Source: Escherichia coli (GTDB taxonomy: Bacteria > Pseudomonadota > Gammaproteobacteria > Enterobacterales > Enterobacteriaceae). From it: a stretch of DNA of 64,000 nucleotides. Below, piece after piece: positions 1 to 64,000 of the stretch. Under the pieces are notes generated by a model. It made no database searches and was not told the origin of the DNA. It worked only from the letters and a program-made list of their open reading frames with translations. How positions within the stretch are numbered: the first letter of the stretch is position 1; every line of letters starts with the position of its first letter. Location: the NCBI RefSeq assembly GCF_048403405.1, contig NZ_CP183129.1, one strand, 5' to 3'. Made by a program: the position numbers and the translations under genes.

Positions 1-781
1 CCAGACCGAGGTGGCCCAGCACTTTACCGACTTTCGCGTTGCGGGTTTTGCCTTCGCTATCGATGATAGTAACCTGCTGGTTCGGCTTCACTTTACCGCG
101 CTTGATGCGGCCAATGCCGATAACGCCAACATAGCTGTTGTAATCGAGCTGAGAAATCTGCATCTGGAACGGACCGTCAAGGTCAACGTCCGGCGCAGGA
201 ACGTGGTCAACAATCGCCTGATACAGCGGGGTCATGTCTTCCGCCATATCTTCGTGGTCCAGACCCGCGATACCGTTCAGCGCAGAAGCGTAAACGATCG
301 GGAAGTCCAGCTGCTCGTCGGTCGCGTCGAGGTTAACGAACAGATCGAATACCTGATCCACAACCCAATCAGGACGCGCGCCAGGGCGGTCAACTTTGTT
401 GATAACAACAATCGGCTTCAGGCCGTAAGCAAACGCTTTTTTGGTTACGAAGCGCGTTTGCGGCATCGGGCCGTCAAATGCGTCAACCACCAGCAGCACT
501 GAGTCTACCATGGACATTACACGTTCAACTTCACCACCGAAGTCGGCGTGCCCCGGGGTATCAACGATGTTGATACGGTAATCATTCCATTTGATAGCGG
601 TGTTTTTCGCGAGGATGGTAATCCCACGCTCTTTCTCCAAATCGTTGGAGTCCATCACGCGCTCTTGGGTTTCGGCACGAGAGTCGAACGTACCGGATTG
701 TTGGAGCAGCTTGTCTACCAGGGTGGTTTTACCATGGTCTACGTGCGCGATGATGGCGATATTACGCAATTTTTCGATCAC
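1..781 (-). CDS. typA: GTP-binding protein TypA/BipA, N-terminal part (gene 3' end lies beyond the window start)
   Basis: Reverse complement from 781 reads GTG-ATC-GAA-AAA-TTG-CGT-AAT-ATC-GCC... = (M)[19 protein letters not shown] with GTPase P-loop; frame stays open to the window edge; divergent from glnA as in E. coli. Confidence 0.9.
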
Positions 782-932
782 AACTTTGCCTCAGGCATTA
801 GAAATAGCGCGTTATTGTACACGGATTAATCGCACTACAAAACAGGATCACAAACATCCTCCGCAAACAAGTATTGCAGAGTCCCTTTGTGATCGCTTTC
901 ACGGAGCATAAAAAGGGTTATCCAAAGGTCAT

Positions 933-1070
933 TGCACCAATATGGTGCTTAATGTTTCCATTGAAGCACTATATTGGTGCAACATTCACATCGTGGTGCA
1001 GCCCTTTTGCACGATGGTGCGCATGATAACGCCTTTTAGGGGCAATTTAAAAGTTGGCACAGATTTCGCT
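933..1070 (+). promoter_or_regulatory. glnA control region: NtrC enhancer palindromes (TGCACCAATATGGTGC 933-948; GCACTATATTGGTGCA 966-981) and sigma-54 promoter glnAp2 (TGGCAC-N5-TCGCT, 1055-1070)
   Basis: Motifs read directly; they match the known NtrC site consensus and the -24/-12 sigma-54 elements upstream of glnA. Confidence 0.7.
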
Positions 1071-1153
1071 TTATCTTTTTTACGGCGACACGGCCAAAAT
1101 AATTGCAGATTTCGTTACCACGACGACCATGACCAATCCAGGAGAGTTAAAGT

Positions 1154-2563
1154 ATGTCCGCTGAACACGTACTGACGATGCTGAACGAGCACGAAGTGAA
1201 GTTTGTTGATTTGCGCTTCACCGATACCAAAGGTAAAGAACAGCACGTCACTATCCCTGCTCATCAGGTGAATGCTGAATTCTTCGAAGAAGGCAAAATG
1301 TTTGACGGCTCCTCGATTGGCGGCTGGAAAGGCATTAACGAATCCGACATGGTGCTGATGCCAGACGCATCCACCGCAGTGATTGATCCGTTCTTCGCCG
1401 ATTCTACCCTGATTATCCGTTGCGACATCCTTGAACCTGGTACCCTGCAAGGCTATGACCGTGACCCGCGCTCCATCGCGAAGCGCGCTGAAGATTACCT
1501 GCGTTCCACTGGCATTGCCGACACCGTACTGTTCGGGCCAGAACCTGAATTCTTCCTGTTCGATGACATCCGTTTCGGATCTTCTATCTCCGGTTCCCAC
1601 GTTGCTATCGACGATATCGAAGGCGCATGGAACTCCTCCACCCAATATGAAGGTGGTAACAAAGGTCACCGTCCGGCAGTGAAAGGCGGTTACTTCCCGG
1701 TTCCGCCGGTAGACTCTGCTCAGGATATTCGTTCTGAAATGTGTCTGGTGATGGAACAGATGGGTCTGGTGGTTGAAGCCCATCACCACGAAGTAGCGAC
1801 TGCTGGTCAGAACGAAGTGGCTACCCGCTTCAATACCATGACCAAAAAAGCTGACGAAATTCAGATCTACAAATATGTTGTGCACAACGTAGCGCACCGC
1901 TTCGGTAAAACCGCGACCTTTATGCCAAAACCGATGTTCGGTGATAACGGCTCCGGTATGCACTGCCACATGTCGCTGTCTAAAAACGGCGTCAACCTGT
2001 TCGCAGGCGACAAATACGCAGGTCTGTCTGAGCAGGCGCTGTACTATATTGGCGGCGTAATCAAACACGCGAAAGCGATTAATGCCCTGGCAAACCCGAC
2101 CACCAACTCTTACAAGCGTCTGGTCCCGGGCTACGAAGCACCGGTAATGCTGGCTTACTCTGCACGCAACCGTTCTGCGTCTATCCGTATTCCGGTGGTT
2201 TCTTCTCCGAAAGCACGTCGTATCGAAGTACGTTTCCCGGATCCGGCGGCTAACCCGTACCTGTGCTTTGCTGCCCTGCTGATGGCCGGTCTTGATGGTA
2301 TCAAGAACAAGATCCATCCGGGCGAAGCCATGGACAAAAACCTGTATGACCTGCCGCCGGAAGAAGCGAAAGAGATCCCACAGGTTGCTGGTTCTCTGGA
2401 AGAAGCACTGAACGAACTGGATCTGGACCGCGAGTTCCTGAAAGCCGGTGGCGTGTTCACTGATGAAGCGATCGATGCGTACATCGCTCTGCGTCGCGAA
2501 GAAGATGACCGCGTGCGTATGACTCCGCATCCGGTAGAGTTTGAGCTGTACTACAGCGTCTAA
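1154..2563 (+). CDS. glnA: glutamine synthetase
   Basis: 469-aa ORF starting [31 protein letters not shown]; SD GGAGAG upstream; classic GlnA sequence. Confidence 0.97.
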
Positions 2564-2580
2564 TAGTTGAAGTTGTACTA

Positions 2581-2600
2581 CCCGGCGCAACAACGCCGGG
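2581..2600 (+). terminator. glnA stem-loop (CCCGGCG-caacaa-CGCCGGG), weak or partial terminator in the glnA-glnL spacer
   Basis: 7-bp GC stem right after the glnA stop; no strong T-run, consistent with known read-through into glnLG. Confidence 0.45.
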
Positions 2601-2736
2601 ATTTAGTTGCCGTGGAAACTTTCAGCCCATCTCTGCATGGGCTTTTTTCTCCGTCAATTCTCTGATGCTTCGCGCTTTTTATCCGTAAAAAGCTATAATG
2701 CACTAAAATGGTGCAACCTGTTCAGGAGACTGCTTT

Positions 2737-3786
2737 ATGGCAACAGGCACGCAGCCCGATGCTGGGCAGATCCTCAACTCGCTGATTAACAGTATTTTGT
2801 TAATCGATGACAACCTGGCGATCCATTACGCCAACCCCGCCGCGCAACAACTGCTCGCCCAAAGCTCCCGCAAATTGTTTGGTACGCCGTTACCGGAACT
2901 GTTGAGCTACTTCTCATTAAATATCGAGCTGATGCAAGAAAGTCTGGAGGCGGGGCAAGGCTTTACCGATAACGAAGTGACGCTGGTCATCGACGGGCGC
3001 TCGCATATCCTTTCTGTGACGGCCCAGCGTATGCCGGACGGCATGATCCTGCTGGAGATGGCTCCGATGGATAACCAGCGCCGCTTAAGTCAGGAACAGC
3101 TACAGCACGCCCAGCAGGTTGCTGCCCGTGATTTAGTGCGCGGCCTGGCACATGAGATTAAAAATCCGCTTGGCGGTTTACGTGGCGCGGCGCAGCTGCT
3201 CAGCAAAGCATTACCTGACCCGTCACTACTCGAATATACCAAAGTGATTATCGAACAGGCGGACCGGCTGCGAAATCTGGTCGACCGTCTGTTGGGACCG
3301 CAACTGCCCGGTACGCGCGTTACCGAAAGTATTCATAAAGTGGCTGAACGCGTGGTGACGCTGGTGTCGATGGAACTGCCGGACAACGTGCGGTTGATTC
3401 GTGATTACGACCCCAGCCTGCCGGAACTGGCGCACGACCCGGATCAAATTGAGCAAGTGCTCCTGAATATTGTGCGCAATGCGCTACAGGCGCTGGGGCC
3501 AGAGGGTGGTGAAATCATTCTGCGTACCCGCACAGCTTTCCAACTGACCTTACACGGCGAGCGTTATCGGCTGGCGGCGCGAATTGATGTGGAAGATAAC
3601 GGGCCAGGTATTCCGCCTCATTTGCAGGATACACTGTTTTACCCGATGGTCAGCGGCCGCGAAGGTGGCACCGGGCTTGGCTTATCCATCGCCCGTAATT
3701 TGATTGATCAGCATTCAGGCAAAATTGAATTTACCAGTTGGCCAGGTCATACCGAGTTCTCGGTTTACCTGCCTATCAGGAAATAA
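2737..3786 (+). CDS. glnL: nitrogen regulation sensor histidine kinase NtrB (NRII)
   Basis: 349-aa [22 protein letters not shown]...; HisKA/HATPase motifs ([13 protein letters not shown]); glnLp -10 TATAAT at 2694-2699 overlaps an NtrC-like site GCACTAAAATGGTGCA (2700-2715). Confidence 0.95.
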
Positions 3787-3797
3787 AGGTGACGTTT

Positions 3798-5207
3798 ATG
3801 CAACGAGGGATAGTCTGGGTAGTCGATGACGATAGTTCCATCCGTTGGGTGCTTGAACGTGCGCTCGCTGGAGCGGGTTTAACCTGTACAACATTTGAGA
3901 ACGGCGCGGAGGTACTGGAGGCGCTGGCGAGCAAAACGCCGGATGTGCTGCTTTCAGATATCCGTATGCCGGGAATGGACGGGCTGGCGCTGCTCAAGCA
4001 GATTAAACAGCGCCATCCGATGCTTCCGGTCATCATTATGACCGCACATTCCGATCTGGATGCTGCCGTCAGCGCCTATCAACAAGGGGCATTTGATTAT
4101 CTGCCCAAACCGTTTGATATCGACGAAGCCGTGGCGCTGGTTGAGCGCGCCATCAGTCATTACCAAGAACAGCAGCAGCCGCGTAATGTTCAGCTTAACG
4201 GCCCAACGACCGATATCATCGGCGAAGCGCCAGCCATGCAGGACGTGTTCCGTATTATCGGTCGGCTTTCGCGTTCTTCTATTAGCGTGCTGATTAACGG
4301 CGAATCCGGCACCGGTAAAGAGCTGGTCGCTCATGCCCTGCATCGCCACAGTCCGCGAGCCAAAGCGCCGTTTATCGCGCTGAATATGGCGGCTATCCCG
4401 AAGGATTTGATCGAATCAGAACTGTTTGGTCACGAGAAAGGCGCGTTTACTGGCGCGAACACCATTCGTCAGGGGCGTTTTGAACAGGCCGATGGCGGCA
4501 CGTTATTTCTCGACGAAATTGGTGATATGCCGCTGGATGTGCAGACGCGTTTGCTGCGCGTGCTGGCAGACGGTCAGTTTTATCGCGTTGGCGGCTATGC
4601 GCCGGTGAAAGTGGATGTGCGGATTATCGCTGCCACTCACCAGAATCTTGAACAGCGGGTGCAGGAAGGTAAGTTCCGTGAGGATCTGTTCCACCGCCTG
4701 AACGTCATCCGCGTTCATCTGCCACCACTGCGTGAGCGTCGGGAAGATATTCCCCGCCTGGCACGCCATTTTTTACAGGTTGCCGCGCGCGAACTGGGCG
4801 TAGAAGCGAAGTTACTGCATCCGGAAACCGAAGCCGCGCTGACGCGTCTGGCGTGGCCAGGCAACGTGCGCCAGCTGGAAAACACCTGCCGCTGGCTAAC
4901 GGTAATGGCTGCCGGACAGGAAGTGTTGATTCAGGATTTGCCTGGCGAACTGTTTGAATCAACGGTTGCGGAGAGTACTTCGCAAATGCAACCGGACAGT
5001 TGGGCGACGCTGTTAGCGCAGTGGGCAGACAGGGCGCTGCGTTCCGGTCATCAAAATCTGCTTTCCGAAGCGCAGCCTGAGCTGGAGCGGACGTTACTGA
5101 CCACCGCGCTGCGACATACGCAGGGGCATAAACAGGAAGCGGCGCGGCTACTCGGCTGGGGGCGTAACACTCTGACGCGGAAGTTAAAAGAGCTGGGGAT
5201 GGAGTGA
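3798..5207 (+). CDS. glnG: nitrogen regulation response regulator NtrC (NRI), sigma-54 activator
   Basis: Starts [23 protein letters not shown] at the ATG at 3798, 11 nt after the glnL stop; the ORF-track start at 3738 is an in-frame upstream extension overlapping glnL; AAA+ GESGTGKE and GAFTGA motifs; C-terminal HTH. Confidence 0.95.
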
Positions 5208-5318
5208 TTCACGGCTTGTGTGTAAAGATTGATTATTGAGCGCAAATTGCTGGTATTTTGCGCTTTACTGTTCCGATAAGTTCAGTATGATCTTGCCCGG
5301 AAAACGGGGAGAGTCATT

Positions 5319-5429
5319 ATGCTGGAATCAATAATTAATCTGGTATCGAGTGGCGCAGTTGACAGCCACACACCGCAAACTGCCGTTGCTGCCGTGCTGT
5401 GTGCCGCGATGATTGGGCTGTTTAGCTGA
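5319..5429 (+). CDS. yshB: small hydrophobic protein (36 aa) MLESIINLVSSGAVDSHTPQTAVAAVLCAAMIGLFS
   Basis: ATG with SD GGGGAGAG 6 nt upstream; in the glnG-hemN spacer where the small protein YshB is annotated in K-12 (recalled); below the ORF-track size cutoff. Confidence 0.45.
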   Translation: MLESIINLVSSGAVDSHTPQTAVAAVLCAAMIGLFS

Positions 5430-5463
5430 GTTTCAGATTGCTGATGAAGTGCTCTTTGTTCAT

Positions 5464-5552
5464 GCCGGATGCGGCGTGAACGCCTTATCCGGTCTACAAA
5501 AGCAATATTTTCAACAGGTTTTGTAGGCCTGATAAGCGTAGCGCATCAGGCA
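5464..5552. repeat. REP/BIME element (two inverted REP units)
   Basis: GCCGGATGCGGCGTGAACGCCTTATCCGGTCTACA ... TGTAGGCCTGATAAGCGTAGCGCATCAGGCA; canonical enterobacterial REP palindromes. Confidence 0.7.
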
Positions 5553-5618
5553 ATCTTGTTCTCAGCACATTGATGGCGCTTTCGTTTTCTACTTTGTAAA
5601 CGAAGCGCCATTCACTAT

Positions 5619-6992
5619 TTAAATCACCCGTGAGAACTGCTGCATCCGCGCTTTCTGGCGCAGATAGGTATCAAAGCACATGCAAATGTTGCGGATCAGC
5701 AAGCGACCTTTCGCCGTCACCTGAATCCCCTTCTCATCCACATCCACCAGCCCATCTTTTGCTAACGGGGCGAGCAGCTTGAGATCTTCGGCAAAGTAAT
5801 CAGCGAAGTGCAAATCCCACTGTTGCTCAATGGGAGCGTAATCCAGACGGAAGTTGCAGATGAGCGACTTAATCACATCGCGGCGAATACAGTCATCACG
5901 CGTTAGCGCAATACCACGCCACAGCGCATTGCCTTGTTCATCCACTTGCTGATAGTACTGCTTCAACTCTTTCTGGTTCTGCGCGTAGCAGTCGCCAATC
6001 ATGCTGATGGCGGAAACGCCCATCCCCAGCAGATCGGTATCGCCCTGAGTGGTGTAGCCCTGGAAGTTACGATGCAGCACGCCTTCACGCTGGGCCACCG
6101 CCAGTTCGTCATCAGGACGGGCAAAGTGATCCATACCGATAAACTGATAGCCCGATTGCGTCAGGAAGGCGATGGTTTCCTGCAGGATATCGAGTTTTTG
6201 CTGCGGACTCGGCAAGTCAGCATCTTTGATTTTGCGCTGAGCAGCAAAAATGGTCGGCAGATGCGCATAGTTAAAGACGCTCAGACGATCGGGGTTCAGC
6301 TCCGCCACGCGTTTCAGGGTAAAAGCGAAACTCTCCGGCGTTTGTTTCGGCAGGCCGTAAATCAGGTCGATGTTGGTGGAGGTAAAACCAATCTCACGCG
6401 CATGGTTAAGCAGTGCAAAGATGAACTCTTCATCCTGCTCGCGGTTAACCAGACGTTGCACTTCTTTGTTGAAGTCCTGCACGCCCATGCTCAGGCGATT
6501 AAAGCCCTCGGCGCGTAAATGATCGAGTACATCCAGTTCGATTTCGCGCGGATCGACTTCGATCGAAATCTCCGCATCGGCATTGAACTGGAAGTTTTCG
6601 CGCAGCAGCTTCATCAGACGGCTGATTTGCGCTTTGTTCAGATACGTCGGCGTACCACCGCCCCAGTGCAGCTGGCTCACCTTGCGCCCGGCAAAAAGCG
6701 GTGCACGATGGACGATTTCTTGCTCCAGCGCGTCCAGATACTGATCGGCCTTGTGCTGCTGGCGAGTAACAATCTTATTGCAACCGCAGAAGTAACAAAG
6801 CTTATGGCAGAACGGAATATGTACGTAGAGAGATAATGGACGCTCAGGATAGCGCGCCACGGCTTGTAAAAACGCCTGTTCGCCGAAGTCTTCTGAAAAC
6901 TCCAGCGCGGTCGGGTACGAGGTGTATCGTGGCCCGGAATAGTTATATTTCTGGATCAGGGCCAGATCCCAGTCGATTTGCTGTACAGACAT
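5619..6992 (-). CDS. hemN: oxygen-independent coproporphyrinogen III oxidase (radical SAM)
   Basis: ORF MSMSVQQIDWDLALIQKYNYSGPRYTSYPTALEF; CxxxCxxC radical-SAM motif (HIPFCHKLCYFCGC); start taken at the second Met to give 457 aa (the alternative start at 6998 adds 2 aa). Confidence 0.93.
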   Translation of the reverse strand: MSVQQIDWDLALIQKYNYSGPRYTSYPTALEFSEDFGEQAFLQAVARYPERPLSLYVHIPFCHKLCYFCGCNKIVTRQQHKADQYLDALEQEIVHRAPLFAGRKVSQLHWGGGTPTYLNKAQISRLMKLLRENFQFNADAEISIEVDPREIELDVLDHLRAEGFNRLSMGVQDFNKEVQRLVNREQDEEFIFALLNHAREIGFTSTNIDLIYGLPKQTPESFAFTLKRVAELNPDRLSVFNYAHLPTIFAAQRKIKDADLPSPQQKLDILQETIAFLTQSGYQFIGMDHFARPDDELAVAQREGVLHRNFQGYTTQGDTDLLGMGVSAISMIGDCYAQNQKELKQYYQQVDEQGNALWRGIALTRDDCIRRDVIKSLICNFRLDYAPIEQQWDLHFADYFAEDLKLLAPLAKDGLVDVDEKGIQVTAKGRLLIRNICMCFDTYLRQKARMQQFSRVI

Positions 6993-7180
6993 GCTCACTC
7001 CTTCCGATGGCGTCTCTGGCGGCTACGGCGTACCGGCGGATGCCCGTTTCGGGTCATCAGCCGGTTGCGCAGCCACTTTTGTCGCCGCGACAACCGCTGT
7101 AGTTTAACGAATAACCACACCAGATAACATATAACCGGAAGGGTTATCAGCAGAACGGGAAGGCCCACGGCGGCAATCCG

Positions 7181-7690
7181 TTAGTTGCCCCGCAGCAGAC
7201 GCATCATGTCTTCTTGCTTCTCGTCTTCTTCCTCTTCTTCGTCATCGTCATAAGAGAGGCCGAGCTTCTGCATCAACTCATCAATACGATCCAGCTTGGC
7301 ATCCACCCAGGATTGCTCTTCGGCGCTCAGGGTTTCGCCTGCTTCCAGACGTTCCAGCAGCGCATCCAGACGCTCATCCGTTTCCAGTAACTCCAACTCC
7401 GCCTGCGGTGAAAGCATAGGTTTCTCACTCTTCGGTTTGTGCTGTTTGGTGACTTTTTCAGTCACGCCCAATGGAATAGGGGTTTTACTGCCAATACGTG
7501 GATCTTTCGGTGCGTTCTGGCCTTTGCTGCCTGACGTGGTGTTACCGCCCGCTGCGCGGCTGCCCGGCGCATGACCACGACGTTTTTTCTGACGCTTACG
7601 GTCACGAGCTTCCTGATCCAGCTCCTCGCGTGTTTTTCGACGCGCTTTTGCAAGACCTTTGCTGCGTGAGTTTGAAGATGATGGTTTCAT
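7181..7690 (-). CDS. yihI: Der GTPase-activating protein YihI
   Basis: 169-aa product [32 protein letters not shown]..., acidic C-terminus; the ORF-track start at 7753 is an upstream extension. Confidence 0.9.
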
Positions 7691-7759
7691 AATGGTTCGT
7701 CTTTTAGCCGTTTTATTCAGTATAGATTTGCGGCGGAATCTAACAGAAAGCAAGCAAAG

Positions 7760-8001
7760 AAAAAAGGCGACAGATTACTCTGTCGCCTTTTTTCCTGACT
7801 CATAACCCTTAACGGGTCTTACAATCCTTGCAGGCCGCCAACACACCCTGTTTTTCCATTAGCCGGAACAATCCGTGTTGATTCCATTTCCGTTTAATTA
7901 CGTCTCCGGACGTTTGTCTTCCTGACAATCCTCTGTCTTCGCCTCCTGGCGCTCCTGACCCTCATCCTGAGTCATTGTTCCTGTTAGCGTCCTCGCTCTA
8001 T
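7760..8001 (-). ncRNA. csrC: CsrC small RNA (CsrA-sequestering)
   Basis: Minus strand reads ATAGAGCGAGGACGCTAACAGGAACAATGACTCAGGATGAGGGTCAGGAGCG... with many GGA/AGGA motifs, ending in the terminator GGCGACAGAGTAATCTGTCGCC-TTTTTT; lies between engB and yihI as in E. coli. Confidence 0.72.
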
Positions 8002-8271
8002 GGGTGCTACTTTACGCCTTTGCTTTAAACAAACAATCAACCGCCATCAGTATTTGCACATTTTCAGAGTTTTATATAAAAGCAATTAACTGATTTATAT
8101 AGCTTATTTGACATGCATCGCAGAATTTTCTCTGCTATTTCGCATAAAGACTATCGGCAATGTCTCACAAAGCGTATGGCTTTTACTTACAACGCTCACG
8201 CCGAAAAATCCGCCTTTTATTATGGTTCAGGTATAATCGCCGCAAAGCTTTGACTGACGGAGACGACCGCT

Positions 8272-8904
8272 TTGACTAATTTGAATTATCAACAGACGCA
8301 TTTTGTGATGAGTGCGCCTGATATTCGCCACCTACCTTCCGATACCGGAATTGAAGTGGCTTTTGCAGGCCGTTCCAACGCAGGTAAATCCAGCGCGCTG
8401 AACACGCTGACTAACCAGAAAAGCCTGGCTCGTACCTCAAAAACCCCAGGGCGCACCCAGCTTATCAACCTGTTTGAAGTGGCTGACGGCAAGCGTCTGG
8501 TTGACCTGCCCGGCTATGGCTACGCGGAAGTCCCGGAAGAGATGAAGCGCAAATGGCAACGCGCGCTCGGCGAATACCTCGAAAAACGTCAGAGCCTGCA
8601 AGGTCTGGTGGTGCTAATGGATATTCGCCATCCGCTGAAAGATTTGGATCAACAGATGATTGAGTGGGCGGTAGACAGCAATATCGCCGTGCTGGTGCTG
8701 CTGACCAAAGCGGACAAACTGGCAAGCGGCGCACGTAAAGCGCAATTGAATATGGTGCGTGAAGCGGTGCTGGCGTTTAACGGTGATGTGCAGGTTGAAA
8801 CGTTCTCTTCACTGAAGAAACAAGGCGTGGACAAGCTGCGGCAGAAACTGGATACCTGGTTTAGCGAGATGCAGCCTGTAGAAGAAACGCAGGACGGCGA
8901 ATGA
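8272..8904 (+). CDS. engB: ribosome biogenesis GTP-binding protein EngB/YihA
   Basis: 210-aa ORF (TTG start) [41 protein letters not shown]...; G1 motif GRSNAGKSS. Confidence 0.93.
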
Positions 8905-8925
8905 TTTTCTTGCCTTAATGCTTGT

Positions 8926-9005
8926 GCCGGATGTGGCGTATCCGGCCCGTAAATTCAATAGATTACGATTTTACCGTTGGCCTGATAAACATGGCGTATC
9001 AGGCA
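8926..9005. repeat. REP/BIME element
   Basis: GCCGGATGTGGCGTATCCGGCC ... GTTGGCCTGATAAACATGGCGTATCAGGCA palindromic units downstream of engB. Confidence 0.65.
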
Positions 9006-9029
9006 TTACGGATCTTTTCTTTCGCCCAA

Positions 9030-9138
9030 TAAAAAACGCCCCAGTCATTACTGACTGGGGCGGCTAAAATATTCAGCCAAATCCGATTACGTGAAGTAAA
9101 AGGTCTGAAAGATAGAACATCTTACCTCTGTACCCTAC
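9030..9138 (-). ncRNA. spf: Spot 42 small RNA
   Basis: Minus strand reads GTAGGGTACAGAGGTAAGATGTTCTATCTTTCAGACCTTTTACTTCACGTAATCGGATTTGGCTGAATATTTTAGCCGCCCCAGTCAGTAATGACTGGGGCG-TTTTTTATT; matches the recalled Spot 42 sequence and its terminator; immediately downstream of polA. Confidence 0.88.
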
Positions 9139-9285
9139 GCGACTAACTTTACTCTTTTTTGTTCAGTTCAGAAAGCACTTTTTGTAATTTTTTTTCAGTT
9201 GTTGCATAGGAATTTCTAATAGCCATCACAAAACGTGACAGCTTATGTTGCTTACTTACGAAAAAAGGGCATGTTCAGGCGAATC

Positions 9286-12072
9286 TTAGTGCGCCTGATC
9301 CCAGTTTTCGCCACTCCCCACTTCCACCAGCAACGGCACATCCAGACGGGTACAGTTTTCCATCAGTTGATGAATCTGCTTCGCGACGGCATCGACATCA
9401 TCTTTATGAACTTCAAATACCAGTTCATCGTGTACCTGCATGATCATACGTACACGCGGTTGCTCAGCCTGTAGCCACGCATCAACGGCAATCATCGCCC
9501 GTTTGATAATGTCGGCGGCGGTTCCCTGCATTGGCGCGTTAATGGCTGCACGTTCAGCCGCTGCACGACGAGCACCATTGCTGGATTTGATATCCGGCAG
9601 ATACAGACGGCGTCCGTCCAGCGTTTCAACGTAGCCCTGCTCTTTCGCCTGAGCACGGGTGCGTTCCATATACTCCAGCACGCCAGGGTAGCGTTCGAAG
9701 TAAAGGTCCATGTACTTCTGCGCTTCTTTACGTGGAATGTTCAATTGCCGCGCCAGACCGAAAGCACTCATGCCATAAATCAGACCAAAGTTGATCGCTT
9801 TCGCGCTACGGCGTTGCTCGCTGGTGACGGTTTCCAGTGGCAAACCAAACACTTCTGCCGCCGTTGCCCGGTGGATATCTTTTCCTTCCGCGAATGCGGT
9901 CAGCAAGCCTTTGTCACGCGAGAGATGCGCCATAATGCGCAGTTCAATCTGCGAGTAGTCCGCTGAGACAATCACATAATCCTCTGGCGCAATAAACGCC
10001 TGGCGGATACGACGACCTTCTTCGTTACGCACCGGAATGTTTTGCAGGTTAGGATCGGTTGACGATAAACGTCCCGTTGCAGTTACTGCCTGGTGATAAG
10101 AGGTATGCACACGCCCGGTTTTCGGGTTGATCATCAGCGGCAGCTTGTCGGTGTAAGTCGACTTCAGCTTCGCCAGACCACGATACTCCAGAATCACTTT
10201 TGGCAACGGATAGTCCAGCGCCAGTTCTTCCAGTACCTCTTCCGACGTTGACGGCGCGCCACCCGGCGTTTTCTTCAGCGGTTTAATGCCCTGTTTTTCA
10301 AACAGAATGGTTTGTAACTGCTTGGTGGAAGAAAGGTTAAATTCCTCACCTGCAATTTCATGCGCTTTCTTTTCCAGCTCAGCCAGACGAAGGGTGAGCT
10401 CTTCAGAATGATTGTGCAGCACTTTCGGATCGATCTTCACACCGTTACGTTCAATGCGTGAAAGCACCGGCACCAGCGGCATTTCGATATTCTCGAAGAC
10501 GTTCAACGGCCCTTTGTGTTTTTGCAGATCCGGCCACATTTTCAGATGCAACTGCAAGGTGACATCTGCATCTTCGGCGGCGTAACGTCCGGCCTCTTCG
10601 AGGGCAATCTGGTTAAAGGTCAGTTGATTTTTGCCTTTACCAGCAATCTCTTCAAAAGTGATGGTTTTGTGCTTCAACCAACGTTCCGCGAGGCTGTCCA
10701 TATCGTGACGCCCGGCAACGCTATTGAGAATGTAGGACTCCAGCATGGTATCAAACGCAATCCCACGCAGCTCAATGCCGTAGTTCGCCAGAATACCGCG
10801 ATCGTATTTCAGGTTTTGCCCGACCTTCAGCGCCTTTTCATCTTCCAGCAGCGGTTTTAGCAACTCGAGTGCTCGCTCGCGAGAGATTTGATCGGGCGCA
10901 TCAAGATAATCATGAGCAACCGGAATATATGCCGCTACGCCTGGCTCGATAGCAAAAGAAAGCCCGACCAGGTTGGCAGAGATGTTATCGAGGCTGTCGG
11001 TTTCGGTATCAAATGCAAATACCGGCGCTTTTTCCAGCTTCGCAATCCACGCTTTCAGTGTTTCTTCATCAAGGATGGTGACGTAGTTGTCATAAGAAAT
11101 CACCGTTGCCGTCACTTCTGGTGCTTCGTCTGTAACACTGGTTTCCTGCGGCCTGGCTGCGGGTTTCGCCCCTTTAGCCTGTAACCATTTGCCCGCTTCG
11201 ACATCAGCAGTCCAGCGTTTGAACTCATACTTTTTGAACAGCCCCAACAACTCTTCCGCCGCCGGTTGCTGCACTTCCAGTTGTTCACAGGTCAGCTCCA
11301 GTTCAACGTCGGTTTTAATCGTCGCCAGCTGGTATGAGAGATAAGCAACCTCTTTGTTTTGCTCGAGCTTCGCTGCCATTGTTTTCGCGCCACGGAAGCT
11401 CAACCCAGCAATTTTTTCTGGTTCGGCATACAGCGTATCCAGTCCGCCAAGACCTTGCAGCAATGCCTGCGCGGTTTTTTCACCGACGCCCGGTACGCCA
11501 GGGATGTTATCAGAGGAGTCACCCATCAGCGCCAGGAAGTCGATGATCAGTTCTGGCGGCACGCCGTACTTATTCACCACCTCTTCCGGGCCGAGGATGG
11601 TATTCGTCATGGTATTGATAAGCGTAATATTTGGCGTCACCAGCTGCGCCATATCTTTATCGCCAGTGCTGATCAGCACCGGACGCCCGGCTTTTTCGGC
11701 TTCCCGCGCCAGAGTACCGATAACGTCGTCCGCTTCTACGCCAGAAACCGCCAGCAGCGGCAGTCCCATCGCTTTAACCATCGCGTGCAAGGGTTCGATT
11801 TGTGCACGCAGATCGTCCGGCATTGGCGGGCGATGTGATTTGTAATGTTCAAACAGTTCATCACGAAAGGTTTTTCCCTTGGCGTCAAAGACCACCGCTG
11901 CATGCGTCGGTTTATATTGCATGATCAGACTGCGCAGCATGTTGAGGACACCATACATCGCACCGGTCGGCTCGCCTGCGCTGTTAGTCAGCGGGGGAAA
12001 CGCGTGATATGCGCGATAAAGATAAGATGAACCATCTACAAGGATAAGTGGATTTTGGGGGATCTGAACCAT
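9286..12072 (-). CDS. polA: DNA polymerase I
   Basis: 928-aa [45 protein letters not shown]...; 5'-3' exonuclease, 3'-5' exonuclease and polymerase domains. Confidence 0.97.
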
Positions 12073-12435
12073 AATGTCCGTGCCTGTTTATCAGATTATG
12101 GGTAAAGGATGCCACAGACAGGATGAAAACATGAGTTTTTCACCGCTTTTCGTGAAAATCTTTTGTAGATCTTCTGGATCGCTCGCAAATCGTCATGTGG
12201 ATAACTTTGTGCATAAATTATTTACATCGCTTTTAATTTATTATCATGCTTTTTACAGCATGATGTTTGTCTTTGTTTTTCATGAAGTTAAAAATAAGAC
12301 CATCCCTAATAATTGAGATAATGGGATTTTTTCTAATGTGGATAGATATGAATTATTTTTCTCCTTAAGGATCATCCGTTATTTGGGTCGTTTTCTGCTA
12401 AAATCTGCGCCTTGCGCTTCTTTAGCGCACTGTCT

Positions 12436-13368
12436 ATGGCTAACTTTTTGAATAAATTCATTATGACGAGAATACTCGCTGCGATAACCCTTTTGCTGAG
12501 TATCGTATTGACCATTTTGGTCACTATTTTTTGCTCCGTCCCGATCATCATTGCCGGGATTGTAAAACTATTGCTTCCTGTGTCAGTCATTTGGCGAAAG
12601 GTTTCGCGTTTTTGTGATTTTATGATGTATTGCTGGTGTGAAGGTCTGGCGGTATTACTGCATTTGAACCCACACCTGCAATGGGAAGTTCACGGGCTGG
12701 AAGGGTTAAGTAAGAAAAACTGGTATCTGCTTATTTGTAACCACCGTAGTTGGGCAGATATTGTCGTACTGTGCGTGCTGTTTCGTAAGCACATTCCGAT
12801 GAATAAATATTTCCTCAAGCAGCAGCTGGCCTGGGTGCCTTTTCTTGGCCTGGCATGCTGGGCGCTGGATATGCCGTTTATGAAGCGTTATTCCCGCGCT
12901 TATTTATTACGTCATCCGGAGAGACGTGGTAAAGATGTTGAAACTACTCGGCGTTCTTGTGAAAAGTTTCGCCTGCATCCCACCACCATTGTTAATTTCG
13001 TTGAAGGCTCCCGTTTCACGCAAGAAAAACATCAGCAAACGCACTCCACTTTTCAAAACTTGTTGCCACCAAAGGCGGCAGGCATTGCGATGGCGCTAAA
13101 TGTACTGGGTAAACAATTCGATAAACTGCTTAATGTTACGCTGTGTTATCCGGACAATAACCGTCAGCCGTTCTTCGATATGTTAAGCGGTAAACTGACG
13201 CGAATTGTCGTACATGTGGATTTACAGCCTATTGCCGATGAGTTACATGGCGACTACATCAATGACAAAAGCTTTAAGCGCCATTTTCAGCAATGGCTGA
13301 ACTCACTGTGGCAGGAAAAAGACCGACTTCTGACGTCGTTGATGTCATCACAGCGTCAGAATAAGTAA
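12436..13368 (+). CDS. yihG: putative acyltransferase (PlsC-like, membrane)
   Basis: Starts [21 protein letters not shown]; HxxxxD-like acyltransferase motif (NHRSWAD); divergent from polA; the ORF-track start at 12412 is 8 codons upstream. Confidence 0.85.
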
Positions 13369-13408
13369 GTTTTACTCGCCTCTGAATGAGCAGAGGCGAG
13401 TGAGTATT

Positions 13409-14839
13409 TTAATGAACAAAACGTCCGGCACGAGACATAAATTCTTCTTCGCTCATTTCCTGTCCGTTAAAAACAACTTTACCCGGTGTATAACGCAGTT
13501 GCAGCGAGGCGGTATTGTTGTCAATCGTGATTAACTGAAACATCTGACCTAATGTCATCATCCCGCTGATTTGTTTATCAGCCCGCTTTTGCGCTTTTTC
13601 AGCATCCATTCCTTCAGATAAATTAAGCTGTTTTGCGGTTTCTGTGACGACATTAAGCGGTAACTTCACATCAAAATTGAGCGATTTAATATCTTTGTTT
13701 GTGGATGATGAGGATTTGGCTGGGTCGGCAATACTGATATCCAGATTGGCATTTAGTTCGCCGAGTGCATTCTTCCATCTTACCGGTTGTTTAATGGTCG
13801 GCTCACTTTTTTGTAATAACGGTAAATACTCTTTGAACAATGCAGCATTCACTTCTTGCAGAGCAACTTCATCGTTTGCTAACTCAGGGTGTGCAGCAAG
13901 CTGCTTCTGCATCGCAATGTTATACTGGATGACAAATTGGCGCACCGCTGAGGGATCAATAGATTCAGCAATCAATGACCACTCACCACTACCGAGTTGC
14001 TGATTCCTTTTTGTTAACTTATCAAGTTCGTAGGTCAGATTGACATTGATATAATCTTTGTCTTTAACGCGATCCAACCTGGTTTTTGCAACGAAAGCAT
14101 CGATTTGGGCAACGTCTTCCCCGTGATTGATAATGTTAATCTGATTAAATTTCGACTCGCTTTCACCAACCGGAAATTTCTTTTCTTCTAATCGCGCCAG
14201 AGAATCAATGGTAAAACTTTTCGCCGTTACTTTGTTCATCGGTGATAATTGCAGAACAATATCTTCGACTTTGCCTTCAATATCCAGGTTAGACAATGAA
14301 CTACCATCACCATTAAAAGTAAACTGGCCCTCACCAAAAGAAAACTTTCCATACTCTGCAGGGGCAACATCTAATGTCGTAGAGAATGAGCCACCAAACG
14401 CGAATCGCAATGTCGCTTCCACGGGCGATTTATTTTTCGCGGCGATAAATAGCGGTTGTGTCAGTTCATTATTCACTAAGTTCACTTTTGCCGCTGCCAG
14501 TGCTGGGATGACATTACCATGCATTAACATTGTGATGGGCAACGGACCGTGCTCAACATCCACATCAAATACAACTTTCTGGCCTGGCTTGATATTGAGA
14601 TCGGGTGCACCGTTATCGAATGTCATTTGCATTTGAAAACGGGAATTAAAAAAGCCTTTGTCAAAATTTTGATAACTTAACGTCATATCGTAGGCATGTT
14701 CACCTTTCTTTTTAGCATCGTTAAAATCTTTAATAAATTTTTCGACACCAGGCTGAATTTGCGTACCTGTGTACCATGTGCCACCACCCCAGATTACGGC
14801 TAACGCAACAATAACACCTGTAGCTGACTTACGTATCAT
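13409..14839 (-). CDS. yihF: DUF945-family protein YihF
   Basis: 476-aa product from MIRKSATGVIVALAVIWGGGTWYTG (N-terminal signal/TM); the ORF-track start at 14881 is upstream. Confidence 0.85.
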   Translation of the reverse strand: MIRKSATGVIVALAVIWGGGTWYTGTQIQPGVEKFIKDFNDAKKKGEHAYDMTLSYQNFDKGFFNSRFQMQMTFDNGAPDLNIKPGQKVVFDVDVEHGPLPITMLMHGNVIPALAAAKVNLVNNELTQPLFIAAKNKSPVEATLRFAFGGSFSTTLDVAPAEYGKFSFGEGQFTFNGDGSSLSNLDIEGKVEDIVLQLSPMNKVTAKSFTIDSLARLEEKKFPVGESESKFNQINIINHGEDVAQIDAFVAKTRLDRVKDKDYINVNLTYELDKLTKRNQQLGSGEWSLIAESIDPSAVRQFVIQYNIAMQKQLAAHPELANDEVALQEVNAALFKEYLPLLQKSEPTIKQPVRWKNALGELNANLDISIADPAKSSSSTNKDIKSLNFDVKLPLNVVTETAKQLNLSEGMDAEKAQKRADKQISGMMTLGQMFQLITIDNNTASLQLRYTPGKVVFNGQEMSEEEFMSRAGRFVH

Positions 14840-14950
14840 ATAAATATTCCCTGATAAAACAGCAAAACTTTGAATATCCACTTATGCTGAAATAATGTCC
14901 AGCGGCAGGACGCATTATCAGAATGTATTTATATTTATTAAATAATAAAA

Positions 14951-14970
14951 AAGCCCGTGAATATTCACGG
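14951..14970 (-). terminator. rho-independent terminator downstream of dsbA
   Basis: GCCCGTGA-atat-TCACGGGC hairpin followed on the minus strand by TTTTTTATT. Confidence 0.6.
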
Positions 14971-14992
14971 GCCTTATGTAATTCACAATGAA

Positions 14993-15619
14993 TTATTTTT
15001 TCTCGGACAGATATTTCACAGTATCAGCATACTGCTGAACAAAAACATCCATATTGCTGGTATCCATACCCTGCGGATTCAGCTGATATTTACCGTTAAC
15101 AAACATCGCCGGAACACCACGCAATTGCACGTCAGCTGCGGCTTTTTCCTGCTGAGCGACCAGAGATTTCACCACGAAGCTGTTCCACGCCGCGTCGTAC
15201 TCTTCACCTTTAATACCTGCGTTGATAAATACATCGCGGATATCAGATGCTGAACGAATGGTCTGGGTTTTCTGTACGCCTTCAAACAGCGGAACAGTGA
15301 CTTTGTCTTCCACGCCCAGTGCCATCGCCACTGCCCATGCCTGAGTCAAATCTTTGCCCAGGTCACCACCCATGAAGTTGACGTGATATTTAGTCATCTT
15401 CACGCCTTCTGGCAGTTTTTTCTTCACGTTATCAGAAATATGCAGAACTTCTTCAAACTGATAGCAGTGCGGGCAGAAGAAAGAGAAAAACTCCAGCACT
15501 TGCGGCGCGCCAGCTACCGGTTTTTCCAGGGTAGTATACTGTTTACCATCTTCATACTGCGCCGCCGATGCGCTAAACGCTAAAACTAAACCAGCCAGCG
15601 CCAGCCAAATCTTTTTCAT
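14993..15619 (-). CDS. dsbA: periplasmic thiol:disulfide oxidoreductase DsbA
   Basis: 208 aa, signal peptide [19 protein letters not shown], active site CPHC. Confidence 0.96.
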
Positions 15620-15635
15620 GATCTACTCTCTCCGA

Positions 15636-16622
15636 TTAATACATAGGTGTTAATTGCAAAGGGGGTTCTTGTAGAACTTTTGCCTGTTCTATAAAAGTCG
15701 CCGTCTGTCGCAGCCAGTAATCTTCCCCGGTTAACCACGGGAAATTTTTCGGGAACGCGGGATCAGCCCAACGCCGCATTAGCCAGGCAAGATAATAAAC
15801 CAAACGCATGGCGCGTAAAGGTTCAATCAGTCCGATTTCAGCGGTGTCGAACTCGCTAAATTCTTCATAAGCTTCAATAATAGTTTCCAGTTGCATCCGC
15901 TGCTCGGCTTTATCGCCATTGAGCAACATCCACAAATCCTGAACGGCTGGACCATTACGTGCATCATCCAGATCAACAAACATTGGACCATCGCGCCAGA
16001 GAATATTCCCAGCGTGGCAGTCTCCATGTAGCCGCAGAACGGTGAAATCTTCCCGCCAGTGTGCTGTAACGGCGGCGATCAGCTCATCTGTCGCTTTCAG
16101 AAATGCCGCTTTCAACCCGGAAGGTATCAGTGTAGCGTCCTCAAACAGCTTGCGAGGCTCAATGAGATATTCATTCAGACCGATGGTCGGGCGATGGATA
16201 AAAAGCTGTTTGCGCCCCGTCTGGTGCATACGCCCTAAATAACGCCCAACCGCTTCCATCTGATCGATATTATCAGCTTCGAACTGGCGACCACCGACGC
16301 TTGGAAAAACAGCGAAATAAAATCCCTGATGATTCAATAAAGTCTGACCGTTAAAGGCCACAGGTGCTGCGACCGGAACTTCATCATTTACCAACTGCAA
16401 CGCAAATTGATGTTCTTCGAGGATTTGATCGGGTGTCCAACGTTCAGGACGATAAAATTTGACGACAAAACGTCGACGATCTTCGTCCTGAAATTGATAG
16501 ACACGGTTTTCATAGCTGTTAAGCGGGGTAAGACCGGAATCCACCCGGATCCCTTGCTCAAATAGAGCATCCATGATGGTATCCGGATGTAGTGTCTGGA
16601 AAGTAAAAGCGCTGTTGTTCAT
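15636..16622 (-). CDS. srkA: stress response Ser/Thr kinase SrkA (YihE)
   Basis: 328-aa ORF MNNSAFTFQTLHPDTIMDALFEQGIRVDSG...; kinase-like HGDCHAGN motif; directly upstream of dsbA. Confidence 0.92.
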   Translation of the reverse strand: MNNSAFTFQTLHPDTIMDALFEQGIRVDSGLTPLNSYENRVYQFQDEDRRRFVVKFYRPERWTPDQILEEHQFALQLVNDEVPVAAPVAFNGQTLLNHQGFYFAVFPSVGGRQFEADNIDQMEAVGRYLGRMHQTGRKQLFIHRPTIGLNEYLIEPRKLFEDATLIPSGLKAAFLKATDELIAAVTAHWREDFTVLRLHGDCHAGNILWRDGPMFVDLDDARNGPAVQDLWMLLNGDKAEQRMQLETIIEAYEEFSEFDTAEIGLIEPLRAMRLVYYLAWLMRRWADPAFPKNFPWLTGEDYWLRQTATFIEQAKVLQEPPLQLTPMY

Positions 16623-16698
16623 CCCATCATCCGGAAAACATTACGAATGATGAAGGATATCATTTCACGATGATTTTGGTGGCGCCGCTTACAAGCTT

Positions 16699-16968
16699 TT
16701 ACTCTTTAATTACGCCGCGAGCGCGTAACAGCGCCGTTTTGAAGTCTTCTTCATAATCTTTCTGCAAACCCGGGATCACCGCATCTTTCGCGGAATCACG
16801 CATTTTCAGGTGATAGATCAGAATGTCATCCGTCAAATCCGCCAGTTCGCCGTCAAAACCTGACTCTTTCGCCAGTTTCTGCAAAAATTGCAGCAGGTTA
16901 AGGTCTGGCTCTTTTTGCCAGGCTGGCTGGAGGAGTTCAATAACTTCATTCAGACGTTTACATTTCAT
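16699..16968 (-). CDS. yihD: DUF1040 protein YihD
   Basis: 89 aa [38 protein letters not shown]...; the ORF-track start at 16998 is upstream. Confidence 0.88.
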
Positions 16969-17037
16969 AGTAATGCTCCTTACTCTTGAGACAGACACGT
17001 TAGCAGGGTCAATCCCACAATAAAAGAGGCGATATCG

Positions 17038-17622
17038 GTGAATCTGATGACGACGATAACAGGCGTTGTGCTGGCGGGCGGTAAAGCCAGACGAATGGGC
17101 GGCGTAGATAAAGGATTGCTGGAATTAAATGGCAAACCGCTGTGGCAACATGTCGCTGACGCGCTTATGACGCAGCTCTCTCACGTCGTGGTTAATGCTA
17201 ATCGTCATCAGGAAATCTATCAGGCAAGCGGTCTGAAAGTGATTGAAGATTCACTGGCGGATTACCCAGGCCCTCTGGCAGGAATGCTTTCAGTAATGCA
17301 GCAGGAAGCTGGTGAGTGGTTTTTGTTTTGTCCGTGCGATACGCCTTACATTCCCCCAGATTTAGCCGCCCGGCTTAATCATCAGCGCAAAGATGCGCCT
17401 GTCGTGTGGGTCCATGACGGTGAACGCGATCACCCGACTATTGCTCTGGTAAACCGCGCTATTGAGCCTTTATTACTGGAATATCTGCAAGCAGGAGAAC
17501 GCCGGGTAATGGCATTTATGCGTCTGGCTGGCGGTCATGCGGTTGATTTCAGCGATCATAAAGATGCATTTGTTAACGTGAATACGCCAGAGGAGCTTGC
17601 CCGATGGCAGGAAAAACGATGA
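17038..17622 (+). CDS. mobA: molybdenum cofactor guanylyltransferase
   Basis: 194 aa [36 protein letters not shown]; LAGGxxxRMG motif. Confidence 0.93.
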
Positions 17623-18131
17623 TACCGTTACTCGCCTTTGCCGCGTGGAGTGGTACCGGAAAAACTACGCTTTTGAAAAAACTGATCCCGGCATTATGCG
17701 CCAGAGGGATCCGTCCAGGGCTGATTAAGCATACGCACCATGATATGGATGTTGATAAGCCAGGCAAAGATAGCTATGAGCTGCGCAAGGCTGGCGCGGC
17801 ACAAACCATCGTTGCCAGCCAGCAACGATGGGCCTTGATGACGGAAACACCAGACGAAGAAGAGCTGGATCTACAGTTTCTCGCAAGTCGAATGGATACC
17901 TCAAAGCTGGATTTGATTCTGGTCGAAGGGTTTAAGCATGAAGAGATCGCAAAGATTGTGCTGTTTCGCGATAGAGCCGGACATCGACCTGAAGAATTAG
18001 TGATAGACAGGCATGTTATTGCTGTAGCCAGTGATGTGCCGCTTAATCTTGATGTCGCATTACTGGATATTAATGATGTTGAGGGGCTGGCTGATTTTGT
18101 GGTGGAGTGGATGCAAAAGCAGAACGGATAA
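17604..18131 (+). CDS. mobB: molybdopterin-guanine dinucleotide biosynthesis adapter protein MobB
   Basis: 175 aa with Walker A GTGKTT; overlaps the mobA 3' end by 19 nt. Confidence 0.9.
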
Positions 18132-18142
18132 GCAAGAGTAGG

Positions 18143-18174
18143 CTGGATAAGACGCGCCAGCGTCGCATCCGGCA
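18143..18174. repeat. REP element followed by a T8 run (likely mobB terminator)
   Basis: CTGGATAAGACGCGCCAGCGTCGCATCCGGCA then TTTTTTTT. Confidence 0.55.
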
Positions 18175-18189
18175 TTTTTTTTGCACCAA

Positions 18190-18220
18190 CGCAAAAAGGC
18201 CATCCTGACGGATGGCCTTT
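18190..18220 (-). terminator. rRNA operon terminator downstream of 5S rRNA
   Basis: GGCCATCC-gtca-GGATGGCC hairpin followed on the minus strand by TTTTTGCGTT. Confidence 0.6.
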
Positions 18221-18231
18221 CGCTTAATTTG

Positions 18232-18351
18232 ATGCCTGGCAGTTCCCTACTCTCGCATGGGGAGACCCCACACTACCATCGGCGCTACGGCGTTTCACTT
18301 CTGAGTTCGGCATGGGGTCAGGTGGGACCACCGCGCTAAGGCCGCCAGGCA
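18232..18351 (-). rRNA. rrfA: 5S ribosomal RNA
   Basis: 120 nt; minus strand reads TGCCTGGCGGCC...GGGAACTGCCAGGCAT, matching E. coli 5S; rrnA assigned from flanking hemG and mobB and the Ile/Ala spacer tRNAs. Confidence 0.95.
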
Positions 18352-18445
18352 AATTCTGTTTTATTAACCCGCTTGTCGCCGGTTAATTTAATCTGTATCA
18401 GGCTGAAAATCTTCTCTCAATCCGCCAAAACAGCTTCGGCGTTGT

Positions 18446-21349
<2,904 letters not shown>

Positions 21350-21533
21350 TCACAACCCGAAGATGTTTCTTTCGATTCATCATCGTGTTGCGAAAATTTG
21401 AGAGACTCACGAACAACTTTCATTGTTCAGTGTTTCAATTTTCAGCTTGATCCAGATTTTTAAAGAGCAAAACTTCGCAGTGAACCTTTGCAGGTACACT
21501 CTGAAGTATTTTTTATTTAATCACTACAGAGAT

Positions 21534-21609
21534 GGTGGAGCTATGCGGGATCGAACCGCAGACCTCCTGCGTGCAAAGCAGGCGCTCTCCCAGCTGAGCT
21601 ATAGCCCCA
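21534..21609 (-). tRNA. alaT: tRNA-Ala (anticodon UGC)
   Basis: Minus strand GGGGCTATAGCTCAGCTGGGAGAGCGCCTGCTTTGCACGCAGGAGGTCTGCGGTTCGATCCCGCATAGCTCCACCA, 76 nt, in the 16S-23S spacer. Confidence 0.96.
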
Positions 21610-21651
21610 TAACATGTAGTTAAAACCTCTTCAAATTTGCGGTGCAAATTT

Positions 21652-21728
<77 letters not shown>

Positions 21729-21795
21729 TAGAGGTTTTACTGCTCATTTTCATCAGACAATCTGTGTGAGCACTGCAAAGCACAGTTCTTTAAGG

Positions 21796-23337
<1,542 letters not shown>

Positions 23338-23518
23338 AAAAGTTTGATGCTCAAAGAATTAAACTTCGTAATGAATTACGTGTTCACTCTTGAGACTTGG
23401 TATTCATTTATCGTCTTGCGACGTTAAGAATCCGTATCTTCGAGTGCCCACACAGATTATCTGATAAATTGTTAAAGAGCAGTGCCGCTTCGCTTTTTCT
23501 CAGCGGCGCGGGGTGTGC

Positions 23519-23730
23519 ATAATACGCTTTCCCGCTACAGAGTCAAGCATTTTTTTTGCTTTTCCCTGTTGAGATTCTCAGGAGAACCCCGCTGACCCGG
23601 CGGCGTGTTTGCCGTTGTTCCGTGTCAGTGGTGGCGCATTATAGGGAGTTATTCCGGCCTGACAAGAGGAAATTTAAAATAATTTTCTGACCGCGCATTT
23701 TTTATTCTTTATGCTTATTTCAGCGTCGGT
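23519..23730 (-). promoter_or_regulatory. rRNA operon tandem promoters P1 and P2 with upstream AT-rich UP/Fis region and leader
   Basis: Minus strand P1 TTGTCA(23665-23660)-N16-TATAAT(23644-23639); P2 TTGACT(23548-23543)-N18-TATTAT(23524-23519); GC-rich discriminator; upstream region overlaps the hemG 3' end. Confidence 0.7.
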
Positions 23731-24260
23731 TTGTCGGTTAAATGGGCGATTTCTCGGGCGAAATTCGCCACCTGCTCCCAATCGGTATAGACAACTTCTT
23801 TGCGCGTATCCGTTTCACCGCCTGACATCTTCATAATTAACTTGATCATAAAACGGTCATACCAGCGATAACGTGGGTAACGCAGCGCCCCGGCAATGAC
23901 CGCGCAGCGATCGGGACGCCATTGTGAACTCATCAGAAACTTCCGCGCGTAGCTGTTGGTCTGTGGAGTACGCTTCTCAGGTTTACGCGCCACCAGGTTT
24001 ACGGAGTAAAAGGCGCTCGGCATCGAATTCAGCCGCGTCGCATGCTTTTTGACAAATTCCTGGAACGCAGAGTGGTAGTGACCATAGCGAATAGAAGCAC
24101 CAATGACCACACGGTCGTAGTTTTCCCACTGTGGTTCTTCAATGCGGTGCACATTGGCGACATCCGCCTGGATCCCCAGTTCTTTCAGTTCCGAAGCCAG
24201 GTAGGAGGCAATCTCGCGCGTTTGTCCGTCCCTTGTTGAGAAAAGAATTAATGTTTTCAC
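23715..24260 (-). CDS. hemG: protoporphyrinogen IX dehydrogenase (menaquinone-dependent), flavodoxin-like
   Basis: 181 aa [29 protein letters not shown]... Confidence 0.95.
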
Positions 24261-24271
24261 GTATTACTCCA

Positions 24272-25723
24272 TCATTCACGCCAGAAAGTCGGGGTAAAGA
24301 GCACCAGCAATGTAAAGACCTCAAGACGACCAAACAGCATGTTGGCAATCAGGATCCATTTAGCCACCGGGTTCATACTGGTAAAGTTATCAGCAACCAC
24401 GCCAAGCCCTGGCCCCAGGTTATTCAATGTCGCAACAACTGAGGCAAAGGCAGAAAAGTCATCCACGCCCGTGGCGATAATCGCCAGCATACTGACAATA
24501 AACACCAATGCATAGGCGGAGAAAAATCCCCAAACGGCTTCGAGGATACGTTCCGGCAGTGCGCGATTCCCCAGCTTAATGCTATAGACGGCGTTCGGAT
24601 GCACCAGTCGTTTCAGCTCACGGTTCCCCTGCTTAAACAGCAGCAGGATGCGGATCACTTTCAGGCCACCGCCCGTTGACCCGGCACAACCGCCGATAAA
24701 AGCTGAACATAAGAGCAGTACCGGCAAAAAGAGCGGCCAGCGGGCAATGCTGTCAGTCGTAAACCCGGCGGTTGTCGCCATCGACACCACCTGGAAAAAC
24801 GCCTGGTTAATTGTCATCAGCGCCGAACTATAGACATTATGAAACCACAGCACGAGGGTACAAATAATCACCAGCGTAAACTGTACGCCGATAAACATGC
24901 GAAATTCCGGATCGCGCCAATAAACCTTCAGACTACGCCCACTTAACAGCGAAAAGTGCAGACCGTAGTTACATCCGGAGATCAACAGGAAGATAGCAAT
25001 GATAGTGTTAATTGTCGGGCTGTCGAAATAACCGATACTGGCATCATGTGTCGAGAAGCCGCCAATAGCGATAGTCGCAAAGCTATGGCCGATGGCATCA
25101 AAGGCATCCATTCCGGCAAACCACAACGCCAGCGCACAGGCGACGGTCAGCAAGACATAAATCAACCACAGGGTTTTCGCCGTTTCCGCAATTCGCGGGC
25201 GCATTTTGTTATCTTTCAGCGGGCCGGGCATTTCTGCGCGATAGAGCTGCATCCCACCCACGCCGAGGATAGGCAGTATCGCAACCGCCAACACGATGAT
25301 CCCCATCCCGCCAAACCATTGCAGCATCTGGCGATAAAAGAGGATGGCGTGAGGGAGCGAATCCAGCCCCACCAGCGTAGTGGCCCCCGTGGTGGTCAGG
25401 CCAGAGAAAGATTCAAAAAACGCATCGGTAATCGTGAGGTTCGGGCTTTCCGAGAAGATAAAAGGGAGCGCACCGACGCTACCCAGCACGGTCCAGAACA
25501 GCACCACTATCAGAAACCCCTCACGGGATTTCAGTTCGCCCTTCTCTTTGCGGTTCGGCCACCACAGCATAGAGCCAATGGCGAGGGCGACAAAAAAGGT
25601 CTGGGTAAAAGCGCGGCCCGCTCCATCCCGGTAGATGAGTGCTACCAGCCCAGGGATAATCATGGTCCCTGAAAATAAGATGACCAGTAGTCCAACGATT
25701 CGGGTAATGGCGCGAAAATGCAT
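24272..25723 (-). CDS. trkH: Trk system potassium uptake protein
   Basis: 483 aa polytopic membrane protein MHFRAITRIVGLLVILFSG... Confidence 0.95.
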   Translation of the reverse strand: MHFRAITRIVGLLVILFSGTMIIPGLVALIYRDGAGRAFTQTFFVALAIGSMLWWPNRKEKGELKSREGFLIVVLFWTVLGSVGALPFIFSESPNLTITDAFFESFSGLTTTGATTLVGLDSLPHAILFYRQMLQWFGGMGIIVLAVAILPILGVGGMQLYRAEMPGPLKDNKMRPRIAETAKTLWLIYVLLTVACALALWFAGMDAFDAIGHSFATIAIGGFSTHDASIGYFDSPTINTIIAIFLLISGCNYGLHFSLLSGRSLKVYWRDPEFRMFIGVQFTLVIICTLVLWFHNVYSSALMTINQAFFQVVSMATTAGFTTDSIARWPLFLPVLLLCSAFIGGCAGSTGGGLKVIRILLLFKQGNRELKRLVHPNAVYSIKLGNRALPERILEAVWGFFSAYALVFIVSMLAIIATGVDDFSAFASVVATLNNLGPGLGVVADNFTSMNPVAKWILIANMLFGRLEVFTLLVLFTPTFWRE

Positions 25724-25761
25724 CTCTGCCGCTTCCTTAGTTCTGCAAAACGAAGTGGGGA

Positions 25762-26376
25762 TTATTCTTCAATCGCTAACAATTGCAATGAACCACGGCT
25801 AAAATCCGCCAGCTTTGCGGAAAATTCAGCCACTTTCGCCGCCGGAAGCGCCACCCGCAGCAGAACGAATGCCTGATAATCACTGTTGATAATTTTGCCG
25901 TCACACTGCCCCAGCAACGCTTCAATGCCGGTTAACTGACTATATTCACATTGCAAAGTATATTCGGTTAATGGCGTCTTGCGTTGGGTCGTTAGCTGGC
26001 GCAGCGCCTGATTCACTCCGCCGCCATACGCTTTCACTAACCCACCGGTACCAAGCAATATGCCGCCGTAGTAGCGCACCACCACAGCGGTAATTTCCCC
26101 GACGCCGCTGCCCATTAGTTGGGCGAGCATCGGTTTACCGGCCGTTCCCGCCGGTTCCCCGTCGTCAGAGAAACCGAGCTGTTGAGAATCATCCGGCGCA
26201 CCCGCCACCCACGCCACGCAATGGTGGCGGGCATCGGGGTGTTCTGCCCGCACCGATTCAACAAACGCTTTCGCCGCCTCAACGCCATCGGTATGCGCCA
26301 ACATCGTTATGAAGCGGCTCTTTTTGATCTCTTCAACGACCGTGACTGGTGCCGCAGGAATTAACCAGCTTTCCAT
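25762..26376 (-). CDS. yigZ: IMPACT-family protein YigZ
   Basis: 204 aa [31 protein letters not shown]; ATG shares a base with the pepQ TGA stop. Confidence 0.9.
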   Translation of the reverse strand: MESWLIPAAPVTVVEEIKKSRFITMLAHTDGVEAAKAFVESVRAEHPDARHHCVAWVAGAPDDSQQLGFSDDGEPAGTAGKPMLAQLMGSGVGEITAVVVRYYGGILLGTGGLVKAYGGGVNQALRQLTTQRKTPLTEYTLQCEYSQLTGIEALLGQCDGKIINSDYQAFVLLRVALPAAKVAEFSAKLADFSRGSLQLLAIEE

Positions 26377-27707
26377 CACGCCAGTTTCAGATCCCGGGTC
26401 ATGTTTTCCACGTTGTTTTCGTGGATCACCACGTTGTCTTCGATACGAATGCCGCCGAACGGTTTCAGTGCTTCAATTTTCTGCCAGTTAAAGTGTTTAC
26501 TGAACTGCCCTTCACGCCACGGTGCCAGTAGCGATTCGATGAAGTAGATACCCGGCTCGATGGTTAACACCATGCCCGGCTGGAGAATACGGGTGCAGCG
26601 CAGGTACGGATATTTTGCCGGTGCCGCGAGGTGTGTACCGCTATCATCCTGCATAAAACCGGCGACGTCATGCACCTGCAGGCCCAGCGGATGACCGATA
26701 CCGTGCGGCATAAACGGTCCGGTGAGATCGTTTTCGACCATCGCTTCTTCACTCATATCGGTGATAATTTGATGTTTACGCAGCAATTTGGCGATGCGCT
26801 GATGGAACTGGATGTGGTAATCCACATAGCTGACGCCAGCTTTCATGGTGGCGATCAGCGCAAGTTGTTCATCATTTACGTCGTTCACCAGCTGTGCGTA
26901 GTCGTTGTCGCTTTTTGCCGACCAGGTACGGGTCAGGTCAGCCGCATAGCCGTTATATTCGGCCCCGGCATCCAGCAGGAAGCTGCGCATCTCTTCCGGT
27001 GCCTGGTGGTCCAGTTTGGTGTAATGCAGCACCGCAGCGTGTTCGTTAAGCGCCACAATGTTGCTGTAAGGTACGTCGGTATCACGATGACCGGTCGCGG
27101 TCAGATAGGCAATATTGATATCAAACTCGCTCATGCCAGAACGGAACGCTTCTTCTGCCGCGCGATGACCGTTGACCGCCATTTTCTGCGCTTCACGCAT
27201 ACAGGCCAGTTCGTACTCGGTTTTGAAGGAGCGGTAGTAATGCAGGTAGTCGATCACCCCTTTCGGGTTGATATTGCTGGCCTCAATACCCAGTTGCAGC
27301 GCACGCTCCGGCACCGGACCGATATAACCGATATTCCCGCGCGCAGCAGGCAGCAGGCTACCAATGCCATCGGCTTTCGGCAGCGCGATCACTTCTACAT
27401 CTTCAGTCCAGAAGGAGGTCGGCAGCGGTTCGACGTTGTGCCAGTAATCAACCGGCAGATAAAACCACAGTTTCGGCTTGTTCACGCCATCCACCAACAG
27501 CCAGCAGTTTGGCACCTGAGTTACCGGCACCCACGCTTTGAATTGCGGATTCACTTTAAACGGATAGGGATGATCGTCGAGAAAAACGTTGAACAGTTCG
27601 CCGGAGTGAATAAGTAACGCATCCAGCTTGAAGCGCGCCAGCGCATCGCGAGTCCGTTCTTGTAAGGTAGCTATATGATTTTTATAGAGTGAGGCCAGTG
27701 ATTCCAT
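26376..27707 (-). CDS. pepQ: Xaa-Pro dipeptidase (prolidase)
   Basis: 443 aa [37 protein letters not shown]...; M24 metallopeptidase motifs. Confidence 0.95.
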
Positions 27708-27854
27708 TTTTTACCCTTCTGTTTTTTTGACCTTAAGTCTCCGCATCTTAGCACATCGTTCATCCAGAGCGTGATTTCTGCCGAGCGTGATCAGATCGGC
27801 ATTTCTTTAATCTTTTATTTGCATATTTTTAACACAAAATACACACTTCGATGC

Positions 27855-27871
27855 ATCTGGTACGACCAGAT
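27855..27871. promoter_or_regulatory. FadR operator in the fadBA promoter
   Basis: Perfect palindrome ATCTGGTACGACCAGAT 26 nt upstream of the fadB ATG; matches the FadR consensus. Confidence 0.7.
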
Positions 27872-27896
27872 CACCTTGCGGATTCAGGAGACTGAC

Positions 27897-30086
27897 ATGC
27901 TTTACAAAGGCGACACCCTGTACCTTGACTGGCTGGAAGATGGCATTGCCGAACTGGTATTTGATGCCCCAGGTTCAGTTAATAAACTCGACACTGCGAC
28001 CGTCGCCAGCCTCGGCGAGGCCATCGGCGTGCTGGAACAGCAATCAGATCTAAAAGGGCTGCTGCTACGTTCGAACAAATCAGCCTTTATCGTCGGTGCT
28101 GATATCACCGAATTTTTGTCCCTGTTCCTCGTTCCTGAAGAACAGTTAAGTCAGTGGCTGCACTTTGCCAATAGCGTGTTTAATCGCCTGGAAGATCTCC
28201 CGGTGCCGACCATTGCTGCCGTCAACGGCTATGCGCTGGGCGGTGGCTGCGAATGCGTGCTGGCGACCGATTATCGTCTGGCGACGCCGGATCTGCGCAT
28301 CGGTCTGCCGGAAACCAAACTGGGCATCATGCCGGGCTTTGGCGGTTCTGTACGTATGCCACGTATGCTGGGCGCTGACAGTGCGCTGGAAATCATTGCC
28401 GCCGGTAAAGATGTCGGCGCGGATCAGGCGCTGAAAATCGGTCTGGTGGATGGTGTAGTCAAAGCAGAAAAACTGGTTGAAGGGGCGATGGCGATTTTAC
28501 GCCAGGCCATTAACGGCGACCTCGACTGGAAAGCGAAACGTCAGCCGAAGCTGGAACCGCTAAAACTGAGCAAGATTGAAGCCACCATGAGCTTCACCAT
28601 CGCTAAAGGGATGGTCGCACAAACGGCGGGGAAACATTATCCGGCCCCCATCACCGCAGTAAAAACCATTGAAGCGGCGGCCCGTTTTGGTCGTGAAGAA
28701 GCATTAAATCTGGAAAACAAAAGCTTTGTCCCGCTGGCGCACACCAACGAAGCCCGCGCACTGGTCGGCATTTTCCTTAACGATCAATATGTAAAAGGCA
28801 AAGCGAAGAAACTCACCAAAGACGTTGAAACACCGAAACAGGCCGCTGTACTGGGCGCAGGCATCATGGGTGGCGGCATTGCTTACCAGTCTGCGTGGAA
28901 AGGTGTGCCGGTTATCATGAAAGATATCAACGACAAGTCGTTAACCCTCGGCATGACTGAAGCCGCGAAACTGCTGAACAAGCAGCTTGAGCGCGGCAAG
29001 ATCGATGGTCTGAAACTGGCTGGCGTGATCTCCACAATCCACCCAACGCTCGACTACGCCGGATTTGACCGCGTGGATGTTGTGGTAGAAGCGGTTGTCG
29101 AAAACCCGAAAGTGAAAAAAGCCGTGCTGGCAGAAACCGAGCAAAAAGTACGCCCGGATACCGTGCTGGCGTCTAACACTTCAACCATTCCTATCAGCGA
29201 GCTGGCCAACGCGCTGGAACGTCCGGAAAACTTCTGCGGAATGCACTTTTTTAACCCGGTACACCGGATGCCGTTGGTAGAAATTATTCGCGGCGAGAAA
29301 AGCTCCGACGAAACCATCGCGAAAGTCGTCGCCTGGGCGAGCAAGATGGGCAAAACGCCGATTGTGGTTAACGACTGCCCCGGATTCTTCGTTAACCGCG
29401 TGCTGTTCCCCTACTTCGCGGGTTTCAGCCAGCTGCTGCGCGACGGCGCGGATTTCCGCAAGATCGACAAAGTGATGGAAAAACAGTTTGGCTGGCCTAT
29501 GGGTCCGGCATATCTGCTGGACGTTGTGGGCATTGACACCGCGCATCATGCCCAGGCTGTCATGGCAGCAGGCTTCCCGCAGCGGATGCAGAAAGATTAC
29601 CGCGATGCCATCGACGCGCTGTTTGATGCCAACCGCTTTGGTCAGAAGAACGGCCTCGGTTTCTGGCGTTATAAAGAAGACAGCAAAGGTAAGCCGAAGA
29701 AAGAAGAAGACGCCGCTGTTGACGACCTGCTGGCAGAAGTGAGCCAGCCGAAGCGCGATTTCAGCGAAGAAGAGATTATCGCACGCATGATGATCCCGAT
29801 GGTCAACGAAGTGGTGCGCTGTCTGGAAGAAGGCATTATCGCCACTCCGGCAGAAGCGGATATGGCGCTGGTCTACGGCCTGGGCTTCCCTCCGTTCCAC
29901 GGTGGCGCGTTCCGCTGGCTGGACACCCTCGGTAGCGCAAAATACCTCGATATGGCACAGCAATATCAGCACCTCGGCCCGCTGTATGAAGTGCCGGAAG
30001 GTCTGCGTAATAAAGCGCGTCATAACGAACCGTACTATCCCCCGGTTGAGCCAGCCCGTCCGGTTGGCGACCTGAAAACGGCTTAA
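27897..30086 (+). CDS. fadB: fatty acid oxidation complex alpha subunit (enoyl-CoA hydratase / 3-hydroxyacyl-CoA dehydrogenase)
   Basis: 729 aa from [32 protein letters not shown]; SD CAGGAG; the ORF-track start at 27771 is an upstream extension across the promoter. Confidence 0.96.
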
Positions 30087-31259
<1,173 letters not shown>

Positions 31260-31265
31260 TCACTT

Positions 31266-31378
31266 GCCGAATGCGGCGTGAACGCCTTATCCGGTCTACC
31301 GATCCGGCACCAATGTAGGCCTGATAAGACGCGCCAGCGTCGCATCAGGCATCGTGCACCAATTGCCGGATGCGACAT
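31266..31378. repeat. REP/BIME cluster (2-3 REP units)
   Basis: GCCGAATGCGGCGTGAACGCCTTATCCGGTCTAC ... TGTAGGCCTGATAAGACGCGCCAGCGTCGCATCAGGCA ... GCCGGATGCGACA. Confidence 0.7.
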
Positions 31379-31419
31379 AGATCTAAATGCCACTGAATAA
31401 AGTTTTAGTTGCCGCTCTT

Positions 31420-31446
31420 CCCGCCTGTCAGGGGCGGGTTTTTTAT
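31420..31446 (+). terminator. rho-independent terminator of the fadBA operon
   Basis: CCCGCC-tgtcagg-GGCGGG followed by TTTTTTAT. Confidence 0.6.
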
Positions 31447-31449
31447 ATC

Positions 31450-32151
31450 TCAGATAAATGCAAACGCATCGCCAAACAGGCGATCTTCCCGTGCATTACG
31501 CTCACTGCAAAACAGGTCACGGGCAATTTTCGCCATCTCAAAACGTCCGGCAATATAGATATCATGCTCTGCCAGCGTACCGTGATCCTGCAATACCGCC
31601 GTTAACACGGTGCCAGTACGCCCACGCCAGCCCGCTTCCGGTTGTTCAACCACCGGCACCACTTGCAGACCAGGATGCTTAAGCGAAAGCGCCTCAAGCT
31701 CGGAGAGATCATAAAGATGCTGCTCTTCACGCCCGCCCCAGTAAATGGTGATATCACGGTTTGGGTTACGCGCCAGCGCCGTCAGCAAAATCGAGCGCGC
31801 ATAAGAGAACCCGGTGCCGCCCGCGATGAGAATCATTGGACGTTCTTCATCATCGCGCAGCCATGCCTCACCGTGCGGAATATCGACCACGATTTGATGA
31901 TCTTTAAGAATGCGGTCCATGACTGCTTTCGCGTAAAGGTTGATTTCAGAAGCGCCAATATGCAGCTCGATGAAACCTTTTTCATCCGGCGTCGAAGCCA
32001 TTGAGAACGGACGTTTGTCACGCTCATCCATCACTACCATCAAATACTGACCAGCACGAAAAGAAAAGGCCGCGTCTGGCACGATGCGGACACGATATAC
32101 GGTATCCGTGATAGCTTCTACCGAGGTCACTTTACAGCTTAAGGTTGTCAT
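31450..32151 (-). CDS. fre: NAD(P)H-flavin reductase
   Basis: 233 aa [40 protein letters not shown]...; the ORF-track start at 32184 is upstream. Confidence 0.93.
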
Positions 32152-32196
32152 GCGCTTTCTCTGTCGGATCGATAAATAGGGCAAAACAAACGCGCA

Positions 32197-33690
32197 TCAG
32201 GCGCTTTTACCGTTGTTAAAAATAGCCAGTTCATCCCAGATGGCGTCAATATGCGCGACAACATCCGGATCTTTTTTGATGGGACGTCCCCATTCACGCT
32301 GGGTTTCCCCTGGCCATTTATTCGTGGCATCCAGCCCCATTTTTGAACCCAGCCCGGACACAGGCGAGGCAAAATCCAGATAATCAATAGGCGTATTTTC
32401 GACCAACACCGTGTCCCGCGCCGGGTCCATACGGGTGGTAATCGCCCAAATCACATCGTTCCAGTCGCGTGCGTTGACGTCATCATCGCAAACGATCACA
32501 AATTTAGTGTACATAAACTGGCGTAAGAACGACCAGACGCCCATCATGACGCGCTTCGCGTGTCCGGCGTACTGTTTTTTGATCGTCACTACCGCCAGGC
32601 GATAAGAGCAGCCTTCCGGCGGCAGGTAAAAATCGACAATTTCCGGGAACTGTTTTTGCAGAATCGGCACAAACACTTCGTTCAGTGCGACACCCAGCAC
32701 CGCAGGTTCATCCGGCGGACGCCCGGTATAGGTGGAATGATAAATCGCATCTTCACGCTGGGTAATATGCGTCACAGTAAATACCGGGAAACTATCGACT
32801 TCGTTATAGTAACCGGTGTGGTCGCCATACGGCCCTTCCGGCGCAGTTTCGCCTTGTTCGATATACCCTTCCAGCACTATCTCCGCACTGGCGGGCACTT
32901 CAAGGTCATTGGAGATACACTTCACCACTTCGGTCTTGGTGCCGCGCAGCAATCCGGCAAACGCATACTCTGAAAGCGTATCTGGAACGGGGGTGACTGC
33001 ACCGAGAATCGTGGCGGGATCGGCACCCAGCGCCACAGAAACCGGGAAACGTTCGCCCGGATGCGCCGCACACCACTCCTGGAAATCCAGCGCGCCGCCG
33101 CGATGCGACAACCAGCGCATAATCAGTTTATTTTTACCAATCAACTGTTGACGATAAATACCCAGATTCTGCCGCTCTTTATGCGGGCCACGCGTCACGG
33201 TCAACCCCCAGGTAATCAGCGGCGCGGCGTCTTCCGGCCAGCAGGTCATAATGGGGATACGGTGAAGATCGACGTCATCGCCGGAGATAATTTTTTGCTG
33301 ACACGGCGCACCACGCAGTCGCTTTGTCGGCATGTTCAATACTTGCTTGAACTGCGGCAGTTTATCAAACAGGTCGCGGAAACCTTTTGGCGGCTCCGGC
33401 TCTTTCAGAAACGCCAATAATTTACCAACTTCACGCAGCGCCGAAACATCTTCCTGCCCCATGCCCATCGCCACGCGCTTTGGCGTACCGAACAGGTTGC
33501 ACAGCACCGGCATTGAGTAGCCTTTAGGGTTTTCGAACAACAGCGCAGGCCCACCGGCACGCAAAGTACGGTCAGCAATTTCAGTGATTTCCAGATGCGG
33601 ATCCACCGGGAGCGTGATACGTTTTAGCTCACCCTGCTGTTCAAGCAGCGTCAAGAAGTCGCGTAAATCGTTATATTTCATGGCGTCCAT
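32197..33690 (-). CDS. ubiD: 3-octaprenyl-4-hydroxybenzoate decarboxylase
   Basis: 497 aa [41 protein letters not shown]... Confidence 0.96.
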
Positions 33691-33811
33691 TGTAGCCTCT
33701 TAATCTGCGCCCATTATACGGCGTTCATCTTTGCGATGCTGTAAATTTGTTAAATTAGCGTGAACTCTGACGGTATAACGCAAACCGGGGAATATAATTA
33801 ACTTAGCGTAA

Positions 33812-35124
<1,313 letters not shown>

Positions 35125-35165
35125 CCTGAACTCCATATGACAACCGCCCTGACGGGCGGTTGAAT

Positions 35166-35942
35166 TTATTCTTCAGTTTTTTCGCTTTCTGCTTCAGCGT
35201 CGTTTTCCTCTTCCCGATTTCGCCCTTTACCAACGTAAAAGCGTGAGAAGAAGACACCGATTTCAAACAGGCAGTACATCGGGATCGCCAACAGCGTTTG
35301 CGAGAAGACATCCGGCGGCGTCAGCAGCATCCCGACAACAAATGCACCAACCAGCACATACGGGCGTTTTTTGCGTAAGTCTTCTGGCGAGGTAATCCCC
35401 ATCCAGCACAGCAGCACTATTGCCACCGGCACTTCAAAGGAGACACCAAACGCCATAAACAGCGCCATAACGAAGCTTAAATAGCTGGCGATGTCGGTGG
35501 ATACCTGTACCCCTTCCGGCGCGGTATTGGCAAGGAAGCCAAATGCCAGCGGAAAGACCACAAAGTAGGCGAACGCCATGCCGATATAAAACAACAGAGA
35601 GCTGGAAACCAGCAGCGGCACCACCAGGCGACGTTCATGCTTATACAGCGCTGGGGCGATAAACGCCCACACCTGATAGAGAATCACCGGCGCTGACAGA
35701 ATCAGCGACACCATAAAGGTCAGCTTGATCGGCGTAAAGAACGGTGAGGCCACGTCGGTGGCGATCATCGTTGAACCTTGCGGCAACTGCTTGATCAATG
35801 GCGCGGATACCAGGTGATAGATGTCATTGGCGAAATAGACCAGACACAGGAATATCACGATCACCGCGATAATGCAGTTCAGCAGACGCTTACGCAGCTC
35901 AATCAGATGCGTGATAAGCGGTTGAGTATCTTCTACAGACAT
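35166..35942 (-). CDS. tatC: twin-arginine translocase subunit TatC
   Basis: 258 aa [32 protein letters not shown]... Confidence 0.96.
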
Positions 35943-35944
35943 GT

Positions 35945-36460
35945 TTACGGTTTATCACTCGACGAAGGGGAAGGTGCAGCGGTTTTCGGTTCAGCGTCCG
36001 CAGCAGGTTTTACCACCGGCTCTGGCGTGGTTTCTGGCTTCTGTTCCGGCGAACTGGCCTGCGTTTGTGCAGCAGCAGGCGTTACGCCTTCATGCGCAGC
36101 TTCATTGTCTTTCACCACCGGGTTGTGGATGGTGTGCGCTTCATCACTCGCCTTTTCAGGATCGTTTGCAACGTAGGAACGCTTCATCGACTCCGCGGCC
36201 TGGCGTAGTTCATCCATCGACGCTTTCAGTTCGGGCGTCAGGTTAGTGAGGCTCGCCTTTTCAACCTTTTTCAGACTGTCCTGAAACTCCTGGAGTTTTA
36301 ACTCCTGGGTCAGTTCGTTCTGCACCGTTGTCGCCAGTGAACGCAACGCGCGAATCCAGCCCGCGACCGTTTTTACCGCCACAGGCAGTCGTTGCGGCCC
36401 CAGAACGACGAGGCCGATGATGAATACCAATAGCAGTTCGCTAAAACCGATATCAAACAC
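35945..36460 (-). CDS. tatB: twin-arginine translocase subunit TatB
   Basis: 171 aa (M)[29 protein letters not shown]... Confidence 0.95.
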
Positions 36461-36463
36461 GGA

Positions 36464-36733
36464 TTACACCTGCTCTTTATCGTGGCGCTTCGCGTCTTCT
36501 GTTTTAGCCTGTTCCTGATTCGTATCCGCCTGCTTATCGGCGATAGTTTTCGCAGTAAAATCAGCATCCTGACTGGTTTTATCCTGCTTTGGTTCATCAT
36601 CGCTCATTGCTTTTTTAAAGCCTTTGATCGACGCACCAAGATCGGAACCGATGGAGCCGAGCTTTTTGGTGCCAAAAAGCAGTACAACGATGACGGCAAT
36701 AATCAATAACTGCCAAATACTGATACCACCCAT
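36464..36733 (-). CDS. tatA: twin-arginine translocase subunit TatA
   Basis: 89 aa [43 protein letters not shown]...; the ORF-track start at 36775 is an upstream extension. Confidence 0.93.
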
Positions 36734-36811
36734 ACATGTTCCTCTGTGGTAGATGATGATTAAACAAGGCCGCATTATACGTTACACGGCCCGCCTTGAG
36801 CGATGAAAAAA

Positions 36812-39054
<2,243 letters not shown>

Positions 39055-39067
39055 TTCCGGTCTCCTG

Positions 39068-39823
39068 TCAGAACTTATAACCACGATGCAGCGCCACAAC
39101 CCCTGCCGTCAGATTGTAGTAGTCGACACTTTCGAATCCGGCATCTTGCATCATGGCTTTCAGGGTATCCTGATCGGGATGCATACGGATGGATTCTGCC
39201 AGATAACGGTAGCTGTCGGCGTCGTTCGCGACCAATGAGCCAATACGCGGCAGCACATGGAAGGAGTATGCATCATAGGCTTTGCTCAGCGGCTCGATAA
39301 TTGGCTTCGAGAACTCAAGCACCAGCAGGCGGCCGCCGGGTTTCAGCACGCGATACATTGAACGCAGTGCTTTATCTTTGTCGGTGACGTTACGCAGACC
39401 AAACGAAATGGTGATGCAATCAAAGGTGTTATCCGGGAACGGCAGCGCCTCAGCGTTCGCCTGAACATACTCAACGTTGCCAATCACACCGATATTACGC
39501 AGCTTCTCGCGTCCCATTTTGAGCATGGATTCATTGATATCAGCAAGGACCACTTTGCCAGTTTCTCCGACCAGGCGGGAGAATTTCGCTGTCAGGTCGC
39601 CGGTGCCACCAGCCAGATCCAGCACGGTCTGCCCGCGGCGTACGCCGCTGCAATCAATCGTGAATCGCTTCCACAAACGATGAATACCAAATGACATCAA
39701 ATCATTCATGACATCGTATTTTGATGCCACGGAATGGAAAACGTGGGCGACCATATCCGCTTTTTGTTCCTTCGCGACGGTCTGAAAACCAAAGTGCGTC
39801 GTTTCTTGTGACTTATCCACCAT
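39068..39823 (-). CDS. ubiE: ubiquinone/menaquinone C-methyltransferase
   Basis: 251 aa [41 protein letters not shown]...; SAM motif LDLAGGTGD. Confidence 0.96.
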
Positions 39824-39917
39824 CTCAATGCCTGCTCATCAAAAAATTGTTCCAGAAGTGTAACAGATTGGGCGTCGATGCCCTAGATTTCTACCCGGCT
39901 TAACTACCCCCAATGGG

Positions 39918-41345
39918 CTAGCGCGACTGCTGATTATATTCATCATCGCGTTGATAAGCTTCATCATTCGGCTGCTCCGGAACCGACCGCAGTCGATACT
40001 CTTCATCCTGGCTCACCGCCTGTTCAGCCAAATCCGGATTAATCTCGCGTTTAATTTCTACCCCTAAACCGCGAAACGCTTCTGCCTGCGCCAGCACATT
40101 TCCGCGACCTGAAGAGAGTTTTTTCATTGCCTGGCGGTAGTTATCCTGCGCTTTGTCGAGACTTTGACCAATCGCGGACATGTCATCGATGAACAAACGC
40201 ATCTTGTCGTACAGCTTGCTGGCACGATCGGCGATTTGCTGGGCGTTGCGGCTTTGATGCTCATAACGCCACAGGTTGGCGATAGTGCGCAGCGCCACCA
40301 GCAGCGTAGTCGGGCTAACCAGCATGATATTGTTTTTCAACGCTTCGGTGATCAGCTCCGGCTGGCGGTCAAGCGCCAGTAAAAAAGCGGGTTCAACGGG
40401 AATAAACATCAGCACGTAATCCAGGGTTCGCAGCCCCGGCAGCTGTTGATAATCTTTGCGTCCCAGCAAACGGATATGGTTACGCACCGACGCGATATGT
40501 TCCTGTAGCGCGCTTTCGCGGGTGTAGTCATCTTCGGCGTTGAAATAGCGTTCATAGGCGACCAGCGTCATTTTGGCGTCGATCACCACATCTTTTCCCT
40601 GCGGCAACCGCACGATGACATCCGGCTGCATCCGCGAGCGGGCGTCATTTTCGATGCTGACCTGGGTTTCATATTCATACCCTTCACGCAGACCGGAAGC
40701 CTCCAGCACCCGCGTCAATACTACCTCGCCCCAGTTGCCCTGGGTTTTATTGTCGCCTTTCAGCGCGCGCGTCAGGTTGATCGCTTCCTGGGCCATTTGC
40801 GCGTTGAGCTGCTGGAGATTGCGAATTTCGTGGGTCAGGGTATGGCGTTCTTGTGCTTCTTTACCAAAGCTGTCCTGAACCTGACGGCGGAAACCGTCCA
40901 GTTGTTCACGTAGCGGCGACAACAGGCTGTTCAGACTCTGACGGTTTTGCTCATCAACCCGGCGATTGCTGTGCTCAAAAATACGGTTGGCGAGGTTTTC
41001 AAACTGCTCACTGAGGCGCTGCTCGCTGTTAATCATCTGGCGAATTTTATCGTCAGCATGTTGCTGTGCGGCTTCCATCCGCGTGGTTACTTCACGCAGA
41101 TCGGCCTCCAGAGAGGTGTTAATACTTTGCAGGCTGCGCACTTCGTTATTGAGTAACTCGCACTCAGCGCGCCAGTGCTCGCTTTGGGTAATTTGTTGTT
41201 TTGCCGCGCTTAACTCCGCGACCATCTCTTCACGTTCAGCTAATTGCTCGGCTTTTTGCTGCGCATGTTGATAACTGGCAAACAGCCAGCCAATTGCCAC
41301 ACCCACCAACGCAATAACTGCGTAAACCATGATTGAGAAATCCAC
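39918..41345 (-). CDS. rmuC: DNA recombination protein RmuC
   Basis: 475 aa MDFSIMVYAVIALVGVAIGWLFASYQHAQQKAEQLAEREEM...; N-terminal TM and coiled coil. Confidence 0.93.
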   Translation of the reverse strand: MDFSIMVYAVIALVGVAIGWLFASYQHAQQKAEQLAEREEMVAELSAAKQQITQSEHWRAECELLNNEVRSLQSINTSLEADLREVTTRMEAAQQHADDKIRQMINSEQRLSEQFENLANRIFEHSNRRVDEQNRQSLNSLLSPLREQLDGFRRQVQDSFGKEAQERHTLTHEIRNLQQLNAQMAQEAINLTRALKGDNKTQGNWGEVVLTRVLEASGLREGYEYETQVSIENDARSRMQPDVIVRLPQGKDVVIDAKMTLVAYERYFNAEDDYTRESALQEHIASVRNHIRLLGRKDYQQLPGLRTLDYVLMFIPVEPAFLLALDRQPELITEALKNNIMLVSPTTLLVALRTIANLWRYEHQSRNAQQIADRASKLYDKMRLFIDDMSAIGQSLDKAQDNYRQAMKKLSSGRGNVLAQAEAFRGLGVEIKREINPDLAEQAVSQDEEYRLRSVPEQPNDEAYQRDDEYNQQSR

Positions 41346-41435
41346 AACGCCTCCTGACGCAACAACTTACCCGCACAAAATAGAATTGTGCTGTACAAAC
41401 GTCCAGTTGGAAAGGCATTTCCTGCGAGGCGCTAC

Positions 41436-41468
41436 GCAAAAATACAAAAGGCCGAACGCGTCGGCCTT
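41436..41468 (-). terminator. rho-independent terminator downstream of udp
   Basis: AAGGCCGA-acgcg-TCGGCCTT hairpin followed on the minus strand by TTTTGTATTTTTG. Confidence 0.6.
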
Positions 41469-41485
41469 CAGACAGGAGAAGAGGA

Positions 41486-42247
41486 TTACAGCAGACGACG
41501 CGCCGCTTCCACCACGATTTTCACCGCTTGGCTTTCAGTTTGTTTCATCGTCTCAGCATTCGGGATCTCTTGCTGGGTGCGGTTAACGATAACACCCGCT
41601 ACCATACCGGCACGTAGGCCCTGACTTGCACACATGGTCAGCAGGGTTGCAGATTCCATTTCATAGTTCATTACGCCCATCGCCTGCCACTCTTCCATAG
41701 AACCTTTAAAGTGACGAACTACGCGACCAGAGTAAGTATCGTAACGTTCCTGACCTGGGTAGAAGGTATCAGAAGAAGCCGTCACGCCAACGTGAGTCGT
41801 CGCGCCGATGGATTTCGCAGCCTCAACCAGCGCAGTCGTACATTCGAAATCAGCGACAGCCGGGAATTCCAGCGGTGCGAAGTGCAGGCTCGCGCCATCC
41901 AGACGAACAGACGCCGTGGTAACCAGGACATCACCCACATTAATATGCGGCTGAATAGCGCCCGTTGTACCGATACGCAGGAAGGTGCGAATGCCCAGCT
42001 GTGCCAGCTCTTCAACAGCAATAGAGGTAGACGGGCCGCCGATACCGGTAGAGCAGACGATAACAGGTTTACCATCCAGCTCTGCACGCCAGGTGGTGAA
42101 TTCGCGGTGAGATGCCAGCTTAACCGGCTTATCCATCAGCGCGGCGATCTTTTCCACACGATCCGGGTCGCCAGGGACGATGGCAAGCGTAGCCCCTTGT
42201 AAATCGTTTTTAGTGAGGCCGAGATGAAAAACATCAGACTTGGACAT
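41486..42247 (-). CDS. udp: uridine phosphorylase
   Basis: 253 aa [39 protein letters not shown]...; the ORF-track start at 42253 is 2 codons upstream. Confidence 0.95.
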
Positions 42248-42372
42248 ATACAACTCCTCTGTGAATCGGTTTAGTCAGAAGAAGCAAAAAGACACTTTAC
42301 CGAAGGGTTTAACATTTTTTCGTGATACTCATCACCATGACGCAAATGCGTTGCATAAATTTACCCACCAAA

Positions 42373-42388
42373 AGTGATGCAAATCACA
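42373..42388. promoter_or_regulatory. CRP-type site in the udp promoter region
   Basis: Minus strand TGTGATTTGCATCACT (TGTGA-N6-TCACt); the udp promoter is CRP/CytR-controlled in E. coli (recalled). Confidence 0.45.
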
Positions 42389-42508
42389 TAAATCACTCTT
42401 CATTCTGCAGGACTGCATAAAAGATGAGCCGATTCAGGCAATGTGATTTGTTGCATGCTGACTATAGTTAACATTGCGCAACATTTTTATAAGGGTACGG
42501 AGAATACC

Positions 42509-43318
42509 ATGGCAACAACACAACAATCTGGATTTGCACCTGCTGCATCGCCTCTAGCTTCGACCATCGTTCAGACCCTGGACGACGCGATTGTGGCGGG
42601 CTTCACCTCTATCCCTTCACAAGGGGATAACATGCCTGCTTACCATGCCAGACCAAAGCAAAGCGATGGCCCACTGCCAGTGGTCATTGTAGTGCAGGAA
42701 ATTTTTGGCGTGCATGAACATATTCGCGACATTTGTCGCCGTCTGGCGCTGGAGGGGTATCTGGCTATCGCACCTGAACTTTACTTCCGCGAAGGCGATC
42801 CGAATGATTTTGCCGATATCCCCACGTTGCTTAGCGGTCTGGTAGCAAAAGTGCCTGACTCGCAGGTGCTGGCCGATCTCGATCATGTCGCCAGTTGGGC
42901 TTCCCGCAACGGCGGCGATGTTCATCGTTTAATGATCACCGGATTCTGCTGGGGTGGACGTATCACCTGGCTGTATGCCGCGCATAATCCACAGCTAAAA
43001 GCCGCAGTGGCGTGGTACGGCAAACTGACGGGCGATAAGTCGCTGAATTCACCGAAACAACCTGTTGATATCGCAACCGATCTTAACGCGCCGGTTCTCG
43101 GCTTATATGGCGGCCAGGATAACAGCATTTCGCAAGAGAGCGTGGAAACGATGCGCCAGGCGCTGCGGGCAGCAAACGCGAAAGCAGAAATTATCGTGTA
43201 CCCGGATGCAGGGCATGCGTTCAACGCCGATTATCGTCCGAGCTATCATGCCGAGTCTGCGAAAGACGGCTGGCAGCGAATGTTGGAATGGTTTACACAG
43301 TATGGTGTTAAAAAGTAA
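42509..43318 (+). CDS. ysgA: dienelactone hydrolase-family protein (carboxymethylenebutenolidase-like)
   Basis: Starts MATTQQSGFAPAASPLASTIVQTLDDAIVAGF... at the ATG at 42509 with SD GGAGAA; the ORF-track start at 42443 is upstream; divergent from udp as in E. coli. Confidence 0.85.
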   Translation: MATTQQSGFAPAASPLASTIVQTLDDAIVAGFTSIPSQGDNMPAYHARPKQSDGPLPVVIVVQEIFGVHEHIRDICRRLALEGYLAIAPELYFREGDPNDFADIPTLLSGLVAKVPDSQVLADLDHVASWASRNGGDVHRLMITGFCWGGRITWLYAAHNPQLKAAVAWYGKLTGDKSLNSPKQPVDIATDLNAPVLGLYGGQDNSISQESVETMRQALRAANAKAEIIVYPDAGHAFNADYRPSYHAESAKDGWQRMLEWFTQYGVKK

Positions 43319-43574
43319 CGCCATAGTCGCTAAATCTGATGATTAAGCTCACACAATTTCAACGATTTTTTTAATCTCAAAACCATACAGCATCAAAAAA
43401 TTTGTTGCTGTATGCCACTCTTTGACTCCCTTCACATTCGTCATCACACCACCTGCTGAATGCAAAAATTTCGTTGCTGTGCGGCAAACTTTTTTCCTGT
43501 TTTGTGCCGCTTTTCTCCTGAATACTCGTTCTCAGAACAACTGGATCGTTTAAACATCAGACAGGAGATTTACC

Positions 43575-44243
43575 ATGACGCAATCCATTTTTCAGGCTCA
43601 ACCCTTTGAATTACCTTTTGATCCGCGCACAACTGCACTGGTCATGATCGACATGCAGCGTGACTTTGTCGAAGCAGGGGGCTTCGGTGAGGCACTGGGC
43701 AATGATGTTTCACTGGTACGCACGGCTATCGCACCATGTACAGAGGTGCTGGCAGCCGCACGTCAAAAAGGAATTATGGTTATTCATACTCGTGAAGGCC
43801 ATCGTGCAGACTTAAGCGACTGCCCGCCAGCCAAACTGACGCGCGGCGGAAAAACCTTTATTGGTGAACCAGGACCGATGGGACGCATTCTGGTCAGAGG
43901 TGAAGCAGGTCATGACATCATTCCTGAACTGTACCCGGTGGCAGGCGAACCGGTGATTGATAAGCCTGGCAAAGGCGCGTTTTATCAAACCGACTTACAT
44001 CTGATTTTGCAAAACCACGGTATCAAGACGCTGATAGTTTGTGGTGTAACAACCGAAGTTTGCGTAACCACCACCGTGCGCGAAGCAAATGATCGTGGCT
44101 ATGAATGCATTATCCCGGAAGATTGTGTCGGCTCCTATTTCCCGGAATTCCAGAAATACGCCCTCGAGATGATCAAAGCACAAGGTGCCATTTTCGGTTG
44201 GGTTACTGATTCCAAAGCCATTATTGCAGGTCTGGAAGGCTAA
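43575..44243 (+). CDS. isochorismatase-family cysteine amidohydrolase (RutB / biuret hydrolase / N-carbamoylsarcosine amidase-like); first gene of accessory module A
   Basis: 222 aa; SD AGGAG; VMIDMQRDF Asp motif and the C-G-V-T-T-E-V-C-V nucleophile region typical of isochorismatase-like hydrolases; exact enzyme not determinable. Confidence 0.78.
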   Translation: MTQSIFQAQPFELPFDPRTTALVMIDMQRDFVEAGGFGEALGNDVSLVRTAIAPCTEVLAAARQKGIMVIHTREGHRADLSDCPPAKLTRGGKTFIGEPGPMGRILVRGEAGHDIIPELYPVAGEPVIDKPGKGAFYQTDLHLILQNHGIKTLIVCGVTTEVCVTTTVREANDRGYECIIPEDCVGSYFPEFQKYALEMIKAQGAIFGWVTDSKAIIAGLEG

Positions 44244-44248
44244 CGCCG

Positions 44249-45109
44249 ATGGCACAGATTACGCTTTGCGCATCGTCGTTGGGATATCTTTTCCCGCAGA
44301 ATGAAACGCAAGATTTACGTCTGCATAGCGCTTTTAAACATGCGGTAAATCTGTATTCAGAAGCGGGAACATTCATCACTCTGTTGTGTGCGCAAACGTA
44401 TCTGAATCTCCCTGATGCTGCCAGAGTCTGGCTACCTGAATGTTGGGACTGGCGAAGAGAGATTGCCCATTCCGATCCCGTTCAGTTAACCCCAGGCTTA
44501 CTGCAGACACCTCGCTTTTGTGTGGCTCTCGATAACGCAACGCTCTGGCAGCCGTCATTTGTGGGAGGAAGGCTGACACTTGAGGCGTTCCCTTTGGTTT
44601 TCCAGCACTACCCAACGATGGCATCGCAACGGCTTTTATTTTGTCTGGAGCATAACGTTCAAAGCACATTGCACCTGCCGGATAGTCTCACGCACCAGGG
44701 ATTAGCGATTATGGAACATCCAGATGCGCTGGAACGCCAGGTGCCACAACTGATCGGCTTTGGTAAAGGCTTAACGCCCGATGGAGATGACTATTTGTTG
44801 GGCTATCTGGCAGCACTCTGGTTATGGCAACTCCCTGCACCACTTGCCGATCATCAATACCGGTTGCAGCAGGCAATTGATCAACATGCGCACAACACCA
44901 CGGATATCAGTCGTCATTATCTGGAGCGTGCGCTTCAGGGACATTTTTCAGAACCGATTTGCCAGTTACTCGCACAACTGGTTGGGAGCGCATCGGCAAT
45001 GACAATCGCATCCTGTGCAGAACAGGTCATGCAATTTGGCGCAACGTCAGGAGTAGATTGCCTTGCAGGAATGCTGCATGGCTTTCGAACCCTGAACACC
45101 ATGAATTGA
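44249..45109 (+). CDS. DUF2877-like protein (YahE/YlbF-type)
   Basis: 286 aa; 5 nt after the upstream stop; G-rich loop IGFGKGLTPDGDD; family assignment is by size and gene context (recalled family), not by search. Confidence 0.55.
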   Translation: MAQITLCASSLGYLFPQNETQDLRLHSAFKHAVNLYSEAGTFITLLCAQTYLNLPDAARVWLPECWDWRREIAHSDPVQLTPGLLQTPRFCVALDNATLWQPSFVGGRLTLEAFPLVFQHYPTMASQRLLFCLEHNVQSTLHLPDSLTHQGLAIMEHPDALERQVPQLIGFGKGLTPDGDDYLLGYLAALWLWQLPAPLADHQYRLQQAIDQHAHNTTDISRHYLERALQGHFSEPICQLLAQLVGSASAMTIASCAEQVMQFGATSGVDCLAGMLHGFRTLNTMN

Positions 45110-45203
45110 TTTCAACCTTTTCTCCTGTAGCTCATTTATGGCGCTACACGGGGATGCTTTGCCCGAATTTTACTATCGGGCGGAATGAAACAGGCGTAAC
45201 AGC

Positions 45204-46763
45204 ATGAAAGTTAAATATAAAGTTTTCAGTAATCTTTATCAGGACTCAGTTTCTCTGATGCAGATTTCCGCGCAAATCAGCAAGTTGCCCGGTATTCAAC
45301 AGGCCTCGGTCGTCATGGGAACACCCAATAATCTCGAACAATTGCGCGATGCGGGTCTGGGTAACGAAATCAACGCCAGTCCCAATGATTTAGTGATTGC
45401 AGTCATGGGTGAAGAAGATATTTGCAATGAAGCACTGGCACTGGCCCAGCAACGTCTGACCAGCAAACCCGATGATGAAACGGATAGTGGCATTAAAACA
45501 CCGGAAAATGTCAGCCTGGACATGGCACTGGAAGCCGAACCCGAAGCCAACCTGGCACTCATTTCTGTACCGGGAGACTACGCCGCCGCCGAAGCAATTA
45601 AAGCGTTAAACCTCGGAATGAACGTGATGATGTTCAGCGATAACGTCAGTATCGCGCAGGAAAAATCCATCAAAATACTTGCCCGAGAACGTCAGCGCAT
45701 CGTAATGGGACCTGACTGTGGAACCGCCATTGTTAACGGCATTCCGTTAGGCTTCGCTAATGTGGTGAAACGCGGAGCAATTGGTGTTATTGGCGCGTCA
45801 GGCACCGGGCTACAGGAAGTGACTTGCCGAATCGACCAGCTCGGAGCGGGTATTTCTCAGGCGCTGGGAACAGGCGGGCATGATCTCAGTGAAGAGATTG
45901 GTGGAATATCGATGCTCTTCGCTTTAGATGCGCTGGCGCAAGACGATGAAACTCGCGTAATTGTGCTGATTTCAAAACCGCCTTCACCGATCGTTGCCCG
46001 GACTATTCTGGAGCGTGCCGAGGCTTGTGGAAAACCCGTGGTGGTGAATTTCCTCGGTGCGAATCCGCATGATCTGGCACGTCCCAATATCACTGCCGCC
46101 ACCACACTTGCCAGCGCCGCCGACATCGCTGTGGCGTTACTGAATGCTCAGCCACTTCCGGCTGTCGAGACCGAGATTTCCTGCGCCGATCTCACAATGT
46201 TACAAAACGCCTGTCAGCGCCTGCCAGCCCATCGCCAGGCGATACGCGGTGTTTTCGCCGGAGGAACCTTCTGCTACGAAGCGCAACTTATCTGCCAGCA
46301 AAAGGGATTCCGCGCCGCCTCCAATACGCCAGTTGCGAGTAATCGTACTCTGGCAAATATCTGGCAAAGCGAAGATCACACGCTGATCGATATGGGCGAC
46401 GATGATTTCACCCGTGGCAAACCGCATCCAATGATCGACCCGACTCTGCGCAATCAACGTCTGCTCAACGAACTCAACGACTCACACACTGCCGTCGTGT
46501 TATTCGACCTGGTACTTGGTTATGGCGCTTCCGCTACACCTGCCAGCGAATTACTGGACCAACTTTCACACATCGACATGAATAACGCACCGTTGCTGAT
46601 TGCGCACGTTTGCGGAACGGAAGCTGATCCGCAAATACGCAGTCAGCAGATAAGCGCACTACAAAATGCGGGCATCATCATTGCCAGCAGCAATGCACAG
46701 GCGGCGCTATGGGCCAGCGTCGTTGCGCAGACTCAGTTGCAGAAAAAGGGGCTAAACGCATGA
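45204..46763 (+). CDS. FdrA-like protein (NDP-forming acyl-CoA synthetase / succinyl-CoA synthetase alpha-like fold)
   Basis: 519 aa; shares recalled FdrA blocks: QDSVSLM, LALISVPG-YAA, NVMMFSDNV, VMGPDCGT, GVIGASGTG, DMGDDDFTRGKPHPMIDPTLRNQ. Confidence 0.7.
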   Translation: MKVKYKVFSNLYQDSVSLMQISAQISKLPGIQQASVVMGTPNNLEQLRDAGLGNEINASPNDLVIAVMGEEDICNEALALAQQRLTSKPDDETDSGIKTPENVSLDMALEAEPEANLALISVPGDYAAAEAIKALNLGMNVMMFSDNVSIAQEKSIKILARERQRIVMGPDCGTAIVNGIPLGFANVVKRGAIGVIGASGTGLQEVTCRIDQLGAGISQALGTGGHDLSEEIGGISMLFALDALAQDDETRVIVLISKPPSPIVARTILERAEACGKPVVVNFLGANPHDLARPNITAATTLASAADIAVALLNAQPLPAVETEISCADLTMLQNACQRLPAHRQAIRGVFAGGTFCYEAQLICQQKGFRAASNTPVASNRTLANIWQSEDHTLIDMGDDDFTRGKPHPMIDPTLRNQRLLNELNDSHTAVVLFDLVLGYGASATPASELLDQLSHIDMNNAPLLIAHVCGTEADPQIRSQQISALQNAGIIIASSNAQAALWASVVAQTQLQKKGLNA

Positions 46764-48184
46764 ATACCTTATTTAATCAGCCTTTGAAGGTTGTGAACGC
46801 GGGACTACACAGTTTTGCTGACAATATTCAACATGCCGGGGGAAGCGCAATTGCACTCAACTGGCAGCCACCAGCACAAGGCGATATTGACGCTGGATTG
46901 GATCTGGCATCGTTGCTACGTCATCCACTGGTAGAAAATGCCAACCAAATCGCCATGACACGTTATCTCGAAGCACAGCCCGTGCTGGTAGATGTCATGC
47001 TCGCTAAAGAGGCCATTCCAGCAATGGCTGAACAAAAACGTATTTTGCACTCTGGCCCGCCGATTGCCTGGGAAGAGATGTGTGGTCCGGTAAAAGGGGC
47101 GATTATTGGTGCCATGCTGTACGAAGGTTGGGCCACCAGCCAGCAAGACGCTGAAAACCAGATAAACGCAGGCGAAATCGACCTTGCCCCTTGTCATCAT
47201 TATCACGCGGTTGGCCCAATGGCTGGCATCATCAGCCCGTCGATGCCGTTATGGGTGGTAGAAAACAAAACCAACGGCCACCGTACTTTTAGCAATTTCA
47301 ATGAAGGTCTGGGTAAGGTTCTCCGTTTTGGCGCCAATAACGATGAAGTTCTCAATCGTCTGGCCTGGATGCGCGATGAACTGGCGCCGGCAATGAAAGC
47401 AGCAATCGCACAACACGGCGAGCTGGAACTCAAGCCATTAATGGCGCAGGCGCTGCATATGGGGGATGAAGTTCATAACCGCAATGCTGCCGCTACCGGT
47501 TTGCTGATTAAGCGCCTGCTCCCGGCATTGCTGGCCTGCTCTCTTCCACAGGAACATATCCAGCGCGTCGTGGCATTTATCACCGGTAACGATCACTTCT
47601 TCCTCAATCTGTCGATGGCTGCCTGTAAAGCAATGATGGATGCCGCCGCCAATGTACCGTTCAGTTCAATGGTTACGGTGATGGCGCGTAACGGGGTGAA
47701 TTTTGGTATTCGGCTTTCCGGTACTGGCGATCGCTGGTTCCAGGCTCCTGCCAATGCCGTTGAAGGTCTGTTCTTCCCCGGATTTGGCGTTGACGACGCT
47801 GCTGCTGACCTGGGTGATAGCGCAATTACTGAAACCGCAGGTGTGGGTGGCTTCGCGATGGCGTCGTCTCCGGCGATCGTCAAATTTGTGGGAGGCACCC
47901 CTGCCGATGCCACCAATAACAGCCGTCGGATGCAAGCCATCACCCTCGGCGGTAACCCCGCATTTACACTTCCAGCCCTCAATTTTGCCCCCACCGCAGC
48001 AGGGATTGATGCGCGTAAAGTGACCGATCGCGGCATTTTACCGGTCATCAATACGGGTATCGCCCACAAACAAGCGGGGGTCGGGCAAATTGGTGCCGGG
48101 ATCACCACTGCGCCGATGGCCTGTTTTGTCGCCGCTGTACGTGCACTGGCGGAGATCGTCGCAAAGGAGAACCATCATGGTTAA
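46760..48184 (+). CDS. DUF1116-like protein (YlbE/YahG-type)
   Basis: 474 aa from MNTLFNQPLKVVNAGLHSF; ATG overlaps the upstream TGA (ATGA coupling); size and position match the YahG/YlbE partner of FdrA-like proteins (recalled). Confidence 0.6.
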   Translation: MNTLFNQPLKVVNAGLHSFADNIQHAGGSAIALNWQPPAQGDIDAGLDLASLLRHPLVENANQIAMTRYLEAQPVLVDVMLAKEAIPAMAEQKRILHSGPPIAWEEMCGPVKGAIIGAMLYEGWATSQQDAENQINAGEIDLAPCHHYHAVGPMAGIISPSMPLWVVENKTNGHRTFSNFNEGLGKVLRFGANNDEVLNRLAWMRDELAPAMKAAIAQHGELELKPLMAQALHMGDEVHNRNAAATGLLIKRLLPALLACSLPQEHIQRVVAFITGNDHFFLNLSMAACKAMMDAAANVPFSSMVTVMARNGVNFGIRLSGTGDRWFQAPANAVEGLFFPGFGVDDAAADLGDSAITETAGVGGFAMASSPAIVKFVGGTPADATNNSRRMQAITLGGNPAFTLPALNFAPTAAGIDARKVTDRGILPVINTGIAHKQAGVGQIGAGITTAPMACFVAAVRALAEIVAKENHHG

Positions 48185-49133
48185 GCCACTGGCTGTTGTC
48201 GCGGTTGGCGGCAATGCGCTCATTCAGGACGAGCAACGCAATAGTATTCCCGATCAATATGTTGCAGTGATGGAAAGCGTGCAGCATATCGTTGATATGG
48301 TTGAAGCCGGATGGGACCTGGTGCTAACCCACGGTAATGGCCCGCAGGTGGGCTTTATTCTGCGCCGCTCTGAACTCGCCAGTAACGAAGTTTCTCCGGT
48401 TCCACTTGATTACGCCGTGGGTGATACACAAGGTGCAATTGGCTACATGTTCCAGAAAGCGCTGCATTACGAATTGGCTCGCCGTGGCATAAACAAACCG
48501 GTAATTGCCCTGGTGACACAAACGCGAGTCAGCCCACATGACGATGCTTTCGCCAACCCCAGTAAACCGATTGGCGCGTTTCTCGATGAAGCAACGGCCC
48601 AACAACGCCAACAACAACTCGGCTGGACGCTGATGGAGGACGCCGGGCGTGGTTGGCGGCGTACAGTTCCCTCTCCTGCACCACTGGAAATTATTGAGCA
48701 CGACACCATCGCTCACCTGGTGCGCCAGGGATATCTGGTTATTGCCTGCGGCGGCGGCGGTATTCCGGTGGTGCGAGACGGGCAACAACTGAAAGGTGTA
48801 GAAGCCGTGATCGATAAAGATCTGGCCTCCGCGCTGCTCGCCAGTCAGTTAGGCGCAGATCTGCTGGTGATCCCCACCGGTGTAGAAAAAGTGGCGATTA
48901 ACTTTGGTACACCACAACAACAGTGGCTCGACGCTATCAGCGTTGCCGAAGCGCAAACGCTGTTGCGGGAAGGTCAGTTTGGTGTCGGCAGTATGCAACC
49001 CAAAGTGGAAGCCATTGTTGATTTCATCAATGCCAGCCAGCAACAAGGCAAACAGGCCAGCGGCCTGATTACTTCACCGCAAACCATAAAAGCAGCCCTG
49101 GCGCATCAGAGCGGTACATGGATAACCCTTTAA
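48177..49133 (+). CDS. carbamate kinase
   Basis: 318 aa from MVKPLAVVAVGGNALIQDEQ; SD AAGGAGA; carbamate/amino-acid kinase motifs VVAVGGNAL and IACGGGGIPV; start overlaps the upstream gene by 8 nt. Confidence 0.85.
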   Translation: MVKPLAVVAVGGNALIQDEQRNSIPDQYVAVMESVQHIVDMVEAGWDLVLTHGNGPQVGFILRRSELASNEVSPVPLDYAVGDTQGAIGYMFQKALHYELARRGINKPVIALVTQTRVSPHDDAFANPSKPIGAFLDEATAQQRQQQLGWTLMEDAGRGWRRTVPSPAPLEIIEHDTIAHLVRQGYLVIACGGGGIPVVRDGQQLKGVEAVIDKDLASALLASQLGADLLVIPTGVEKVAINFGTPQQQWLDAISVAEAQTLLREGQFGVGSMQPKVEAIVDFINASQQQGKQASGLITSPQTIKAALAHQSGTWITL

Positions 49134-49149
49134 ATCTCTGGAGAACACA

Positions 49150-49539
49150 ATGACTACAACGCTTTTAGCCGTTAACGGAACGCTGATGCGCGGCCTGGAA
49201 CTCAACCCAAATATGAAAAAAGCGGGCGGTATTTTTGTCCGTGAAGACCGAACTGACGCCCATTACCGGTTGTGGAGTATTAACGATCGCCATCCGGGAA
49301 TGATTCGCGTGAATGAAGGAGGAACACACGTCGACGTAGAAATTTGGCAATTACCGCTGGCCAGTTTTGCCGCTCTGTTAATGAGCGAACCCGCTGGGCT
49401 GGCAATTGGCAAAATCAAACTTGCCGATGGTAGCGAAGTGCTGGGCGTACTGGCAGAAAACTGGCTGACCGAAGGCCAACGGGAAATTACAGAACTGGGC
49501 GGCTGGCGCAAATACACCGGGCATTTTCATACTGTGTAA
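49150..49539 (+). CDS. small GGCT/AIG2-like protein (gamma-glutamyl cyclotransferase-like fold), function unknown
   Basis: 129 aa; N-terminal LLAVNGTLMRG resembles the YGSL/GTLxxG motif of AIG2/GGCT-like proteins; weak, motif-based. Confidence 0.45.
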   Translation: MTTTLLAVNGTLMRGLELNPNMKKAGGIFVREDRTDAHYRLWSINDRHPGMIRVNEGGTHVDVEIWQLPLASFAALLMSEPAGLAIGKIKLADGSEVLGVLAENWLTEGQREITELGGWRKYTGHFHTV

Positions 49540-49564
49540 CGCGCATTTATAAAGGGAACATACT

Positions 49565-50788
49565 ATGCGTAAAAAAGAAGAGAATCTGAATACGGCATCA
49601 GGATTGCGTATTGCCATGATTTTGCTGGGTATTGCCGTCACACCTGTGCTGTTGTCATCCTCAAGCCTCGGCAATCAACTTTCCAGCGGCAGTTTAATTA
49701 GCGTCGTATTGTTAGGCGGCGTCATTCTGACCTTACTTTCAGCCATCACCATTAGCGTGGGAGAAAAAGCCCGCCTGCCAACGTATGGCATTGTGAAATA
49801 TTCGTTTGGCGAAAAAGGGGCCATCGCCATTAACATTTTGATGGCGATAAGTCTGTTCGGCTGGATTGCCGTTACCGCCAATATGTTTGGTCATTCGGTA
49901 CATGACTTACTGGCTCAACATGGACTGGAAGTTCCACTGGCACTGTTAGTGGCGGCTGGCTGTGTCATTTTTGTCGCCTCTACGGCATTTGGCTTTGCCG
50001 TTCTGGGAAAAATTGCCCAGGTTGCCGTGCCGGTTATCGCGCTGGTGCTGTGTTACATCCTCTATGTGGCAACCCATACCGAAGTGGCAGTACCAGCGGC
50101 GATTGTGGAGATGAATACAGGTGTCGCCGTTTCCACCGTTGTTGGCACCATTATTGTGCTGGTTGCCACACTGCCTGATTTCGGTAGTTTTGTGCATAAC
50201 CGCAAACATGCACTGATTGCCGCAGGCGTGACGTTTCTGGTTGCCTACCCTCTGCTCTACTGGGCGGGTGCAACGCCGAGCGCCATTAGTGGTCAGGGAT
50301 CTTTACTGGGTGCGATGGCGGTATTCGGTGCGGTTCTGCCTGCGGCGCTGTTGTTGATTTTCGCCTGCGTCACCGGTAACGCGGGCAATATGTTCCAGGG
50401 CACGCTGGTGGTTTCCACACTGCTTACCCGCTTTCCCAAATGGCAGATTACCGTGGCGCTGGGTATCCTTTCCGCCATCGTAGGCAGTATGGATATTATG
50501 GCGTGGTTTATTCCGTTTCTGCTGTTCCTGGGTATCGCCACGCCACCCGTTGCCGGAATTTATATCGCTGACTTTTTCCTTTATCGCCGTAATGGCTATC
50601 AAGAGTCAGTGTTAGCCCAGGAGTCACAGATTAAAGTGCTGACATTCGCAGCATGGATCATAGGCGCAGCGGTTGGCTTTATGACCGTAAAAGGCTTATT
50701 CACCCTGACGACGATCCCTTCGGTAGACTCGATTCTGGTGGCATGTATCGCGTATGCGATTCTCAGTCGGGCAAGTCAACACCGCTAA
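49565..50788 (+). CDS. NCS1-family permease (CodB-like nucleobase/cytosine-type transporter)
   Basis: 407 aa, multi-TM; C-terminal block IPPVAGIYIADFFLYRRNGY closely resembles the recalled CodB IPPVGGVIIADYLMNRRRYE. Confidence 0.75.
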   Translation: MRKKEENLNTASGLRIAMILLGIAVTPVLLSSSSLGNQLSSGSLISVVLLGGVILTLLSAITISVGEKARLPTYGIVKYSFGEKGAIAINILMAISLFGWIAVTANMFGHSVHDLLAQHGLEVPLALLVAAGCVIFVASTAFGFAVLGKIAQVAVPVIALVLCYILYVATHTEVAVPAAIVEMNTGVAVSTVVGTIIVLVATLPDFGSFVHNRKHALIAAGVTFLVAYPLLYWAGATPSAISGQGSLLGAMAVFGAVLPAALLLIFACVTGNAGNMFQGTLVVSTLLTRFPKWQITVALGILSAIVGSMDIMAWFIPFLLFLGIATPPVAGIYIADFFLYRRNGYQESVLAQESQIKVLTFAAWIIGAAVGFMTVKGLFTLTTIPSVDSILVACIAYAILSRASQHR

Positions 50789-50865
50789 TTCCTGGGTATA
50801 CTCAGGCAATGATTACGGCTGAATCTGGAGAGATTCAGCCACTTTACCACTGACCAGGGAGCCTT

Positions 50866-51771
50866 ATGTTCATCTCAGACGAAACGCTTCGTGTTATTCA
50901 TCTGGTCGCCAGACACCAGAGCATTACCATCGCAGCCGAGCAGTTAAATAAAGTCCCTTCCGCCATCAGTTACACCATCAAGAAAGCGGAAGAGAGCCTG
51001 GGCGTTGAACTGTTCATTCGTAAGGGACGCTATATTGAATTATCGCCAGCGGGAAGTTACTTCATCGAACATAGCAAAACTATTCTTGGCGACCTGGAAG
51101 CATTAAAGCGCAACACAGTGCTGATTCACGATGGTATTGAGCGTGAACTGACAATTGCGGTAAACAATATTATTCCTGGTAATTTGCTGGTGGCATTTAT
51201 TCGAGATTTTGAACGGCAATTCACATCAACAACACTGACGGTAGATCTTGAGGTATACAACGGCTGCTGGGATGCGCTGTACAGTAAGCGTGCTGATCTG
51301 GTCTACGGTGCTCCTCATGCAGTACCAAGTAGTGAAGGCATCATTAGCGAACCGGTCGGACAAATGGAATGGGATTTTGTCGTCAGCCCACTCCACCCAC
51401 TGGCAGCGAAGCGGCATCCATTAGAAAACAGTGAATTGCGTCATTATCCAGCGGTTTGTATCCGCGATACCTCCGTTAACTTCCCCCCGATGCAAGCCTG
51501 GTTGTTGGAAGGACAAAAACCCATTTTTGTTCCTGACTTCGCTACGGCAATCGCCTTAATAGAACAAAACGTCGGTATTGGTTATATTCCACATCATCTG
51601 GCATTGCCGTTATTGAACAGCGGTAAATTGCTTAAAAAGCCAATGCGCGAACATAAACACGCCACCAAGTTATTTCTTGCCGCTCGTTCCGATGGTATGG
51701 GCAAAGCCTGTCAGTGGTGCATAGAATATTTAAGAAACCCGCAATTAATGACACGATTTGTATTTAATTGA
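50866..51771 (+). CDS. LysR-family transcriptional regulator
   Basis: 301 aa; N-terminal wHTH (SITIAAEQLNKVPSAISYTIKKAEESLGVELFIRKGR) and LysR substrate-binding domain; SD GGGAG. Confidence 0.85.
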   Translation: MFISDETLRVIHLVARHQSITIAAEQLNKVPSAISYTIKKAEESLGVELFIRKGRYIELSPAGSYFIEHSKTILGDLEALKRNTVLIHDGIERELTIAVNNIIPGNLLVAFIRDFERQFTSTTLTVDLEVYNGCWDALYSKRADLVYGAPHAVPSSEGIISEPVGQMEWDFVVSPLHPLAAKRHPLENSELRHYPAVCIRDTSVNFPPMQAWLLEGQKPIFVPDFATAIALIEQNVGIGYIPHHLALPLLNSGKLLKKPMREHKHATKLFLAARSDGMGKACQWCIEYLRNPQLMTRFVFN

Positions 51772-51970
51772 CAATACAATGATAAAAATATAAGTCTTGC
51801 TTTAATTAGAGCGCCCGTTTAAATTATTTTTGTGCAGTTGACGTAACTCATGAAAATTAACCGGTCTGTTAATCATTACGTTCACTGCACACCTTCATTT
51901 TTTCACACCTATCCACGCCTGAAAACTATGTTATAATCAGCACTTTCTGTCAGAATGAAATTTACTAATT

Positions 51971-52816
51971 ATGAATAACATAACCGTAAAAAGTCTGATT
52001 CAAAGCAATTACCCTACACTGCATCAGGCGGAAAAAAAGGTCGCCGACTATATTCTTAGCCACGCACATGAAGTCGTGAACTATAGTGTCACTGAACTAT
52101 CAGAAAAAAGCCATGCCAGTGAAGCGACTATCGTGCGCACCTGTAAGAAATTAGGTTATCAGGGTTATTACCATTTAAAAATTGCATTAGCAAAAGAAGT
52201 CATTAATCCTGACAATAGCTATCCTGATAATACCGATTTTACCGATATAACGTCGCTGGCCACATTTTTATTAAAAAAACAGGCCGAAGATTTAATACAA
52301 TCAACGCAATTTTTTAATGCCGAAGTGCTTGAGTCCATTCTCAAACTACTTGCTAATTGCGATACTATTTTCTTTTTTGCTGCCGGAAATTCAAACCCTC
52401 TGGCCGTTTATGGTGCTTATAAATTCAGCCAACTCGGATTAAAAACCGTTGTTCACGTCAGCCCGGAAATGCAAATTAATGCGGCATATTCTATGGGGAA
52501 ACGCGACCTGGCGATTGGTATTTCTAACTCTGGCAGCACCAACTTAATGGTCGATATCTTTAAAGTGGTGAAAGAGCGCGGTGCCAAATCCGTTTGTATC
52601 ACTAACTATATTAAATCTCCGTTATCAAAACTCTCCACCCATCAACTCAATACCGCGGTCAGCGATAAAATCTTCTTTGAAGCCTTCGACTCCACTCGCG
52701 TTCCGGCAATGGGCGTTATTGATATGCTGGTGCTGTTGTTTATGTATAAAAACAAGGCGCATTACGAGAAATACCGCACCCGTGAAGAGTTTCTCGGCTC
52801 CCGTTTCAAGGGGTAA
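51971..52816 (+). CDS. RpiR/MurR-family transcriptional regulator (HTH plus SIS domain)
   Basis: 281 aa MNNITVKSLIQSNYPTLHQAEKKVADYILSH...; HTH_6 then SIS sugar-phosphate-binding domain. Confidence 0.85.
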   Translation: MNNITVKSLIQSNYPTLHQAEKKVADYILSHAHEVVNYSVTELSEKSHASEATIVRTCKKLGYQGYYHLKIALAKEVINPDNSYPDNTDFTDITSLATFLLKKQAEDLIQSTQFFNAEVLESILKLLANCDTIFFFAAGNSNPLAVYGAYKFSQLGLKTVVHVSPEMQINAAYSMGKRDLAIGISNSGSTNLMVDIFKVVKERGAKSVCITNYIKSPLSKLSTHQLNTAVSDKIFFEAFDSTRVPAMGVIDMLVLLFMYKNKAHYEKYRTREEFLGSRFKG

Positions 52817-52838
52817 AAGGTCATCCTTTCACCCCTTG
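52807..52838. terminator. bidirectional stem-loop between convergent rpiR-like and transketolase genes
   Basis: CAAGGGGTAAAAGG-tcat-CCTTTCACCCCTTG (14-bp stem, one mismatch); the left arm includes the rpiR stop codon. Confidence 0.55.
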
Positions 52839-52845
52839 TGCAGGT

Positions 52846-54843
52846 TTAGCTATTCAGTAGCTCACGCGCCTGCGCCAGGACATTTTCCGGCGTAAAACCA
52901 AAGTGTTTGAACAACACATTCGCCGGAGCAGACTCACCAAAGCTCGTCATCCCAATGACTTTACCATCCAGACCGACGTAGCGTTCCCAGAATCCGGCGA
53001 TGCTGGCTTCTACCGCCAGACGTTTGCGTACAGCTTTTGGCAATACCGATTCTTTGTACGCCGCATCCTGATTATCGAAACGCTCGGTACACGGCATGGA
53101 AACTACGCGAACTTTACGCCCTTCTTCCGTTAACGCTTTTGCGGCGCTGACCACTAACTCAATCTCTGAACCCGCAGAAATGAGGATCATCTCAGGCTGA
53201 CCGTCACAATCACTCAGTACATAACCACCACGCGCAATCTCTGCCAACTGTGCAGCGGTGCGCGGCTGTTGCGCCAGCGGTTGGCGCGTTAATACCAACG
53301 ACGTTGGGCCATCTTTGCGCTCAATCGCCTGTTGCCAGGCCACCGCCACTTCCACCTGATCGCAACCGCGCCAGGTTTCCATATTCGGCGTCAGACGCAG
53401 CGACGCCAGTTGCTCAACGGGCTGATGTGTCGGGCCGTCTTCGCCCAGGCCGATGGTATCGTGGGTATAAACAAACACCGAGCGGATCTTCATCAGCGCC
53501 GCCATGCGCAGTGCATTACGCGCATATTCCATAAACATCAGGAAAGTACCGCCGTAAGGGATAAACCCACCATGCAGCGCAAGACCGTTCATGATGGCCG
53601 ACATACCAAATTCACGCACGCCATAGGAGATGTAATTCCCCGCCGGATTTTCCCCGGTGAAATCAACCGATTTCTGATGGCGAGTCAGGTTAGAGGGCGA
53701 CAAGTCCGCCGAGCCGCCCATCAGTTCCGGCAGCATATCAGCGAAGTGATTGAGGCATTTCTGGCTGACCTGACGGGTTGCCAGCGCCGCCGGATGGGAT
53801 TGCAGATCGTGCACATATTTCTGCATATTCTCGGCCCAGCCAGCAGGCAAATCACCCTTCATGCGACGAGTAAACTCCGCCGCCAGTTCCGGCCACTGCT
53901 TCGCGTAGTCAGCAAACAGTGCATCCCATTCCTGTTGAACCTGCGCGCCTTTCTCGGTCGCATCCCATTCGGCATAAATTTCACCAGGAATTTCGAAAGG
54001 GGCATACGGCCATTGCAGACGTTCACGCACCAGCGCCACTTCATCTGCACCCAGCGCCGAGCCGTGGCAATCGTGGCTGTTGGCTTTATTTGGTGAACCA
54101 AAACCGATAATCGTTTTGCAGCACAGCAGACTGGGCTTATCCGTGACGCTTTTCGCTTCACGCACCGCAGCATCTACCGCTTCTGGATCGTGACCATCAA
54201 CGCCTTCAATGACATGCCAGCCGTAGGCACGAAAACGGGCAGCCGTATCTTCAGCGAACCAGCCTTCTACGTGACCATCGATCGAAATACCGTTATCGTC
54301 CCAGATAGCAATCAGATTGCCGAGCTTCAGCGTTCCTGCAAGACCACAGGCCTCGTGGGAGATCCCTTCCATCAGGCAGCCATCACCCAAAAATAGCCAT
54401 GTGTGATGATCAACAATATTAAAGCCCGGTTTGTTAAATTCTGCCGCCAGCGCCTTCTCCGCAATCGCCATCCCCACCGCATTAGCTACGCCCTGCCCCA
54501 ACGGGCCGGTGGTGGTTTCAACACCCGGCGTATAACCATATTCTGGATGACCCGGCGTGCGGGAGTGGAGCTGACGAAAGTCGCGAATATCATCCATCGA
54601 CAGGTCGTAGCCTGTAAGATGCAGCAAAGCGTAAATCAACATGGAGCCGTGACCGTTCGACTGAACATAGCGGTCGCGGTTAAACCACTGCGGATTTTTT
54701 GGGTTATGACGCAGGTGACGACGCCAGACCACTTCGGCAATATCCGCCATCCCCATCGGCGCGCCCGGATGACCGGAGTTCGCTTTCTGGATCGCATCAA
54801 CACTTAACATTCGGATGGCATTAGCCAGTAATTGTGAATTCAT
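52846..54843 (-). CDS. transketolase (third paralogue, distinct from TktA/TktB)
   Basis: 665 aa [44 protein letters not shown]...; TPP-binding [10 protein letters not shown]; diverged from recalled TktA/TktB (identity not computed). Confidence 0.93.
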
Positions 54844-54893
54844 ACTTCAGCTCTCTCTGTCTGGCGGGCTGAAACCAGCCCGCTAATCTCGAA

Positions 54894-56402
54894 TTAGTTA
54901 GCACAGGCCACTGTCATTTCTGTCGGGCGCGGTCTGCTCATTACGGTTTTAATTTCGTCGCGCAGGATTTGCGATTTGCCGCCAAATATCACCTGTACAC
55001 CGCCATCACCCAGTTTCACTAACCCCGCAGCCCCCAACTCCTTCAGCCGTTTTTCATTCACTTTCTTATCGTCTACCAGCGCCAGCCTCAGGCGTGTTGC
55101 GCAGGCATCCACATCTTCGATATTGTCGAAACCACCTACTGCTTCGATGATTTGGTATGGACGTTCTTCGCGCGTTAATGTGGTTGCAACGGCAATCTCT
55201 TCATCCTCACGTCCCGGTGTTTTCAGATTCAACTTGCGGATCAGTACCCGAAATACGGTGTAGTAAATCGCTGCATAGCCCGCGCCTGCCAGGAACACCA
55301 GATACCACGGCGTGCGGTTTGGCATAACGCCATTCAGTACGAAATCAATAAGACCGCCAGCAAAAGGATGACCAATGTGCACATTCAGGATGTTCATCAG
55401 CACAAATGAAGTGGCATATAAGAAGATGTGAATGATGTAGAGAACCGGAGCTGCAAACAAAAATGCATATTCCAGCGGCTCCGTAATCCCGGTAACAAAT
55501 GTGGTCAGCGCACCGGAGAGTAAAAGGCCTTTAATCAGCGCCTTACGTTCCGGTTTTGCTTCCTGATACATCGCCAACGCGGCGGCAGGTAACGCAAACA
55601 TCATGATCGGGAAACGACCTGTCATAAACAGCCCCGCCGTCAACGGAACACCGTCGCGCAATTGGGCAAAGAACACCGGAATATCGCCCGTCACCAGTTG
55701 CCCGGATTTGGTCATGTAGTCGCCAAAGTTGTAATAAAACGGCACGTTCCAGATATGATGCAGGCCAAAAGGAATCAGCGAACGTTCGCCAACGGCGTAA
55801 ATAAAGGCCGCGAAGTTCGCGTTATGCCCACTGGTCACCAGCGTTGAAAGCGACGCCAGACCTTTTTGTACCGGTATCCACAGCCACGGCAATAAATAGC
55901 CGACAATAATTGCCGCCACCGCCGTAATAATCGGTACAAAGCGTTTTCCACCGAAGAAACCAAGAAACTGAGGCAATTCAATATTGTGGAAGCGGGTATA
56001 GAGCAGATAAACAAAGATGGCGACAATCAAACCGCCAAACACTCCCGTTTGTAACGTCGGTACCCCGAGGATCATCGCATAGTCACCGTTACTGGCTGCA
56101 ACGGACTCCGCGGTAATGCCAAGTTGCGTTCCCATCGTGGCATTCATGATCATGTAACTGATAATCGCTGAAAGTGATGAAGAACCATCACCTGTCAGGC
56201 CAATCACAATACCGACACAAAACAGCAAAGGAAGGTTGGCGAAAATCAGGCCGCCGCAATTCGCCAGCAGCTCAATGTTAAATGAAATCCCGATGGCTAA
56301 AATCAAACCCGCCGCCGGAAGAATGGCGATTGGTAACATCAGAGCAGAAGAAAATTTCTGCAACTTCTTGAAGTTAAACAAGGATGTTATTTTTTTGCTC
56401 AT
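54894..56402 (-). CDS. PTS glucose-family EIICB component
   Basis: 502 aa; EIIC motif GITEPLEYAF; C-terminal EIIB phospho-cysteine motif DACATRLRLALVD; SD CAGGAGAA; no EIIA domain or gene nearby. Confidence 0.9.
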   Translation of the reverse strand: MSKKITSLFNFKKLQKFSSALMLPIAILPAAGLILAIGISFNIELLANCGGLIFANLPLLFCVGIVIGLTGDGSSSLSAIISYMIMNATMGTQLGITAESVAASNGDYAMILGVPTLQTGVFGGLIVAIFVYLLYTRFHNIELPQFLGFFGGKRFVPIITAVAAIIVGYLLPWLWIPVQKGLASLSTLVTSGHNANFAAFIYAVGERSLIPFGLHHIWNVPFYYNFGDYMTKSGQLVTGDIPVFFAQLRDGVPLTAGLFMTGRFPIMMFALPAAALAMYQEAKPERKALIKGLLLSGALTTFVTGITEPLEYAFLFAAPVLYIIHIFLYATSFVLMNILNVHIGHPFAGGLIDFVLNGVMPNRTPWYLVFLAGAGYAAIYYTVFRVLIRKLNLKTPGREDEEIAVATTLTREERPYQIIEAVGGFDNIEDVDACATRLRLALVDDKKVNEKRLKELGAAGLVKLGDGGVQVIFGGKSQILRDEIKTVMSRPRPTEMTVACAN

Positions 56403-56443
56403 TTTTATTCTCCTGTAGGGTATCGAGCAAATAACGGCGACGA

Positions 56444-57001
56444 CTATTCCAGATTGGCGTGGCGCTTAAACAGTTCACTTTCCGGCGCACCACTTTCAGC
56501 AGCCATCTTCATCACTAATGCATCGGCAATCACCAGCAAAGCTTGCTCATACAACGACGCCATCGGCTGTGCCGAGCGGAAAACAGAATCTTTTTGATTT
56601 TTGGAAGGGGCATTGATTTGCACGATGACGTCGACAAACTCGGTGATAGTGGCGTGTCGATTCGTGGTTAACACCGCCACAGCGCCGCCAAGCTGACGTG
56701 CTTTTTTCGCCAGTGCCACCAGTTGTGCTGTCTCACCGGAAGCGGAAGAAACGATAAACAGATCGCCAGGCCCAAAGTTCGGCGTAATGGTTTCCGTCAG
56801 AAAGTAAACCTCTTTTCCCATATGCATCAGGCGCATGGTGAAGGCTTTCATGGAAAAGCCGGCGCGTCCCAGGCCATAGCAGAAAACGCGCTGGCTTTGC
56901 TGAATAGCGTCGATCAATTTGGTGCAGTCATCCTCACGGATAGAGTCCTTAACGAAGGTTAATTCATTGATGATCTCAGTGATGTACAGCTTTGCGTCCA
57001 T
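56444..57001 (-). CDS. SIS-domain sugar-phosphate isomerase (6-phospho-3-hexuloisomerase-like)
   Basis: 185 aa from MDAKLYITEIINELTFVKD (SD AGGTG upstream; the alternative start at 57013 adds 4 aa); single SIS domain with GLGRAG and SSASGET motifs. Confidence 0.72.
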   Translation of the reverse strand: MDAKLYITEIINELTFVKDSIREDDCTKLIDAIQQSQRVFCYGLGRAGFSMKAFTMRLMHMGKEVYFLTETITPNFGPGDLFIVSSASGETAQLVALAKKARQLGGAVAVLTTNRHATITEFVDVIVQINAPSKNQKDSVFRSAQPMASLYEQALLVIADALVMKMAAESGAPESELFKRHANLE

Positions 57002-57008
57002 TTCACAC

Positions 57009-57214
57009 CTCATGAAATAATTTTCTCAAACACAAAATCTCATGAAATTTTATTTCATTCCAATGCATCAGTATGAAATGTGAAGCTAGTCACAAGAAAG
57101 ATCATAGGTTGATATGTTTTTCATTAAAAAACATATAGATATCAAGTAATTTTTAATATGTGATGGAGAGGCAGATAGAAAAAATGGCGGAAATGACGAA
57201 ATTTATTTCATGAG
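57009..57214 (-). promoter_or_regulatory. control region of the SIS-PTS-transketolase operon: consensus CRP site (TGTGAAGCTAGTCACA, 57078-57093) and repeated CTCATGAAAT motifs (57009-57018, 57039-57048; inverted copy 57205-57214)
   Basis: Motifs read directly in a ~290-bp AT-rich spacer upstream of the first operon gene; a possible -10 TAAAAT on the minus strand at 57052-57047. Confidence 0.55.
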
Positions 57215-57309
57215 AAGGGAATAAAGAAGATTTTCTTAAACAGGGTATGAACTGATATCTGGAATGGTTTACGCAGTATGCTGGGAAGACGTCGCTGTAA
57301 TGAGAAAAG

Positions 57310-57332
57310 ACCGGGTGGTATTACCACCCGGT
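57310..57332 (-). terminator. metE terminator hairpin (probably bidirectional)
   Basis: ACCGGGTGG-tatta-CCACCCGGT, 8 nt after the metE stop, followed by a T-rich run on both strands. Confidence 0.6.
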
Positions 57333-57339
57333 TTGGATT

Positions 57340-59601
57340 TTACCCCCGACGCAAATTCTGCGCCGCCTGCACCATGTTCGCCAGTGCCGCGCGAGTTTCT
57401 GGCCAGCCGCGCGTTTTCAGGCCACAGTCCGGGTTGACCCACAGACGCTCTGCCGGAATGCGTTTTGCCGCTTTCTTCAGCAAGGCTTCAATCCATTCCA
57501 CGCTCGGTACGTTTGGCGAGTGAATGTCATAGACGCCAGGACCGATTTCATTTGGATAATCAAACTCTTCAAACGACTCCAGCAACTCCATGTCGGAACG
57601 CGAGGTTTCGATGGTGATGACGTCTGCGTCCAGCGCCGCAATCGAATCCATGATGTCGTTGAACTCGCAGTAACACATGTGAGTGTGGATTTGTGTGTCA
57701 TCTTTCGCCACGGCGGCGTTGATACGGAAAGCCTCTACGCCCCACTGGAGATATGCATCCCAGTCGCTACGACGCAGCGGTAAACCTTCGCGCAGCGCCG
57801 GTTCATCAATCTGAATGATGCCAATTCCAGCGGCTTCCAGGTCCGCGACTTCATCACGCAGCGCCAGCGCAATTTGTTTGGCGATGGTTTCACGGCTGAC
57901 ATCTTCACGCGGGAACGACCAGCAGAGAATGGTCACTGGGCCAGTCAGCATCCCTTTCACCGGTTTATCAGTCAGCGATTGCGCATACTTCGCCCACTCC
58001 ACGGTAATCGGTGCCGGGCGGCTAACGTCACCAATAACAATCGGTGGCTTCACGCAGCGGGAACCGTAGCTCTGTACCCAACCGTTTTGCGTAAAGACAA
58101 AGCCATCCAGATGCTCGCCAAAGTATTCCACCATGTCATTACGCTCGGCCTCGCCATGTACCAGCACATCCAGTCCCAAACGTTCCTGCTCAACAATGGC
58201 CTGCTTGATATGTTCCGCAATGCCCGTGCGGTAGTTGTTAGCGTCGAGATTACCCTTTTTAAAATCCAGACGCAGGGTACGAATCTCCGTGGTTTGCGGG
58301 AAGGAACCAATCGTGGTGGTCGGCCACGCGGGCAGTTTAAAACGCGCACGCTGGGCTTCAGCACGCACTTCATAGACATTCGCACGCTGACTGTCCTGGG
58401 CGGTGATCGCCGCCAGACGCTTTTCTACTGCCGGATTATGAACACGAGTAGAGTGACGACGCGCCTGAATCGGAGCGCTCCACTCTGCCAGAGCAGCCGT
58501 GTCACCACTGTTCAGCGCATCGCGCAGCAGTGCCAGTTCATGACATTTTTGCAGGGCGAAGGCAAACCAGCTTTTCACTTCTGCATCAAGACGCGTTTCC
58601 ACGCTCAGGTCGATGGGGCTGTGCAGCAGTGAGCAGGAAGATGCCACCCACAAATCGCGTTTGCCGACAATGTCCTTAATTTGCGCATACTTCTCGGTAA
58701 GATCGGCGCGCCAGACGTTACGACCATTGATCAGACCCGCAGACAGTAGCCAGTCAGAAGGCAGACGCTTGTGCAGTTCAGCAACGTCATCTTTACCATG
58801 TACAAGGTCCACATGCAGCCCCTGAACAGGCAGCGCAGTAATCGTGTCGAGATTTGGCGTTACGCCTTCAAAATAGGTAGTCAGCAGCAGTTTCACCTGG
58901 CCCTGAAGCGCGTCGTAAGCGGGTTTGTATGCGTCCAGCCACGCCTGCGGTAGTTCCAGTACCAGTGCGGGTTCGTCGATCTGTACCCACTCAATGCCGC
59001 GTTTTGCCAGTTCTGCCAGTACTTGCTGATAAACCGGCAGAATGTCGTTTAGCAGGCTCAGGCGGTCAAACTGTTCACCTTTCACTTTCCCAAGCCATAG
59101 GTAGGTAACCGGCCCCAGCAGCACAGGTTTCACCTTGTGGCCCAGCGCCAGCGCCTCGTCCACTTCCTCCAGCAGCTGCGTCCAGGTCAGTTTGAACTGC
59201 TGGCCTTTAACGAACTCCGGCACCATGTAGTGATAGTTGGTGTTAAACCATTTGGTCATTTCCGCTGCCGCCGCAGGTTCGCCAGTCGGCGCACGTCCAC
59301 GACCAATACGGAACAGGGTGTCGATATCTACCGAACCATCTTTGTTCTGATGACGTGGCGGAACATTACCCAGCAGCAGACTGGTGGTCAGTACATGATC
59401 GTACCAGGCAAAATCGCCCACCGGCAGCAGGTCGATACCCGCCTGCTTTTGTTGATCCCAGTGACGGGCACGCAGTTCACGCCCTACTGCCAGCAGTTCT
59501 TCACGCGTGGAGTTCCCCGCCCAATAACTCTCTTGCGCTTTTTTCAGCTCGCGACGCAGGCCAACGCGAGGGAAACCGAGGGTGTGATTAAGAATTGTCA
59601 T
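57340..59601 (-). CDS. metE: cobalamin-independent methionine synthase
   Basis: 753 aa [48 protein letters not shown]... Confidence 0.97.
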
Positions 59602-59631
59602 TATATGCCCCTTATGGAATTTTTAGTATTT

Positions 59632-59655
59632 AGCCGTCCAGATGTTTACACATCC
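59632..59655. promoter_or_regulatory. tandem MetJ boxes in the metE-metR divergent control region
   Basis: AGCCGTCC-AGATGTTT-ACACATCC: three contiguous 8-mers resembling the AGACGTCT met-box; a TGAA-N5-TTCA MetR-like motif at 59707-59719 abuts the metR ATG. Confidence 0.45.
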
Positions 59656-59718
59656 ATAATTGGCGGTTACTGTATATTCCTCAAGCGCAAATTATTCATG
59701 CCGAAGTGAAGGACTTTC

Positions 59719-60672
59719 ATGATCGAAGTAAAACACCTGAAAACGCTACAAGCGTTGCGGAACTGCGGCTCGCTCGCAGCCGCTGCGGCGACGTTGCATC
59801 AGACGCAATCCGCCCTATCTCACCAGTTTAGCGATCTGGAACAACGCCTTGGCTTCCGGCTATTTGTGCGTAAGAGCCAGCCGCTTCGCTTTACACCGCA
59901 GGGAGAAATCCTGTTGCAACTGGCAAACCAGGTGCTGCCACAAATTAGCCAGGCACTGCAAGCCTGCAATGAACCGCAGCAGACGCGTCTGCGCATCGCC
60001 ATTGAGTGCCATAGCTGTATACAGTGGCTGACGCCCGCGTTAGAAAATTTCCATAAGAACTGGCCGCAGGTCGAGATGGACTTTAAATCGGGCGTGACGT
60101 TTGACCCGCAGCCTGCGTTGCAACAGGGCGAGCTGGATCTGGTGATGACGTCAGATATTCTGCCGCGCAGTGGCCTGCATTATTCGCCGATGTTCGACTA
60201 TGAAGTACGCCTGGTGTTAGCACCTGACCATCCATTGGCGGCAAAAACGCGTATTACACCGGAAGATCTCGCCAGCGAGACGCTGTTGATTTATCCGGTG
60301 CAGCGTAGCCGACTGGATGTCTGGCGGCATTTTCTTCAGCCGGCAGGCGTCAGCCCGTCACTGAAAAGCGTCGATAACACCTTATTGTTGATTCAGATGG
60401 TTGCCGCGCGGATGGGTATTGCCGCCCTGCCGCATTGGGTAGTAGAGAGTTTTGAGCGCCAGGGTCTGGTGGTGACCAAAACCCTGGGCGAAGGCTTGTG
60501 GAGCCGACTGTACGCCGCCGTGCGCGATGGCGAGCAGCGTCAGCCGATTACTGAAGCGTTTATTCGCTCAGCGCGCAATCACGCCTGCGATCATCTGCCG
60601 TTTGTGAAGAGCGCGGAGCGACCCACTTACGATGCACCCACAGTGAGGCCAGGATCACCAGCGCGCCTGTAA
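59719..60672 (+). CDS. metR: LysR-family activator MetR
   Basis: 317 aa [63 protein letters not shown]... Confidence 0.95.
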
Positions 60673-61459
60673 TGAACGTTGGCCAGTGCGGCTGTTGGTG
60701 CCAGATAGCCAGGTTTACCAGCAGCCCTGCCGGAACGTGCATATTATTCATAATACCCAGCGTTCCGGCGTCTACTTGGGTTGCGCCGTAGTTCCACATA
60801 AAGTAGCCAATCCCGGAAGCCACCACGCCAAGAAACACCAGAATGCCCCATTGCAACGTGGTTTGCGGCATTTTCTGCGCATTTCCCAGCAAGAACCATG
60901 CAATCACCGCCACCAGGAACGCGCCAAGATAGAACCACGCAAAGGCGTTATGCTGCGGCATCGGGCGAGTTTCCATCAGGCGTTTGTAACCCACCATGCC
61001 GATGGCAAATGTGATATTGGAGAGTTGCACCAGCAGCAAGCCAGTCCAGAAATGGTCGGTGACCTGATCATAGCGAATAATCCCGGCACCAATCACCGCC
61101 AGCAAGGCGCTAAAAGCATAGCCCCAGCGCAGACGGCGCTTACTCATGATGTCATAAATCAGCGTGATGTAGAGCGGCGTCAGTACGGTGAACAGCAGCA
61201 GTTCGGAGACCGTCAGGTAGAGATAGGCGCGGAAACTCAGCATATACATCACGCCGAGCTGCATCGCGCCCACCAGCATATACAGGCCGACCGTTTTCAG
61301 GCTATTGCCACGGGTACGCAGAAACGGCAGAAAAACGAGTGCCGCCAGGCCAACGCGCACCAGCACCGCAAAATAGCTATCGACGTGCCCCGCAAGGTAC
61401 TCGCCATAAAAGCTAAAGGAGAAGGCCCACAGAATCGTGGTGATGATAAGTAGCGCCAC
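60560..61459 (-). CDS. yigM: DMT/EamA-family transporter YigM (biotin transporter)
   Basis: 299 aa [43 protein letters not shown]...; 3' end overlaps the metR 3' end convergently by ~113 nt. Confidence 0.88.
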
Positions 61460-61534
61460 AATGGAAAACTCTTTGATTAACGAGTATCCATTGTAGCGAA
61501 GTATCAGGTTGACAACTGACCAAATAAAGAACGA

Positions 61535-62335
61535 TTACGATAAATAGAGCTTACGCAGATAATGCGGCACTGCGTCTTCGGCGTTAGTACCAATCACTTC
61601 CAGCTCTGGATGCAGATCTTTCAGCCGTTGGTGCGCACTGCCCATAATGCAGCCTTTCCCCGCCATCGACAGCATTTCGGCGTCGTTCATCCCGTCACCA
61701 AACGCAATACAATCCTTCAGGCTGTAGCCCAGTTTCTTCGCCACTGCTTCCAACGCATGGCCTTTCGACACGCCGCCCGCCATCACTTCCAGACAGGTTA
61801 AGGTAGAGAAACTAACGTTGACGCGATCGCCCCAGCGAGCGTTGATCGCCTGCTCCAGCGGCAGCAGTTGTTCATGGGAATCGCAGGTGAAGAACACTTT
61901 GCTGACGCCTTCCGGCTCCAGTAATCCCGGCTCATACAGCGCATATTTGAACACCACTTCTTTAAAAAAGCGCATCTCTTCCGGGCGATGGCGATTCATA
62001 AACCATTCGTCGTCGCGATAAACGTTAGTAATGATGTCCGGATTGTCGTTGACTACGCCAAACAGATCGCTGGCAATGTCGCGATCCAGGTTATGAGCAA
62101 AAATCAGATTGCCATCCAGATCGTGAACGCGCGCGCCATTGGAGGTAATCATGTAAGACTTAATCTCCAGATTATCGCGAATTTGCCCCACATCAACGTG
62201 GTGACGACCGGTCGCAAACACAAAGTTGATGCCGCGCGCGGTGAGCAGCTTCAGAGTTTCTTTGGCGTAAGGGGATAACGTATGGTCGGGAGAAAGTAAC
62301 GTGCCATCTAAATCAGACGCAACAACCTGGTACAT
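61535..62335 (-). CDS. yigL: HAD-family (Cof-type) sugar phosphatase YigL
   Basis: 266 aa from MYQVVASDLDGTLLSPDHTLSPYAKETLKLL (HAD motif I DLDGTL); the ORF-track start at 62461 is an upstream extension. Confidence 0.88.
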   Translation of the reverse strand: MYQVVASDLDGTLLSPDHTLSPYAKETLKLLTARGINFVFATGRHHVDVGQIRDNLEIKSYMITSNGARVHDLDGNLIFAHNLDRDIASDLFGVVNDNPDIITNVYRDDEWFMNRHRPEEMRFFKEVVFKYALYEPGLLEPEGVSKVFFTCDSHEQLLPLEQAINARWGDRVNVSFSTLTCLEVMAGGVSKGHALEAVAKKLGYSLKDCIAFGDGMNDAEMLSMAGKGCIMGSAHQRLKDLHPELEVIGTNAEDAVPHYLRKLYLS

Positions 62336-62342
62336 AAGAAAT

Positions 62343-63365
62343 TTAAACCTCTGTAGAGCGGTTTCCGCTGGGTGAGTTATGCCTGTTGAAAAAATCAACG
62401 ATGGCGTGGAGCGCGACTGAGCGCATTGCGTCCTTTTCAAAAAGGATCTCATGGTACGCACCTTTAATTACCAACGGCCGTCCACCTTCGACAGGATGGC
62501 CCGCGGCGGTGCGGAGTTCACAAAAACGGTCGTGCATGCGGTTATCCACCACGCGTTCCTCTTCAGCTTGTAAGAGAAGCGTTGGCGTGGCGTCATCACC
62601 CGCACCGGCTAACACCTGTTCGCCAGCCAGAATACTTTCGCGTACCCAATGGTAGGTCGGCCCACCGACGCGAATCGTTGGGTCATCAGCATAGAAGCGT
62701 AAGTTACGTCGATATCGCTGTCTGCTGTGGGTCAGTACGTTGATAGCAAACGGCAACGCGCGCCAGCGCCCGGTGCCTATTGCATAGCCATCGCGGAAAC
62801 GTGGATGCGCTTCGGCCCAGTTGAGGATCTGCCGTGCCATAAATGACGGCATACGAATCACGATCCCAAACATTGGCGCAGTTAGCGCAATGGCGTCACA
62901 TACACCTGGATGGCGTTGCAGAAATAATGTGGAGATCGCACCGCCCATCGAGTGCGCCAGTATATAGCGTTTACGCCACGGACCGGGCTGAACCTCCTGT
63001 TGCCAGAATGCCGCCAGATCATCAACATAATCATTAAAGCGATTAACATGCCCGAGATGCGGATCGGCTAACAGGCGACCGGAACGTCCCTGCCCGCGAT
63101 GGTCGATGATTAAGACATCAAACCCTAAATGGAACAGGTCGTAAGCCAGTTCCGCATATTTTACGTAGCTCTCAATACGCCCCGGGCAGATGACTACCAC
63201 CCGGTCATGGTGCTGCGCGCGAAAACGGACAAAGCGCACCGGAATGTCATCCACACCAGTAAATTCTGCTTCATCACGCTGACGCCAGAAATCAGTCAGC
63301 GGTCCCATGGTAAAAGCAGCAAACGCGTTTTCTCTTGTTTCCCAGTCTTTTTGCTGCTGAAACAT
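62343..63365 (-). CDS. pldB: lysophospholipase L2
   Basis: 340 aa MFQQQKDWETRENAFAAFTMGPLTDFWRQRDEAEF...; lipase motif AHSMGG. Confidence 0.93.
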   Translation of the reverse strand: MFQQQKDWETRENAFAAFTMGPLTDFWRQRDEAEFTGVDDIPVRFVRFRAQHHDRVVVICPGRIESYVKYAELAYDLFHLGFDVLIIDHRGQGRSGRLLADPHLGHVNRFNDYVDDLAAFWQQEVQPGPWRKRYILAHSMGGAISTLFLQRHPGVCDAIALTAPMFGIVIRMPSFMARQILNWAEAHPRFRDGYAIGTGRWRALPFAINVLTHSRQRYRRNLRFYADDPTIRVGGPTYHWVRESILAGEQVLAGAGDDATPTLLLQAEEERVVDNRMHDRFCELRTAAGHPVEGGRPLVIKGAYHEILFEKDAMRSVALHAIVDFFNRHNSPSGNRSTEV

Positions 63366-63475
63366 CGGGTAATCTGCCTCTTAAACCACGTAAAATCGTT
63401 TTTTTAAGCGTGCCTGACACAACGCTGCGACAGTAGCGTATTGTGGCACAAAAATAGACACACCGGGAGTTCATC

Positions 63476-64000
63476 ATGACCTTAGAATGGTGGTTTGCCT
63501 ACCTGCTGACATCGATCATTTTAAGCCTGTCGCCAGGCTCTGGCGCAATCAACACCATGACCACCTCGCTCAACCACGGTTATCGCGGCGCGGTGGCGTC
63601 TATTGCTGGGCTTCAGACCGGACTGGCGATTCATATTGTGCTGGTTGGCGTGGGTTTGGGGACGCTATTTTCCCGCTCAGTGATTGCGTTTGAAGTGTTG
63701 AAGTGGGCAGGCGCAGCTTACTTGATTTGGCTGGGAATACAGCAATGGCGCGCCGCTGGTGCAATTGACCTTAAATCGCTAGCCTCTACTCAATCGCGCC
63801 GACATTTGTTCCAGCGCGCAGTGTTTGTGAATCTTACCAATCCCAAAAGTATTGTGTTTCTGGCAGCGCTATTTCCGCAATTCATCATGCCGCAACAGCC
63901 GCAGCTGATGCAGTATATCGTGCTCGGCGTCACCACTATTGTGGTCGATATTATTGTGATGATCGGTTACGCCACCCTTGCTCAACGGATTGCTCTATGG
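63476..64000 (+). CDS. rhtB: homoserine/homoserine-lactone efflux protein RhtB (LysE family), 5' part; continues past the window end
   Basis: ATG at 63476 opens a frame with no stop to position 64000: [53 protein letters not shown]...; not in the ORF track because no stop lies inside the window. Confidence 0.9.

Follow-up and report, generated by a model that had tools for sequence, protein, structure and literature searches.

The glnA–glnL spacer of an Escherichia coli genome, read as the short GlnZ (EsrF) small RNA followed by an NtrC-repressed glnL promoter

Layout of the spacer and its identity

The analysed stretch (hereafter the window) comprises 64,000 nucleotides of E. coli DNA. Its glnA coding sequence occupies positions 1154–2563 of the plus strand, as judged from the list of open reading frames, the sequence itself and the glnA annotation of identical E. 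coli genomes, and ends with a TAA stop codon at 2561–2563. The ATG start codon of glnL follows on the same strand at 2737–2739 behind a Shine–Dalgarno sequence AGGAGA at 2724–2729, which lies in a segment (GGAGACTGCT) kept in an alignment of Enterobacterales spacers. The two genes are thus separated by a spacer of 173 nt (2564–2736). Two small open reading frames over this spacer (2578–2703 on the minus strand, 41 aa; 2607–2789 on the plus strand, 60 aa) were judged to be mechanical.

The spacer is 100% identical to that of O157:H7 and UPEC genomes. A query with bases 2500–2800 gave 100% identity to O157:H7, ST131 and many more strains, and found a match in 5,425 of 5,426 complete E. coli genomes. 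Three types of glnA 3'UTR have been described in the species, with lengths of 197 nt (K-12), 85 nt (O157) and 230 nt (O111) (Miyakoshi et al., eLife 2022, PMC9731577); the short form is Class I and has been equated with EHEC EsrF (Walling et al.). Among the 5,426 complete genomes, the short allele is present in 2,857 (~53%), the K-12-type allele in 1,571 and the O111-type allele in about 993–994. The short-allele spacer is without annotation by PGAP/RefSeq in such genomes, and no GlnZ family matched when the spacer was run against Rfam 15 with a permissive E-value; a chance-level anti-hemB match in the same scan was discarded.

We are highly confident that the spacer consists of two known, adjoining regulatory modules of the enterobacterial glnA–glnZ–glnLG locus: the GlnZ small RNA (sRNA) and the NtrC-repressed glnL promoter (glnLp). 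Sequence identity, structures, complementarity and conservation were observed directly in this analysis, and expression, dependence on Hfq and RNase E, target repression and NtrC binding are taken from the literature, so that the functional steps given for the window are carried over from published studies of the same or nearly the same sequence. Both elements are already well studied, and the substance of the finding is known.

GlnZ and the glnA terminator

On the strength of its sequence, we identify the segment 2564–2648 (plus strand), i.e. the entire glnA 3'UTR directly behind the glnA stop codon, as GlnZ in its 85-nt O157-type (Class I) form, which other work has named EsrF. Two lines of evidence fix its extent: (i) RACE mapping of EsrF gave exactly 85 nt, from the T adjoining the glnA stop codon to the T-run of the terminator (Jia et al. 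2021, PMC8092317), and these ends correspond to 2564 and 2648 of the window; and (ii) the RefSeq glnZ gene of MG1655 (b4836) stops 89 nt short of the glnL ATG, again corresponding to position 2648. The stretch 2564–2650 (87 nt) folds into a more stable RNA than its shuffled versions (z = −2.25). A comparison with EsrF/GlnZ of EHEC O157:H7 shows the same spacer, 85-nt extent, seed, terminator and position after the glnA stop, with no difference detected. An earlier reading of the sequence alone had proposed that the glnA 3'UTR could yield an sRNA and should be compared with published coordinates; both the length and the end points agree, and the sRNA turns out to be this exact allele of GlnZ.

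The 3' end of the RNA is formed by a Rho-independent terminator at 2624–2648 with a stem AGCCCAT/ATGGGCT (2624–2630/2637–2643), a loop CTCTGC and a run of six T (2643–2648). It was detected by a terminator scan, RNA folding (−9.5 kcal/mol) and an inverted-repeat search, and is the canonical intrinsic terminator of glnA; presumably, it also serves as the Hfq-binding 3' module of GlnZ. The stem and TTTTTTCTCC are invariant in an alignment of eight Enterobacterales, with loops that vary. The same alignment yields no covariation support for the stem, and covariation is uninformative here because the stem is invariant. In the literature, the glnA terminator is described as having 6 U and 'moderate strength', read-through of it is the classical source of extra glnLG expression under nitrogen limitation, and its deletion in K-12 leaves NtrC levels unchanged (PMC9731577).

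A second hairpin lies upstream, with seven G-C pairs (CCCGGCG/CGCCGGG, 2581–2587/2594–2600, plus strand) and a 6-nt loop CAACAA, and was found by both the terminator and inverted-repeat scans (hereafter hairpin 1). The sequence-only reading had located it correctly at 2581–2600, but took it for the only terminator-like hairpin after glnA and ascribed read-through into glnLG to a weak terminator without a T-run. The first claim is contradicted by the hairpin at 2624–2643 with its TTTTTT up to 2648, and the second is wrong as stated, its reasoning having been attached to the wrong hairpin while the real terminator was overlooked. It is highly improbable that hairpin 1 is a weak, T-poor glnA terminator whose leakiness sets glnLG read-through, although it is GC-strong (−13.8 kcal/mol) and passes a lenient terminator scan by virtue of its tail ATTTAGTT, which reads as A-UUU-AG-UU and places five T among the next eight bases. 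The canonical terminator is 24 nt further downstream and the mapped RNA 3' end is 2648 rather than ~2605. Moreover, hairpin 1 is missing in the 3'UTRs of the K-12 type and of several other Enterobacterales, in contrast to the invariant terminator at 2624–2648. The mapped 85-nt RNA contains hairpin 1, which means that the polymerase passes it. We take hairpin 1 to be an internal 5' stem-loop of GlnZ and very probably not the glnA terminator; we infer that its role is structural.

Comparison of spacers across the Enterobacterales indicates a similar hairpin in Enterobacter cloacae. In Pantoea, Serratia oryzae and an Enterobacter MAG, the corresponding place holds unrelated hairpins. In Enterobacter sp. 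Ag1 and Acerihabitans there is no hairpin at this place, and only ~18 nt separate the stop codon from the seed. Owing to these differing hairpins and lengths, the stop-to-seed segment is highly variable across the order, and it also differs among all three E. coli alleles.

RNase E-like motifs (GGAUU/GAUUU, consensus RN↓WUU) were found by a motif scan at 2599–2604 (plus strand), directly after hairpin 1. A further such motif was seen by eye at 2538–2542 inside glnA, and the scan found none at the published 5' end (2564), a point against the GlnZ model. Cleavage at 2601/2602 would, from this analysis, release a short GlnZ of 47–48 nt. In Salmonella, an ~50-nt RNase E product (GlnZ2) suffices for sucA repression, and a 'processed species' of O157 GlnZ has been observed (PMC9731577). 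It is possible but doubtful that hairpin 1 and the RNase E-like site split the transcript into two stabilised products, a glnA mRNA with a new, hairpin-capped 3' end and a 47-nt minimal GlnZ (2602–2648) as the main form of this allele, and that, separately, an undescribed regulator acts at an inverted repeat further downstream (2674–2693, see below).

Between hairpin 1 and the terminator, a conserved block GTTGCCGTGGAAACTTT (2606–2622, plus strand) surrounds the GlnZ core seed TTGCCGTGGAAA at 2607–2618 (plus strand), which matches the published seed 5'-UUGCCGUGGAAA-3' exactly. The seed centre CGUGGA is predicted to be unpaired in the 85-nt RNA with a probability above 0.85. We then evaluated pairing of the seed region (2601–2623) with MG1655 5'UTRs by RNAduplex, using 500 shuffled seeds as a control. 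Complementarity to all three published targets was found in silico: sucA pairs at −48 to −27 relative to the start codon (−20.4 kcal/mol; shuffled seeds at least as good in 8/500 cases), aceE at −105 to −91 (−20.8 kcal/mol; 1/500) and glnP at −22 to −11 (−18.4 kcal/mol; 19/500). The predicted aceE site fits the published C-99G compensatory mutation, and the glnP site fits the published location 'just upstream of the SD'. Homologues were sought with a 14-mer seed in a 298 Gb genome collection, which gave 8 true glnA–glnL loci among the at least 120 loci listed, the 14-mer being too unspecific for a collection of this size. These loci were used to assess conservation. For the seed itself the argument is circular, because the seed served to retrieve the loci from the other species, and only the flanking elements provide independent evidence.

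Published work offers two accounts of how this RNA arises and acts. In the first, GlnZ accumulates under nitrogen limitation in dependence on NtrC and the glnA promoter, RNase E, helped by Hfq, cuts it out of the glnA mRNA (a release required for sucA repression), and it represses sucA, glnP and aceE. O157-type GlnZ is expressed when swapped into K-12, with no change in the levels of GlnA and NtrC (PMC9731577), and plasmid-expressed EHEC EsrF represses the K-12 targets glnP, sucA and aceE (Walling et al.). As a counterpoint, Jia et al. (2021, PMC8092317) describe EsrF as an 85-nt primary transcript from its own promoter within the glnA 3' end, independent of the glnA promoter and induced by high ammonium, that acts mainly by binding flhB mRNA and activating flhB, thereby promoting EHEC motility and virulence. 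We regard this second account as improbable for the window. Its evidence consists of TEX resistance, an abundance that deletion of the glnA promoter leaves unchanged and expression when the upstream region is placed on a promoter-less plasmid (PMC8092317), together with a promoter within K-12 glnA that was predicted from dRNA-seq (Walling et al.). However, our consensus scan of 2300–3000 finds no σ70-like promoter upstream of 2564, and two independent groups see O157 GlnZ/EsrF induced by low, not high, nitrogen. The same two groups find that K-12 GlnZ is lost in ntrC and glnA-promoter deletions and that a PglnZ–lacZ fusion is nearly inactive, and Miyakoshi et al. explicitly disagree with Jia et al. 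(PMC9731577).

Following the first account, we propose that nitrogen limitation would lead phosphorylated NtrC to activate the σ54 promoter glnAp2 upstream of glnA, with most transcription ending at the intrinsic terminator 2624–2648. RNase E may then free the 3'UTR from the glnA mRNA, and the single-stranded seed region (2606–2622), exposed between hairpin 1 and the terminator, would pair with the sucA, glnP and aceE 5'UTRs and repress them. Nitrogen assimilation would thus be tied to how 2-oxoglutarate and pyruvate are used.

The glnL promoter and its NtrC operator

The second module lies between the terminator and glnL. A σ70-type −10 hexamer TATAAT, perfect in sequence, occupies 2694–2699 (plus strand), and a 17-bp dyad TGCACTAAAATGGTGCA at 2699–2715 was recognised as an NtrC (NRI) operator from its sequence, consensus match and conservation. 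The two elements share the T at 2699 (a 1-base overlap), so that the dyad overlaps the core promoter, and GCACTAAAATGGTGCA covers the remaining positions 2700–2715. The dyad agrees with the NtrC consensus TGCACCAnnnTGGTGCA (quoted in PMC8743547) in 16 of 17 positions. No other exact match to TGCACY-N5-GGTGCA occurs in the 64 kb, where 0.02 would be expected; when one mismatch is allowed, the only other matches in the window are the glnA enhancer sites at 933–949 and 965–981.

A consensus scan of 2300–3000 returned no σ70-like sites, and neither scanning nor direct reading found a −35 hexamer with at least 4/6 matches 16–18 bp upstream of the −10 element. The assignment of glnLp is based on the −10 hexamer, conservation and the literature, since a recognisable −35 element is missing. 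This absence fits a weak basal promoter and is not counted against glnLp, because the K-12-type sequence is identical here: from 2624 through glnL, the window and the K-12 type do not differ. Among eight Enterobacterales spacers, the −10 hexamer recurs at the same place as TATAAT, TATACT or TACAAT. The half-sites TGCACT...GTGC are invariant, with the same juxtaposition to the −10 in seven other species and GGAGACTGCT behind them, and the stretch between terminator and promoter is poorly conserved.

The glnLp transcription start, which we take to be ~33 nt before the glnL ATG (~2705–2706), would fall within the dyad. A dyad over both the −10 hexamer and this expected start fits negative autoregulation. 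Passages in PMC9731577 and PMC3870243, both citing Ueno-Nishio 1984, describe glnLp as a σ70 promoter repressed by NtrC. An NtrC ChIP-seq peak for glnLG in K-12, just upstream of glnL (4054381–4054461), is annotated as 'direct binding' (PMC4066584), and by our own conversion between genome versions this interval covers 2699–2715. Compared with the operator–promoter of glnALG (Ueno-Nishio et al. 1984), the window shows the same NtrC-repressed σ70 arrangement in identical K-12-type sequence, and no difference was found. These observations support the interpretation, made from sequence, that NtrC acts on glnLp through this site, the classical operator of negative autoregulation. They also uphold the sequence-only reading on this point, which had placed TATAAT at 2694–2699 and an NtrC-type palindrome at 2700–2715, both correctly, and had suggested autoregulation.

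It is hardly conceivable that the dyad instead works from a distance, as an enhancer-type NtrC site activating a σ54 promoter. NtrC is best known as a σ54 activator, and the half-sites are identical to those of the enhancers upstream of glnA (933–949 and 965–981). However, the literature has glnLp as σ70-dependent and NtrC-repressed, the position of the dyad (22 nt before the glnL ATG and overlapping the −10) is the geometry of occlusion, and no GG-N10-GC σ54 motif was seen by eye between the dyad and glnL. With the dyad taken as a repressing operator, NtrC bound to this single high-affinity site would occlude RNA polymerase and impose a low set-point on its own basal production, and the extra glnLG expression under nitrogen limitation would come from read-through of the moderate glnA terminator.

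A perfect 8-bp inverted repeat (GCTTTTTA-TCCG-TAAAAAGC), found by an inverted-repeat search, abuts the glnLp −10 hexamer at 2674–2693. Citrobacter werkmanii and E. albertii retain the repeat, and Enterobacter has a degenerate version.

Comparison with related alleles and significance of the locus

K-12 GlnZ (b4836, 194 nt, Class III) shares with the window the seed, the terminator, the DNA from 2624 to glnL and the targets. In K-12, the stop codon is followed at once by the seed, and a long REP-derived stem-loop lies between the seed and the terminator; in the window, a short GC hairpin precedes the seed, which itself adjoins the terminator. Salmonella GlnZ1/GlnZ2 (Class II) resembles the window in that the seed adjoins the terminator, and its ~50-nt RNase E product is an analogue of the 47-nt form that we infer for the window. 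By contrast, its 3'UTR is 185 nt long, and an extra G beside the seed removes regulation of aceE and adds that of deoD.

In the O111-type allele, 145 bp are inserted exactly after position 2600, right behind hairpin 1 (402–546 of locus L002). This insert is a low-copy element and not a high-copy repeat. An ~86%-identical copy occurs elsewhere on the chromosome in another 285 genomes. The O111 insertion is given as 98 nt in PMC9731577, compared with the 145-bp difference seen here. An Rfam scan of the K-12- and O111-type alleles returned only a weak naRNA4/REP-like match, located in the K-12 insert. In the frameshift-rich assembly of strain AMSHJX01 (L003, 1440–1500), glnA is missing from the site, where the final ~38 bp of the O111-type insert adjoin a truncated clsB; this junction is either a rearrangement or a misassembly.

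The Rfam family RF02766 (Ysr49, Yersinia sRNA 49) aligns over 2544–2648 with 34.1 bits, below its gathering score of 95. As in the window, GCCGuGGAAACUUU precedes a GCCCAUC...GAUGGGCUUUUU terminator in its consensus, but its 5' half is unrelated. Because the consensus holds both the GlnZ seed and the terminator, Ysr49 is probably the Yersinia orthologue of GlnZ. The single relevant paper to mention Ysr49 does not connect it with GlnZ.

The locus ties nitrogen status to carbon flux: through GlnZ, glnA induction reduces the 2-oxoglutarate and pyruvate dehydrogenases as well as the import of glutamine, and the basal level of NtrBC is set through the glnLp operator. Each of these points has been published already, and no new biology is added here. 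The practical value lies in annotation, given a short GlnZ allele that is unannotated in PGAP and without a GlnZ family match in Rfam 15; because these resources leave it unnamed, readers who work from sequence alone will keep 'rediscovering' it. A concrete error has also been corrected, in that the real glnA terminator had been missed.

Several further features were observed elsewhere in the window. The glnA upstream control region (933–1070) is intact, with two high-affinity NtrC dyads (933–949 and 965–981), further half-site-like repeats at ~985–1025 and the σ54 promoter glnAp2 (TTGGCACAGATTTCGCT) at ~1054–1070. An Rfam match to the ES222 sRNA (133 bits; gathering score 62) lies at 863–970 on the minus strand, opposite in orientation to glnA, and overlaps both enhancer dyads. 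Other RNA genes on the minus strand, at 7748–8001, 9030–9148, 18234–23337 and 38449–38700, are CsrC, Spot 42, an rRNA operon with two tRNAs and a StyR-44 element, and an 'Erse' sRNA match.

What the first reader, a model, noticed from the sequence alone, without database searches (positions are those of the whole stretch)
5319..5429. Short ORF in the glnG-hemN spacer that is missing from the ORF track
A 36-codon ORF (MLESIINLVSSGAVDSHTPQTAVAAVLCAAMIGLFS) with a good Shine-Dalgarno sequence and a hydrophobic C-terminal half lies 112 nt downstream of glnG. It corresponds in position to the small protein YshB (recalled). It is below the 60-aa cutoff of the supplied track, so it would be overlooked.
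Basis: partly seen in the sequence, partly recalled or inferred. Interest (0 to 1): 0.3.

Follow-up and report, generated by a model that had tools for sequence, protein, structure and literature searches.

The report
Known small protein gene yshB
The 36-codon ORF between glnG and hemN is real and under selection as a protein, but it is the already annotated E. coli small-protein gene yshB, missed only because the first-stage ORF track ignored anything under 60 codons.

Summary
An ATG-to-TGA ORF of 36 codons lies at 5319-5429 (+). A GGGGAGAG Shine-Dalgarno ends 5 nt before the ATG (GGAG core 7 nt before), and the ORF starts 112 nt after glnG. The peptide is identical to K-12 YshB (b4686). RefSeq annotates the same coordinates as yshB, and it scores 72.1 bits against NCBIfam NF033841 (cut-off 34). 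In 80 species loci anchored on GlnG, 30 carry the ORF directly after glnG. All 30 have an ATG, a purine-rich SD and only whole-codon indels. Codon-position entropy is 0.86/0.44/1.43 bits and median dN/dS is 0.22. A sigma-70 promoter (TTTACT-16-TATGAT, 5264-5291) has invariant -35 and near-invariant -10 hexamers in 17 species. Promoter plus ORF is single-copy in 5425 of 5426 complete E. coli genomes. Published work reports the native protein by top-down mass spectrometry, cleavage of tagged versions by the protease RseP, and a virulence role for the Salmonella ortholog. Best reading: a two-helix, tail-anchored inner-membrane micro-protein that binds a larger membrane partner; that partner is unknown. 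Already known; low interest.

The parts
5319..5429 (+). yshB coding sequence: 36 codons plus a TGA stop
   Evidence: ORF. RefSeq yshB CDS at the same coordinates. Identical to K-12 b4686. NF033841 at 72.1 bits. Purifying selection in this frame, median dN/dS 0.22.
5306..5313 (+). Shine-Dalgarno sequence GGGGAGAG (GGAG core at 5308-5311, 7 nt before the ATG)
   Evidence: Sequence. A GGAG/GGGG-type purine run about 6-10 nt upstream of the ATG in 29 of 31 sequences; the two Budvicia have GGAG 11 nt upstream.
5264..5291 (+). Sigma-70-type promoter of yshB: -35 TTTACT (5264-5269), 16-nt spacer, -10 TATGAT (5286-5291)
   Evidence: Consensus scan. The -35 hexamer is invariant and the -10 nearly invariant in 17 Enterobacteriaceae species, while the spacer between them varies. 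[quoted passage not shown] The transcription start site was not measured here.
5238..5265 (+). Hairpin with a 9-bp stem, GAGCGCAAA / TTTGCGCTT, overlapping the -35 hexamer: a possible glnALG terminator or upstream promoter element (inferred)
   Evidence: Present in the minimum-energy and centroid folds, but the 96-nt segment folds no better than shuffles (z = 0.17). The terminator scan did not call it. The stem is not kept in Kluyvera, Siccibacter or Mangrovibacter, although the sequence block is conserved.
5573..5611 (.). Strong hairpin 7 nt beyond the hemN stop: a candidate shared terminator for the convergent yshB and hemN transcripts (inferred)
   Evidence: Fold. The terminator scan did not call it. 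No 3'-end data were available.

Best explanation
Window 5319-5429 is yshB, a conserved and independently transcribed gene for a 36-residue micro-protein. It has its own sigma-70 promoter (5264-5291) and SD. The product is predicted to form an N-terminal amphipathic helix (residues 2-12), a short linker ending in a conserved P-Q-T turn, and a 16-17 residue hydrophobic C-terminal helix that runs to the last residue. The most likely mechanism is as follows. The C-terminal helix anchors the peptide in the inner membrane. A conserved small-residue face (A24, A25, C28, A29) packs against a transmembrane helix of a larger partner protein, or of another YshB copy, and so modulates that partner. This is how MgrB, AcrZ, MgtS and CydX work. 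The site-2 protease RseP turns the protein over. Shown here: the gene exists, is under protein-level purifying selection, and has conserved expression signals. Taken from the literature: the native protein is detected, tagged forms are RseP substrates, and the Salmonella ortholog promotes intracellular replication and virulence. Inferred only: the membrane topology, the partner-binding mechanism and the identity of the partner.
For: Identity. Conservation: 30 of the 80 GlnG-anchored species loci carry the ORF directly after glnG, in Enterobacteriaceae, Erwiniaceae, Pectobacteriaceae, Yersiniaceae (Serratia), Hafniaceae and Budviciaceae. All have an ATG start, a stop at the same aligned column and whole-codon indels only (35-41 aa). 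Codon-position entropy is 0.86/0.44/1.43 bits and median dN/dS is 0.22 over 304 pairs with unsaturated dS. The two other sense frames hold 67 and 54 stops. Promoter hexamers are conserved around a variable spacer. Promoter plus ORF is single-copy in 5425 of 5426 complete E. coli genomes. Structure: AlphaFold2 gives H2-12 and H19-35, mean pLDDT 73. The 16-residue uncharged tail is present in 30 of 31 homologs, and the hydrophobic moment is 1.73 for residues 1-12 against 0.39 for the tail. M1, A24 and C28 are invariant; P19, Q20, A25 and A29 are nearly invariant. Literature: native YshB detected by top-down proteomics (PMC12529367). Ribosome-profiling-based estimate of more than 11,000 copies per cell (PMC7549839 citing Li et al. 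2014). Class I RseP substrate in four assays, including the purified enzyme (PMC10470546). Own promoter, not induced by nitrogen limitation (PMC9731577). Salmonella virulence role (Bomjan et al. 2019, as cited). The Salmonella ortholog differs at 3 of 36 residues.
Against: The hydrophobic segment has only 16 residues, which is short for spanning a bilayer. The family has almost no positive charge (0 Lys and 2 Arg in 1198 residues), so there is no positive-inside signal to set topology. One proteomics paper lists YshB apart from 'the small membrane proteins'. [quoted passage not shown] All RseP data come from N-terminally tagged constructs, and the authors warn that tags can change topology. 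No partner is known, and no solved structure contains the peptide. The gene is cleanly absent from Yersinia, Rahnella, Pseudocitrobacter and others, so any function is dispensable in those lineages. The primary papers (Hemm 2008, Bomjan 2019, Li 2014) were not readable here. Their content is taken from citing papers.
Confidence: 0.97

Rival explanations
1. YshB is translated but is not a membrane-spanning protein. It would be a soluble or peripherally bound two-helix hairpin that buries its hydrophobic helix in a dimer or against a cytoplasmic partner.
For: The hydrophobic run is only 16 residues, there are essentially no Lys or Arg, and the net charge is about -2. An amphipathic N-terminal helix could shield the C-terminal helix. 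PMC12529367 names YshB separately from the membrane proteins.
Against: Tagged YshB is cleaved by the intramembrane protease RseP in vivo at chromosomal enzyme levels and in vitro. Bands also appear that the authors attribute to periplasmic proteases. That requires membrane insertion of at least the tagged form. TMHMM or TOPCONS predicted a single span. NCBI's curated name is 'small membrane protein'.
Confidence: 0.15
2. The ORF is a chance reading frame, and the conserved element is a non-coding RNA or the glnG 3' UTR.
For: The same spacer holds eight ORFs of 20 aa or more. In Pseudomonas an sRNA (NrsZ) lies downstream of ntrBC.
Against: Variation is concentrated at third codon positions and median dN/dS is 0.22. 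The start and stop codons are conserved, indels are whole codons, and the other sense frames are full of stops. The native peptide has been seen by top-down MS. No Rfam family matches the ORF.
Confidence: 0.01
3. yshB is bifunctional: the mRNA also acts as a regulatory RNA, and the peptide is secondary.
For: It is a short, independently transcribed and reportedly abundant transcript. From my own recollection, Bomjan et al. found the gene while screening small RNAs. This is unverified because the paper was not readable.
Against: Synonymous sites are close to saturation between genera (pS 0.45-0.74). That leaves little room for a conserved base-pairing seed inside the ORF. No evidence for an RNA function was found.
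Confidence: 0.03

Closest known systems
YshB of E. coli K-12 (b4686; NCBIfam NF033841 'YshB family small membrane protein')
   Same: Identical 36-aa sequence, the same position between glnG and hemN, and the same orientation relative to both.
   Different: Nothing in the gene itself differs. Only the REP-containing spacer downstream differs in length: 189 nt here and 228 nt in K-12.
Salmonella enterica YshB (Bomjan, Zhang and Zhou 2019, J Bacteriol 201:e00314-19)
   Same: A 36-aa ortholog in the same 90%-identity cluster, with 33 of 36 residues identical (V23L, M31L, I32V). Citing papers report the same locus downstream of glnLG.
   Different: The virulence and intracellular-replication phenotype was shown in Salmonella only. 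No phenotype is known for E. coli.
Small inner-membrane regulators MgrB, AcrZ, MgtS and CydX (single-helix micro-proteins that bind PhoQ, AcrB, MgtA and cytochrome bd)
   Same: They are under 50 aa, have one hydrophobic helix, and come from small independently expressed genes missed by classical annotation. MgrB and CydX appeared in the same RseP substrate screen.
   Different: There is no sequence relationship. No partner is known for YshB. It lacks the flanking positive charges usual in such proteins, and its hydrophobic helix is shorter and runs to the C-terminus. This is an analogy of mechanism, not family membership.

Membership tests
YshB family small membrane protein (NCBIfam NF033841, equivalog) | Whole-protein score above the curated HMM cut-off | tested here: met
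   72.1 bits against a cut-off of 34, E = 2.4e-20, covering residues 1-36 on profile positions 1-40.
YshB family small membrane protein (NCBIfam NF033841, equivalog) | Sequence identity with the type member, E. coli K-12 b4686 | tested here: met
   Translation of NC_000913.3 4053647-4053757 (-) is identical over all 36 residues.
YshB family small membrane protein (NCBIfam NF033841, equivalog) | Conserved genomic position directly downstream of glnG, convergent with hemN | tested here: met
   The window order is glnL-glnG-yshB, then hemN on the opposite strand. All 30 related loci place the ORF after glnG. Convergent hemN follows within the fetched locus in 27, directly after a 244-835 bp glnG-hemN gap in 26.
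YshB family small membrane protein (NCBIfam NF033841, equivalog) | The ORF is maintained as a protein-coding frame | tested here: met
   Median dN/dS 0.22, third-position entropy 1.43 bits against 0.44 at second positions, and whole-codon indels only.
YshB family small membrane protein (NCBIfam NF033841, equivalog) | The protein is made in cells | not testable with these tools
   Literature only: top-down MS detection (PMC12529367) and a ribosome-profiling-based copy estimate. One negative result exists for a C-terminally His-tagged construct.
YshB family small membrane protein (NCBIfam NF033841, equivalog) | Integral membrane localisation | tested here: inconclusive
   The sequence has a 16-residue hydrophobic C-terminal helix but no positive-inside signal. 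RseP cleavage of tagged forms supports insertion. No direct fractionation data for the native protein were accessible.

The most novel reading that the evidence does not exclude
YshB may not be a conventional bitopic membrane protein. It could be an unusual tail-anchored peptide, free of Lys and Arg and net-acidic. Its invariant Cys28 and the A24/A25/A29 face would mediate a specific intramembrane contact, or a disulfide-linked or ligand-linked dimer, with a partner not yet identified. Repeated clean deletions in Yersinia, Rahnella, Pseudocitrobacter and some Erwiniaceae would then track the loss or change of that partner.
Probability: 0.25. Interest if true: 0.35.

Novelty: already known. Interest (0 to 1): 0.08.

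Why it matters
For the scan, this is a calibration point. Biologically, the gene has been described since 2008 and is annotated in K-12 and in essentially every RefSeq E. coli genome, so nothing new is found. The open question is its molecular function and partner. The anatomy computed here gives concrete mutagenesis and comparative handles for that question. These are the invariant Cys28, the small-residue helix face, the fixed 16-residue tail, the lack of positive charge, and the clean presence/absence pattern across Enterobacterales.

Tried and rejected
I replaced it with the exhaustive HMMER representative search and the GlnG-anchored loci.

2. The representative search found only 15 hits at E of 0.001 or better. 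Many are frameshifted, read-through or mis-started gene calls of the same locus. It added no taxonomic breadth beyond the loci.

3. Pfam has no family for the peptide.

4. The primary papers could not be read: Bomjan 2019, Hemm 2008, Hemm 2010, Fontaine 2011 and Li 2014.

5. A 42-aa ORF beginning MLESL lies in the glnG-hemN spacer of Photobacterium pectinilyticum (L054 3191-3319) and looked like a distant homolog. I rejected it as unsupported: HMM E = 4.8, hhalign probability 19% with only the first residues aligned, and no SD.

6. The 417-bp spacer in Erwinia psidii (L026) was checked for a decayed yshB and none was found.

7. The profile search of PDB chain sequences found nothing meaningful. 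A fold search was not run, because a two-helix, 36-residue model would match too many folds to be informative.

8. The antisense ORF at 5282-5371 (-) and the other small ORFs in the spacer show no conservation. One antisense frame is stop-free in 24 of 31 homologs, which I take to be a by-product of the sense-strand codon composition rather than evidence of a gene.

Full report
**1. Observation**

The window has ATG at 5319 and TGA at 5427-5429 on the + strand. This encodes MLESIINLVSSGAVDSHTPQTAVAAVLCAAMIGLFS, 36 aa. The glnG stop ends at 5207, so the ATG is the 112th base after it. A purine run GGGGAGAG lies at 5306-5313, with its GGAG core 7 nt upstream of the ATG. Every factual statement in the finding is therefore correct. 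The ORF alone is not remarkable: the 411-nt glnG-hemN spacer contains eight ORFs of 20 aa or more on the two strands. The case has to rest on other evidence.

**2. Identity**

A megablast of 5150-5700 against 5,426 complete E. coli genomes gave 100% matches whose annotation reads glnG, yshB, hemN.
- In NZ_CP032261.1 the RefSeq yshB CDS (WP_000893994.1, 'YshB family small membrane protein') maps exactly onto window 5319-5429.
- In K-12 MG1655 the gene is b4686, at 4053647-4053757, and its translation is identical over all 36 residues.
- The peptide scores 72.1 bits (E = 2.4e-20) against the NCBIfam equivalog model NF033841 small_YshB, whose curated cut-off is 34.
- Pfam has no model for it.
- An exact-sequence look-up finds it on at least 1,000 contigs under the UniProt name YSHB_ECOLI. 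Its 90% cluster also holds the Salmonella and Escherichia marmotae orthologs.

**3. Conservation test**

To avoid bias, I anchored the search on the C-terminal 135 residues of GlnG, not on YshB. This returned 80 species-level loci, ranging from Escherichia to Shewanella, Vibrio and Stutzerimonas.

tblastn and an HMM built from the first hits found a YshB-type ORF in 30 of these loci. It always lies on the glnG strand and begins about 100-265 nt after the glnG stop. The loci come from these groups:
- Enterobacteriaceae: Escherichia, Citrobacter, Enterobacter, Kluyvera, Pluralibacter, Siccibacter, Mangrovibacter and Superficieibacter
- Erwiniaceae: Erwinia endophytica and two Pantoea-labelled genomes
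- Pectobacteriaceae: Pectobacterium, Brenneria and Acerihabitans
- Yersiniaceae: Serratia
- Hafniaceae: Hafnia and Edwardsiella
- Budviciaceae: Budvicia

Counting the window, all 31 sequences start with ATG, and 29 have a GGAG/GGGG-type run about 6-10 nt upstream (the two Budvicia have GGAG 11 nt upstream). They end at the same aligned column with TGA, TAA or TAG. They differ in length only by whole codons (35, 36, 37, 40 or 41 aa).

The selection measures are as follows:

| Measure | Result |
|---|---|
| Entropy at codon positions 1 / 2 / 3 | 0.86 / 0.44 / 1.43 bits |
| Pooled pN/pS | 0.40 |
| Median dN/dS (304 pairs with unsaturated dS) | 0.22 |
| Stops in the two other sense frames (31 sequences) | 67 and 54 |

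**4. Presence and absence**

Where the ORF is present and hemN directly follows, the glnG-hemN gap is 244-835 bp. In the Enterobacterales where it is absent, the gap is only 36-152 bp, so the gene is cleanly missing rather than decayed. These are Pseudocitrobacter, Pseudescherichia, Escherichia sp. ESNIH1, Enterobacteriaceae bacterium RIT691, Klebsiella sp. BIGb0407, Yersinia, Rahnella, Erwinia aphidicola, Pantoea stewartii, Pantoea sp. IMH and Rosenbergiella.

The one exception is Erwinia psidii. Its gap is 417 bp, but it holds unrelated DNA with no yshB remnant.

Outside Enterobacterales nothing convincing was found. A 42-aa ORF beginning MLESL in the same spacer of a Photobacterium has no SD and an hhalign probability of only 19%, so I do not count it. 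The distribution fits a gene that was ancestral to most Enterobacterales and was lost repeatedly. This is an inference.

Within E. coli, the 173-nt promoter-plus-ORF segment is single-copy. It is present in 5,425 of 5,426 complete genomes at 95% identity or more, and it was annotated yshB in every sampled row.

**5. Expression signals**

The consensus scan found one sigma-70-like site in the spacer: TTTACT (5264-5269), a 16-nt spacer, then TATGAT (5286-5291). One such hit is no more than the shuffles give (mean 0.7).

The alignment of 17 Enterobacteriaceae upstream regions is more telling. The -35 hexamer is invariant and the -10 nearly invariant, while the spacer between them varies freely. 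That pattern marks a functional promoter.

Two hairpins may act as terminators:
- A 9-bp hairpin at 5238-5265 overlaps the -35 hexamer and could terminate glnALG.
- A strong hairpin at 5573-5611 lies just beyond the hemN stop and could terminate both convergent transcripts.

Neither was called by the terminator scan, and both roles are inferred.

**6. The protein**

AlphaFold2 with the 27-sequence alignment predicts helix 2-12, a low-confidence linker at 13-18, and helix 19-35. Mean pLDDT is 73.
- The N-terminal helix is amphipathic, with a hydrophobic moment of 1.73. The C-terminal helix is uniformly hydrophobic, with a moment of 0.39.
- M1, A24 and C28 are invariant. P19, Q20, A25 and A29 are at least 90% conserved. 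This gives a P-Q-T turn followed by a small-residue face, A-A-x-x-C-A, on the hydrophobic helix.
- The uncharged tail is exactly 16 residues and runs to the C-terminus in 30 of 31 homologs.
- The family has 0 Lys and 2 Arg in 1,198 residues, and the net charge is about -2.

Such a short hydrophobic segment with no positive-inside signal is atypical for a membrane protein. Membrane integration is therefore the least secure part of the standard description.

**7. What the literature shows**

Everything here comes from papers I could read.
- Native YshB is detected by top-down proteomics. Bottom-up methods miss it because it has no tryptic site (PMC12529367). That fits the lack of Lys and Arg seen here.
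- PMC7549839 and PMC10502375 quote an estimate of more than 11,000 copies per stationary-phase cell from the ribosome-profiling study of Li et al. 2014.
- PMC7549839 also reports that a C-terminally His-tagged version could not be detected.
- PMC10470546 classifies YshB as a class I substrate of the intramembrane protease RseP. It was positive with HA-MBP and 3xFLAG tags, with plasmid and chromosomal RseP, and with purified enzyme. Extra cleavage was attributed to periplasmic proteases, and the authors give explicit caveats about tags and topology.
- The discovery paper (Hemm et al. 2008) and the Salmonella study could not be opened. The Salmonella study is Bomjan et al. [quoted passage not shown] I use both only as cited by others.
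- The Salmonella ortholog differs from this sequence at 3 of 36 residues.
- No PDB entry contains the peptide.

**8. Mechanism**

I commit to the following. YshB is a tail-anchored, two-helix inner-membrane micro-protein. Its conserved small-residue and Cys face packs against a transmembrane helix of a larger partner, or of itself, and modulates that partner. Turnover is by RseP. This works like MgrB, AcrZ, MgtS or CydX, but YshB is not related to them.

I put the gene and protein call at about 0.97. The specific partner-binding mechanism is much less certain, at about 0.5, because the partner is unknown. The main rival is a soluble or peripheral hairpin (about 0.15). A non-coding explanation is effectively excluded.

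**9. Verdict**

The feature is already known and annotated. It was 'missing' only because of the 60-aa threshold of the first-stage track. Interest is low.

Noticed in passing
window 5450-5560: Two REP-like palindromes (a BIME-type element) fill the spacer between the convergent yshB and hemN genes. Evidence: a sub-threshold Rfam naRNA4 hit at 5458-5494 (-), 32.2 bits against a gathering score of 59.5, and a fold z-score of -9.9. The 551-nt query containing this stretch hits a median of 34 places per E. coli genome, against 1 place for the yshB-only query. The spacer length differs from K-12: 189 nt here and 228 nt there.
   Followed up: partly
window 5221-5262: Sequence blocks upstream of the yshB -35 hexamer are invariant or nearly so in 17 species: TGTAAA at about 5221-5226 and AAAnTGnnGnnATTTTG at about 5244-5260. 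In E. coli they form a hairpin that could terminate glnALG. The stem is broken in Kluyvera, Siccibacter and Mangrovibacter, so the conservation may instead mark an UP-like element or a regulator-binding site. This is unexplained.
   Followed up: partly
window 5573-5611: A strong hairpin with a stem of about 15 bp lies 7 nt beyond the hemN stop codon. It is a candidate bidirectional terminator for hemN and yshB. The simple terminator scan did not call it, because neither side has a long T run.
   Followed up: no
YshB family (window 5319-5429 and L002-L049): The family has 0 Lys and 2 Arg in 1,198 residues, an invariant Cys28 and a fixed 16-residue hydrophobic tail. This is unusual for a protein named 'membrane protein'. 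It also explains why bottom-up proteomics misses it.
   Followed up: partly
L006, L010, L014, L015, L018, L029, L031, L033-L039, L043, L044: yshB is cleanly absent. The glnG-hemN gap is only 36-152 bp in Pseudocitrobacter, Pseudescherichia, Yersinia, Rahnella, Rosenbergiella, and some Erwinia, Pantoea and Klebsiella-labelled genomes, while sister genera keep the gene. This suggests repeated loss.
   Followed up: partly
L054 3191-3319 (Photobacterium pectinilyticum): A 42-aa ORF, MLESLFSFSVAMPAVSEIAANGPGHFAAGILALIAAVNMFHG, lies in the same glnG-hemN spacer. It shares the first five residues and a hydrophobic tail with YshB. It has no SD, the HMM E-value is 4.8 and the hhalign probability is 19%. 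It is probably chance, but other Vibrionaceae were not checked for it.
   Followed up: partly
window 3738-3797: The mechanical ORF for glnG starts at a TTG at 3738, 60 nt upstream of the annotated ATG start at 3798, and overlaps the end of glnL. This is an artefact of taking the longest ORF and not a real extension.
   Followed up: no

Follow-up and report, generated by a model that had tools for sequence, protein, structure and literature searches.

Sequence-based assignment of the csrC small RNA gene in the engB-yihI spacer of an Escherichia coli genome

Introduction

Rsm-type small RNAs, like CsrC, use hairpins with GGA-bearing loops to titrate the CsrA, RsmA or RsmE dimer, and they are controlled by the GacS-GacA system (BarA-UvrY) through an upstream TGTAAG-type box. 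Despite this common principle, RsmY, RsmZ and RsmX of Pseudomonas and other gammaproteobacterial sRNAs of the CsrB family have no relation to CsrC in sequence or in locus. The GGA-hairpin titration principle has been described for CsrB-family sRNAs in general, which are much more stable in species without CsrD (PMC7652899). CsrC, like CsrB, offers multiple high-affinity CsrA sites in which the GGA preferably occupies a hairpin loop, and the two RNAs sequester CsrA dimers from mRNA leaders (PMC7652899). Transcription of csrC is activated by BarA-UvrY (PMC7652899; PMC4682653), RNase E, PNPase and CsrD are required for its decay, which unphosphorylated EIIA-Glc triggers (PMC7652899), and the loss of one of CsrB and CsrC is compensated by a rise of the other (PMC7652899; PMC4682653). 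Beside the ncRNA annotation of the K-12 genome, a discrete CsrC transcript of ~245 nt in vivo is supported by the published work of Zere et al. (2015; PMC4682653) and of Weilbacher et al. (2003), which PMC7652899 cites. Characterisation of the gene dates back to 2003, and the reference genome carries its annotation; it is already known and well studied, and nothing about the locus described below is new.

CsrB (b4408; Rfam RF00018, clan CL00106) is likewise a CsrA-sequestering sRNA with GGA motifs in hairpin loops and an intrinsic terminator, and, as with CsrC, its transcription depends on UvrY acting from a far-upstream inverted repeat and its decay on CsrD and RNase E (PMC4682653; PMC7652899). 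The csrB promoter requires IHF and has the more symmetrical inverted repeat (TGTGAGAGATCTCTTACA), whereas csrC needs no IHF (PMC4682653). The csrB gene also lies in a different setting, syd-csrB-yqcC, from that of csrC. Here, we describe the csrC locus of one E. coli genome against this background. Its identity, location, motif density, structure, terminator, UvrY-site presence and conservation were established from the DNA, and csrC transcription, CsrA binding and turnover are taken from the literature.

Results

Identity and location of the gene

The window (the whole 64-kb stretch of E. coli DNA analysed here) was scanned with the Rfam 15 covariance models, which produced a match to CsrC (RF00084) at 7748..8001 on the minus strand, scoring 277.9 bits (E 1e-87) and covering model positions 1-255 of 255. 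The curated gathering score of RF00084 is 61, so that the match reaches 4.5 times this value. Alignment with csrC of K-12 MG1655 (b4457; NC_000913.3 4051036..4051281), a 246-nt ncRNA in the curated MG1655 record, returned identity at 245 of 246 nt, and the flanking genes were identical as well. The sequence-only reading of this DNA had recognised CsrC and had named a covariance-model scan and an alignment to E. coli csrC as ways to check it; the end-to-end model match and the single substitution in 246 nt both bear this assignment out. Judged by its sequence, the minus-strand segment 7756..8001 is thus the E. coli csrC gene, which encodes a small non-coding RNA predicted to soak up CsrA. It shares with K-12 CsrC the locus, the 5' end and the terminator.

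The gene boundaries were projected from K-12 b4457, giving 246 nt at 7756..8001 on the minus strand, with the Rfam model reaching farther, to 7748. Earlier coordinates of 7760-8001 were exact at the 5' end (8001) but 4 nt short at the 3' end, as 7760 marks the final U of the U-run and the K-12 annotation continues to 7756. The gene order is the same in the window and in K-12, polA-spf-yihA / csrC-yihI-hemN, and the open reading frame list places hemN and polA among the neighbours in the window too. The TTG start of yihA/engB (8272, plus strand) is divergent from csrC, and the ATG of yihI (7690, minus strand) lies on the same strand. The spacer between engB and yihI had been described as ORF-free and about 520 bp long; the former holds, but the spacer extends over 7691..8271 and measures 581 bp, of which csrC takes up 246 bp, or 42%. 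At its engB end, a perfect TATAAT occurs on the plus strand (8232..8237), 34 nt upstream of the yihA/engB TTG (8272), within a block conserved across species (GATTATACCTGAAC on the minus strand), and is likely the -10 element of engB.

Elsewhere in the window, Rfam matches comprised the Spot 42 gene (spf; 9030..9148, minus strand, 122.8 bits), ~1 kb from csrC, an ES222 match (863..970, minus strand, 133 bits) and a complete rrn operon (18234..23337, minus strand) with 16S, two tRNAs, 23S and 5S, in which the rRNA-spacer family StyR-44 matched at 21357..21465 (minus strand). A match to the Erse sRNA (38449..38700, minus strand, 317.9 bits) ends in ...AAAUGA, and it therefore probably overlaps the 3' end of a coding gene. 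Within the spacer, a 42.9-bit partial CsrC match on the plus strand was rejected as a spurious product of the terminator palindrome, and the other matches returned by a permissive Rfam search were all sub-threshold, centred on this same palindrome and discarded as terminator look-alikes.

Comparison with CsrB

The shared mode of action raises the question of whether the element could be a copy or variant of CsrB from clan CL00106 instead of CsrC. The two RNAs are nearly identical in GGA density (5.96 GGA per 100 nt in CsrB and 5.69 in CsrC), even though CsrB of K-12 is 369 nt long with 22 GGA against 246 nt and 14 GGA for CsrC in the window. Against this likeness, Rfam clan competition retained CsrC as the best model, the element gave no significant alignment to K-12 csrB (the best local match covering 32 nt with an E value of 0.011), and the terminators of CsrB and CsrC differ. 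A similarity between the 3' ends of the two RNAs was likewise ruled out by direct comparison with K-12 csrB. On these sequence comparisons, the assignment to CsrB is already refuted, and we regard it as vanishingly improbable.

A pseudogene annotation on the same DNA

In strains identical to the window, the automatic RefSeq annotation (PGAP) carries no csrC ncRNA but a pseudo-CDS labelled 'hypothetical protein', at the window equivalent of 7809..7975 on the minus strand (1826..1992 in L001, one of the 100% identical strains), and many other genomes bear the same label. Taken at face value, this annotation would make the region a decayed protein gene. However, the longest open reading frames on this strand encode 39 and 25 aa and lie in different frames, the PGAP feature is itself flagged as frameshifted with an internal stop, and the indels in the alignment of homologues ignore any reading frame. 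The same DNA, moreover, fits the CsrC covariance model over its full length, and the curated K-12 record lists it as an ncRNA. A decayed protein gene is accordingly an extremely improbable reading; the PGAP pseudogene is an annotation artefact, and the frameshifted hypothetical-protein label that covers csrC in many E. coli RefSeq genomes is to be ignored.

Variation within Escherichia coli

The sole difference from K-12 csrC falls at window position 7858, RNA nt 144, with U here and A in K-12, and it turns the AAAGGA of K-12 into AAUGGA, directly 5' to a conserved GGA. The 57-mer surrounding 7858 has exact matches in 2515 complete E. coli genomes, and 2907 others differ from it at 1-2 positions; given this split, the substitution is a common polymorphism. 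The U at nt 144 is also common to other Escherichia representatives (L117, L024 and L095). Over a wider span, several sequenced strains match the 701 bp around csrC with 100% identity, and of 5426 complete E. coli genomes, 5425 contain the region. Among these records we observed two typed as plasmids that contain the csrC region, one (of 5426) that lacks the 701-bp region and four that lack the 57-mer; all of these are likely oddities of assembly or replicon labelling.

GGA motifs and RNA structure

The density of GGA and AGGA motifs on the minus strand, from which the element had been noticed, was confirmed: 7756..8001 holds 14 GGA (9 of them AGGA) on this strand and 2 on the opposite strand. 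When 246-nt windows were slid along the 64 kb, the minus strand averaged 3.3 +/- 2.0 GGA per 246 nt and the plus strand 2.7 +/- 1.6, and the maximum of 14 was the csrC locus itself. Shuffles of CsrC that preserve dinucleotides, a harsh control because the GG and GA counts are kept, yielded 8.9 +/- 2.0 GGA, with 14 reached in 19 of 2000. The minimum free energy of CsrC, -87.7 kcal/mol, is also far lower than that of shuffled sequences (-59.5 +/- 4.0; z = -6.98), so that the RNA folds much more stably than they do.

Projection of the Rfam consensus structure distributes the 14 GGAs among hairpin loops (6), linkers (5) and positions in or beside stems (3). The 5' part (7900..7997, minus strand) is an array of five short hairpins at RNA nt 5-16, 28-46, 51-62, 65-78 and 89-102, each with a GGA in its loop (RNA nt 10, 35, 56, 71 and 95), which are putative CsrA-binding sites. 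Single-stranded AGGA linkers separate these hairpins and supply further GGAs at RNA nt 21, 47 and 80. The 3' half of the RNA body (7805..7891, minus strand) begins with two single-stranded GGAs (RNA nt 111 and 117), followed by a long imperfect hairpin (nt 122-163) containing two GGAs, a small hairpin (nt 171-181) with a GGA in its loop, and a GGGUU/ACCC hairpin (nt 185-197).

Conservation across Enterobacteriaceae

Homologues were sought with the exact 18-mer of hairpin 3 (GGAGCGCCAGGAGGCGAA) in a GTDB set holding one genome per species, which returned at least 120 loci, and blastn recovered a CsrC homologue in 59 of them. Among the matches listed, identity was 97-99% in other Escherichia representatives and 70-89% elsewhere, and the genera comprised Escherichia, Salmonella, Citrobacter, Enterobacter, Leclercia, Kosakonia, Pluralibacter, Raoultella, Trabulsiella, Silvania, Phytobacter, Pseudescherichia, Pseudocitrobacter and Superficieibacter. 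In all 59 (among the matches listed), engB and yihI flank the homologue as far as the locus extends to them, and each of these homologues contains 12-15 GGA. The other 61 of the at least 120 loci, about ten from Halomonadaceae included, fall within long stretches without stop codons in high-GC genomes and were set aside as coding-sequence coincidences; nine Halomonadaceae loci were compared with Rfam and matched no family. One record labelled Chryseobacterium sp. 18061 (CACSKA010000012.1; L112) shows the typical enterobacterial engB-csrC-yihI arrangement with an engB 90% identical to that of E. coli, and it is almost certainly mislabelled or contaminated.

The Rfam structure was further projected onto a MAFFT alignment of 61 sequences, an alignment that is not structure-aware. 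Across these sequences (drawn from the matches listed), 86.4% of the pair cells were standard-paired, compared with 40-51% when the partners were slid by 1-3 columns. Among the matches listed, compensatory changes were concentrated in three helices: 22 sequences have A-U in place of G-C in helix 1, 15 have C-G in place of U-A in helix 6, and 15 have A-U in place of C-G in helix 7. Pairs with double changes nonetheless numbered 11 against 9.5 +/- 1.5 in shuffles, which is not above the control for the 61 sequences drawn from the matches listed. The covariation signal is modest because most of the stems are short and strongly conserved. The invariance of hairpin 3 is built into the search, since the loci were selected by an exact 18-mer that covers it.

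The terminator and the csrC-yihI interval

The canonical terminator that had been reported at the 3' end is present. A terminator scan delimited a Rho-independent element at 7757..7796 (minus strand), in which the core stem GGCGACAG/CUGUCGCC is extended by pairing of the A-run with the U-run. The resulting stem has 18 pairs, 7 of them G-C, closes on a 4-nt loop and is followed by UUUUUUCUUU, with the U6 tail ending at 7760; the U-run lies 242-246 nt from the annotated 5' end (8001). This helix (helix 11) is 98.5% paired in the 61-sequence alignment, whose homologues come from among the matches listed.

The nearness of yihI downstream suggests a different interpretation, in which the GGA-rich stretch would be a long CsrA-regulated 5' leader of yihI and not an independent sRNA, or would serve as both through read-through of the terminator. 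The gene yihI starts 65 nt past the terminator on the same strand, the spacing (59-69 nt in nearly all) and the orientation are kept in 59 other species among the matches listed, and a consensus promoter scan detected none for yihI. The 18-pair terminator with its U6 tail, however, separates the two genes and is the helix so consistently paired across species, a discrete 246-nt ncRNA is annotated in K-12, and the interval between terminator and yihI holds a near-invariant block with a TATACT hexamer resembling a -10 element, possibly a promoter of yihI's own. We therefore consider the leader interpretation very unlikely and retain csrC as an independent sRNA gene.

The block just mentioned comprises ~35 nt right after the csrC terminator (TTTCTGYTAGATTCCGCCGCAAWTCTATACT; about 7717..7752, minus strand) and was delimited in the cross-species alignment. 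Its sequence TTTCTG(Y)TAGATTCCGCCGCAAATCTATACT hardly varies across 59 species of Enterobacteriaceae among the matches listed, where it is more conserved than CsrC, and its TATACT (7719..7724, minus strand) is located ~28 nt before the yihI ATG (7690). It probably represents the yihI promoter, with TATACT as the -10 element. It could also be that the block and the fixed spacing reflect a functional coupling of csrC and yihI, for instance by regulated read-through of the terminator or by a shared 3' element; we hold this to be unlikely, and an ordinary, well-conserved yihI promoter is the more likely explanation. YihI is the GTPase-activating protein of Der, and the coupling, if true, would tie Csr signalling to YihI and hence to assembly of the 50S ribosome subunit.

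Promoter and UvrY sites

A consensus sigma-70 scan of 7600..8350 found no promoter. The csrC hexamers were missed because they are too weak and fall below the threshold, and they were instead placed by hand with the aid of cross-species conservation. Read from the sequence in this way, the putative -10 hexamer is TAAAGT (8009..8014, minus strand; -13..-8 relative to the 5' end at 8001), and the putative -35 hexamer is TTGTTT (8031..8036, minus strand; -35..-30), with a 16-bp spacer between them. The GTAAAGT that includes the former shows almost no variation upstream of csrC in 59 sequences (among the matches listed), and the TTGT core of the latter is kept in the cross-species alignment. Weak hexamers are as expected for an activator-dependent promoter.

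Such an activator site is known from E. coli csrC, where ChIP-exo and DNase I footprinting located UvrY at TGTGAGACATTGCCGATA (Zere et al. 2015; PMC4682653), and a TGTAAG half-site 16 bp upstream of this repeat is described in the same article. In the window, the imperfect 18-nt inverted repeat TGTGAGACATTGCCGATA, the activating site of BarA-UvrY, has one exact match, at 8152..8169 on the minus strand (-168..-151), and the TGTAAG half-site lies at 8186..8191 (minus strand; -190..-185). The pattern TGTAAG-N16-TGTGAGA likewise has one match in the window, and the TGT(G/A)(A/G)GA core of the UvrY site is kept across species. The published site and half-site, as in K-12, are unchanged, and the promoter is on this basis predicted to be UvrY-dependent. 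Zere et al. (2015; PMC4682653) report UvrY ChIP-exo signal not only at csrC but also near spf.

Discussion

The observations above come together in a reading that we consider nearly certain, namely that the locus is csrC with a weak, putatively UvrY-dependent promoter, an intrinsic terminator and a GGA-rich RNA product predicted to titrate CsrA; none of the observations speaks against it. All of the csrC sequence features fit the literature account of the mechanism, which for this locus would run as follows. The gene would be transcribed from a weak promoter of the sigma-70 type, with the proposed -35 TTGTTT and -10 TAAAGT, and firing of this promoter would need phosphorylated UvrY bound ~160 bp upstream. 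Transcription would end at the strong intrinsic terminator and release an untranslated RNA of ~245 nt, in which about a dozen GGAs, presented in short hairpin loops and single-stranded linkers, may mimic the CsrA sites of mRNA leaders. Each CsrC molecule would then bind several CsrA dimers and titrate CsrA off its mRNA targets, in a role presumably redundant with that of the larger CsrB. Decay would likewise help to determine the level of CsrC, with RNase E and PNPase acting on the RNA and CsrD, together with unphosphorylated EIIA-Glc, as the trigger.

For the biology of E. coli, the finding changes nothing. It explains 246 bp of the engB-yihI spacer, which are accordingly not to be mined for new elements.

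What the first reader, a model, noticed from the sequence alone, without database searches (positions are those of the whole stretch)
9030..9138. Spot 42 sRNA downstream of polA
Minus-strand sequence GTAGGGTACAGAGGTAAGATG...GCCCCAGTCAGTAATGACTGGGGCGTTTTTTATT matches the recalled Spot 42 RNA. It accounts for the terminator-like hairpin at 9037-9063, which should not be taken as the engB terminator alone.
Basis: partly seen in the sequence, partly recalled or inferred. Interest (0 to 1): 0.25.

Follow-up and report, generated by a model that had tools for sequence, protein, structure and literature searches.

The report
Spot 42 small RNA gene (spf)
This is the ordinary, fully intact E. coli gene for Spot 42, a well-studied small regulatory RNA that helps the cell prefer glucose and also encodes the 15-residue protein SpfP; nothing about this copy is unusual.

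Summary
The finding is correct and the feature is already known. Window 9030-9138 (minus strand) is the 109-nt Spot 42 RNA gene, spf. Rfam RF00021 matches over the full model at 122.8 bits, against a gathering score of 80. The window is E. coli chromosome, and all 111 nt that K-12 MG1655 annotates as spf (b3864) are identical here. So are the promoter region, the published CRP site and the embedded 15-codon spfP ORF. The gene is at least 99% identical in 5423 of 5426 complete E. coli genomes. It lies in the canonical polA - spf - yihA(engB) - csrC arrangement. In 120 loci from other species, polA is upstream in 97 and a convergent yihA is downstream in 103. Eighty distinct homologues support the fold: 98.9% of cells are paired, against 38-51% in slid controls, and 8 of 10 terminator-stem pairs show compensatory changes. 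The hairpin at 9037-9062 has its T-run only on the minus strand, so it is the spf terminator. It is not a canonical terminator for yihA. Extensive complementarity to the galK start region was reproduced in silico. Interest is low.

The parts
9030..9138 (-). spf gene: the 109-nt Spot 42 RNA, with +1 = G at 9138. The RefSeq K-12 annotation runs two bases further, to 9028.
   Evidence: Rfam RF00021 at 122.8 bits against a gathering score of 80, model positions 1-115. 111/111 identical to K-12 b3864. At least 99% identical in 5423 of 5426 E. coli genomes.
9091..9138 (-). 5' hairpin (RNA nt 1-48). It contains the spfP Shine-Dalgarno sequence and AUG, and most of the target-pairing sequence.
   Evidence: MFE fold. 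RNAalifold predicts the same helix independently. 100% of cells are paired in 80 homologues, but 16 of the 19 pairs never vary, so the evidence is conservation and not covariation.
9073..9120 (-). spfP ORF: 15 codons plus stop, MFYLSDLLLHVIGFG*. It spans RNA nt 19-66.
   Evidence: Translation. Annotated as spfP in a genome 100% identical over window 8700-9500 (WP_071892919.1) and in K-12 (b4837). A 15-codon ORF is kept in 110 of 118 homologous loci. Translation and CRP binding were shown experimentally in PMC8916003.
9079..9090 (-). Single-stranded linker (RNA nt 49-60) between hairpins 1 and 2.
   Evidence: Unpaired in both the MFE and centroid folds. Its role as a pairing region rests on my recollection of the literature and was not tested here.
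9062..9078 (-). Hairpin 2 (RNA nt 61-77), GGCUGAA/UUUAGCC. The spfP stop codon UGA lies in its 5' arm.
   Evidence: MFE fold. 94.7% of cells are paired. The closing pair switches from G-C to A-U in 12 sequences. RNAalifold did not predict this hairpin.
9031..9062 (-). Intrinsic terminator of spf: stem 9037-9062 (11 bp, 4-nt loop), then T6 at 9031-9036.
   Evidence: Terminator scan and inverted repeat I1. 8 of the 10 counted stem pairs show compensatory changes in 80 homologues, with 99.1% of cells paired.
9146..9151 (-). Probable -10 hexamer TAAAGT (positions -13 to -8).
   Evidence: Its position relative to the annotated +1, and strong cross-genus conservation of GTAnAGTTA. The strict sigma-70 consensus scan did not call a promoter here, so this is an inference.
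9178..9197 (-). A-rich block TGAAAAAAAATTACAAAAAG (-59 to -40). It is the most conserved upstream segment across genera and may be an UP-like element.
   Evidence: Conservation profile over 117 distinct upstream sequences. The function is inferred only.
9212..9233 (-). cAMP-CRP binding site TTTTGTGATGGCTATTAGAAAT, centred at -84.5.
   Evidence: The exact string is given as the E. coli spf CRP site in PMC3295665, citing Polayes 1988. It is identical to K-12. Its core has 2 mismatches to TGTGA-N6-TCACA, which is not significant on its own.
9286..12072 (-). polA (DNA polymerase I, 928 aa), the upstream co-directional neighbour.
   Evidence: ORF list and annotation of identical genomes.
8272..8904 (+). 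yihA/engB (210 aa), the convergent downstream neighbour.
   Evidence: ORF list and annotation.
8926..9004 (.). Two REP-like palindromes (8926-8946 and 8980-9004) between the yihA stop codon and the spf terminator.
   Evidence: Sequence reading and direct repeat D1. They did not match my recalled REP consensus within 3 mismatches.

Best explanation
Window 9030-9138 (minus strand) is the E. coli spf gene, which encodes Spot 42, a 109-nt Hfq-dependent base-pairing small RNA. It is transcribed from its own promoter 147 nt downstream of polA and ends at its own intrinsic terminator (9031-9062). When glucose is abundant and cAMP is low, CRP does not repress the promoter and Spot 42 accumulates. Its conserved 5' two-thirds pairs with the translation-initiation regions of mRNAs for using non-preferred carbon sources, such as galK, srlA, fucI and nanC, and blocks their expression. 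CRP activates these same genes, so the two regulators form a multi-output feed-forward loop. The same transcript is also a very short mRNA. Its 15-codon ORF (9073-9120) encodes SpfP, which binds CRP and dampens CRP-dependent activation, reinforcing the loop. Shown here: the gene's identity, its integrity, the fold, the terminator, synteny, the intact ORF and complementarity to galK. Taken from the literature and not tested here: expression, Hfq binding, CRP repression, target repression and SpfP activity.
For: Full-length Rfam Spot_42 hit at 122.8 bits against a gathering score of 80. 111/111 identity to K-12 spf, with an identical upstream region back to the polA stop apart from one extra C. 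At least 99% identity in 5423 of 5426 complete E. coli genomes, one copy each. Three-hairpin MFE of -40.6 kcal/mol, z = -5.08. In 80 distinct homologues from Enterobacterales, Vibrionaceae, Aeromonas and Plesiomonas, 98.9% of cells are paired against 38-51% in slid controls, 9 pairs carry compensatory changes (1 of 500 shuffles reach this), and the covariation score is reached by 0 of 500 shuffles. A terminator hairpin plus T6 is present on the minus strand only. Synteny: polA is upstream in 97 of 120 loci and a convergent yihA is downstream in 103 of 120. The spfP ORF is intact and annotated in genomes identical over this region. A 15-codon ORF is kept in 110 of 118 loci, and three of the four substitutions in RNA nt 42-54 are synonymous third-position changes. 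The published CRP site string is present exactly. The duplex with the K-12 galK start region is -54.2 kcal/mol, z = -5.8, reached by 0 of 1000 shuffles and 0 of 44 background start regions. The mechanism is taken from PMC8916003 and PMC3295665.
Against: Nothing found here contradicts it. There are caveats. The strict sigma-70 scan called no promoter upstream; the -35 region is poor, so the promoter assignment rests on the annotated +1 and on conservation. The 5' hairpin is almost invariant, so its structure has no covariation support. RNAalifold did not recover hairpin 2. A CRP site centred at -84.5 is an unusual position for a repressor, and I could not read the original paper. No expression data exist for this strain. 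The duplexfold energy ignores intramolecular structure, and part of the predicted duplex involves the terminator stem, which is probably not available for pairing.
Confidence: 0.97

Rival explanations
1. The region is only a 3' untranslated tail and terminator shared by the flanking protein genes (polA read-through, or the convergent yihA/engB), and its resemblance to Spot 42 is incidental.
For: The hairpin lies between two convergent genes, and the stem is symmetrical. The strict scan called no consensus sigma-70 promoter upstream.
Against: The full-length covariance-model hit covers all three hairpins and not only the terminator. The sequence is identical to the annotated spf gene. The first 50 nt are nearly invariant across genera, while the flanking intergenic DNA diverges. 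The T-run is on the minus strand only, so the hairpin is not a canonical yihA terminator. It lies 133 nt beyond the yihA stop codon, with two REP-like palindromes in between.
Confidence: 0.01
2. The locus acts mainly as a tiny protein-coding gene (spfP), and the RNA's base-pairing role is secondary in this strain.
For: The 15-codon ORF is intact, with AGAGG 4 nt upstream of the AUG. It is annotated as a CDS. A 15-codon ORF is kept in 110 of 118 loci, with mostly synonymous substitutions. SpfP binds CRP, and its effect is stronger at 42 C (PMC8916003).
Against: The Shine-Dalgarno sequence and AUG are sequestered in hairpin 1. Complementarity to galK is extensive and significant. The literature shows that the STOP mutant still represses targets by base pairing. 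Some Vibrio lineages and the Bowmanella variant lose the 15-codon frame yet keep the 5' RNA sequence. The two roles coexist and are not alternatives.
Confidence: 0.02

Closest known systems
E. coli K-12 MG1655 spf (b3864), small regulatory RNA Spot 42; Rfam RF00021
   Same: All 111 annotated nucleotides are identical. The promoter region and CRP site are identical. The neighbours polA, yihA and csrC are the same, as are the three-hairpin fold and the terminator.
   Different: Nothing differs within the gene. The only nearby differences from K-12 are one extra C just after the polA stop codon and five substitutions further downstream: four in and beside the REP-like region and one just inside the 3' end of yihA.
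spfP (b4837), dual-function small protein SpfP (Aoyama et al. 2022, PMC8916003)
   Same: The 15-residue sequence MFYLSDLLLHVIGFG is identical and sits in the same position within the RNA. His10, which is needed for activity in the paper, is present.
   Different: None found. Translation in this strain was not tested.
Spot 42 of Vibrionaceae and Aeromonas (e.g. Aliivibrio salmonicida, PMC3295665)
   Same: The first ~41 nt are identical. The polA-spf-yihA synteny is the same in Vibrio. The three-hairpin plan is shared. The loci checked (L016, L021) pass the Rfam gathering score.
   Different: Hairpin 2 is shorter or diverged and the terminator stem sequence differs through compensatory changes. 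SpfP positions 9 and 13-15 vary. Aeromonas lacks polA upstream. The CRP site is not conserved in sequence.

Membership tests
Rfam RF00021 Spot_42 / E. coli spf | Covariance-model score at or above the curated gathering score (80 bits) over the full model | tested here: met
   122.8 bits, model positions 1-115 of 115, E = 3.6e-24.
Rfam RF00021 Spot_42 / E. coli spf | Sequence identity to the reference spf gene | tested here: met
   111/111 identical to K-12 b3864.
Rfam RF00021 Spot_42 / E. coli spf | Three-hairpin secondary structure kept across homologues | tested here: met
   MFE z = -5.08. 98.9% of cells are paired in 80 homologues, against 38-51% in slid controls. Compensatory changes occur in the terminator stem (8 of 10 pairs) and in one pair of hairpin 2. 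The 5' hairpin is invariant, so it is uninformative.
Rfam RF00021 Spot_42 / E. coli spf | Rho-independent terminator with a 3' U-tail (the usual Hfq-binding module of this class of sRNA) | tested here: met
   An 11-bp G+C-rich stem followed by T6 on the minus strand. Hfq binding itself was not tested.
Rfam RF00021 Spot_42 / E. coli spf | Genomic context polA - spf - yihA(engB) | tested here: met
   polA at 9286-12072(-) and yihA at 8272-8904(+). The same order is found in 86 of 120 loci from other species, and PMC3295665 describes it.
Rfam RF00021 Spot_42 / E. coli spf | cAMP-CRP site upstream, and repression by CRP | tested here: inconclusive
   The published 22-mer is present exactly at 9212-9233. 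The motif match alone is not above chance, and repression cannot be tested in silico.
Rfam RF00021 Spot_42 / E. coli spf | Antisense complementarity to the galK translation-initiation region | tested here: met
   Duplex of -54.2 kcal/mol against K-12 galK -46..+30, z = -5.8, reached by 0 of 1000 shuffles and 0 of 44 background start regions. The K-12 galK sequence was used because galK is not in the window.
Rfam RF00021 Spot_42 / E. coli spf | Expressed as an abundant ~109-nt Hfq-bound RNA in glucose-grown cells | not testable with these tools
   Needs a Northern blot, RNA-seq or Hfq co-immunoprecipitation. Reported for K-12 in the literature.
Dual-function sRNA encoding SpfP | Intact 15-codon ORF with a Shine-Dalgarno sequence inside the sRNA | tested here: met
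   MFYLSDLLLHVIGFG* at 9073-9120(-), with AGAGG 4 nt upstream of the AUG. Annotated as spfP in genomes identical over this region.
Dual-function sRNA encoding SpfP | ORF conserved across genera | tested here: met
   110 of 118 loci keep a 15-codon ORF in five sequence variants, all starting MFYLSDLL[L/F]HVI. Coding constraint cannot be fully separated from RNA-sequence constraint.
Dual-function sRNA encoding SpfP | The peptide is translated and binds CRP | not testable with these tools
   Shown for K-12 in PMC8916003.

The most novel reading that the evidence does not exclude
The most novel reading left open concerns control elements, not the RNA itself. (i) The A-rich block at -59 to -40 (9178-9197), and not the CRP site, may be the ancestral, pan-genus determinant of spf transcription, acting as an UP-like element or as the site of an unidentified regulator. 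(ii) The spf hairpin, together with the two REP-like palindromes, may also define the 3' end of convergent yihA transcripts despite having no plus-strand T-run.
Probability: 0.3. Interest if true: 0.2.

Novelty: already known. Interest (0 to 1): 0.06.

Why it matters
It matters only for correct annotation. The hairpin at 9037-9062 belongs to spf, and the 9030-9138 interval is a dual-function sRNA and small-protein gene, not empty intergenic DNA. Many PGAP-annotated E. coli genomes list no feature under this sequence, or only spfP, so a scan that recovers it is behaving correctly. No new biology follows from this copy.

Tried and rejected
1. Sub-threshold Rfam hits over the same stretch were rejected: PyrR 23.9 bits, VrrA 21.4, NsiR1 20.9 and ncS54 17.0, all far below their gathering scores. 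In the one sub-threshold alignment printed (PyrR), the confident part of the match is the terminator hairpin.

2. The strict sigma-70 scan found no promoter in 8700-9500. I therefore assigned the -10 hexamer from the annotated +1 and cross-species conservation, as an inference.

3. Searching TGTGA-N6-TCACA with up to 3 mismatches gave fewer hits in the window than in shuffles (181 against 223), so the motif match at 9215-9230 proves nothing on its own. The site is accepted only because the literature gives that exact string.

4. I tried to read Polayes et al. 1988 (PMC211256) for promoter and CRP details, but it is not held.

5. My first trimming of the homologues cut sequences at T-runs inside the terminator loop. 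I redid it anchored on the 3' arm of the terminator.

6. A recalled REP consensus did not match the two palindromes at 8926-9004 within 3 mismatches, so they are called 'REP-like' only.

7. Plus-strand ORFs that overlap the locus (8918-9067, 49 aa; 8922-9032, 36 aa) have no annotation in K-12 or in the genome identical over this region. I treated them as spurious.

8. The idea that the hairpin is a yihA terminator was rejected on canonical criteria, because there is no plus-strand T-run. It is not excluded experimentally.

Full report
**Observation.** On the minus strand the window reads GTAGGGTACAGAGGTAAGATG... from 9138, ending ...GCCCCAGTCAGTAATGACTGGGGCGTTTTTTA at 9030. That is 109 nt, the published length of Spot 42 (PMC8916003). 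The hairpin is a perfect 11-bp inverted repeat (9037-9047 and 9052-9062) with a 4-nt loop, followed by T6 on the minus strand.

**Identity.**
- A gathering-threshold Rfam scan of the whole window gives RF00021 Spot_42 at 9030-9148(-): 122.8 bits against a cut-off of 80, E = 3.6e-24, all 115 model positions (alignment).
- The ten extra bases (9139-9148) are promoter DNA that the Rfam model happens to include.
- Other families that touch the region (PyrR, VrrA, NsiR1, ncS54) score 17-24 bits, far below their cut-offs. In the one such alignment printed (PyrR), only the terminator aligns confidently.
- The 801 bases around the locus match 5425 of 5426 complete E. coli genomes, six of the listed records at 100%, so the window is E. 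coli chromosome.
- K-12 MG1655 annotates spf (b3864, ncRNA) and spfP (b4837, CDS) here, between polA and yihA, with csrC and yihI beyond.
- The window is identical to K-12 from the polA stop codon through the terminator and 30 bases beyond it, apart from one extra C right after polA. The first substitutions appear in the REP-like region.
- The 111-nt gene alone is at least 99% identical in 5423 of 5426 genomes, one copy each.

**Anatomy.**
- The RNA folds into three hairpins: nt 1-48, 61-77 and 78-101. A single-stranded linker (nt 49-60) separates the first two, and the RNA ends in a U-tail. The MFE is -40.6 kcal/mol, z = -5.08, with 0 of 200 shuffles folding as well.
- The 15-codon ORF at 9073-9120 translates to MFYLSDLLLHVIGFG*. 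This is the SpfP sequence annotated in a genome identical over this region.
- Its AGAGG Shine-Dalgarno sequence and AUG are paired inside hairpin 1. This agrees with the paper's view that translation is structure-limited and favoured at high temperature.
- Upstream, TAAAGT lies at -13 to -8 (9146-9151).
- The exact 22-mer that the literature gives as the E. coli spf CRP site, TTTTGTGATGGCTATTAGAAAT, lies at 9212-9233, centred at -84.5.
- The strict consensus scan called no sigma-70 promoter, so the promoter assignment is an inference from the annotated +1 and from conservation.

**Evidence from other species.**
- A degenerate 25-nt core pattern recovered 120 loci from a one-genome-per-species collection. 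They cover Enterobacterales, Vibrionaceae, Aeromonas, Plesiomonas and one Alteromonadales genome.
- polA lies upstream and co-directional within 600 nt in 97 loci, and yihA lies downstream and convergent in 103. Both hold in 86 loci.
- The exceptions with enough flanking sequence are mainly Morganellaceae, where insertions push polA 0.7-3.3 kb away, and Aeromonas, which has no polA upstream. This matches the synteny described in PMC3295665.
- Eighty distinct RNA sequences were aligned. RNAalifold independently predicted hairpin 1 and the terminator but not hairpin 2.
- I then counted the E. coli MFE structure on that alignment:
  - 98.9% of cells form standard pairs, against 38-51% when the partners are slid by 1-3 columns.
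  - 9 pairs carry changes on both sides (1 of 500 shuffles reach this), and 76 cells do (0 of 500).
  - The covariation sits in the terminator stem (8 of 10 pairs) and in the closing pair of hairpin 2, which is G-C in 52 sequences and A-U in 12.
  - The 5' hairpin is essentially invariant: 16 of its 19 pairs never vary and 3 vary only by wobble. Its conservation therefore reflects sequence constraint, and structure gets no independent support there.

**Why the 5' part is so constrained.** Two known functions overlap in it.
- *Target pairing.* RNA.duplexfold of the window's Spot 42 against the K-12 galK start region (-50..+30) gives -54.2 kcal/mol. Shuffled targets give -30.3 +/- 4.1 (z = -5.8, 0 of 1000 as good), and 44 long-ORF start regions from the window reach no better than -47.1. 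The duplex includes Spot 42 nt 8-61 paired across the galK ribosome-binding site and AUG. The contribution from the terminator stem is probably an artefact, because intramolecular structure is ignored.
- *Coding.* 110 of 118 loci keep a 15-codon ORF in five variants, all beginning MFYLSDLL[L/F]HVI. Of the four variable positions in nt 42-54, three are synonymous third-position changes: UUA to UUG, GUA to GUU and AUC to AUU. His10, which the paper's H10A mutant shows is required, is kept in all the 15-codon variants.

**Mechanism.** This part is taken from the literature and was not tested here. cAMP-CRP represses spf. In glucose, Spot 42 accumulates, binds Hfq and represses mRNAs for non-preferred carbon sources (galK, srlA, fucI, nanC) that CRP activates, forming a multi-output feed-forward loop. 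SpfP binds CRP and blocks activation at some promoters, reinforcing the loop, especially at 42 C (PMC8916003).

**The terminator question.** The T-run follows the stem only on the minus strand. On the plus strand the stem is preceded by AATAAAAAA and followed by GCTAAAATATTC, and the scan found no plus-strand terminator-like site in 8700-9500. The yihA stop codon is at 8902-8904, 133 nt before the hairpin, and two REP-like palindromes (8926-8946 and 8980-9004) lie between them. The hairpin is therefore the spf terminator. Whether it also stops yihA transcripts is unproven and would need 3'-end mapping.

**Verdict.** This is a textbook gene in its textbook place, identical to the reference, so it is already known and of low interest. 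The only loose ends concern regulation: a repressor site at -84.5, and an A-rich -59..-40 block that is better conserved across genera than the CRP site. There are also a few variant homologues in other species, listed under observations made in passing.

Noticed in passing
window 9178-9197 (minus strand, -59 to -40 of spf): The A-rich block TGAAAAAAAATTACAAAAAG is the most conserved upstream segment across Vibrio, Aeromonas and Enterobacterales. It is much better conserved than the CRP site at 9212-9233, which is kept only in close relatives of E. coli. It may be an UP-like element or a regulator site.
   Followed up: partly
L057 (Bowmanella yangjiangensis), minus strand around 12950-13040: A truncated Spot 42-like gene. 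The first 40 nt are identical to E. coli, then a G+C-rich terminator follows directly, giving an RNA of about 73 nt with no hairpin 2 or linker. yihA is still convergent downstream. It does not reach the Rfam Spot_42 gathering score, and the 15-codon SpfP frame is lost.
   Followed up: partly
L021, L049, L060 (Vibrio breoganii, V. ezurae, Vibrio sp. UCD-FRSSP16_30): In this lineage hairpin 2 is replaced by an A/U-rich sequence, Tyr3 of SpfP becomes His, and the stop codon is lost, so the ORF runs to 24 or more codons. L021 still passes Rfam at 99.2 bits.
   Followed up: partly
L009 (Escherichia albertii NBRC 107761), upstream of spf: In the alignment, 11 bp of the conserved A-rich upstream block are missing (TGAAAAAAAA-----------TGCTTTCTG), while the CRP site and the RNA are intact.
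   Followed up: no
L022 (Pantoea stewartii), near the contig end: There is a 6-nt insertion in the 5' arm of hairpin 1: GTAGGGTACAGAGGTACAGGTAAGATG, where other species have GTAGGGTACAGAGGTAAGATG. It could be real or an assembly artefact at the contig end.
   Followed up: no
window 8926-8946 and 8980-9004: Two REP-like palindromes (GCCGGAT..ATCCGGC and GCCTGATA..TATCAGGC) lie between the yihA stop codon and the spf terminator. This stretch holds four of the five substitutions from K-12 downstream of spf. Clearer REP copies lie at 5464-5497 and 31266-31299.
   Followed up: partly
window 7748-8001 (-): CsrC small RNA, Rfam RF00084 at 277.9 bits, in its canonical place between yihA and yihI.
   Followed up: partly
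window 18234-23337 (-): A complete rrn operon: 16S, tRNA-Ile(GAT), tRNA-Ala(TGC), 23S and 5S. A StyR-44 Rfam hit at 21357-21465 lies just upstream of the 23S gene.
   Followed up: partly
window 38449-38700 (-) and 863-970 (-): Full-length Rfam hits to Erse sRNA (317.9 bits) and ES222 sRNA (133 bits). The Erse hit ends in ...GGCUAAAUGA. I did not examine whether either overlaps coding sequence.
   Followed up: no
window 57079-57094: A perfect match to the CRP core consensus, TGTGAAGCTAGTCACA, with 0 mismatches. It is the only perfect match in the window. The gene it controls was not identified.
   Followed up: no
E. coli complete-genome collection: Two of the 5424-5425 spf-bearing records are labelled plasmids. 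One or two genomes lack a match, and one has only 95-99% identity. Most of the RefSeq records listed show no feature under spf, or only spfP; one record labels it 'spot 42 RNA, inhibition of DNA synthesis'.
   Followed up: no
window ~9268 (minus strand, just after the polA stop codon): A single extra C relative to K-12, in the run ATGCCCTTTTTT, is the only difference in the polA-spf intergenic region.
   Followed up: no

Follow-up and report, generated by a model that had tools for sequence, protein, structure and literature searches.

A 14-kb insertion between ysgA and metE of Escherichia coli, probably the tkt1 genomic island, combines two separable metabolic cassettes

INTRODUCTION

In Escherichia coli K-12 (BW25113), the stop codons of the convergent genes ysgA and metE are only 39 bp apart. 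In the 64,000-nucleotide stretch of E. coli DNA analyzed here (NZ_CP183129.1; hereafter, the window), 12 annotated genes (43,319 to 57,300) lie between the ysgA stop codon at 43,318 and the stop codon of metE, which is on the minus strand, at 57,340. This raises the questions of what the additional DNA is, what its genes might do, and how it came to occupy this site. A preliminary description of the window, made from the sequence alone, had proposed an accessory insertion of 12 genes in two modules that is missing from K-12, where it placed ysgA and metE a few tens of base pairs apart. We confirmed these points using the gene annotation of the identical record NZ_CP128875.1 and comparison with BW25113.

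The island is real and already known. We estimate a probability of about 75% for the following reading as a whole: the insertion is the published tkt1 genomic island of extraintestinal pathogenic E. coli (ExPEC) in a 14-kb form without the tssD module, and it consists of two nonmobile metabolic cassettes at a recurrent, Enterobacterales-wide insertion hotspot between ysgA and metE. The tkt1 island was described in avian pathogenic E. coli (APEC) O1 and ExPEC by Li et al. (2012, BMC Microbiol 12:51; PMC3349570), and GR29 of strain BEN2908 is a 2026 redescription of it (PLoS One; PMC12928451). Because the tkt1 island has already been published as an ExPEC marker, its rediscovery is of limited value in itself; here, we focus on its gene content, its junctions, and its distribution.

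RESULTS AND DISCUSSION

Gene content and composition of the island

The features of the island are listed in Table 1. Module 1 comprises eight genes from a cysteine hydrolase to a LysR-type regulator, and module 2 comprises four genes from an RpiR-family regulator to a sugar isomerase homolog. The last approximately seven codons of the LysR gene extend past the end of the module 1 cassette, and the gene has three different 3' ends depending on context. Homology between the window and Klebsiella in module 2 ends at 51,968. At the other end of module 2, TCATGAAAT is found three times in the right-end spacer (57,002 to 57,258), of which 143 bp (57,116 to 57,258) are specific to one arrangement of the island, which we call type A.

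Table 1. Features of the ysgA-metE island and its edges, in window coordinates
Feature	Coordinates	Strand	Evidence or remark
ysgA 3' end, imported and divergent	43108..43318	+	Ends ...QYGVKK-stop, the common enterobacterial tail type
Direct repeat, left copy	43284..43316	+	Tail of the functional ysgA
Module 1, eight-gene cassette	43306..51749	+	Identical ends in chromosomal, module-1-only, and APEC plasmid copies
Module 1 promoter/operator spacer, AT-rich	43319..43574	+	GC 39.8%; motifs kept across enterobacterial cassettes, at 43,385-43,490 (five-cassette alignment)
Isochorismatase-family cysteine hydrolase, TrtA (triuret hydrolase)/BiuH-like	43575..44243	+	
AllH-like subunit (formerly DUF2877)	44249..45109	+	Pfam PF11392 AllH, E = 5e-27
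AllF/FdrA-like subunit	45204..46763	+	NCBIfam NF004760, 497 bits (cut-off 433)
AllG-like subunit (formerly DUF1116)	46760..48184	+	Pfam PF06545 AllG, E = 9e-99
Carbamate kinase	48177..49133	+	TIGR00746, 365.8 bits (cut-off 358)
AH_C protein, stand-alone homolog of the allophanate hydrolase C-terminal domain	49150..49539	+	Allophanate hydrolase model, positions 472-595 of 600
NCS1-family permease, annotated "cytosine permease"	49565..50788	+	CodB model, 145.7 bits (under cut-off 326)
LysR-type regulator, PunR/AllS-like	50866..51771	+	Family matches
Intermodule spacer, AT-rich	51750..51970		Overlaps LysR gene end, upstream of RpiR gene; GC 32.7% (51,772-51,970)
MurR/RpiR-family regulator	51971..52816	+	Annotation and family match
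Transketolase Tkt1	52846..54843	-	TIGR00232, 1009 bits (cut-off 682); gene described by Li et al. 2012
PTS IIBC component, glucose family, without IIA domain	54894..56402	-	TIGR02002, 608.6 bits (cut-off 591.8)
SIS-domain 6-phospho-3-hexuloisomerase-like protein (HxlB-like)	56444..57001	-	TIGR03127, 205 bits (cut-off 160)
Module 2 promoter region and right-end spacer, AT-rich	57002..57258		GC 28.8%
Recipient's original ysgA 3' end, 42-bp remnant	57259..57300	+	Encodes ...GKTSL-stop; right repeat copy at 57,260-57,292
metE terminator hairpin	57310..57332	-	Common to K-12

Several further points of the preliminary description hold. The spacers that it had judged AT-rich by eye are so (Table 1), and the metE terminator hairpin is where it was placed, with a 10-bp stem containing 7 G-C pairs. 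Neither an integrase nor a transposase is annotated within the island, and no tRNA gene flanks it: the nearest is 21.5 kb away, and the only two tRNA genes belong to an rRNA operon. Overall, the composition of the island is mildly atypical. Its GC content deviates weakly (50.25% versus 51.8%), and island genes differ from their neighbors in GC3 (0.517 versus 0.588, p = 4e-4) and codon adaptation (0.621 versus 0.674, p = 0.004). These statistics leave out the 14 genes at 1 to 18,130, beyond the rRNA operon, for which the NZ_CP128875.1 annotation does not yield intact reading frames in the window.

Predicted functions of the two modules

Judging from homology, module 1 may serve catabolism of a ureide, possibly triuret, with a yield of ATP, and module 2 may serve uptake of a sugar by a phosphotransferase system (PTS). 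The first enzyme of module 1, for which a RutB-like identity was proposed in 2026, looks more like a triuret hydrolase, and this provides a testable substrate hypothesis. Among solved structures, the hydrolase scored highest against TrtA (6XIX, 270.6 bits, 58.7% identity), followed by BiuH (6AZO, 237.5 bits, 53.5% identity) and RutB (105 bits). It scored 279.8 bits with the NCBIfam BiuH model (NF050097), which is under the equivalog cut-off of 370, and 112 bits with the RutB model. The triad of the isochorismatase-like fold is present, with D26, K130, and C163 aligned to D24, K129, and C162 of TrtA, and the cis-peptide V158-T159 is aligned to V157-T158. The hydrolase retains each of the 15 TrtA residues that PMC7948467 names. 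Six of these 15 (F35, N41, A134, E160, Y187, and I205) are replaced in the aligned Rhizobium BiuH (6AZO) by Y, Y, S, D, T, and V, respectively, and at all six the hydrolase is of the TrtA type.

The three genes that follow the hydrolase, together with the carbamate kinase, resemble two sets of K-12 paralogs. Identities to the yah and all proteins are 42% (YahF) and 41% (AllF) for the AllF/FdrA-like subunit, 46% (YahG) and 49% (AllG) for the AllG-like subunit, 26% for the AllH-like subunit with both YahE and AllH, and 48% (YahI) and 39% (AllK) for the carbamate kinase. AllFGH has been shown experimentally to be an oxalurate-phosphorolysing enzyme and AllK to be a catabolic carbamate kinase (PMC11326118, PMC9843812). 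In nitrifiers, trtA/biuH genes are reported to be colocated with allFGHK and codB (PMC12625717).

Taken in order, these genes would form a pathway. The NCS1 permease would import a ureide, the TrtA-like cysteine hydrolase would deamidate it, and the AllFGH-type transcarbamoylase would cleave the resulting N-acylurea with phosphate to release carbamoyl phosphate, from which carbamate kinase would produce ATP, NH3, and CO2; the LysR regulator would control the operon. Our preferred candidate for the substrate of module 1 is triuret or a related polyureide. Triuret-type polyureides are products of uric acid oxidation and are present in human urine. We tentatively suggest, as a possibility well short of even odds, that module 1 encodes an uncharacterized, energy-conserving triuret-type polyureide pathway, in which a TrtA-like hydrolase feeds a third, substrate-distinct AllFGH-type transcarbamoylase and a carbamate kinase, on a cassette that has spread among Gammaproteobacteria and Betaproteobacteria and has reached APEC virulence plasmids. 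If so, urease-negative ExPEC and APEC would gain nitrogen and ATP from it in urine or in avian hosts rich in uric acid. The proposed pathway does not account for the AH_C protein. Residues 1 to 129 of this protein match PDB 5C5Z (E = 2.5e-84), the solved structure of a protein named c4763 in a paper that cites it. No BiuH, AtzF, or TrtB partner gene is found in the module 1 cassette, and biuH and atzF are absent from beside the trtA-like gene in E. coli and the three other taxa examined. We count these absences, the unplaced AH_C protein, the score under the BiuH cut-off, and the low identity of the AllH-like subunit to AllH against the proposed pathway.

Alternatively, module 1 might be a redundant copy of routes that E. 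coli is known to have, serving either pyrimidine salvage of the Rut type or oxalurate/allantoin salvage. Acquisition of pyrimidine-derived nitrogen was proposed from the similarity of the hydrolase and permease to RutB and CodB (PMC12928451), and homologs of AllF, AllG, AllH, and carbamate kinase, together with a LysR regulator resembling AllS, suggest allantoin-type ureide metabolism. We consider salvage of either kind unlikely: the hydrolase is far closer to TrtA and BiuH (270 and 237 bits) than to RutB (merely 105 to 112), neither a RutA-type or other Rut gene nor allB, allC, allD, or allE is found in the cassette in any species examined, and subunit identities of only 26 to 49% to both K-12 paralog sets are consistent with a different substrate.

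In module 2, the PTS component would import a hexose-like sugar that the isomerase and Tkt1 would then process, under control of the RpiR regulator. The Klebsiella homolog of the HxlB-like protein is 80% identical and belongs to the same four-gene cassette; we found no hxlA (hexulose-6-phosphate synthase) gene in the island or in the Klebsiella and Serratia cassettes. Li et al. tied tkt1 to the use of dipeptides as a nitrogen source and found that it has little transketolase activity (PMC3349570). Our reading of module 2 does not predict these findings, which we count against it.

Distribution of the modules and states of the site

We detected module 1 in 1,554 of 5,426 complete E. coli genomes (29%) and module 2 in 1,133, in every case together with module 1. 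At least 80% of the region is present in 1,133 of the 5,426 genomes, and carriers include ST131, UTI89, Nissle 1917, and NC101. Li et al. associated the tkt1 island with phylogroup B2 ExPEC (PMC3349570). Five states of the site were observed: empty, module 1 only, modules 1 and 2, modules 1 and 2 with tssD, and tssD only. The BL21 lineage (E. coli B) carries module 1 without module 2, and the tssD module is present in two of the loci compared (L005 and L004) and missing from the window.

Modules 1 and 2 are separable units, each of which is also found elsewhere. The ends of module 1 (43,306 and 51,749) are identical on the chromosome, in strain 1428, and on APEC plasmids, where 136-nt repeats bracket the cassette. 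These repeats had no match in an Rfam scan, and a search of PLSDB for a single-copy, "empty" version of the repeat matched only module-1 plasmids, most of them with two copies. The eight module 1 genes also occur, in conserved order, in Edwardsiella, in Caballeronia, and in the Enterobacteriaceae bacterium strain Kacie_13, where the cassette adjoins a urea carboxylase-type gene. Module 1 is a compact cassette that has been widely transferred between taxa; module 2 is also found in Klebsiella, adjoining a phage-integrase gene. For the ysgA-metE site itself, we compared 65 Enterobacterales species in which metE lies downstream of ysgA; 47 of them have a gap of 500 bp or less, and none of the 65 has a module 1 or module 2 cassette there. 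The empty ysgA-metE site is ancestral.

Anatomy of the junctions

The island does not begin directly after the ysgA stop codon, as had first been described. The module 1 cassette starts at 43,306, within the last codons of ysgA, and is preceded by a tract of imported DNA from approximately 43,100. Compared to K-12, the window has 6 differences in the 800 bp from 42,308 to 43,107 and 24 in the 200 bp from 43,108 to 43,307 (Fisher p = 1e-12), so that divergence steps from 0.75% to 12% approximately 210 bp before the end of the gene. The last approximately 210 bp of ysgA were imported together with module 1. The new end of the gene might have been random junction sequence; we rejected this possibility because ...KK-stop is the common end of enterobacterial YsgA. 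By species, the tail of the functional copy (...GVKK-stop) is the common enterobacterial type, and that of the stub at the right junction (...GKTSL-stop) is the Escherichia type. Identity of the imported end is 88 to 90% to representatives of E. coli and E. albertii, the two Escherichia species covered by our donor search, and 81% to Citrobacter.

The right junction, which had been placed at the metE hairpin, is at 57,258/57,259, 42 bp before the old ysgA stop codon (57,300), and the 42-bp stub of the old ysgA end persists there. Contrary to the initial impression of no obvious direct repeats, an imperfect direct repeat brackets the island (43,284 to 43,316 and 57,260 to 57,292). It is 33 nt long with 82% identity and contains a 24-nt core with two mismatches; none would be expected by chance (100 shuffles). 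Li et al. reported that flanking direct repeats are absent (PMC3349570), unlike what we find in the arrangement of the window, and the published statement fails for the commonest arrangement of the tkt1 island. Our preferred interpretation of the repeat is duplication of the ysgA end and not an attachment (att) site.

The left and right junctions differ in how much they vary. The left junction is invariant, with the divergent ysgA haplotype joined to the module 1 start in 1,499 genomes, compared to approximately 1,502 chromosomal module 1 places, whereas there are at least three kinds of right junction. The type A junction with the ysgA stub, in the shorter variant found in the window, occurs in 672 genomes. 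The stub is restricted to type A; in a second arrangement (type B) and in the module-1-only strains, a different flank of 104 bp adjoins metE. A search for terminal inverted repeats of module 1 found none that were convincing. All strains differ from one another by approximately 3% in metE, with the differences forming a mosaic, and we saw no recombination breakpoint in the gene.

Acquisition of the island

The preliminary description had offered two origins for the island, acquisition by homologous recombination and deletion of an ancestral locus in K-12-like strains. The first agrees with the sharp divergence step inside ysgA, which indicates that homologous recombination helped in acquisition. 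We propose that the donor DNA would have consisted of a ysgA 3' end followed by modules 1 and 2, that a homologous crossover within ysgA, near 43,100, would have brought it in, and that its far end would have been joined illegitimately, 42 bp before the stop codon of the recipient's ysgA. The overall process would be homology-facilitated illegitimate recombination, which would account for the imperfect flanking repeat without an integrase. The anatomy of the junctions suggests a concrete, integrase-free mechanism of acquisition at an insertion hotspot that extends across the Enterobacterales. Our search, which covered two Escherichia species, found no donor genome in which a ysgA gene ending in ...VKK-stop is followed by modules 1 and 2.

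An imperfect direct repeat and a replaced 3' end of the target gene are both typical of integrative islands, and a phage-integrase gene adjoins module 2 in Klebsiella. The island could accordingly be seen as a degenerate site-specific integrative element that has lost its integrase, targeted the ysgA 3' end, supplied a replacement gene end, and left the 24-bp repeat as the core of its attachment site. We regard this as improbable. Neither an integrase nor an excisionase, nor fragments of them, occurs in any of the five site states, and the repeat is missing from the type B and module-1-only arrangements. The divergent tract reaches approximately 175 bp upstream of the repeat, which fits a homologous crossover and not an att core, and the module 1 cassette occupies unrelated, integrase-free sites in other genera.

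The empty site is ancestral, and therefore deletion in K-12 is unsupported. We regard it as very improbable that the ancestor of E. coli carried the island and that K-12-like lineages lost it, perhaps through recombination of the two repeat copies. In favor of such a loss, lineages differ by approximately 1% in the island, which is what long-resident E. coli DNA would show, the base composition of the island is only mildly atypical, and the repeats could in principle mediate deletion. Against it, the gap is short in most relatives, including E. albertii and Citrobacter, the surviving ysgA stub shows insertion into an intact ysgA end, the 12% divergence step marks imported DNA, and K-12-type empty sites have a ysgA tail (...AAG CAG...GGT GGG AAG AAG...) other than the hybrid that excision through the repeats would leave.

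Comparison with known systems

The window and the tkt1 island of Li et al. share the metE-ysgA site, absence from K-12, and lack of mobility genes. Both contain tkt1, a PTS IIBC component, a sugar isomerase, two regulators, a permease, carbamate kinase, and an FdrA-like cluster. They differ in size: the island of APEC O1 is 16 kb with 15 open reading frames (ORFs), and that of the window is 14 kb with 12 genes. The three extra ORFs on the metE side in APEC O1 correspond to the tssD (Hcp) module, in place of which the window has the 143-bp spacer and the 42-bp ysgA stub.

Compared to classical pathogenicity islands, the insertion has flanking direct repeats and a weakly deviant composition, and it has neither a mobility gene nor insertion at a tRNA gene. 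Homology-facilitated illegitimate recombination is known from studies of naturally transforming Acinetobacter, Pseudomonas stutzeri, and pneumococcus. The island resembles the products of that process in its one-sided homology (the ysgA anchor), sharp divergence step, and nonhomologous far join, as well as in the contrast between an invariant left junction and at least three right junctions. Unlike in the Acinetobacter-type cases, the host is E. coli, which to our knowledge is not classically naturally transformable.

Within module 2, the HxlB-like protein passes the HxlB model and stands without hxlA, whereas the ribulose monophosphate pathway pairs HxlA with HxlB. Module 1 has the AllF/FdrA, AllG, and AllH families beside a carbamate kinase, and a LysR regulator nearby, in common with two systems of K-12: the AllFGH oxamate (oxamic) transcarbamylase with AllK, and yahEFGI, an uncharacterized paralogous cluster. 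The gene order is H-F-G-K in module 1 and F-G-H-K in the all cluster, and identities are low (26 to 49%). The all cluster of K-12 couples these genes to allantoin genes, none of which is annotated near module 1; module 1 couples them to a TrtA/BiuH-like hydrolase, an AH_C protein, and an NCS1 permease.

The remaining comparison is with the TrtA-BiuH-AtzF pathway of Herbaspirillum sp. BH-1 and Rhizobium leguminosarum. The module 1 hydrolase is 58.7% identical to TrtA and keeps its triad and described substrate-binding residues, and module 1 also has a domain homologous to the C terminus of allophanate hydrolase, as does that pathway. In place of BiuH, an amidase-type allophanate hydrolase, and TrtB, module 1 has a putative phosphorolytic AllFGH-like enzyme and a carbamate kinase.

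The ysgA-metE island and its composition

We compared the region between ysgA and metE with 5,426 complete E. coli genomes by megablast and found a 100% identical match to 42,000-59,700 of the window in NZ_CP128875.1 (strain TUM14771). In that genome, 12 genes are annotated between ysgA and metE, and in K-12 BW25113 the stop-to-stop distance is 39 bp, which confirms the accessory insertion of 12 genes proposed in the preliminary description. No mobility gene is annotated among the genes of the island, and the nearest tRNA lies 21.5 kb away within an rRNA operon, in agreement with the proposed lack of a flanking integrase, transposase, or tRNA. The metE terminator hairpin was likewise found, and spacers said to look AT-rich have GC contents of 39.8%, 32.7%, and 28.8%. 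When carried over from NZ_CP128875.1, gene coordinates give intact frames in the window from 23,715 on and fail for all 14 genes beyond the rRNA operon (window 1-18130); therefore, the two sequences differ in length somewhere within 18,131-23,714.

The GC content of the island is 50.25%, compared to 51.8% elsewhere in the window. Island genes have a GC3 of 0.517 versus 0.588 for their neighbours (p = 4e-4) and a codon adaptation to neighbouring core genes of 0.621 versus 0.674 (p = 0.004), and the most deviant genes are the regulators RpiR (41% GC) and LysR (46%). In the compositional check that had been proposed, the signal is real but mild.

Junctions and acquisition

Both the preliminary description and Li et al. 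2012 (PMC3349570) reported no direct repeats; however, an imperfect 33-nt direct repeat (82% identity) flanks the island, with a 24-nt core that contains two mismatches; no such repeat arises in shuffled sequence. The right copy runs into GGGAAGACGTCGCTGTAA and then the K-12 terminator, and so represents a 42-bp remnant of an Escherichia-type ysgA 3' end. This remnant ends in ...GKTSL*, and its counterpart in K-12 and E. albertii in GGKKSL*; the functional ysgA ends in ...QYGVKK*, a type shared by Citrobacter and most relatives (...QYGGKK*).

Compared to K-12, the window has 6 differences in 42,308-43,107 and 24 in 43,108-43,307 (Fisher p = 1e-12), a step also seen against strain 746. A total of 1,499 genomes carry the divergent ysgA end joined to the start of module 1 at ≥96% identity, practically the same count as for chromosomal module 1, and only 19 other genomes have a partial match. 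Base-by-base comparison of three carriers showed the same ysgA tail and module 1 start in all of them, and right junctions are of at least three kinds. The divergence step and its linkage to module 1 indicate that the imported tract begins approximately 210 bp inside ysgA; the exact junctions given in the preliminary description, directly after the ysgA stop and at the metE terminator hairpin, are not correct. Among species representatives, the nearest match to the imported ysgA end is Escherichia at only 88-90%, so no donor was identified among them.

The step inside ysgA supports the suggestion of recombinational acquisition, which was right in outline. One end of the acquisition would be a homologous crossover within ysgA, and the far end was probably an illegitimate join. 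Insertion by an integrase is less likely because no site variant contains an integrase remnant, the divergent ysgA tract reaches well upstream of the repeat, and other genera hold the cassette at unrelated sites without integrases.

Ancestral state, site states, and spread

Scanning species-representative genomes for YsgA yielded 80 Enterobacterales loci, with metE downstream of ysgA within the locus in 65. Gaps of ≤150 bp are seen in 37 of the 65, with a further 10 at 151-500 bp and 18 at 0.5-6.8 kb; neither module is present at the site in any of them, from which we conclude that the empty site is the ancestral state. These 47 gaps of ≤500 bp and the lack of cassettes speak against the suggested alternative of an ancestral locus deleted in K-12. 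The ysgA-metE site has also received insertions repeatedly in many genera. The E. albertii gap is 221 bp with a repetitive element of ~150 bp, which has two terminator-like hairpin copies at its flanks and resembles window 5,434-5,567 (78% identity) and 31,265-31,299.

Annotated examples include five site states (Table); Nissle 1917 and NC101 are also type B, judged by query coverage. Of the 5,426 genomes, 1,554 carry module 1 (approximately 1,502 chromosomal and 129 plasmid places) and 1,133 carry module 2, never without module 1. The type A junction occurs in 672 genomes, ST131 included, and subtraction gives approximately 460 genomes with type B and 370 with chromosomal module 1 lacking module 2. 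The proposed division into two modules is borne out by these site states and by plasmid and cross-genus copies. The tssD (Hcp)-family cargo, a 1,134-bp gene and two small hypothetical genes, is found both by itself and with modules 1 and 2, and comes with a 104-bp flank of its own next to metE, another terminator, and TGA as the metE stop.

Site states and positions of features (window coordinates unless a locus is named)
Feature	Position	Example or remark
Empty site		K-12
Module 1 only		strain 1428, E. coli B
Type A: modules 1 and 2, K-12-like metE flank		window
Type B: modules 1 and 2, tssD/Hcp module, different 104-bp metE flank and metE stop codon		CFE299
tssD module alone		strain 746
ysgA stop	43,318	ORF list
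metE stop	57,340	minus strand; ORF list
metE terminator hairpin	57,310-57,332
Direct repeat	43,284-43,316; 57,260-57,292
Module 1	43,306-51,749
Candidate LysR sites	43385-43412; 43460-43490	CATCAAAAAATTTGTTGCT, TGCAAAAATTTCGTTGCTGTGCGGC
129-residue protein	49,150-49,539
Module 2	51,968-57,062
TCATGAAAT copies	57010-57018; 57040-57048; 57205-57213	candidate RpiR operator
Inverted repeat pair	57,002-57,025; 57,198-57,221	24 nt
metE-metR spacer	59603-59628	K-12: L002 4128-4272
tssD cargo	L004 1809-4093; L005 15785-17857
136-nt plasmid repeats	L006 7609-7744; 16295-16430	pEND_Eco 19035-1
Repetitive element	L008 10846-10992	E. albertii
Module 1 neighbourhood	L088 1-9769	Kacie_13
rmuC-udp islet	L100 4861-10300	C2566

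The metE-metR spacer is 26 bp in the window versus approximately 145 bp in K-12, and by BLAST piece counts this indel of ~119 bp divides E. coli genomes into two classes. In E. coli B C2566, rmuC and udp are separated by another islet of 5.5 kb, apart from module 1, which encodes an IclR regulator and a tripartite tricarboxylate transporter together with 2-dehydro-3-deoxygalactonate kinase and aldolase. No such islet is present in the window, where rmuC and udp adjoin at 41,345/41,486.

The ends of module 1 are identical in the chromosome, a module-1-only strain, and a 194-kb APEC plasmid (93.4% identity). The right end falls within the last LysR codons, resulting in three different LysR 3' ends. 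Plasmid copies are bracketed by 136-nt direct repeats (97% identical and 8,686 bp apart on the APEC plasmid pEND_Eco 19035-1) that have no match in Rfam and are confined to module-1 plasmids, comprising 86 PLSDB records, all conjugative, including the APEC IMT5155 and APEC O2-211 plasmids; nearly all carry two copies. Homologues of the first module 1 gene with 80-88% identity occur in many Gamma- and Betaproteobacteria, and all eight genes are found in conserved order, within unrelated neighbourhoods, in Enterobacteriaceae bacterium Kacie_13, Edwardsiella hoshinae (nucleotide homology covering 43,349-51,732), and Caballeronia. The four genes of module 2 are present in Klebsiella pneumoniae at ~75% nucleotide identity.

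Predicted functions of the modules

In module 1, the AllF-like and carbamate kinase genes score above curated NCBIfam cut-offs, and Pfam places the two proteins formerly classed as DUFs in the AllH (E = 5e-27) and AllG (E = 9e-99) families. K-12 AllFGH is, by experiment, an oxalurate-phosphorolysing transcarbamoylase, with AllK as its carbamate kinase (PMC11326118, PMC9843812). Because module 1 proteins share 26-49% identity with both the All proteins and their uncharacterised Yah paralogues, they constitute a third system. The best solved relative of the first gene is the triuret hydrolase TrtA (6XIX; 270.6 bits, 58.7% identity), ahead of BiuH (237.5 bits, 53.5%) and far ahead of RutB (105 bits). 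Its product conserves all 15 TrtA residues discussed in the literature, six of which differ in aligned Rhizobium BiuH, and is below the NCBIfam BiuH cut-off. In nitrifiers, trtA/biuH is co-located with allFGHK and codB (PMC12625717), and triuret is a product of uric acid oxidation detected in human urine (PMC7948467). Family matches, TrtA likeness, nitrifier co-location, and urinary triuret together lead us to prefer a predicted ureide pathway, in which a hydrolysis step would precede phosphorolysis, giving carbamoyl phosphate and finally ATP.

The weaknesses of the ureide pathway reading are that BiuH and AtzF are absent and that the AH_C protein is unexplained. The only part of allophanate hydrolase that this 129-residue protein matches is the C-terminal domain; the protein corresponds to the solved structure PDB 5C5Z (E = 2.5e-84) and is the one called c4763, "a uropathogenic E. 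coli-specific protein." The sequence directly upstream of module 1 in Kacie_13 encodes a 1,210-residue protein of the urea carboxylase type, along with a GntR regulator and an ABC transporter, a context consistent with a connection to allophanate or to compounds derived from urea. Two related motifs upstream of the first module 1 gene, the first within the dyad ATACAGCA...TGCTGTAT, may be LysR binding sites; both are conserved among the cassettes of the plasmid, Edwardsiella, and Kacie_13.

In module 2, the Tkt1, PTS IIBC, and HxlB-like genes are each above a curated cut-off; neither HxlA nor a IIA domain was found in the module. Its neighbours in Serratia and Klebsiella include Gfo/Idh/MocA oxidoreductase, sugar-isomerase-type, and glycerate-kinase-type genes. 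The sequence TCATGAAAT is present three times upstream of the hxlB-like operon (0.8 expected per whole window), twice inside an inverted repeat pair, and may be an RpiR operator; similar TTTCATGA motifs are upstream of the Klebsiella homologue.

Comparison with published descriptions

The island is real but already known. It was described by Li et al. 2012 (PMC3349570), who reported little transketolase activity for tkt1 and a dipeptide-nitrogen phenotype, and was listed again in 2026 as GR29 (metE..ysgA), with similarity to Photobacterium profundum genes and a proposed role in pyrimidine-derived nitrogen acquisition (PMC12928451). What the present analysis adds is modest: a scar at the junction and a step in divergence, counts for how the modules are distributed, copies of the cassettes on plasmids and in other genera, and the hypothesis of a triuret-type substrate. 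The APEC O1 island has three extra ORFs, which match the tssD module in position and size.

What the first reader, a model, noticed from the sequence alone, without database searches (positions are those of the whole stretch)
43384..43488. Paired related motifs upstream of module A (candidate operator sites)
The 256-bp spacer upstream of the hydrolase gene contains CATACAGCA-N13-TGCTGTATG (a 9-bp inverted repeat, 43384-43414) and about 69 bp downstream a related copy, GCAAAAATTTCGTTGCTGT (43462-43480). Both share AAAAATTT-N-GTTGCTGT. No canonical sigma-70 -10 or sigma-54 TGGCAC-N5-TTGC element is evident, which hints at an activator-dependent promoter, plausibly governed by the LysR protein encoded at the operon end.
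Basis: seen in the sequence. Interest (0 to 1): 0.45.

Follow-up and report, generated by a model that had tools for sequence, protein, structure and literature searches.

The report
LysR-type operator pair, CRP-assisted promoter
The two related motifs are real and conserved across many bacteria; they are most likely the binding sites through which the operon's own LysR-type regulator, probably helped by CRP, switches on a nitrogen-compound breakdown operon in a known pathogenic E. coli genomic island, which makes this an ordinary kind of control region not described before for this operon.

Summary
CATACAGCA-N13-TGCTGTATG (43384-43414) and the related copy 69 bp downstream (43462-80) are there. 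The window is E. coli, and the spacer is the left edge of the known tkt1 genomic island (ysgA/metE) of B2 ExPEC.

It is an inner dyad, (A)TCAA-N5-TTG(A), an LTTR-type T-N11-A box. This matches the core of the validated operator of PunR, the nearest characterised homologue of the operon's LysR protein.

Invariant columns mark these elements:
- site 1 (centre 43399);
- site 2 (centre 43468);
- a half-box 22 bp further on (43480-43500);
- a -10 hexamer, AATACT/TATACT (43521-26);
- a CRP-like site, TTTGA-N6-TCACA (43421-36).

Site 2 lies 51-53 bp before the -10 in nearly all taxa, which places it near -65, the classical LTTR position.

PWMs trained without E. coli rank the two sites first and second in the 64-kb window. 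The motif co-occurs with the LysR gene, wherever that gene sits, and is absent from LysR-less operons.

Binding, the transcription start and the effector are all untested. This is a new member of a known kind and of moderate interest.

The parts
43338..43353 (+). Box A: conserved GCTCACA. This may be a weak distal CRP-like site (GATGATTAAGCTCACA, 8/10). It marks the start of the conserved regulatory block.
   Evidence: TCACA is conserved in alignment A1. CRP-like hits of 8/10 occur about 83-84 bp upstream of the main CRP-like site in 8 Enterobacterales loci, 7 besides this window. The left half lies at the edge of conservation, so the assignment is tentative.
43360..43376 (+). Box A': a weak, degenerate LTTR-like box (CAACGATTTTTTTAATC, centre 43368), 31 bp upstream of site 1.
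   Evidence: Orthologous boxes score 8-19 bits, 31-35 bp (mostly 31-32) upstream of site 1, in 12 of 21 Enterobacterales. The E. coli copy falls below the threshold and was placed by alignment.
43384..43414 (.). Site 1 (distal operator). The E. coli palindrome is CATACAGCAtCAAA-AAA-TTTGtTGCTGTATG. The conserved core is 43389-43409, AGCATCAAAAAATTTGTTGCT, with dyad centre at 43399.
   Evidence: palindrome rarity; invariant columns at 43392, 43394 and 43402-04; the PWM is palindromic, r=0.84; 24 bits, the top hit of the window; only the inner pairs are conserved.
43421..43436 (.). CRP-like site TTTGA-CTCCCT-TCACA (9/10 to TGTGA-N6-TCACA), centre 43428.5, lying between the two operators.
   Evidence: one of 5 matches with <=1 mismatch in the window. 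Three of the five lie in intergenic promoter regions; conserved at -39.5/-40.5 or -50.5 from the proximal site in Enterobacterales, at -29.5/-30.5 in Vibrionaceae, and as a perfect site at -60.5 in Thorsellia.
43458..43478 (+). Site 2 (proximal operator, presumed recognition site, RBS): GAATGCAAAAATTTCGTTGCT. The core is GCAA-AAATT-TCG, centre 43468.
   Evidence: invariant columns at 43463-65, 43470-71, 43473 and 43476; 27.9 bits, the top hit of the window; the -10 starts 53 bp downstream, so the centre is near -65.
43480..43500 (+). Box E (presumed activation site, ABS): TGCGGCAAACTTTTTTCCTGT, centre about 43490. It lies 22 bp from site 2 and overlaps the -35 position.
   Evidence: invariant columns at 43487-88, 43493-94 and 43497-98; 18.8 bits, the top hit of the window; the orthologous box in Serratia microhaemolytica lies 22 bp from its proximal site.
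43521..43526 (+). The -10 hexamer AATACT (TATACT in most other genera). No recognisable -35.
   Evidence: invariant A43522, C43525 and T43526; a TAnnnT or AATACT hexamer lies 51-53 bp downstream of the proximal site centre across Gamma- and Betaproteobacteria.
43533..43534 (+). Inferred transcription start (conserved CA, 7-8 nt after the -10).
   Evidence: A43534 is nearly invariant in alignment A1. This is an inference only. The start has not been mapped.
43575..50788 (+). The regulated operon: BiuH-like cysteine hydrolase, AllH-like, FdrA/AllF-like, YlbE/AllG-like, carbamate kinase, allophanate-hydrolase C-terminal-domain protein, NCS1 permease.
   Evidence: Gene order is conserved in about 60 loci.
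50866..51771 (+). LysR-type regulator gene of the PunR/AllS subfamily. It is probably co-transcribed with the operon.
   Evidence: PunR model 286 bits, AllS model 214 bits; 34% identity to PunR, with a similar recognition helix, VPSAISYTIKK against VPSAVSYTVRQ; no terminator or strong promoter in the 78-bp gap.

Best explanation
The 256-bp spacer is the control region of a sigma-70 promoter that lacks a -35 element and depends on activators. Its -10 is AATACT (43521-26). The inferred start is 43533-34.

The two motifs are operators for the PunR/AllS-like LysR-type regulator (LTTR) encoded at the end of the same operon. Each contains the dyad (T/G)CAA-N5-T(T/C)G.

Site 2 (centre about -65) together with the adjacent box E (centre about -43, overlapping the -35 position) forms the classical recognition-site/activation-site pair. 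Through this pair an LTTR tetramer would contact RNA polymerase once it has bound its still unknown effector.

Site 1 (centre about -135) is the most symmetrical of these sites and presumably the highest-affinity one. With its weak partner box A', 31 bp upstream, it would hold a second LTTR unit on the same helical face. A CRP-like site (centre about -105) lies between the two operators. DNA bending by CRP there could bring the two LTTR units together and add catabolite control.

Because the regulator gene sits at the operon end, induction would be self-reinforcing.

What is shown: sequence conservation, motif relatedness, fixed geometry, co-occurrence with the regulator gene, and similarity to the PunR operator. 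What is inferred: actual binding, activation rather than repression, the transcription start, the role of CRP, and cooperation between the distal and proximal sites.
For: Location and context:
- The window is E. coli, and the spacer belongs to the tkt1 island between ysgA and metE.
- The spacer is single-copy. It occurs in 1499 of 5426 complete genomes and is >=99% identical in 1496 of them.

Conservation and motif relatedness:
- Alignment of 21 Enterobacterales upstream regions gives invariant columns exactly at ATCAA/TTG of site 1, at CAA..TT.G..G of site 2, at AA..TT..CT of box E, and at the -10.
- The site 1 PWM is palindromic (r=0.84). The site 1 and site 2 PWMs align best at the 69-bp register (r=0.61).
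- PWMs built without E. coli rank site 1 and site 2 as the two best positions among about 128,000 in the window. Each PWM finds the other site second.

Link to the LysR gene:
- The operon and an adjacent PunR-like LysR gene co-occur in three different arrangements.
- The Enterobacterales-trained PWM gives the top-ranked hit of the whole locus upstream of the hydrolase gene in 30 of 31 LysR-carrying non-enterobacterial loci (median 16.5 bits). The figure is 5 of 19 for LysR-less loci (median 3.4 bits). Mann-Whitney p=1.6e-8 and Fisher p=1.6e-7, not corrected for phylogeny.

Geometry:
- A -10-like hexamer starts 51-53 bp downstream of the proximal site centre in nearly all taxa, and 62 bp downstream in the Crenobacter group.
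- Spacing between the distal and proximal sites is 69-71, 79-81 or 100-103 bp. All three classes share the same helical phase.
- The CRP-like site is 9/10 to consensus and steps by about 10 bp between lineages.

Similarity to a characterised relative:
- The PunR operator, validated by ChIP-exo, fluorescence polarisation and EMSA, has the consensus TsttwTCAAwAwwwTTGaaGGCA (PMC8376909).
- In K-12 its core centre lies 53 bp before a TACACT hexamer.
- The recognition helices of the two proteins are similar.
Against: - There are no binding, expression or start-site data for this promoter. The geometry rests on an inferred -10.
- The minimal core TCAA-N5-TTGA (>=7/8 positions) is not rare in the window: 8 found against 6.9 expected. 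Specificity must therefore come from flanking positions and context.
- E. coli site 1 is T-N11-T rather than T-N11-A. Site 2 matches the ideal dyad in only 5 of 8 positions.
- The regulator is only 34% identical to PunR, and the PunR operator scores only 11 bits with the site 1 PWM.
- The helical-phase argument rests on only 3-4 independent spacing classes.
- The left half of the CRP-like site is weak and is absent in several Serratia.
- Some LysR-less Caballeronia loci still show 11-13-bit hits.
- The co-occurrence statistics ignore phylogenetic non-independence.
Confidence: 0.72

Rival explanations
1. The same protein binds the same sites, but the main function is repression. LTTR units at site 1 and site 2 would loop the intervening 69 bp, helped by a CRP bend, and keep the promoter shut until the effector releases the loop. 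On this reading the distal site is a negative element rather than an auxiliary activating one.
For: There are two dyads at a phase-conserved spacing of 69-71, 79-81 or 100-103 bp. The distal site is the better palindrome. The weak partner boxes lie 31 bp and 22 bp away, which recalls the extended and compact LTTR tetramer footprints known for the family (established knowledge of BenM/CbnR-type LTTRs, not tested here).
Against: The promoter lacks a -35 and has a non-consensus -10, so it should need activation anyway. The closest relatives, PunR and AllS, are activators. Several betaproteobacterial loci (Silvimonas terrae, Dyella, Crenobacter, Craterilacuibacter) show no scored distal site, so the distal site is dispensable for the basic mechanism.
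Confidence: 0.15
2. The motifs are bound by a different regulator. Candidates are the host's chromosomal PunR or AllS acting by cross-talk, or a LacI-type protein such as CytR, whose TGCAA/TTGCA half sites resemble site 2. The operon's LysR protein would not be involved.
For: The core TCAA-N5-TTG is shared with the PunR operator. The AllS-bound fragment of the allF promoter resembles box A. Site 2 contains AATGCAAa...GTTGCtgt, which resembles CytR octamers (recalled from memory, not tested). A CRP-like site lies nearby.
Against: The motif tracks the operon-linked LysR gene across Gamma-, Beta- and Alphaproteobacteria. I did not check whether PunR, AllS or CytR are absent from those taxa. The PunR operator scores only 11 bits and the allD-allF region only about 11 bits with the site 1 PWM, against 24 bits for site 1 itself. 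There is no second CRP site at the 52-53 bp spacing typical of CytR promoters (my reading).
Confidence: 0.1
3. Site 1 is an RNA hairpin rather than a protein site. It would act as the transcription terminator or a stabiliser of the upstream ysgA mRNA, and the second copy would be fortuitous.
For: The 31-nt palindrome forms a hairpin in the minimum-free-energy fold of the spacer, and the spacer folds better than shuffles (z=-3.6). It lies 66 nt after the ysgA stop codon.
Against: No U-tract follows it, and the terminator scan does not call it. The block is conserved in species where the upstream gene is not ysgA. Only the inner CAA/TTG pairs are invariant, the outer pairs are unpaired in 33-67% of sequences, and overall pairing is 65%. 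No Rfam family reaches its threshold.
Confidence: 0.04
4. The repeat is a by-product of island insertion (a target-site or att-like duplication), or simply chance in AT-rich spacer DNA.
For: The spacer is the left edge of a horizontally acquired island. K-12 has only 39 bp between ysgA and metE.
Against: There is no copy at the other island end or anywhere else in the window. The same paired sites occur in genera where the operon sits in other chromosomal contexts. Shuffles give 0.09 expected matches.
Confidence: 0.02

Closest known systems
PunR (YdhB) operator at the punC promoter of E. coli K-12 (PMC8376909)
   Same: The half sites and spacing are the same: TCAA-N5-TTG(A) inside a ~21-23 bp palindrome with an A/T-rich centre. 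The regulator belongs to the same LTTR subfamily; PunR is the best NCBIfam model for the island protein, and the recognition helices are similar. The site centre lies 53 bp upstream of a -10-like hexamer in both promoters. PunR is an activator.
   Different: Protein identity is only 34%. The flanks differ (GCA..TGC here, against ggtt..GGCA), and the PunR operator scores 11 bits against 24-28 bits for the sites here. Here there are two strong sites plus two weak boxes and a CRP-like site. The regulator gene lies at the operon end rather than divergent. The target is a 7-gene catabolic operon, not a single transporter gene.
AllS/ArcA-activated allF (fdrA-ylbE-ylbF-ybcF) promoter of E. coli K-12 (PMC12535856)
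   Same: The target genes are paralogous (FdrA/AllF, YlbE/AllG, YlbF/AllH, carbamate kinase). The LTTR is from the same subfamily; AllS is the second-best model. The activator site lies far upstream, and a global regulator acts as co-activator. The AllS-bound fragment, GCTCACTTTTAACCTGATTTTTAAAAC, resembles box A.
   Different: The AllS gene is remote from its target, and the co-activator is ArcA rather than CRP. No TCAA-N5-TTG dyad of comparable score exists in the allD-allF spacer. Protein identity is 31%.
Classical LTTR promoters with a recognition site at about -65 and an activation site at about -35/-45 (for example CbnR, BenM/CatM, NodD ATC-N9-GAT boxes; established knowledge)
   Same: An interrupted dyad fits T-N11-A or ATC-N9-GAT. 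It is perfect in the Edwardsiella, Budvicia, Limnobaculum, Shewanella and Motilimonas orthologues. The proximal site lies near -65, a degenerate half-box lies two turns downstream over the -35, and the -35 itself is weak.
   Different: An additional strong distal dyad lies near -135, with its own weak partner. The regulator is not divergently transcribed in Enterobacterales. CRP is interposed between the two operators.
CRP acting from about -103.5 upstream of a primary activator (for example uhpT with UhpA; recalled from memory, not checked here)
   Same: The CRP-like site is centred about 105 bp upstream of the inferred start, beyond the primary activator's sites.
   Different: CRP binding here is only predicted, and the left half site is weak (TTTGA).

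Membership tests
LTTR operator (recognition/activation site architecture) | An interrupted dyad of about 15 bp conforming to T-N11-A | tested here: met
   The conserved dyad is ATCAA-N5-TTGAT / TCAA-N5-TTG. The orthologues have perfect ATC-N9-GAT. The E. coli copy of site 1 is T-N11-T, and site 2 is degenerate (5/8 of the ideal core).
LTTR operator (recognition/activation site architecture) | A recognition site near -65 and a weaker activation site overlapping -35 | tested here: inconclusive
   The site 2 centre lies 53 bp before a conserved -10 hexamer, and box E lies 22 bp downstream of site 2. The positions follow only if the inferred -10 and start are right. No start-site data exist.
LTTR operator (recognition/activation site architecture) | A cognate LysR-family gene linked to the target, with the motif co-occurring with it | tested here: met
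   The LysR gene is at 50866-51771. Linkage is conserved in three arrangements. The motif is top-ranked in 30 of 31 LysR+ loci against 5 of 19 LysR- loci.
LTTR operator (recognition/activation site architecture) | Direct, effector-modulated binding of the LTTR to the sites | not testable with these tools
   This needs EMSA, footprinting or ChIP.
PunR regulon site | A match to the 23-bp consensus TsttwTCAAwAwwwTTGaaGGCA, flanks included | tested here: not met
   The core matches but the flanks do not. In the reciprocal test the PunR operator scores 11 bits with the site 1 PWM, a level reached by 12 background positions in the window. The sites are therefore not filed as PunR sites.
CRP binding site | TGTGA-N6-TCACA with 6-bp spacing, in a promoter region | tested here: met
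   The site is 9/10 to consensus at 43421-43436. There are 5 such sites in the window against 2.0 expected, and 3 of them lie in promoter spacers. The position is conserved, with steps of about 10 bp between lineages. Binding itself was not tested.
Intrinsic terminator | A GC-rich hairpin followed by a U-tract | tested here: not met
   Site 1 is not called by the scan and has no U-tract. Only a marginal 5-bp stem is called, at 43473-85. The pairing is not conserved.
Sigma-54 promoter | TGGCAC-N5-TTGC (GG/GC spaced 10 bp apart) | tested here: not met
   No match with <=2 mismatches lies within 43319-43574.

The most novel reading that the evidence does not exclude
The distal and proximal dyads, their weak partner boxes and the interposed CRP site would form one phase-locked, higher-order nucleoprotein complex: two LTTR tetramers bridged over a CRP bend. 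The architecture would be conserved from Enterobacterales to Vibrionaceae with spacings of 70, 80 or 101 bp. It would gate a widespread, unusually conserved, ATP-yielding ureide or carbamoyl-compound catabolic operon of unknown substrate, which B2 ExPEC carry on a virulence-associated island.
Probability: 0.25. Interest if true: 0.55.

Novelty: new member of a known kind. Interest (0 to 1): 0.38.

Why it matters
The operon lies on the tkt1 island. According to the 2012 description of that island, it is enriched in B2 extraintestinal pathogenic E. coli, and its genes had no assigned function or regulation (PMC3349570).

The analysis defines a concrete regulatory map: operators, a CRP-like site, a -10 element and a likely transcription start. 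This gives ready-made reporter constructs and a cognate sensor protein with which to search for the unknown inducer. The inducer would in turn point to the substrate of a BiuH-like hydrolase / AllFGH-like transcarbamylase / carbamate kinase pathway that is conserved at 80-88% identity across distant Proteobacteria.

The work also extends the recognition code TCAA-N5-TTGA from PunR to a second branch of the PunR/AllS subfamily. The mechanism itself, an LTTR plus CRP at a sigma-70 promoter, is conventional.

Tried and rejected
- **Minimal core as a significance test.** Counting the core TCAA-N5-TTGA (>=7/8, AT-rich centre) gave 8 hits against 6.9 expected, so it is useless alone. I replaced it with PWMs from orthologous sites.
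Such repeats are common (30 in the window). Only the extended 14-nt-arm palindrome is rare.
- **Insertion scar or att duplication.** K-12 has 39 bp between ysgA and metE, and the island starts in the last ysgA codons. There is no motif copy at the other end. Rejected.
- **RNA element.** Rfam gave only sub-threshold chance hits. The terminator scan was negative for site 1, and pair counts show that only the inner pairs are conserved. Rejected.
- **Sigma-54.** No match in the spacer.
- **CytR idea.** This rested on TGCAA/TTGCA half sites recalled from memory. There is no second CRP site at CytR-type spacing, and the motif follows the operon-linked LysR gene into Beta- and Alphaproteobacteria. 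Presence or absence of CytR in those taxa was not checked. Set aside.
- **AllS motif.** The allD-allF spacer has no strong TCAA-N5-TTG dyad. Only a resemblance to box A was seen. Left as an unexplained note.
- **Literature search by locus tags and accession.** This found only the 2012 island paper, and no prior regulatory description in the held library.
- **Population variation.** The spacer is >=99% identical in 1496 of 1499 E. coli genomes, which is too little variation to be informative. In the one divergent allele read (E69, L003), the changes fall outside the invariant columns.

Full report
**1. What and where**

The window is E. coli. The 9.6 kb around the finding is 100% identical to several clinical isolates and is present in about 1550 of 5426 complete genomes.

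RefSeq annotation of an identical strain, ORFs and NCBIfam give this layout:

| Gene | Coordinates |
|---|---|
| ysgA | 42443-43318 |
| 256-bp spacer | 43319-43574 |
| BiuH-like cysteine hydrolase | 43575-44243 |
| AllH-like | 44249-45109 |
| FdrA/AllF-like | 45204-46763 |
| YlbE/AllG-like | 46760-48184 |
| carbamate kinase | 48177-49133 |
| allophanate-hydrolase C-terminal-domain protein | 49150-49539 |
| NCS1 permease | 49565-50788 |
| LysR-type regulator | 50866-51771 |

These are followed by an RpiR-type regulator gene and a minus-strand tkt-ptsG-hxlB operon, and then metE.

K-12 has only 39 bp between ysgA and metE, and the last ysgA codons differ. The spacer is therefore the left edge of an accessory island. 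That island is the published 'tkt1 genomic island' of B2 ExPEC. The publication lists these genes as of unknown function and does not discuss their regulation (PMC3349570). Searches by locus tag and accession found nothing further.

**2. The observation**

All strings are at the stated coordinates.

- The inverted repeat is in fact a 31-nt near-perfect palindrome, CATACAGCAtCAAA-AAA-TTTGtTGCTGTATG. It is one of three palindromes of that quality in 64 kb, against 0.2 expected.
- A bare 9-bp inverted repeat is common (30 in the window).
- The shared 17-mer occurs only at these two places, against 0.09 expected.
- The register between the copies is exactly 69 bp.
- No sigma-54 element is present, and no complete -35/-10 pair is found on the + strand.

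**3. Comparative evidence**

The hydrolase is 80-88% identical across very distant Proteobacteria. One scan of species-representative genomes returned 80 loci.

tblastn mapping shows the same seven-gene operon in about 60 of them. A homologue of the LysR gene is placed in one of four ways:
- at the operon end (Enterobacterales, Burkholderiales, Dyella, Silvimonas);
- immediately upstream on the same strand (Vibrio, Photobacterium, Shewanella, Motilimonas, Halomonas, Thorsellia, Avibacterium);
- divergent (Crenobacter, Craterilacuibacter, Laribacter, Pseudovibrio);
- absent (Mycobacterium, Chloroflexi, several MAGs).

Aligning the upstream regions of 21 Enterobacterales gives 54% mean identity, but with sharply defined invariant columns:
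- 43392, 43394 and 43402-04: A.C(AA)...TTG of site 1;
- 43463-65, 43470-71, 43473 and 43476: CAA..TT.G..G of site 2;
- 43487-88, 43493-94 and 43497-98: box E;
- 43522 and 43525-26: a -10 hexamer, AATACT in E. coli, Citrobacter, Buttiauxella and Edwardsiella, and TATACT in most of the other genera.

The outer arms CATA/TATG are specific to E. coli: pair counts show the inner three pairs invariant and the outer ones unpaired in 33-67% of species.

**4. Are the two motifs related, and are they special?**

- PWMs from the alignment have about 20 and 23 bits of information.
- The site 1 PWM is palindromic (r=0.84).
- The two PWMs align best at the 69-bp register (r=0.61).
- PWMs rebuilt without the E. 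coli rows were scanned over both strands of the window. The site 1 PWM ranks site 1 first (24 bits) and site 2 next (15.5), with the best background hit at 15.0. The site 2 PWM ranks site 2 first (27.9) and site 1 second (24.1), with the best background hit at 14.3.
- The minimal core alone is not rare.

**5. Link to the LysR protein**

- NCBIfam places the regulator nearest PunR (286 bits) and AllS (214 bits).
- PunR's operator has been validated by ChIP-exo, fluorescence polarisation and EMSA. It is TsttwTCAAwAwwwTTGaaGGCA (PMC8376909), which has the same half sites and the same N5 spacing.
- The recognition helix is similar: VPSAISYTIKK here, VPSAVSYTVRQ in PunR, and VPSAVSYTVKK or VPSAISYTVRK in distant orthologues.
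- Outside Enterobacterales, the Enterobacterales-trained PWM finds the best or second-best hit of the whole ~20-kb locus within 320 nt upstream of the hydrolase gene in 30 of 31 loci that carry the LysR homologue (median 16.5 bits). It does so in only 5 of 19 loci without it (median 3.4 bits). Mann-Whitney p=1.6e-8 and Fisher p=1.6e-7, without correction for phylogeny.

**6. Geometry**

- A TAnnnT or AATACT hexamer begins 51-53 bp downstream of the proximal dyad centre in nearly all taxa, and 62 bp downstream in the Crenobacter group. In this window it begins 53 bp after the site 2 centre.
- With the nearly invariant A at 43534 as the likely start, site 2 is centred near -65/-66. Box E is near -43/-44, over the missing -35. 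These are the textbook LTTR recognition-site and activation-site positions. This step is an inference, because the start has not been mapped.
- In K-12, the PunR operator core is also 53 bp from a TACACT hexamer.
- The spacing between the distal and proximal dyads falls into three classes: 69-71 bp; 79-81 bp (Buttiauxella, Budvicia, Limnobaculum); and 100-103 bp (Vibrionaceae, Shewanella, Halomonas, Motilimonas). All share the same helical phase. This is suggestive only, because there are few independent classes.
- A weak third box lies 31-35 bp (mostly 31-32) upstream of site 1 in many Enterobacterales.
- Between the dyads lies TTTGA-N6-TCACA (9/10 to the CRP consensus).
- The equivalent of that site is found at -39.5/-40.5 or -50.5 from the proximal centre in Enterobacterales and at -29.5/-30.5 in Vibrionaceae. 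A perfect site lies at -60.5 in Thorsellia, and Avibacterium also has a perfect site.

**7. Mechanism proposed**

The promoter is an activator-dependent sigma-70 promoter. The operon's own PunR/AllS-like LTTR binds site 2 plus box E to recruit or reposition RNA polymerase when its effector is present. A second LTTR unit sits on site 1 (with box A') on the same helical face. CRP lies between them, providing catabolite control and a DNA bend.

No terminator or strong promoter separates the permease and LysR genes. The regulator is therefore probably part of the transcript it controls, which would give positive feedback.

Conservation, relatedness, co-occurrence and geometry are shown. Binding, the direction of regulation, the start site and the effector are inferred.

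**8. Rivals**

The rivals considered are a repression loop formed by the same protein, cross-talk from PunR, AllS or CytR, an RNA hairpin or terminator for ysgA, and an insertion scar or chance. Each is set out with its evidence in the rival explanations. The last two are essentially excluded.

**9. Comparison and novelty**

The region works like a classical LTTR promoter. Its operators belong to the PunR-type recognition class, but they are not PunR sites: the flanks differ, and the PunR operator scores only 11 bits.

The paralogous K-12 allF operon is likewise activated by an LTTR of this subfamily (AllS) together with a global regulator (ArcA) (PMC12535856).

I found no earlier description of this control region in the held literature. 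It is a new member of a known kind. Its interest is moderate, and comes mainly from offering a handle on an uncharacterised, highly conserved catabolic operon in a virulence-associated island.

Noticed in passing
window 57079-57094: A perfect CRP consensus, TGTGAAGCTAGTCACA, lies in the hxlB-metE spacer. This is the promoter side of the minus-strand hxlB-ptsG-tkt1 operon of the same island.
   Followed up: no
window 42373-42388: A CRP-like site, AGTGATGCAAATCACA (9/10), lies in the udp-ysgA intergenic region. From memory, udp is a classical CRP/CytR-controlled promoter.
   Followed up: no
window 43575-44243 and loci L003-L082: The BiuH-like cysteine hydrolase is 80-88% identical between E. coli, Vibrionaceae, Burkholderiales and Xanthomonadales. 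The seven-gene operon order is conserved in about 60 loci. The hydrolase scores below the BiuH cut-off (280 against 370 bits), so the substrate is unknown. The gene set suggests that a carbamoyl or ureide compound is broken down to carbamoyl phosphate and ATP.
   Followed up: partly
window 43290-43318, compared with L002 2855-2900: The island replaces the last codons of ysgA. The end is ...GGTGTTAAAAAGTAA here and ...GGTGGGAAGAAGTCGCTGTAA in K-12. The K-12 hairpin between ysgA and metE is absent here.
   Followed up: partly
window 7761-7792 and 52807-52838: Two other long palindromes have 14-nt arms with 0-1 mismatch. The second lies between the convergent RpiR-like and tkt1 genes and looks like a bidirectional terminator.
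   Followed up: no
L008 (CACSKA010000007.1, labelled Chryseobacterium sp. 18061): The locus has the enterobacterial operon. Its upstream region closely matches that of Buttiauxella izardii L016. The contig is probably a contaminant or is mislabelled.
   Followed up: no
L083 18478-18537 (K-12 allD-allF spacer), compared with window 43347-43376: The AllS-bound EMSA fragment contains GCTCACTTTTAACCTGATTTTTAAAAC. This resembles box A here, GCTCACACAATTTCAACGATTTTTTTAATC. A CTCAC-T-run element also follows the proximal dyad in Vibrionaceae loci. The meaning is unexplained.
   Followed up: partly
L034, L031, L050 (Caballeronia/Burkholderia loci without a LysR gene within 10 kb): These loci still show 11-13-bit dyad hits, such as TTCAAATAAATTGCA, about 57 nt before the hydrolase gene and downstream of a TATAAT. 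This may reflect a different regulatory arrangement, or a regulator encoded elsewhere.
   Followed up: no
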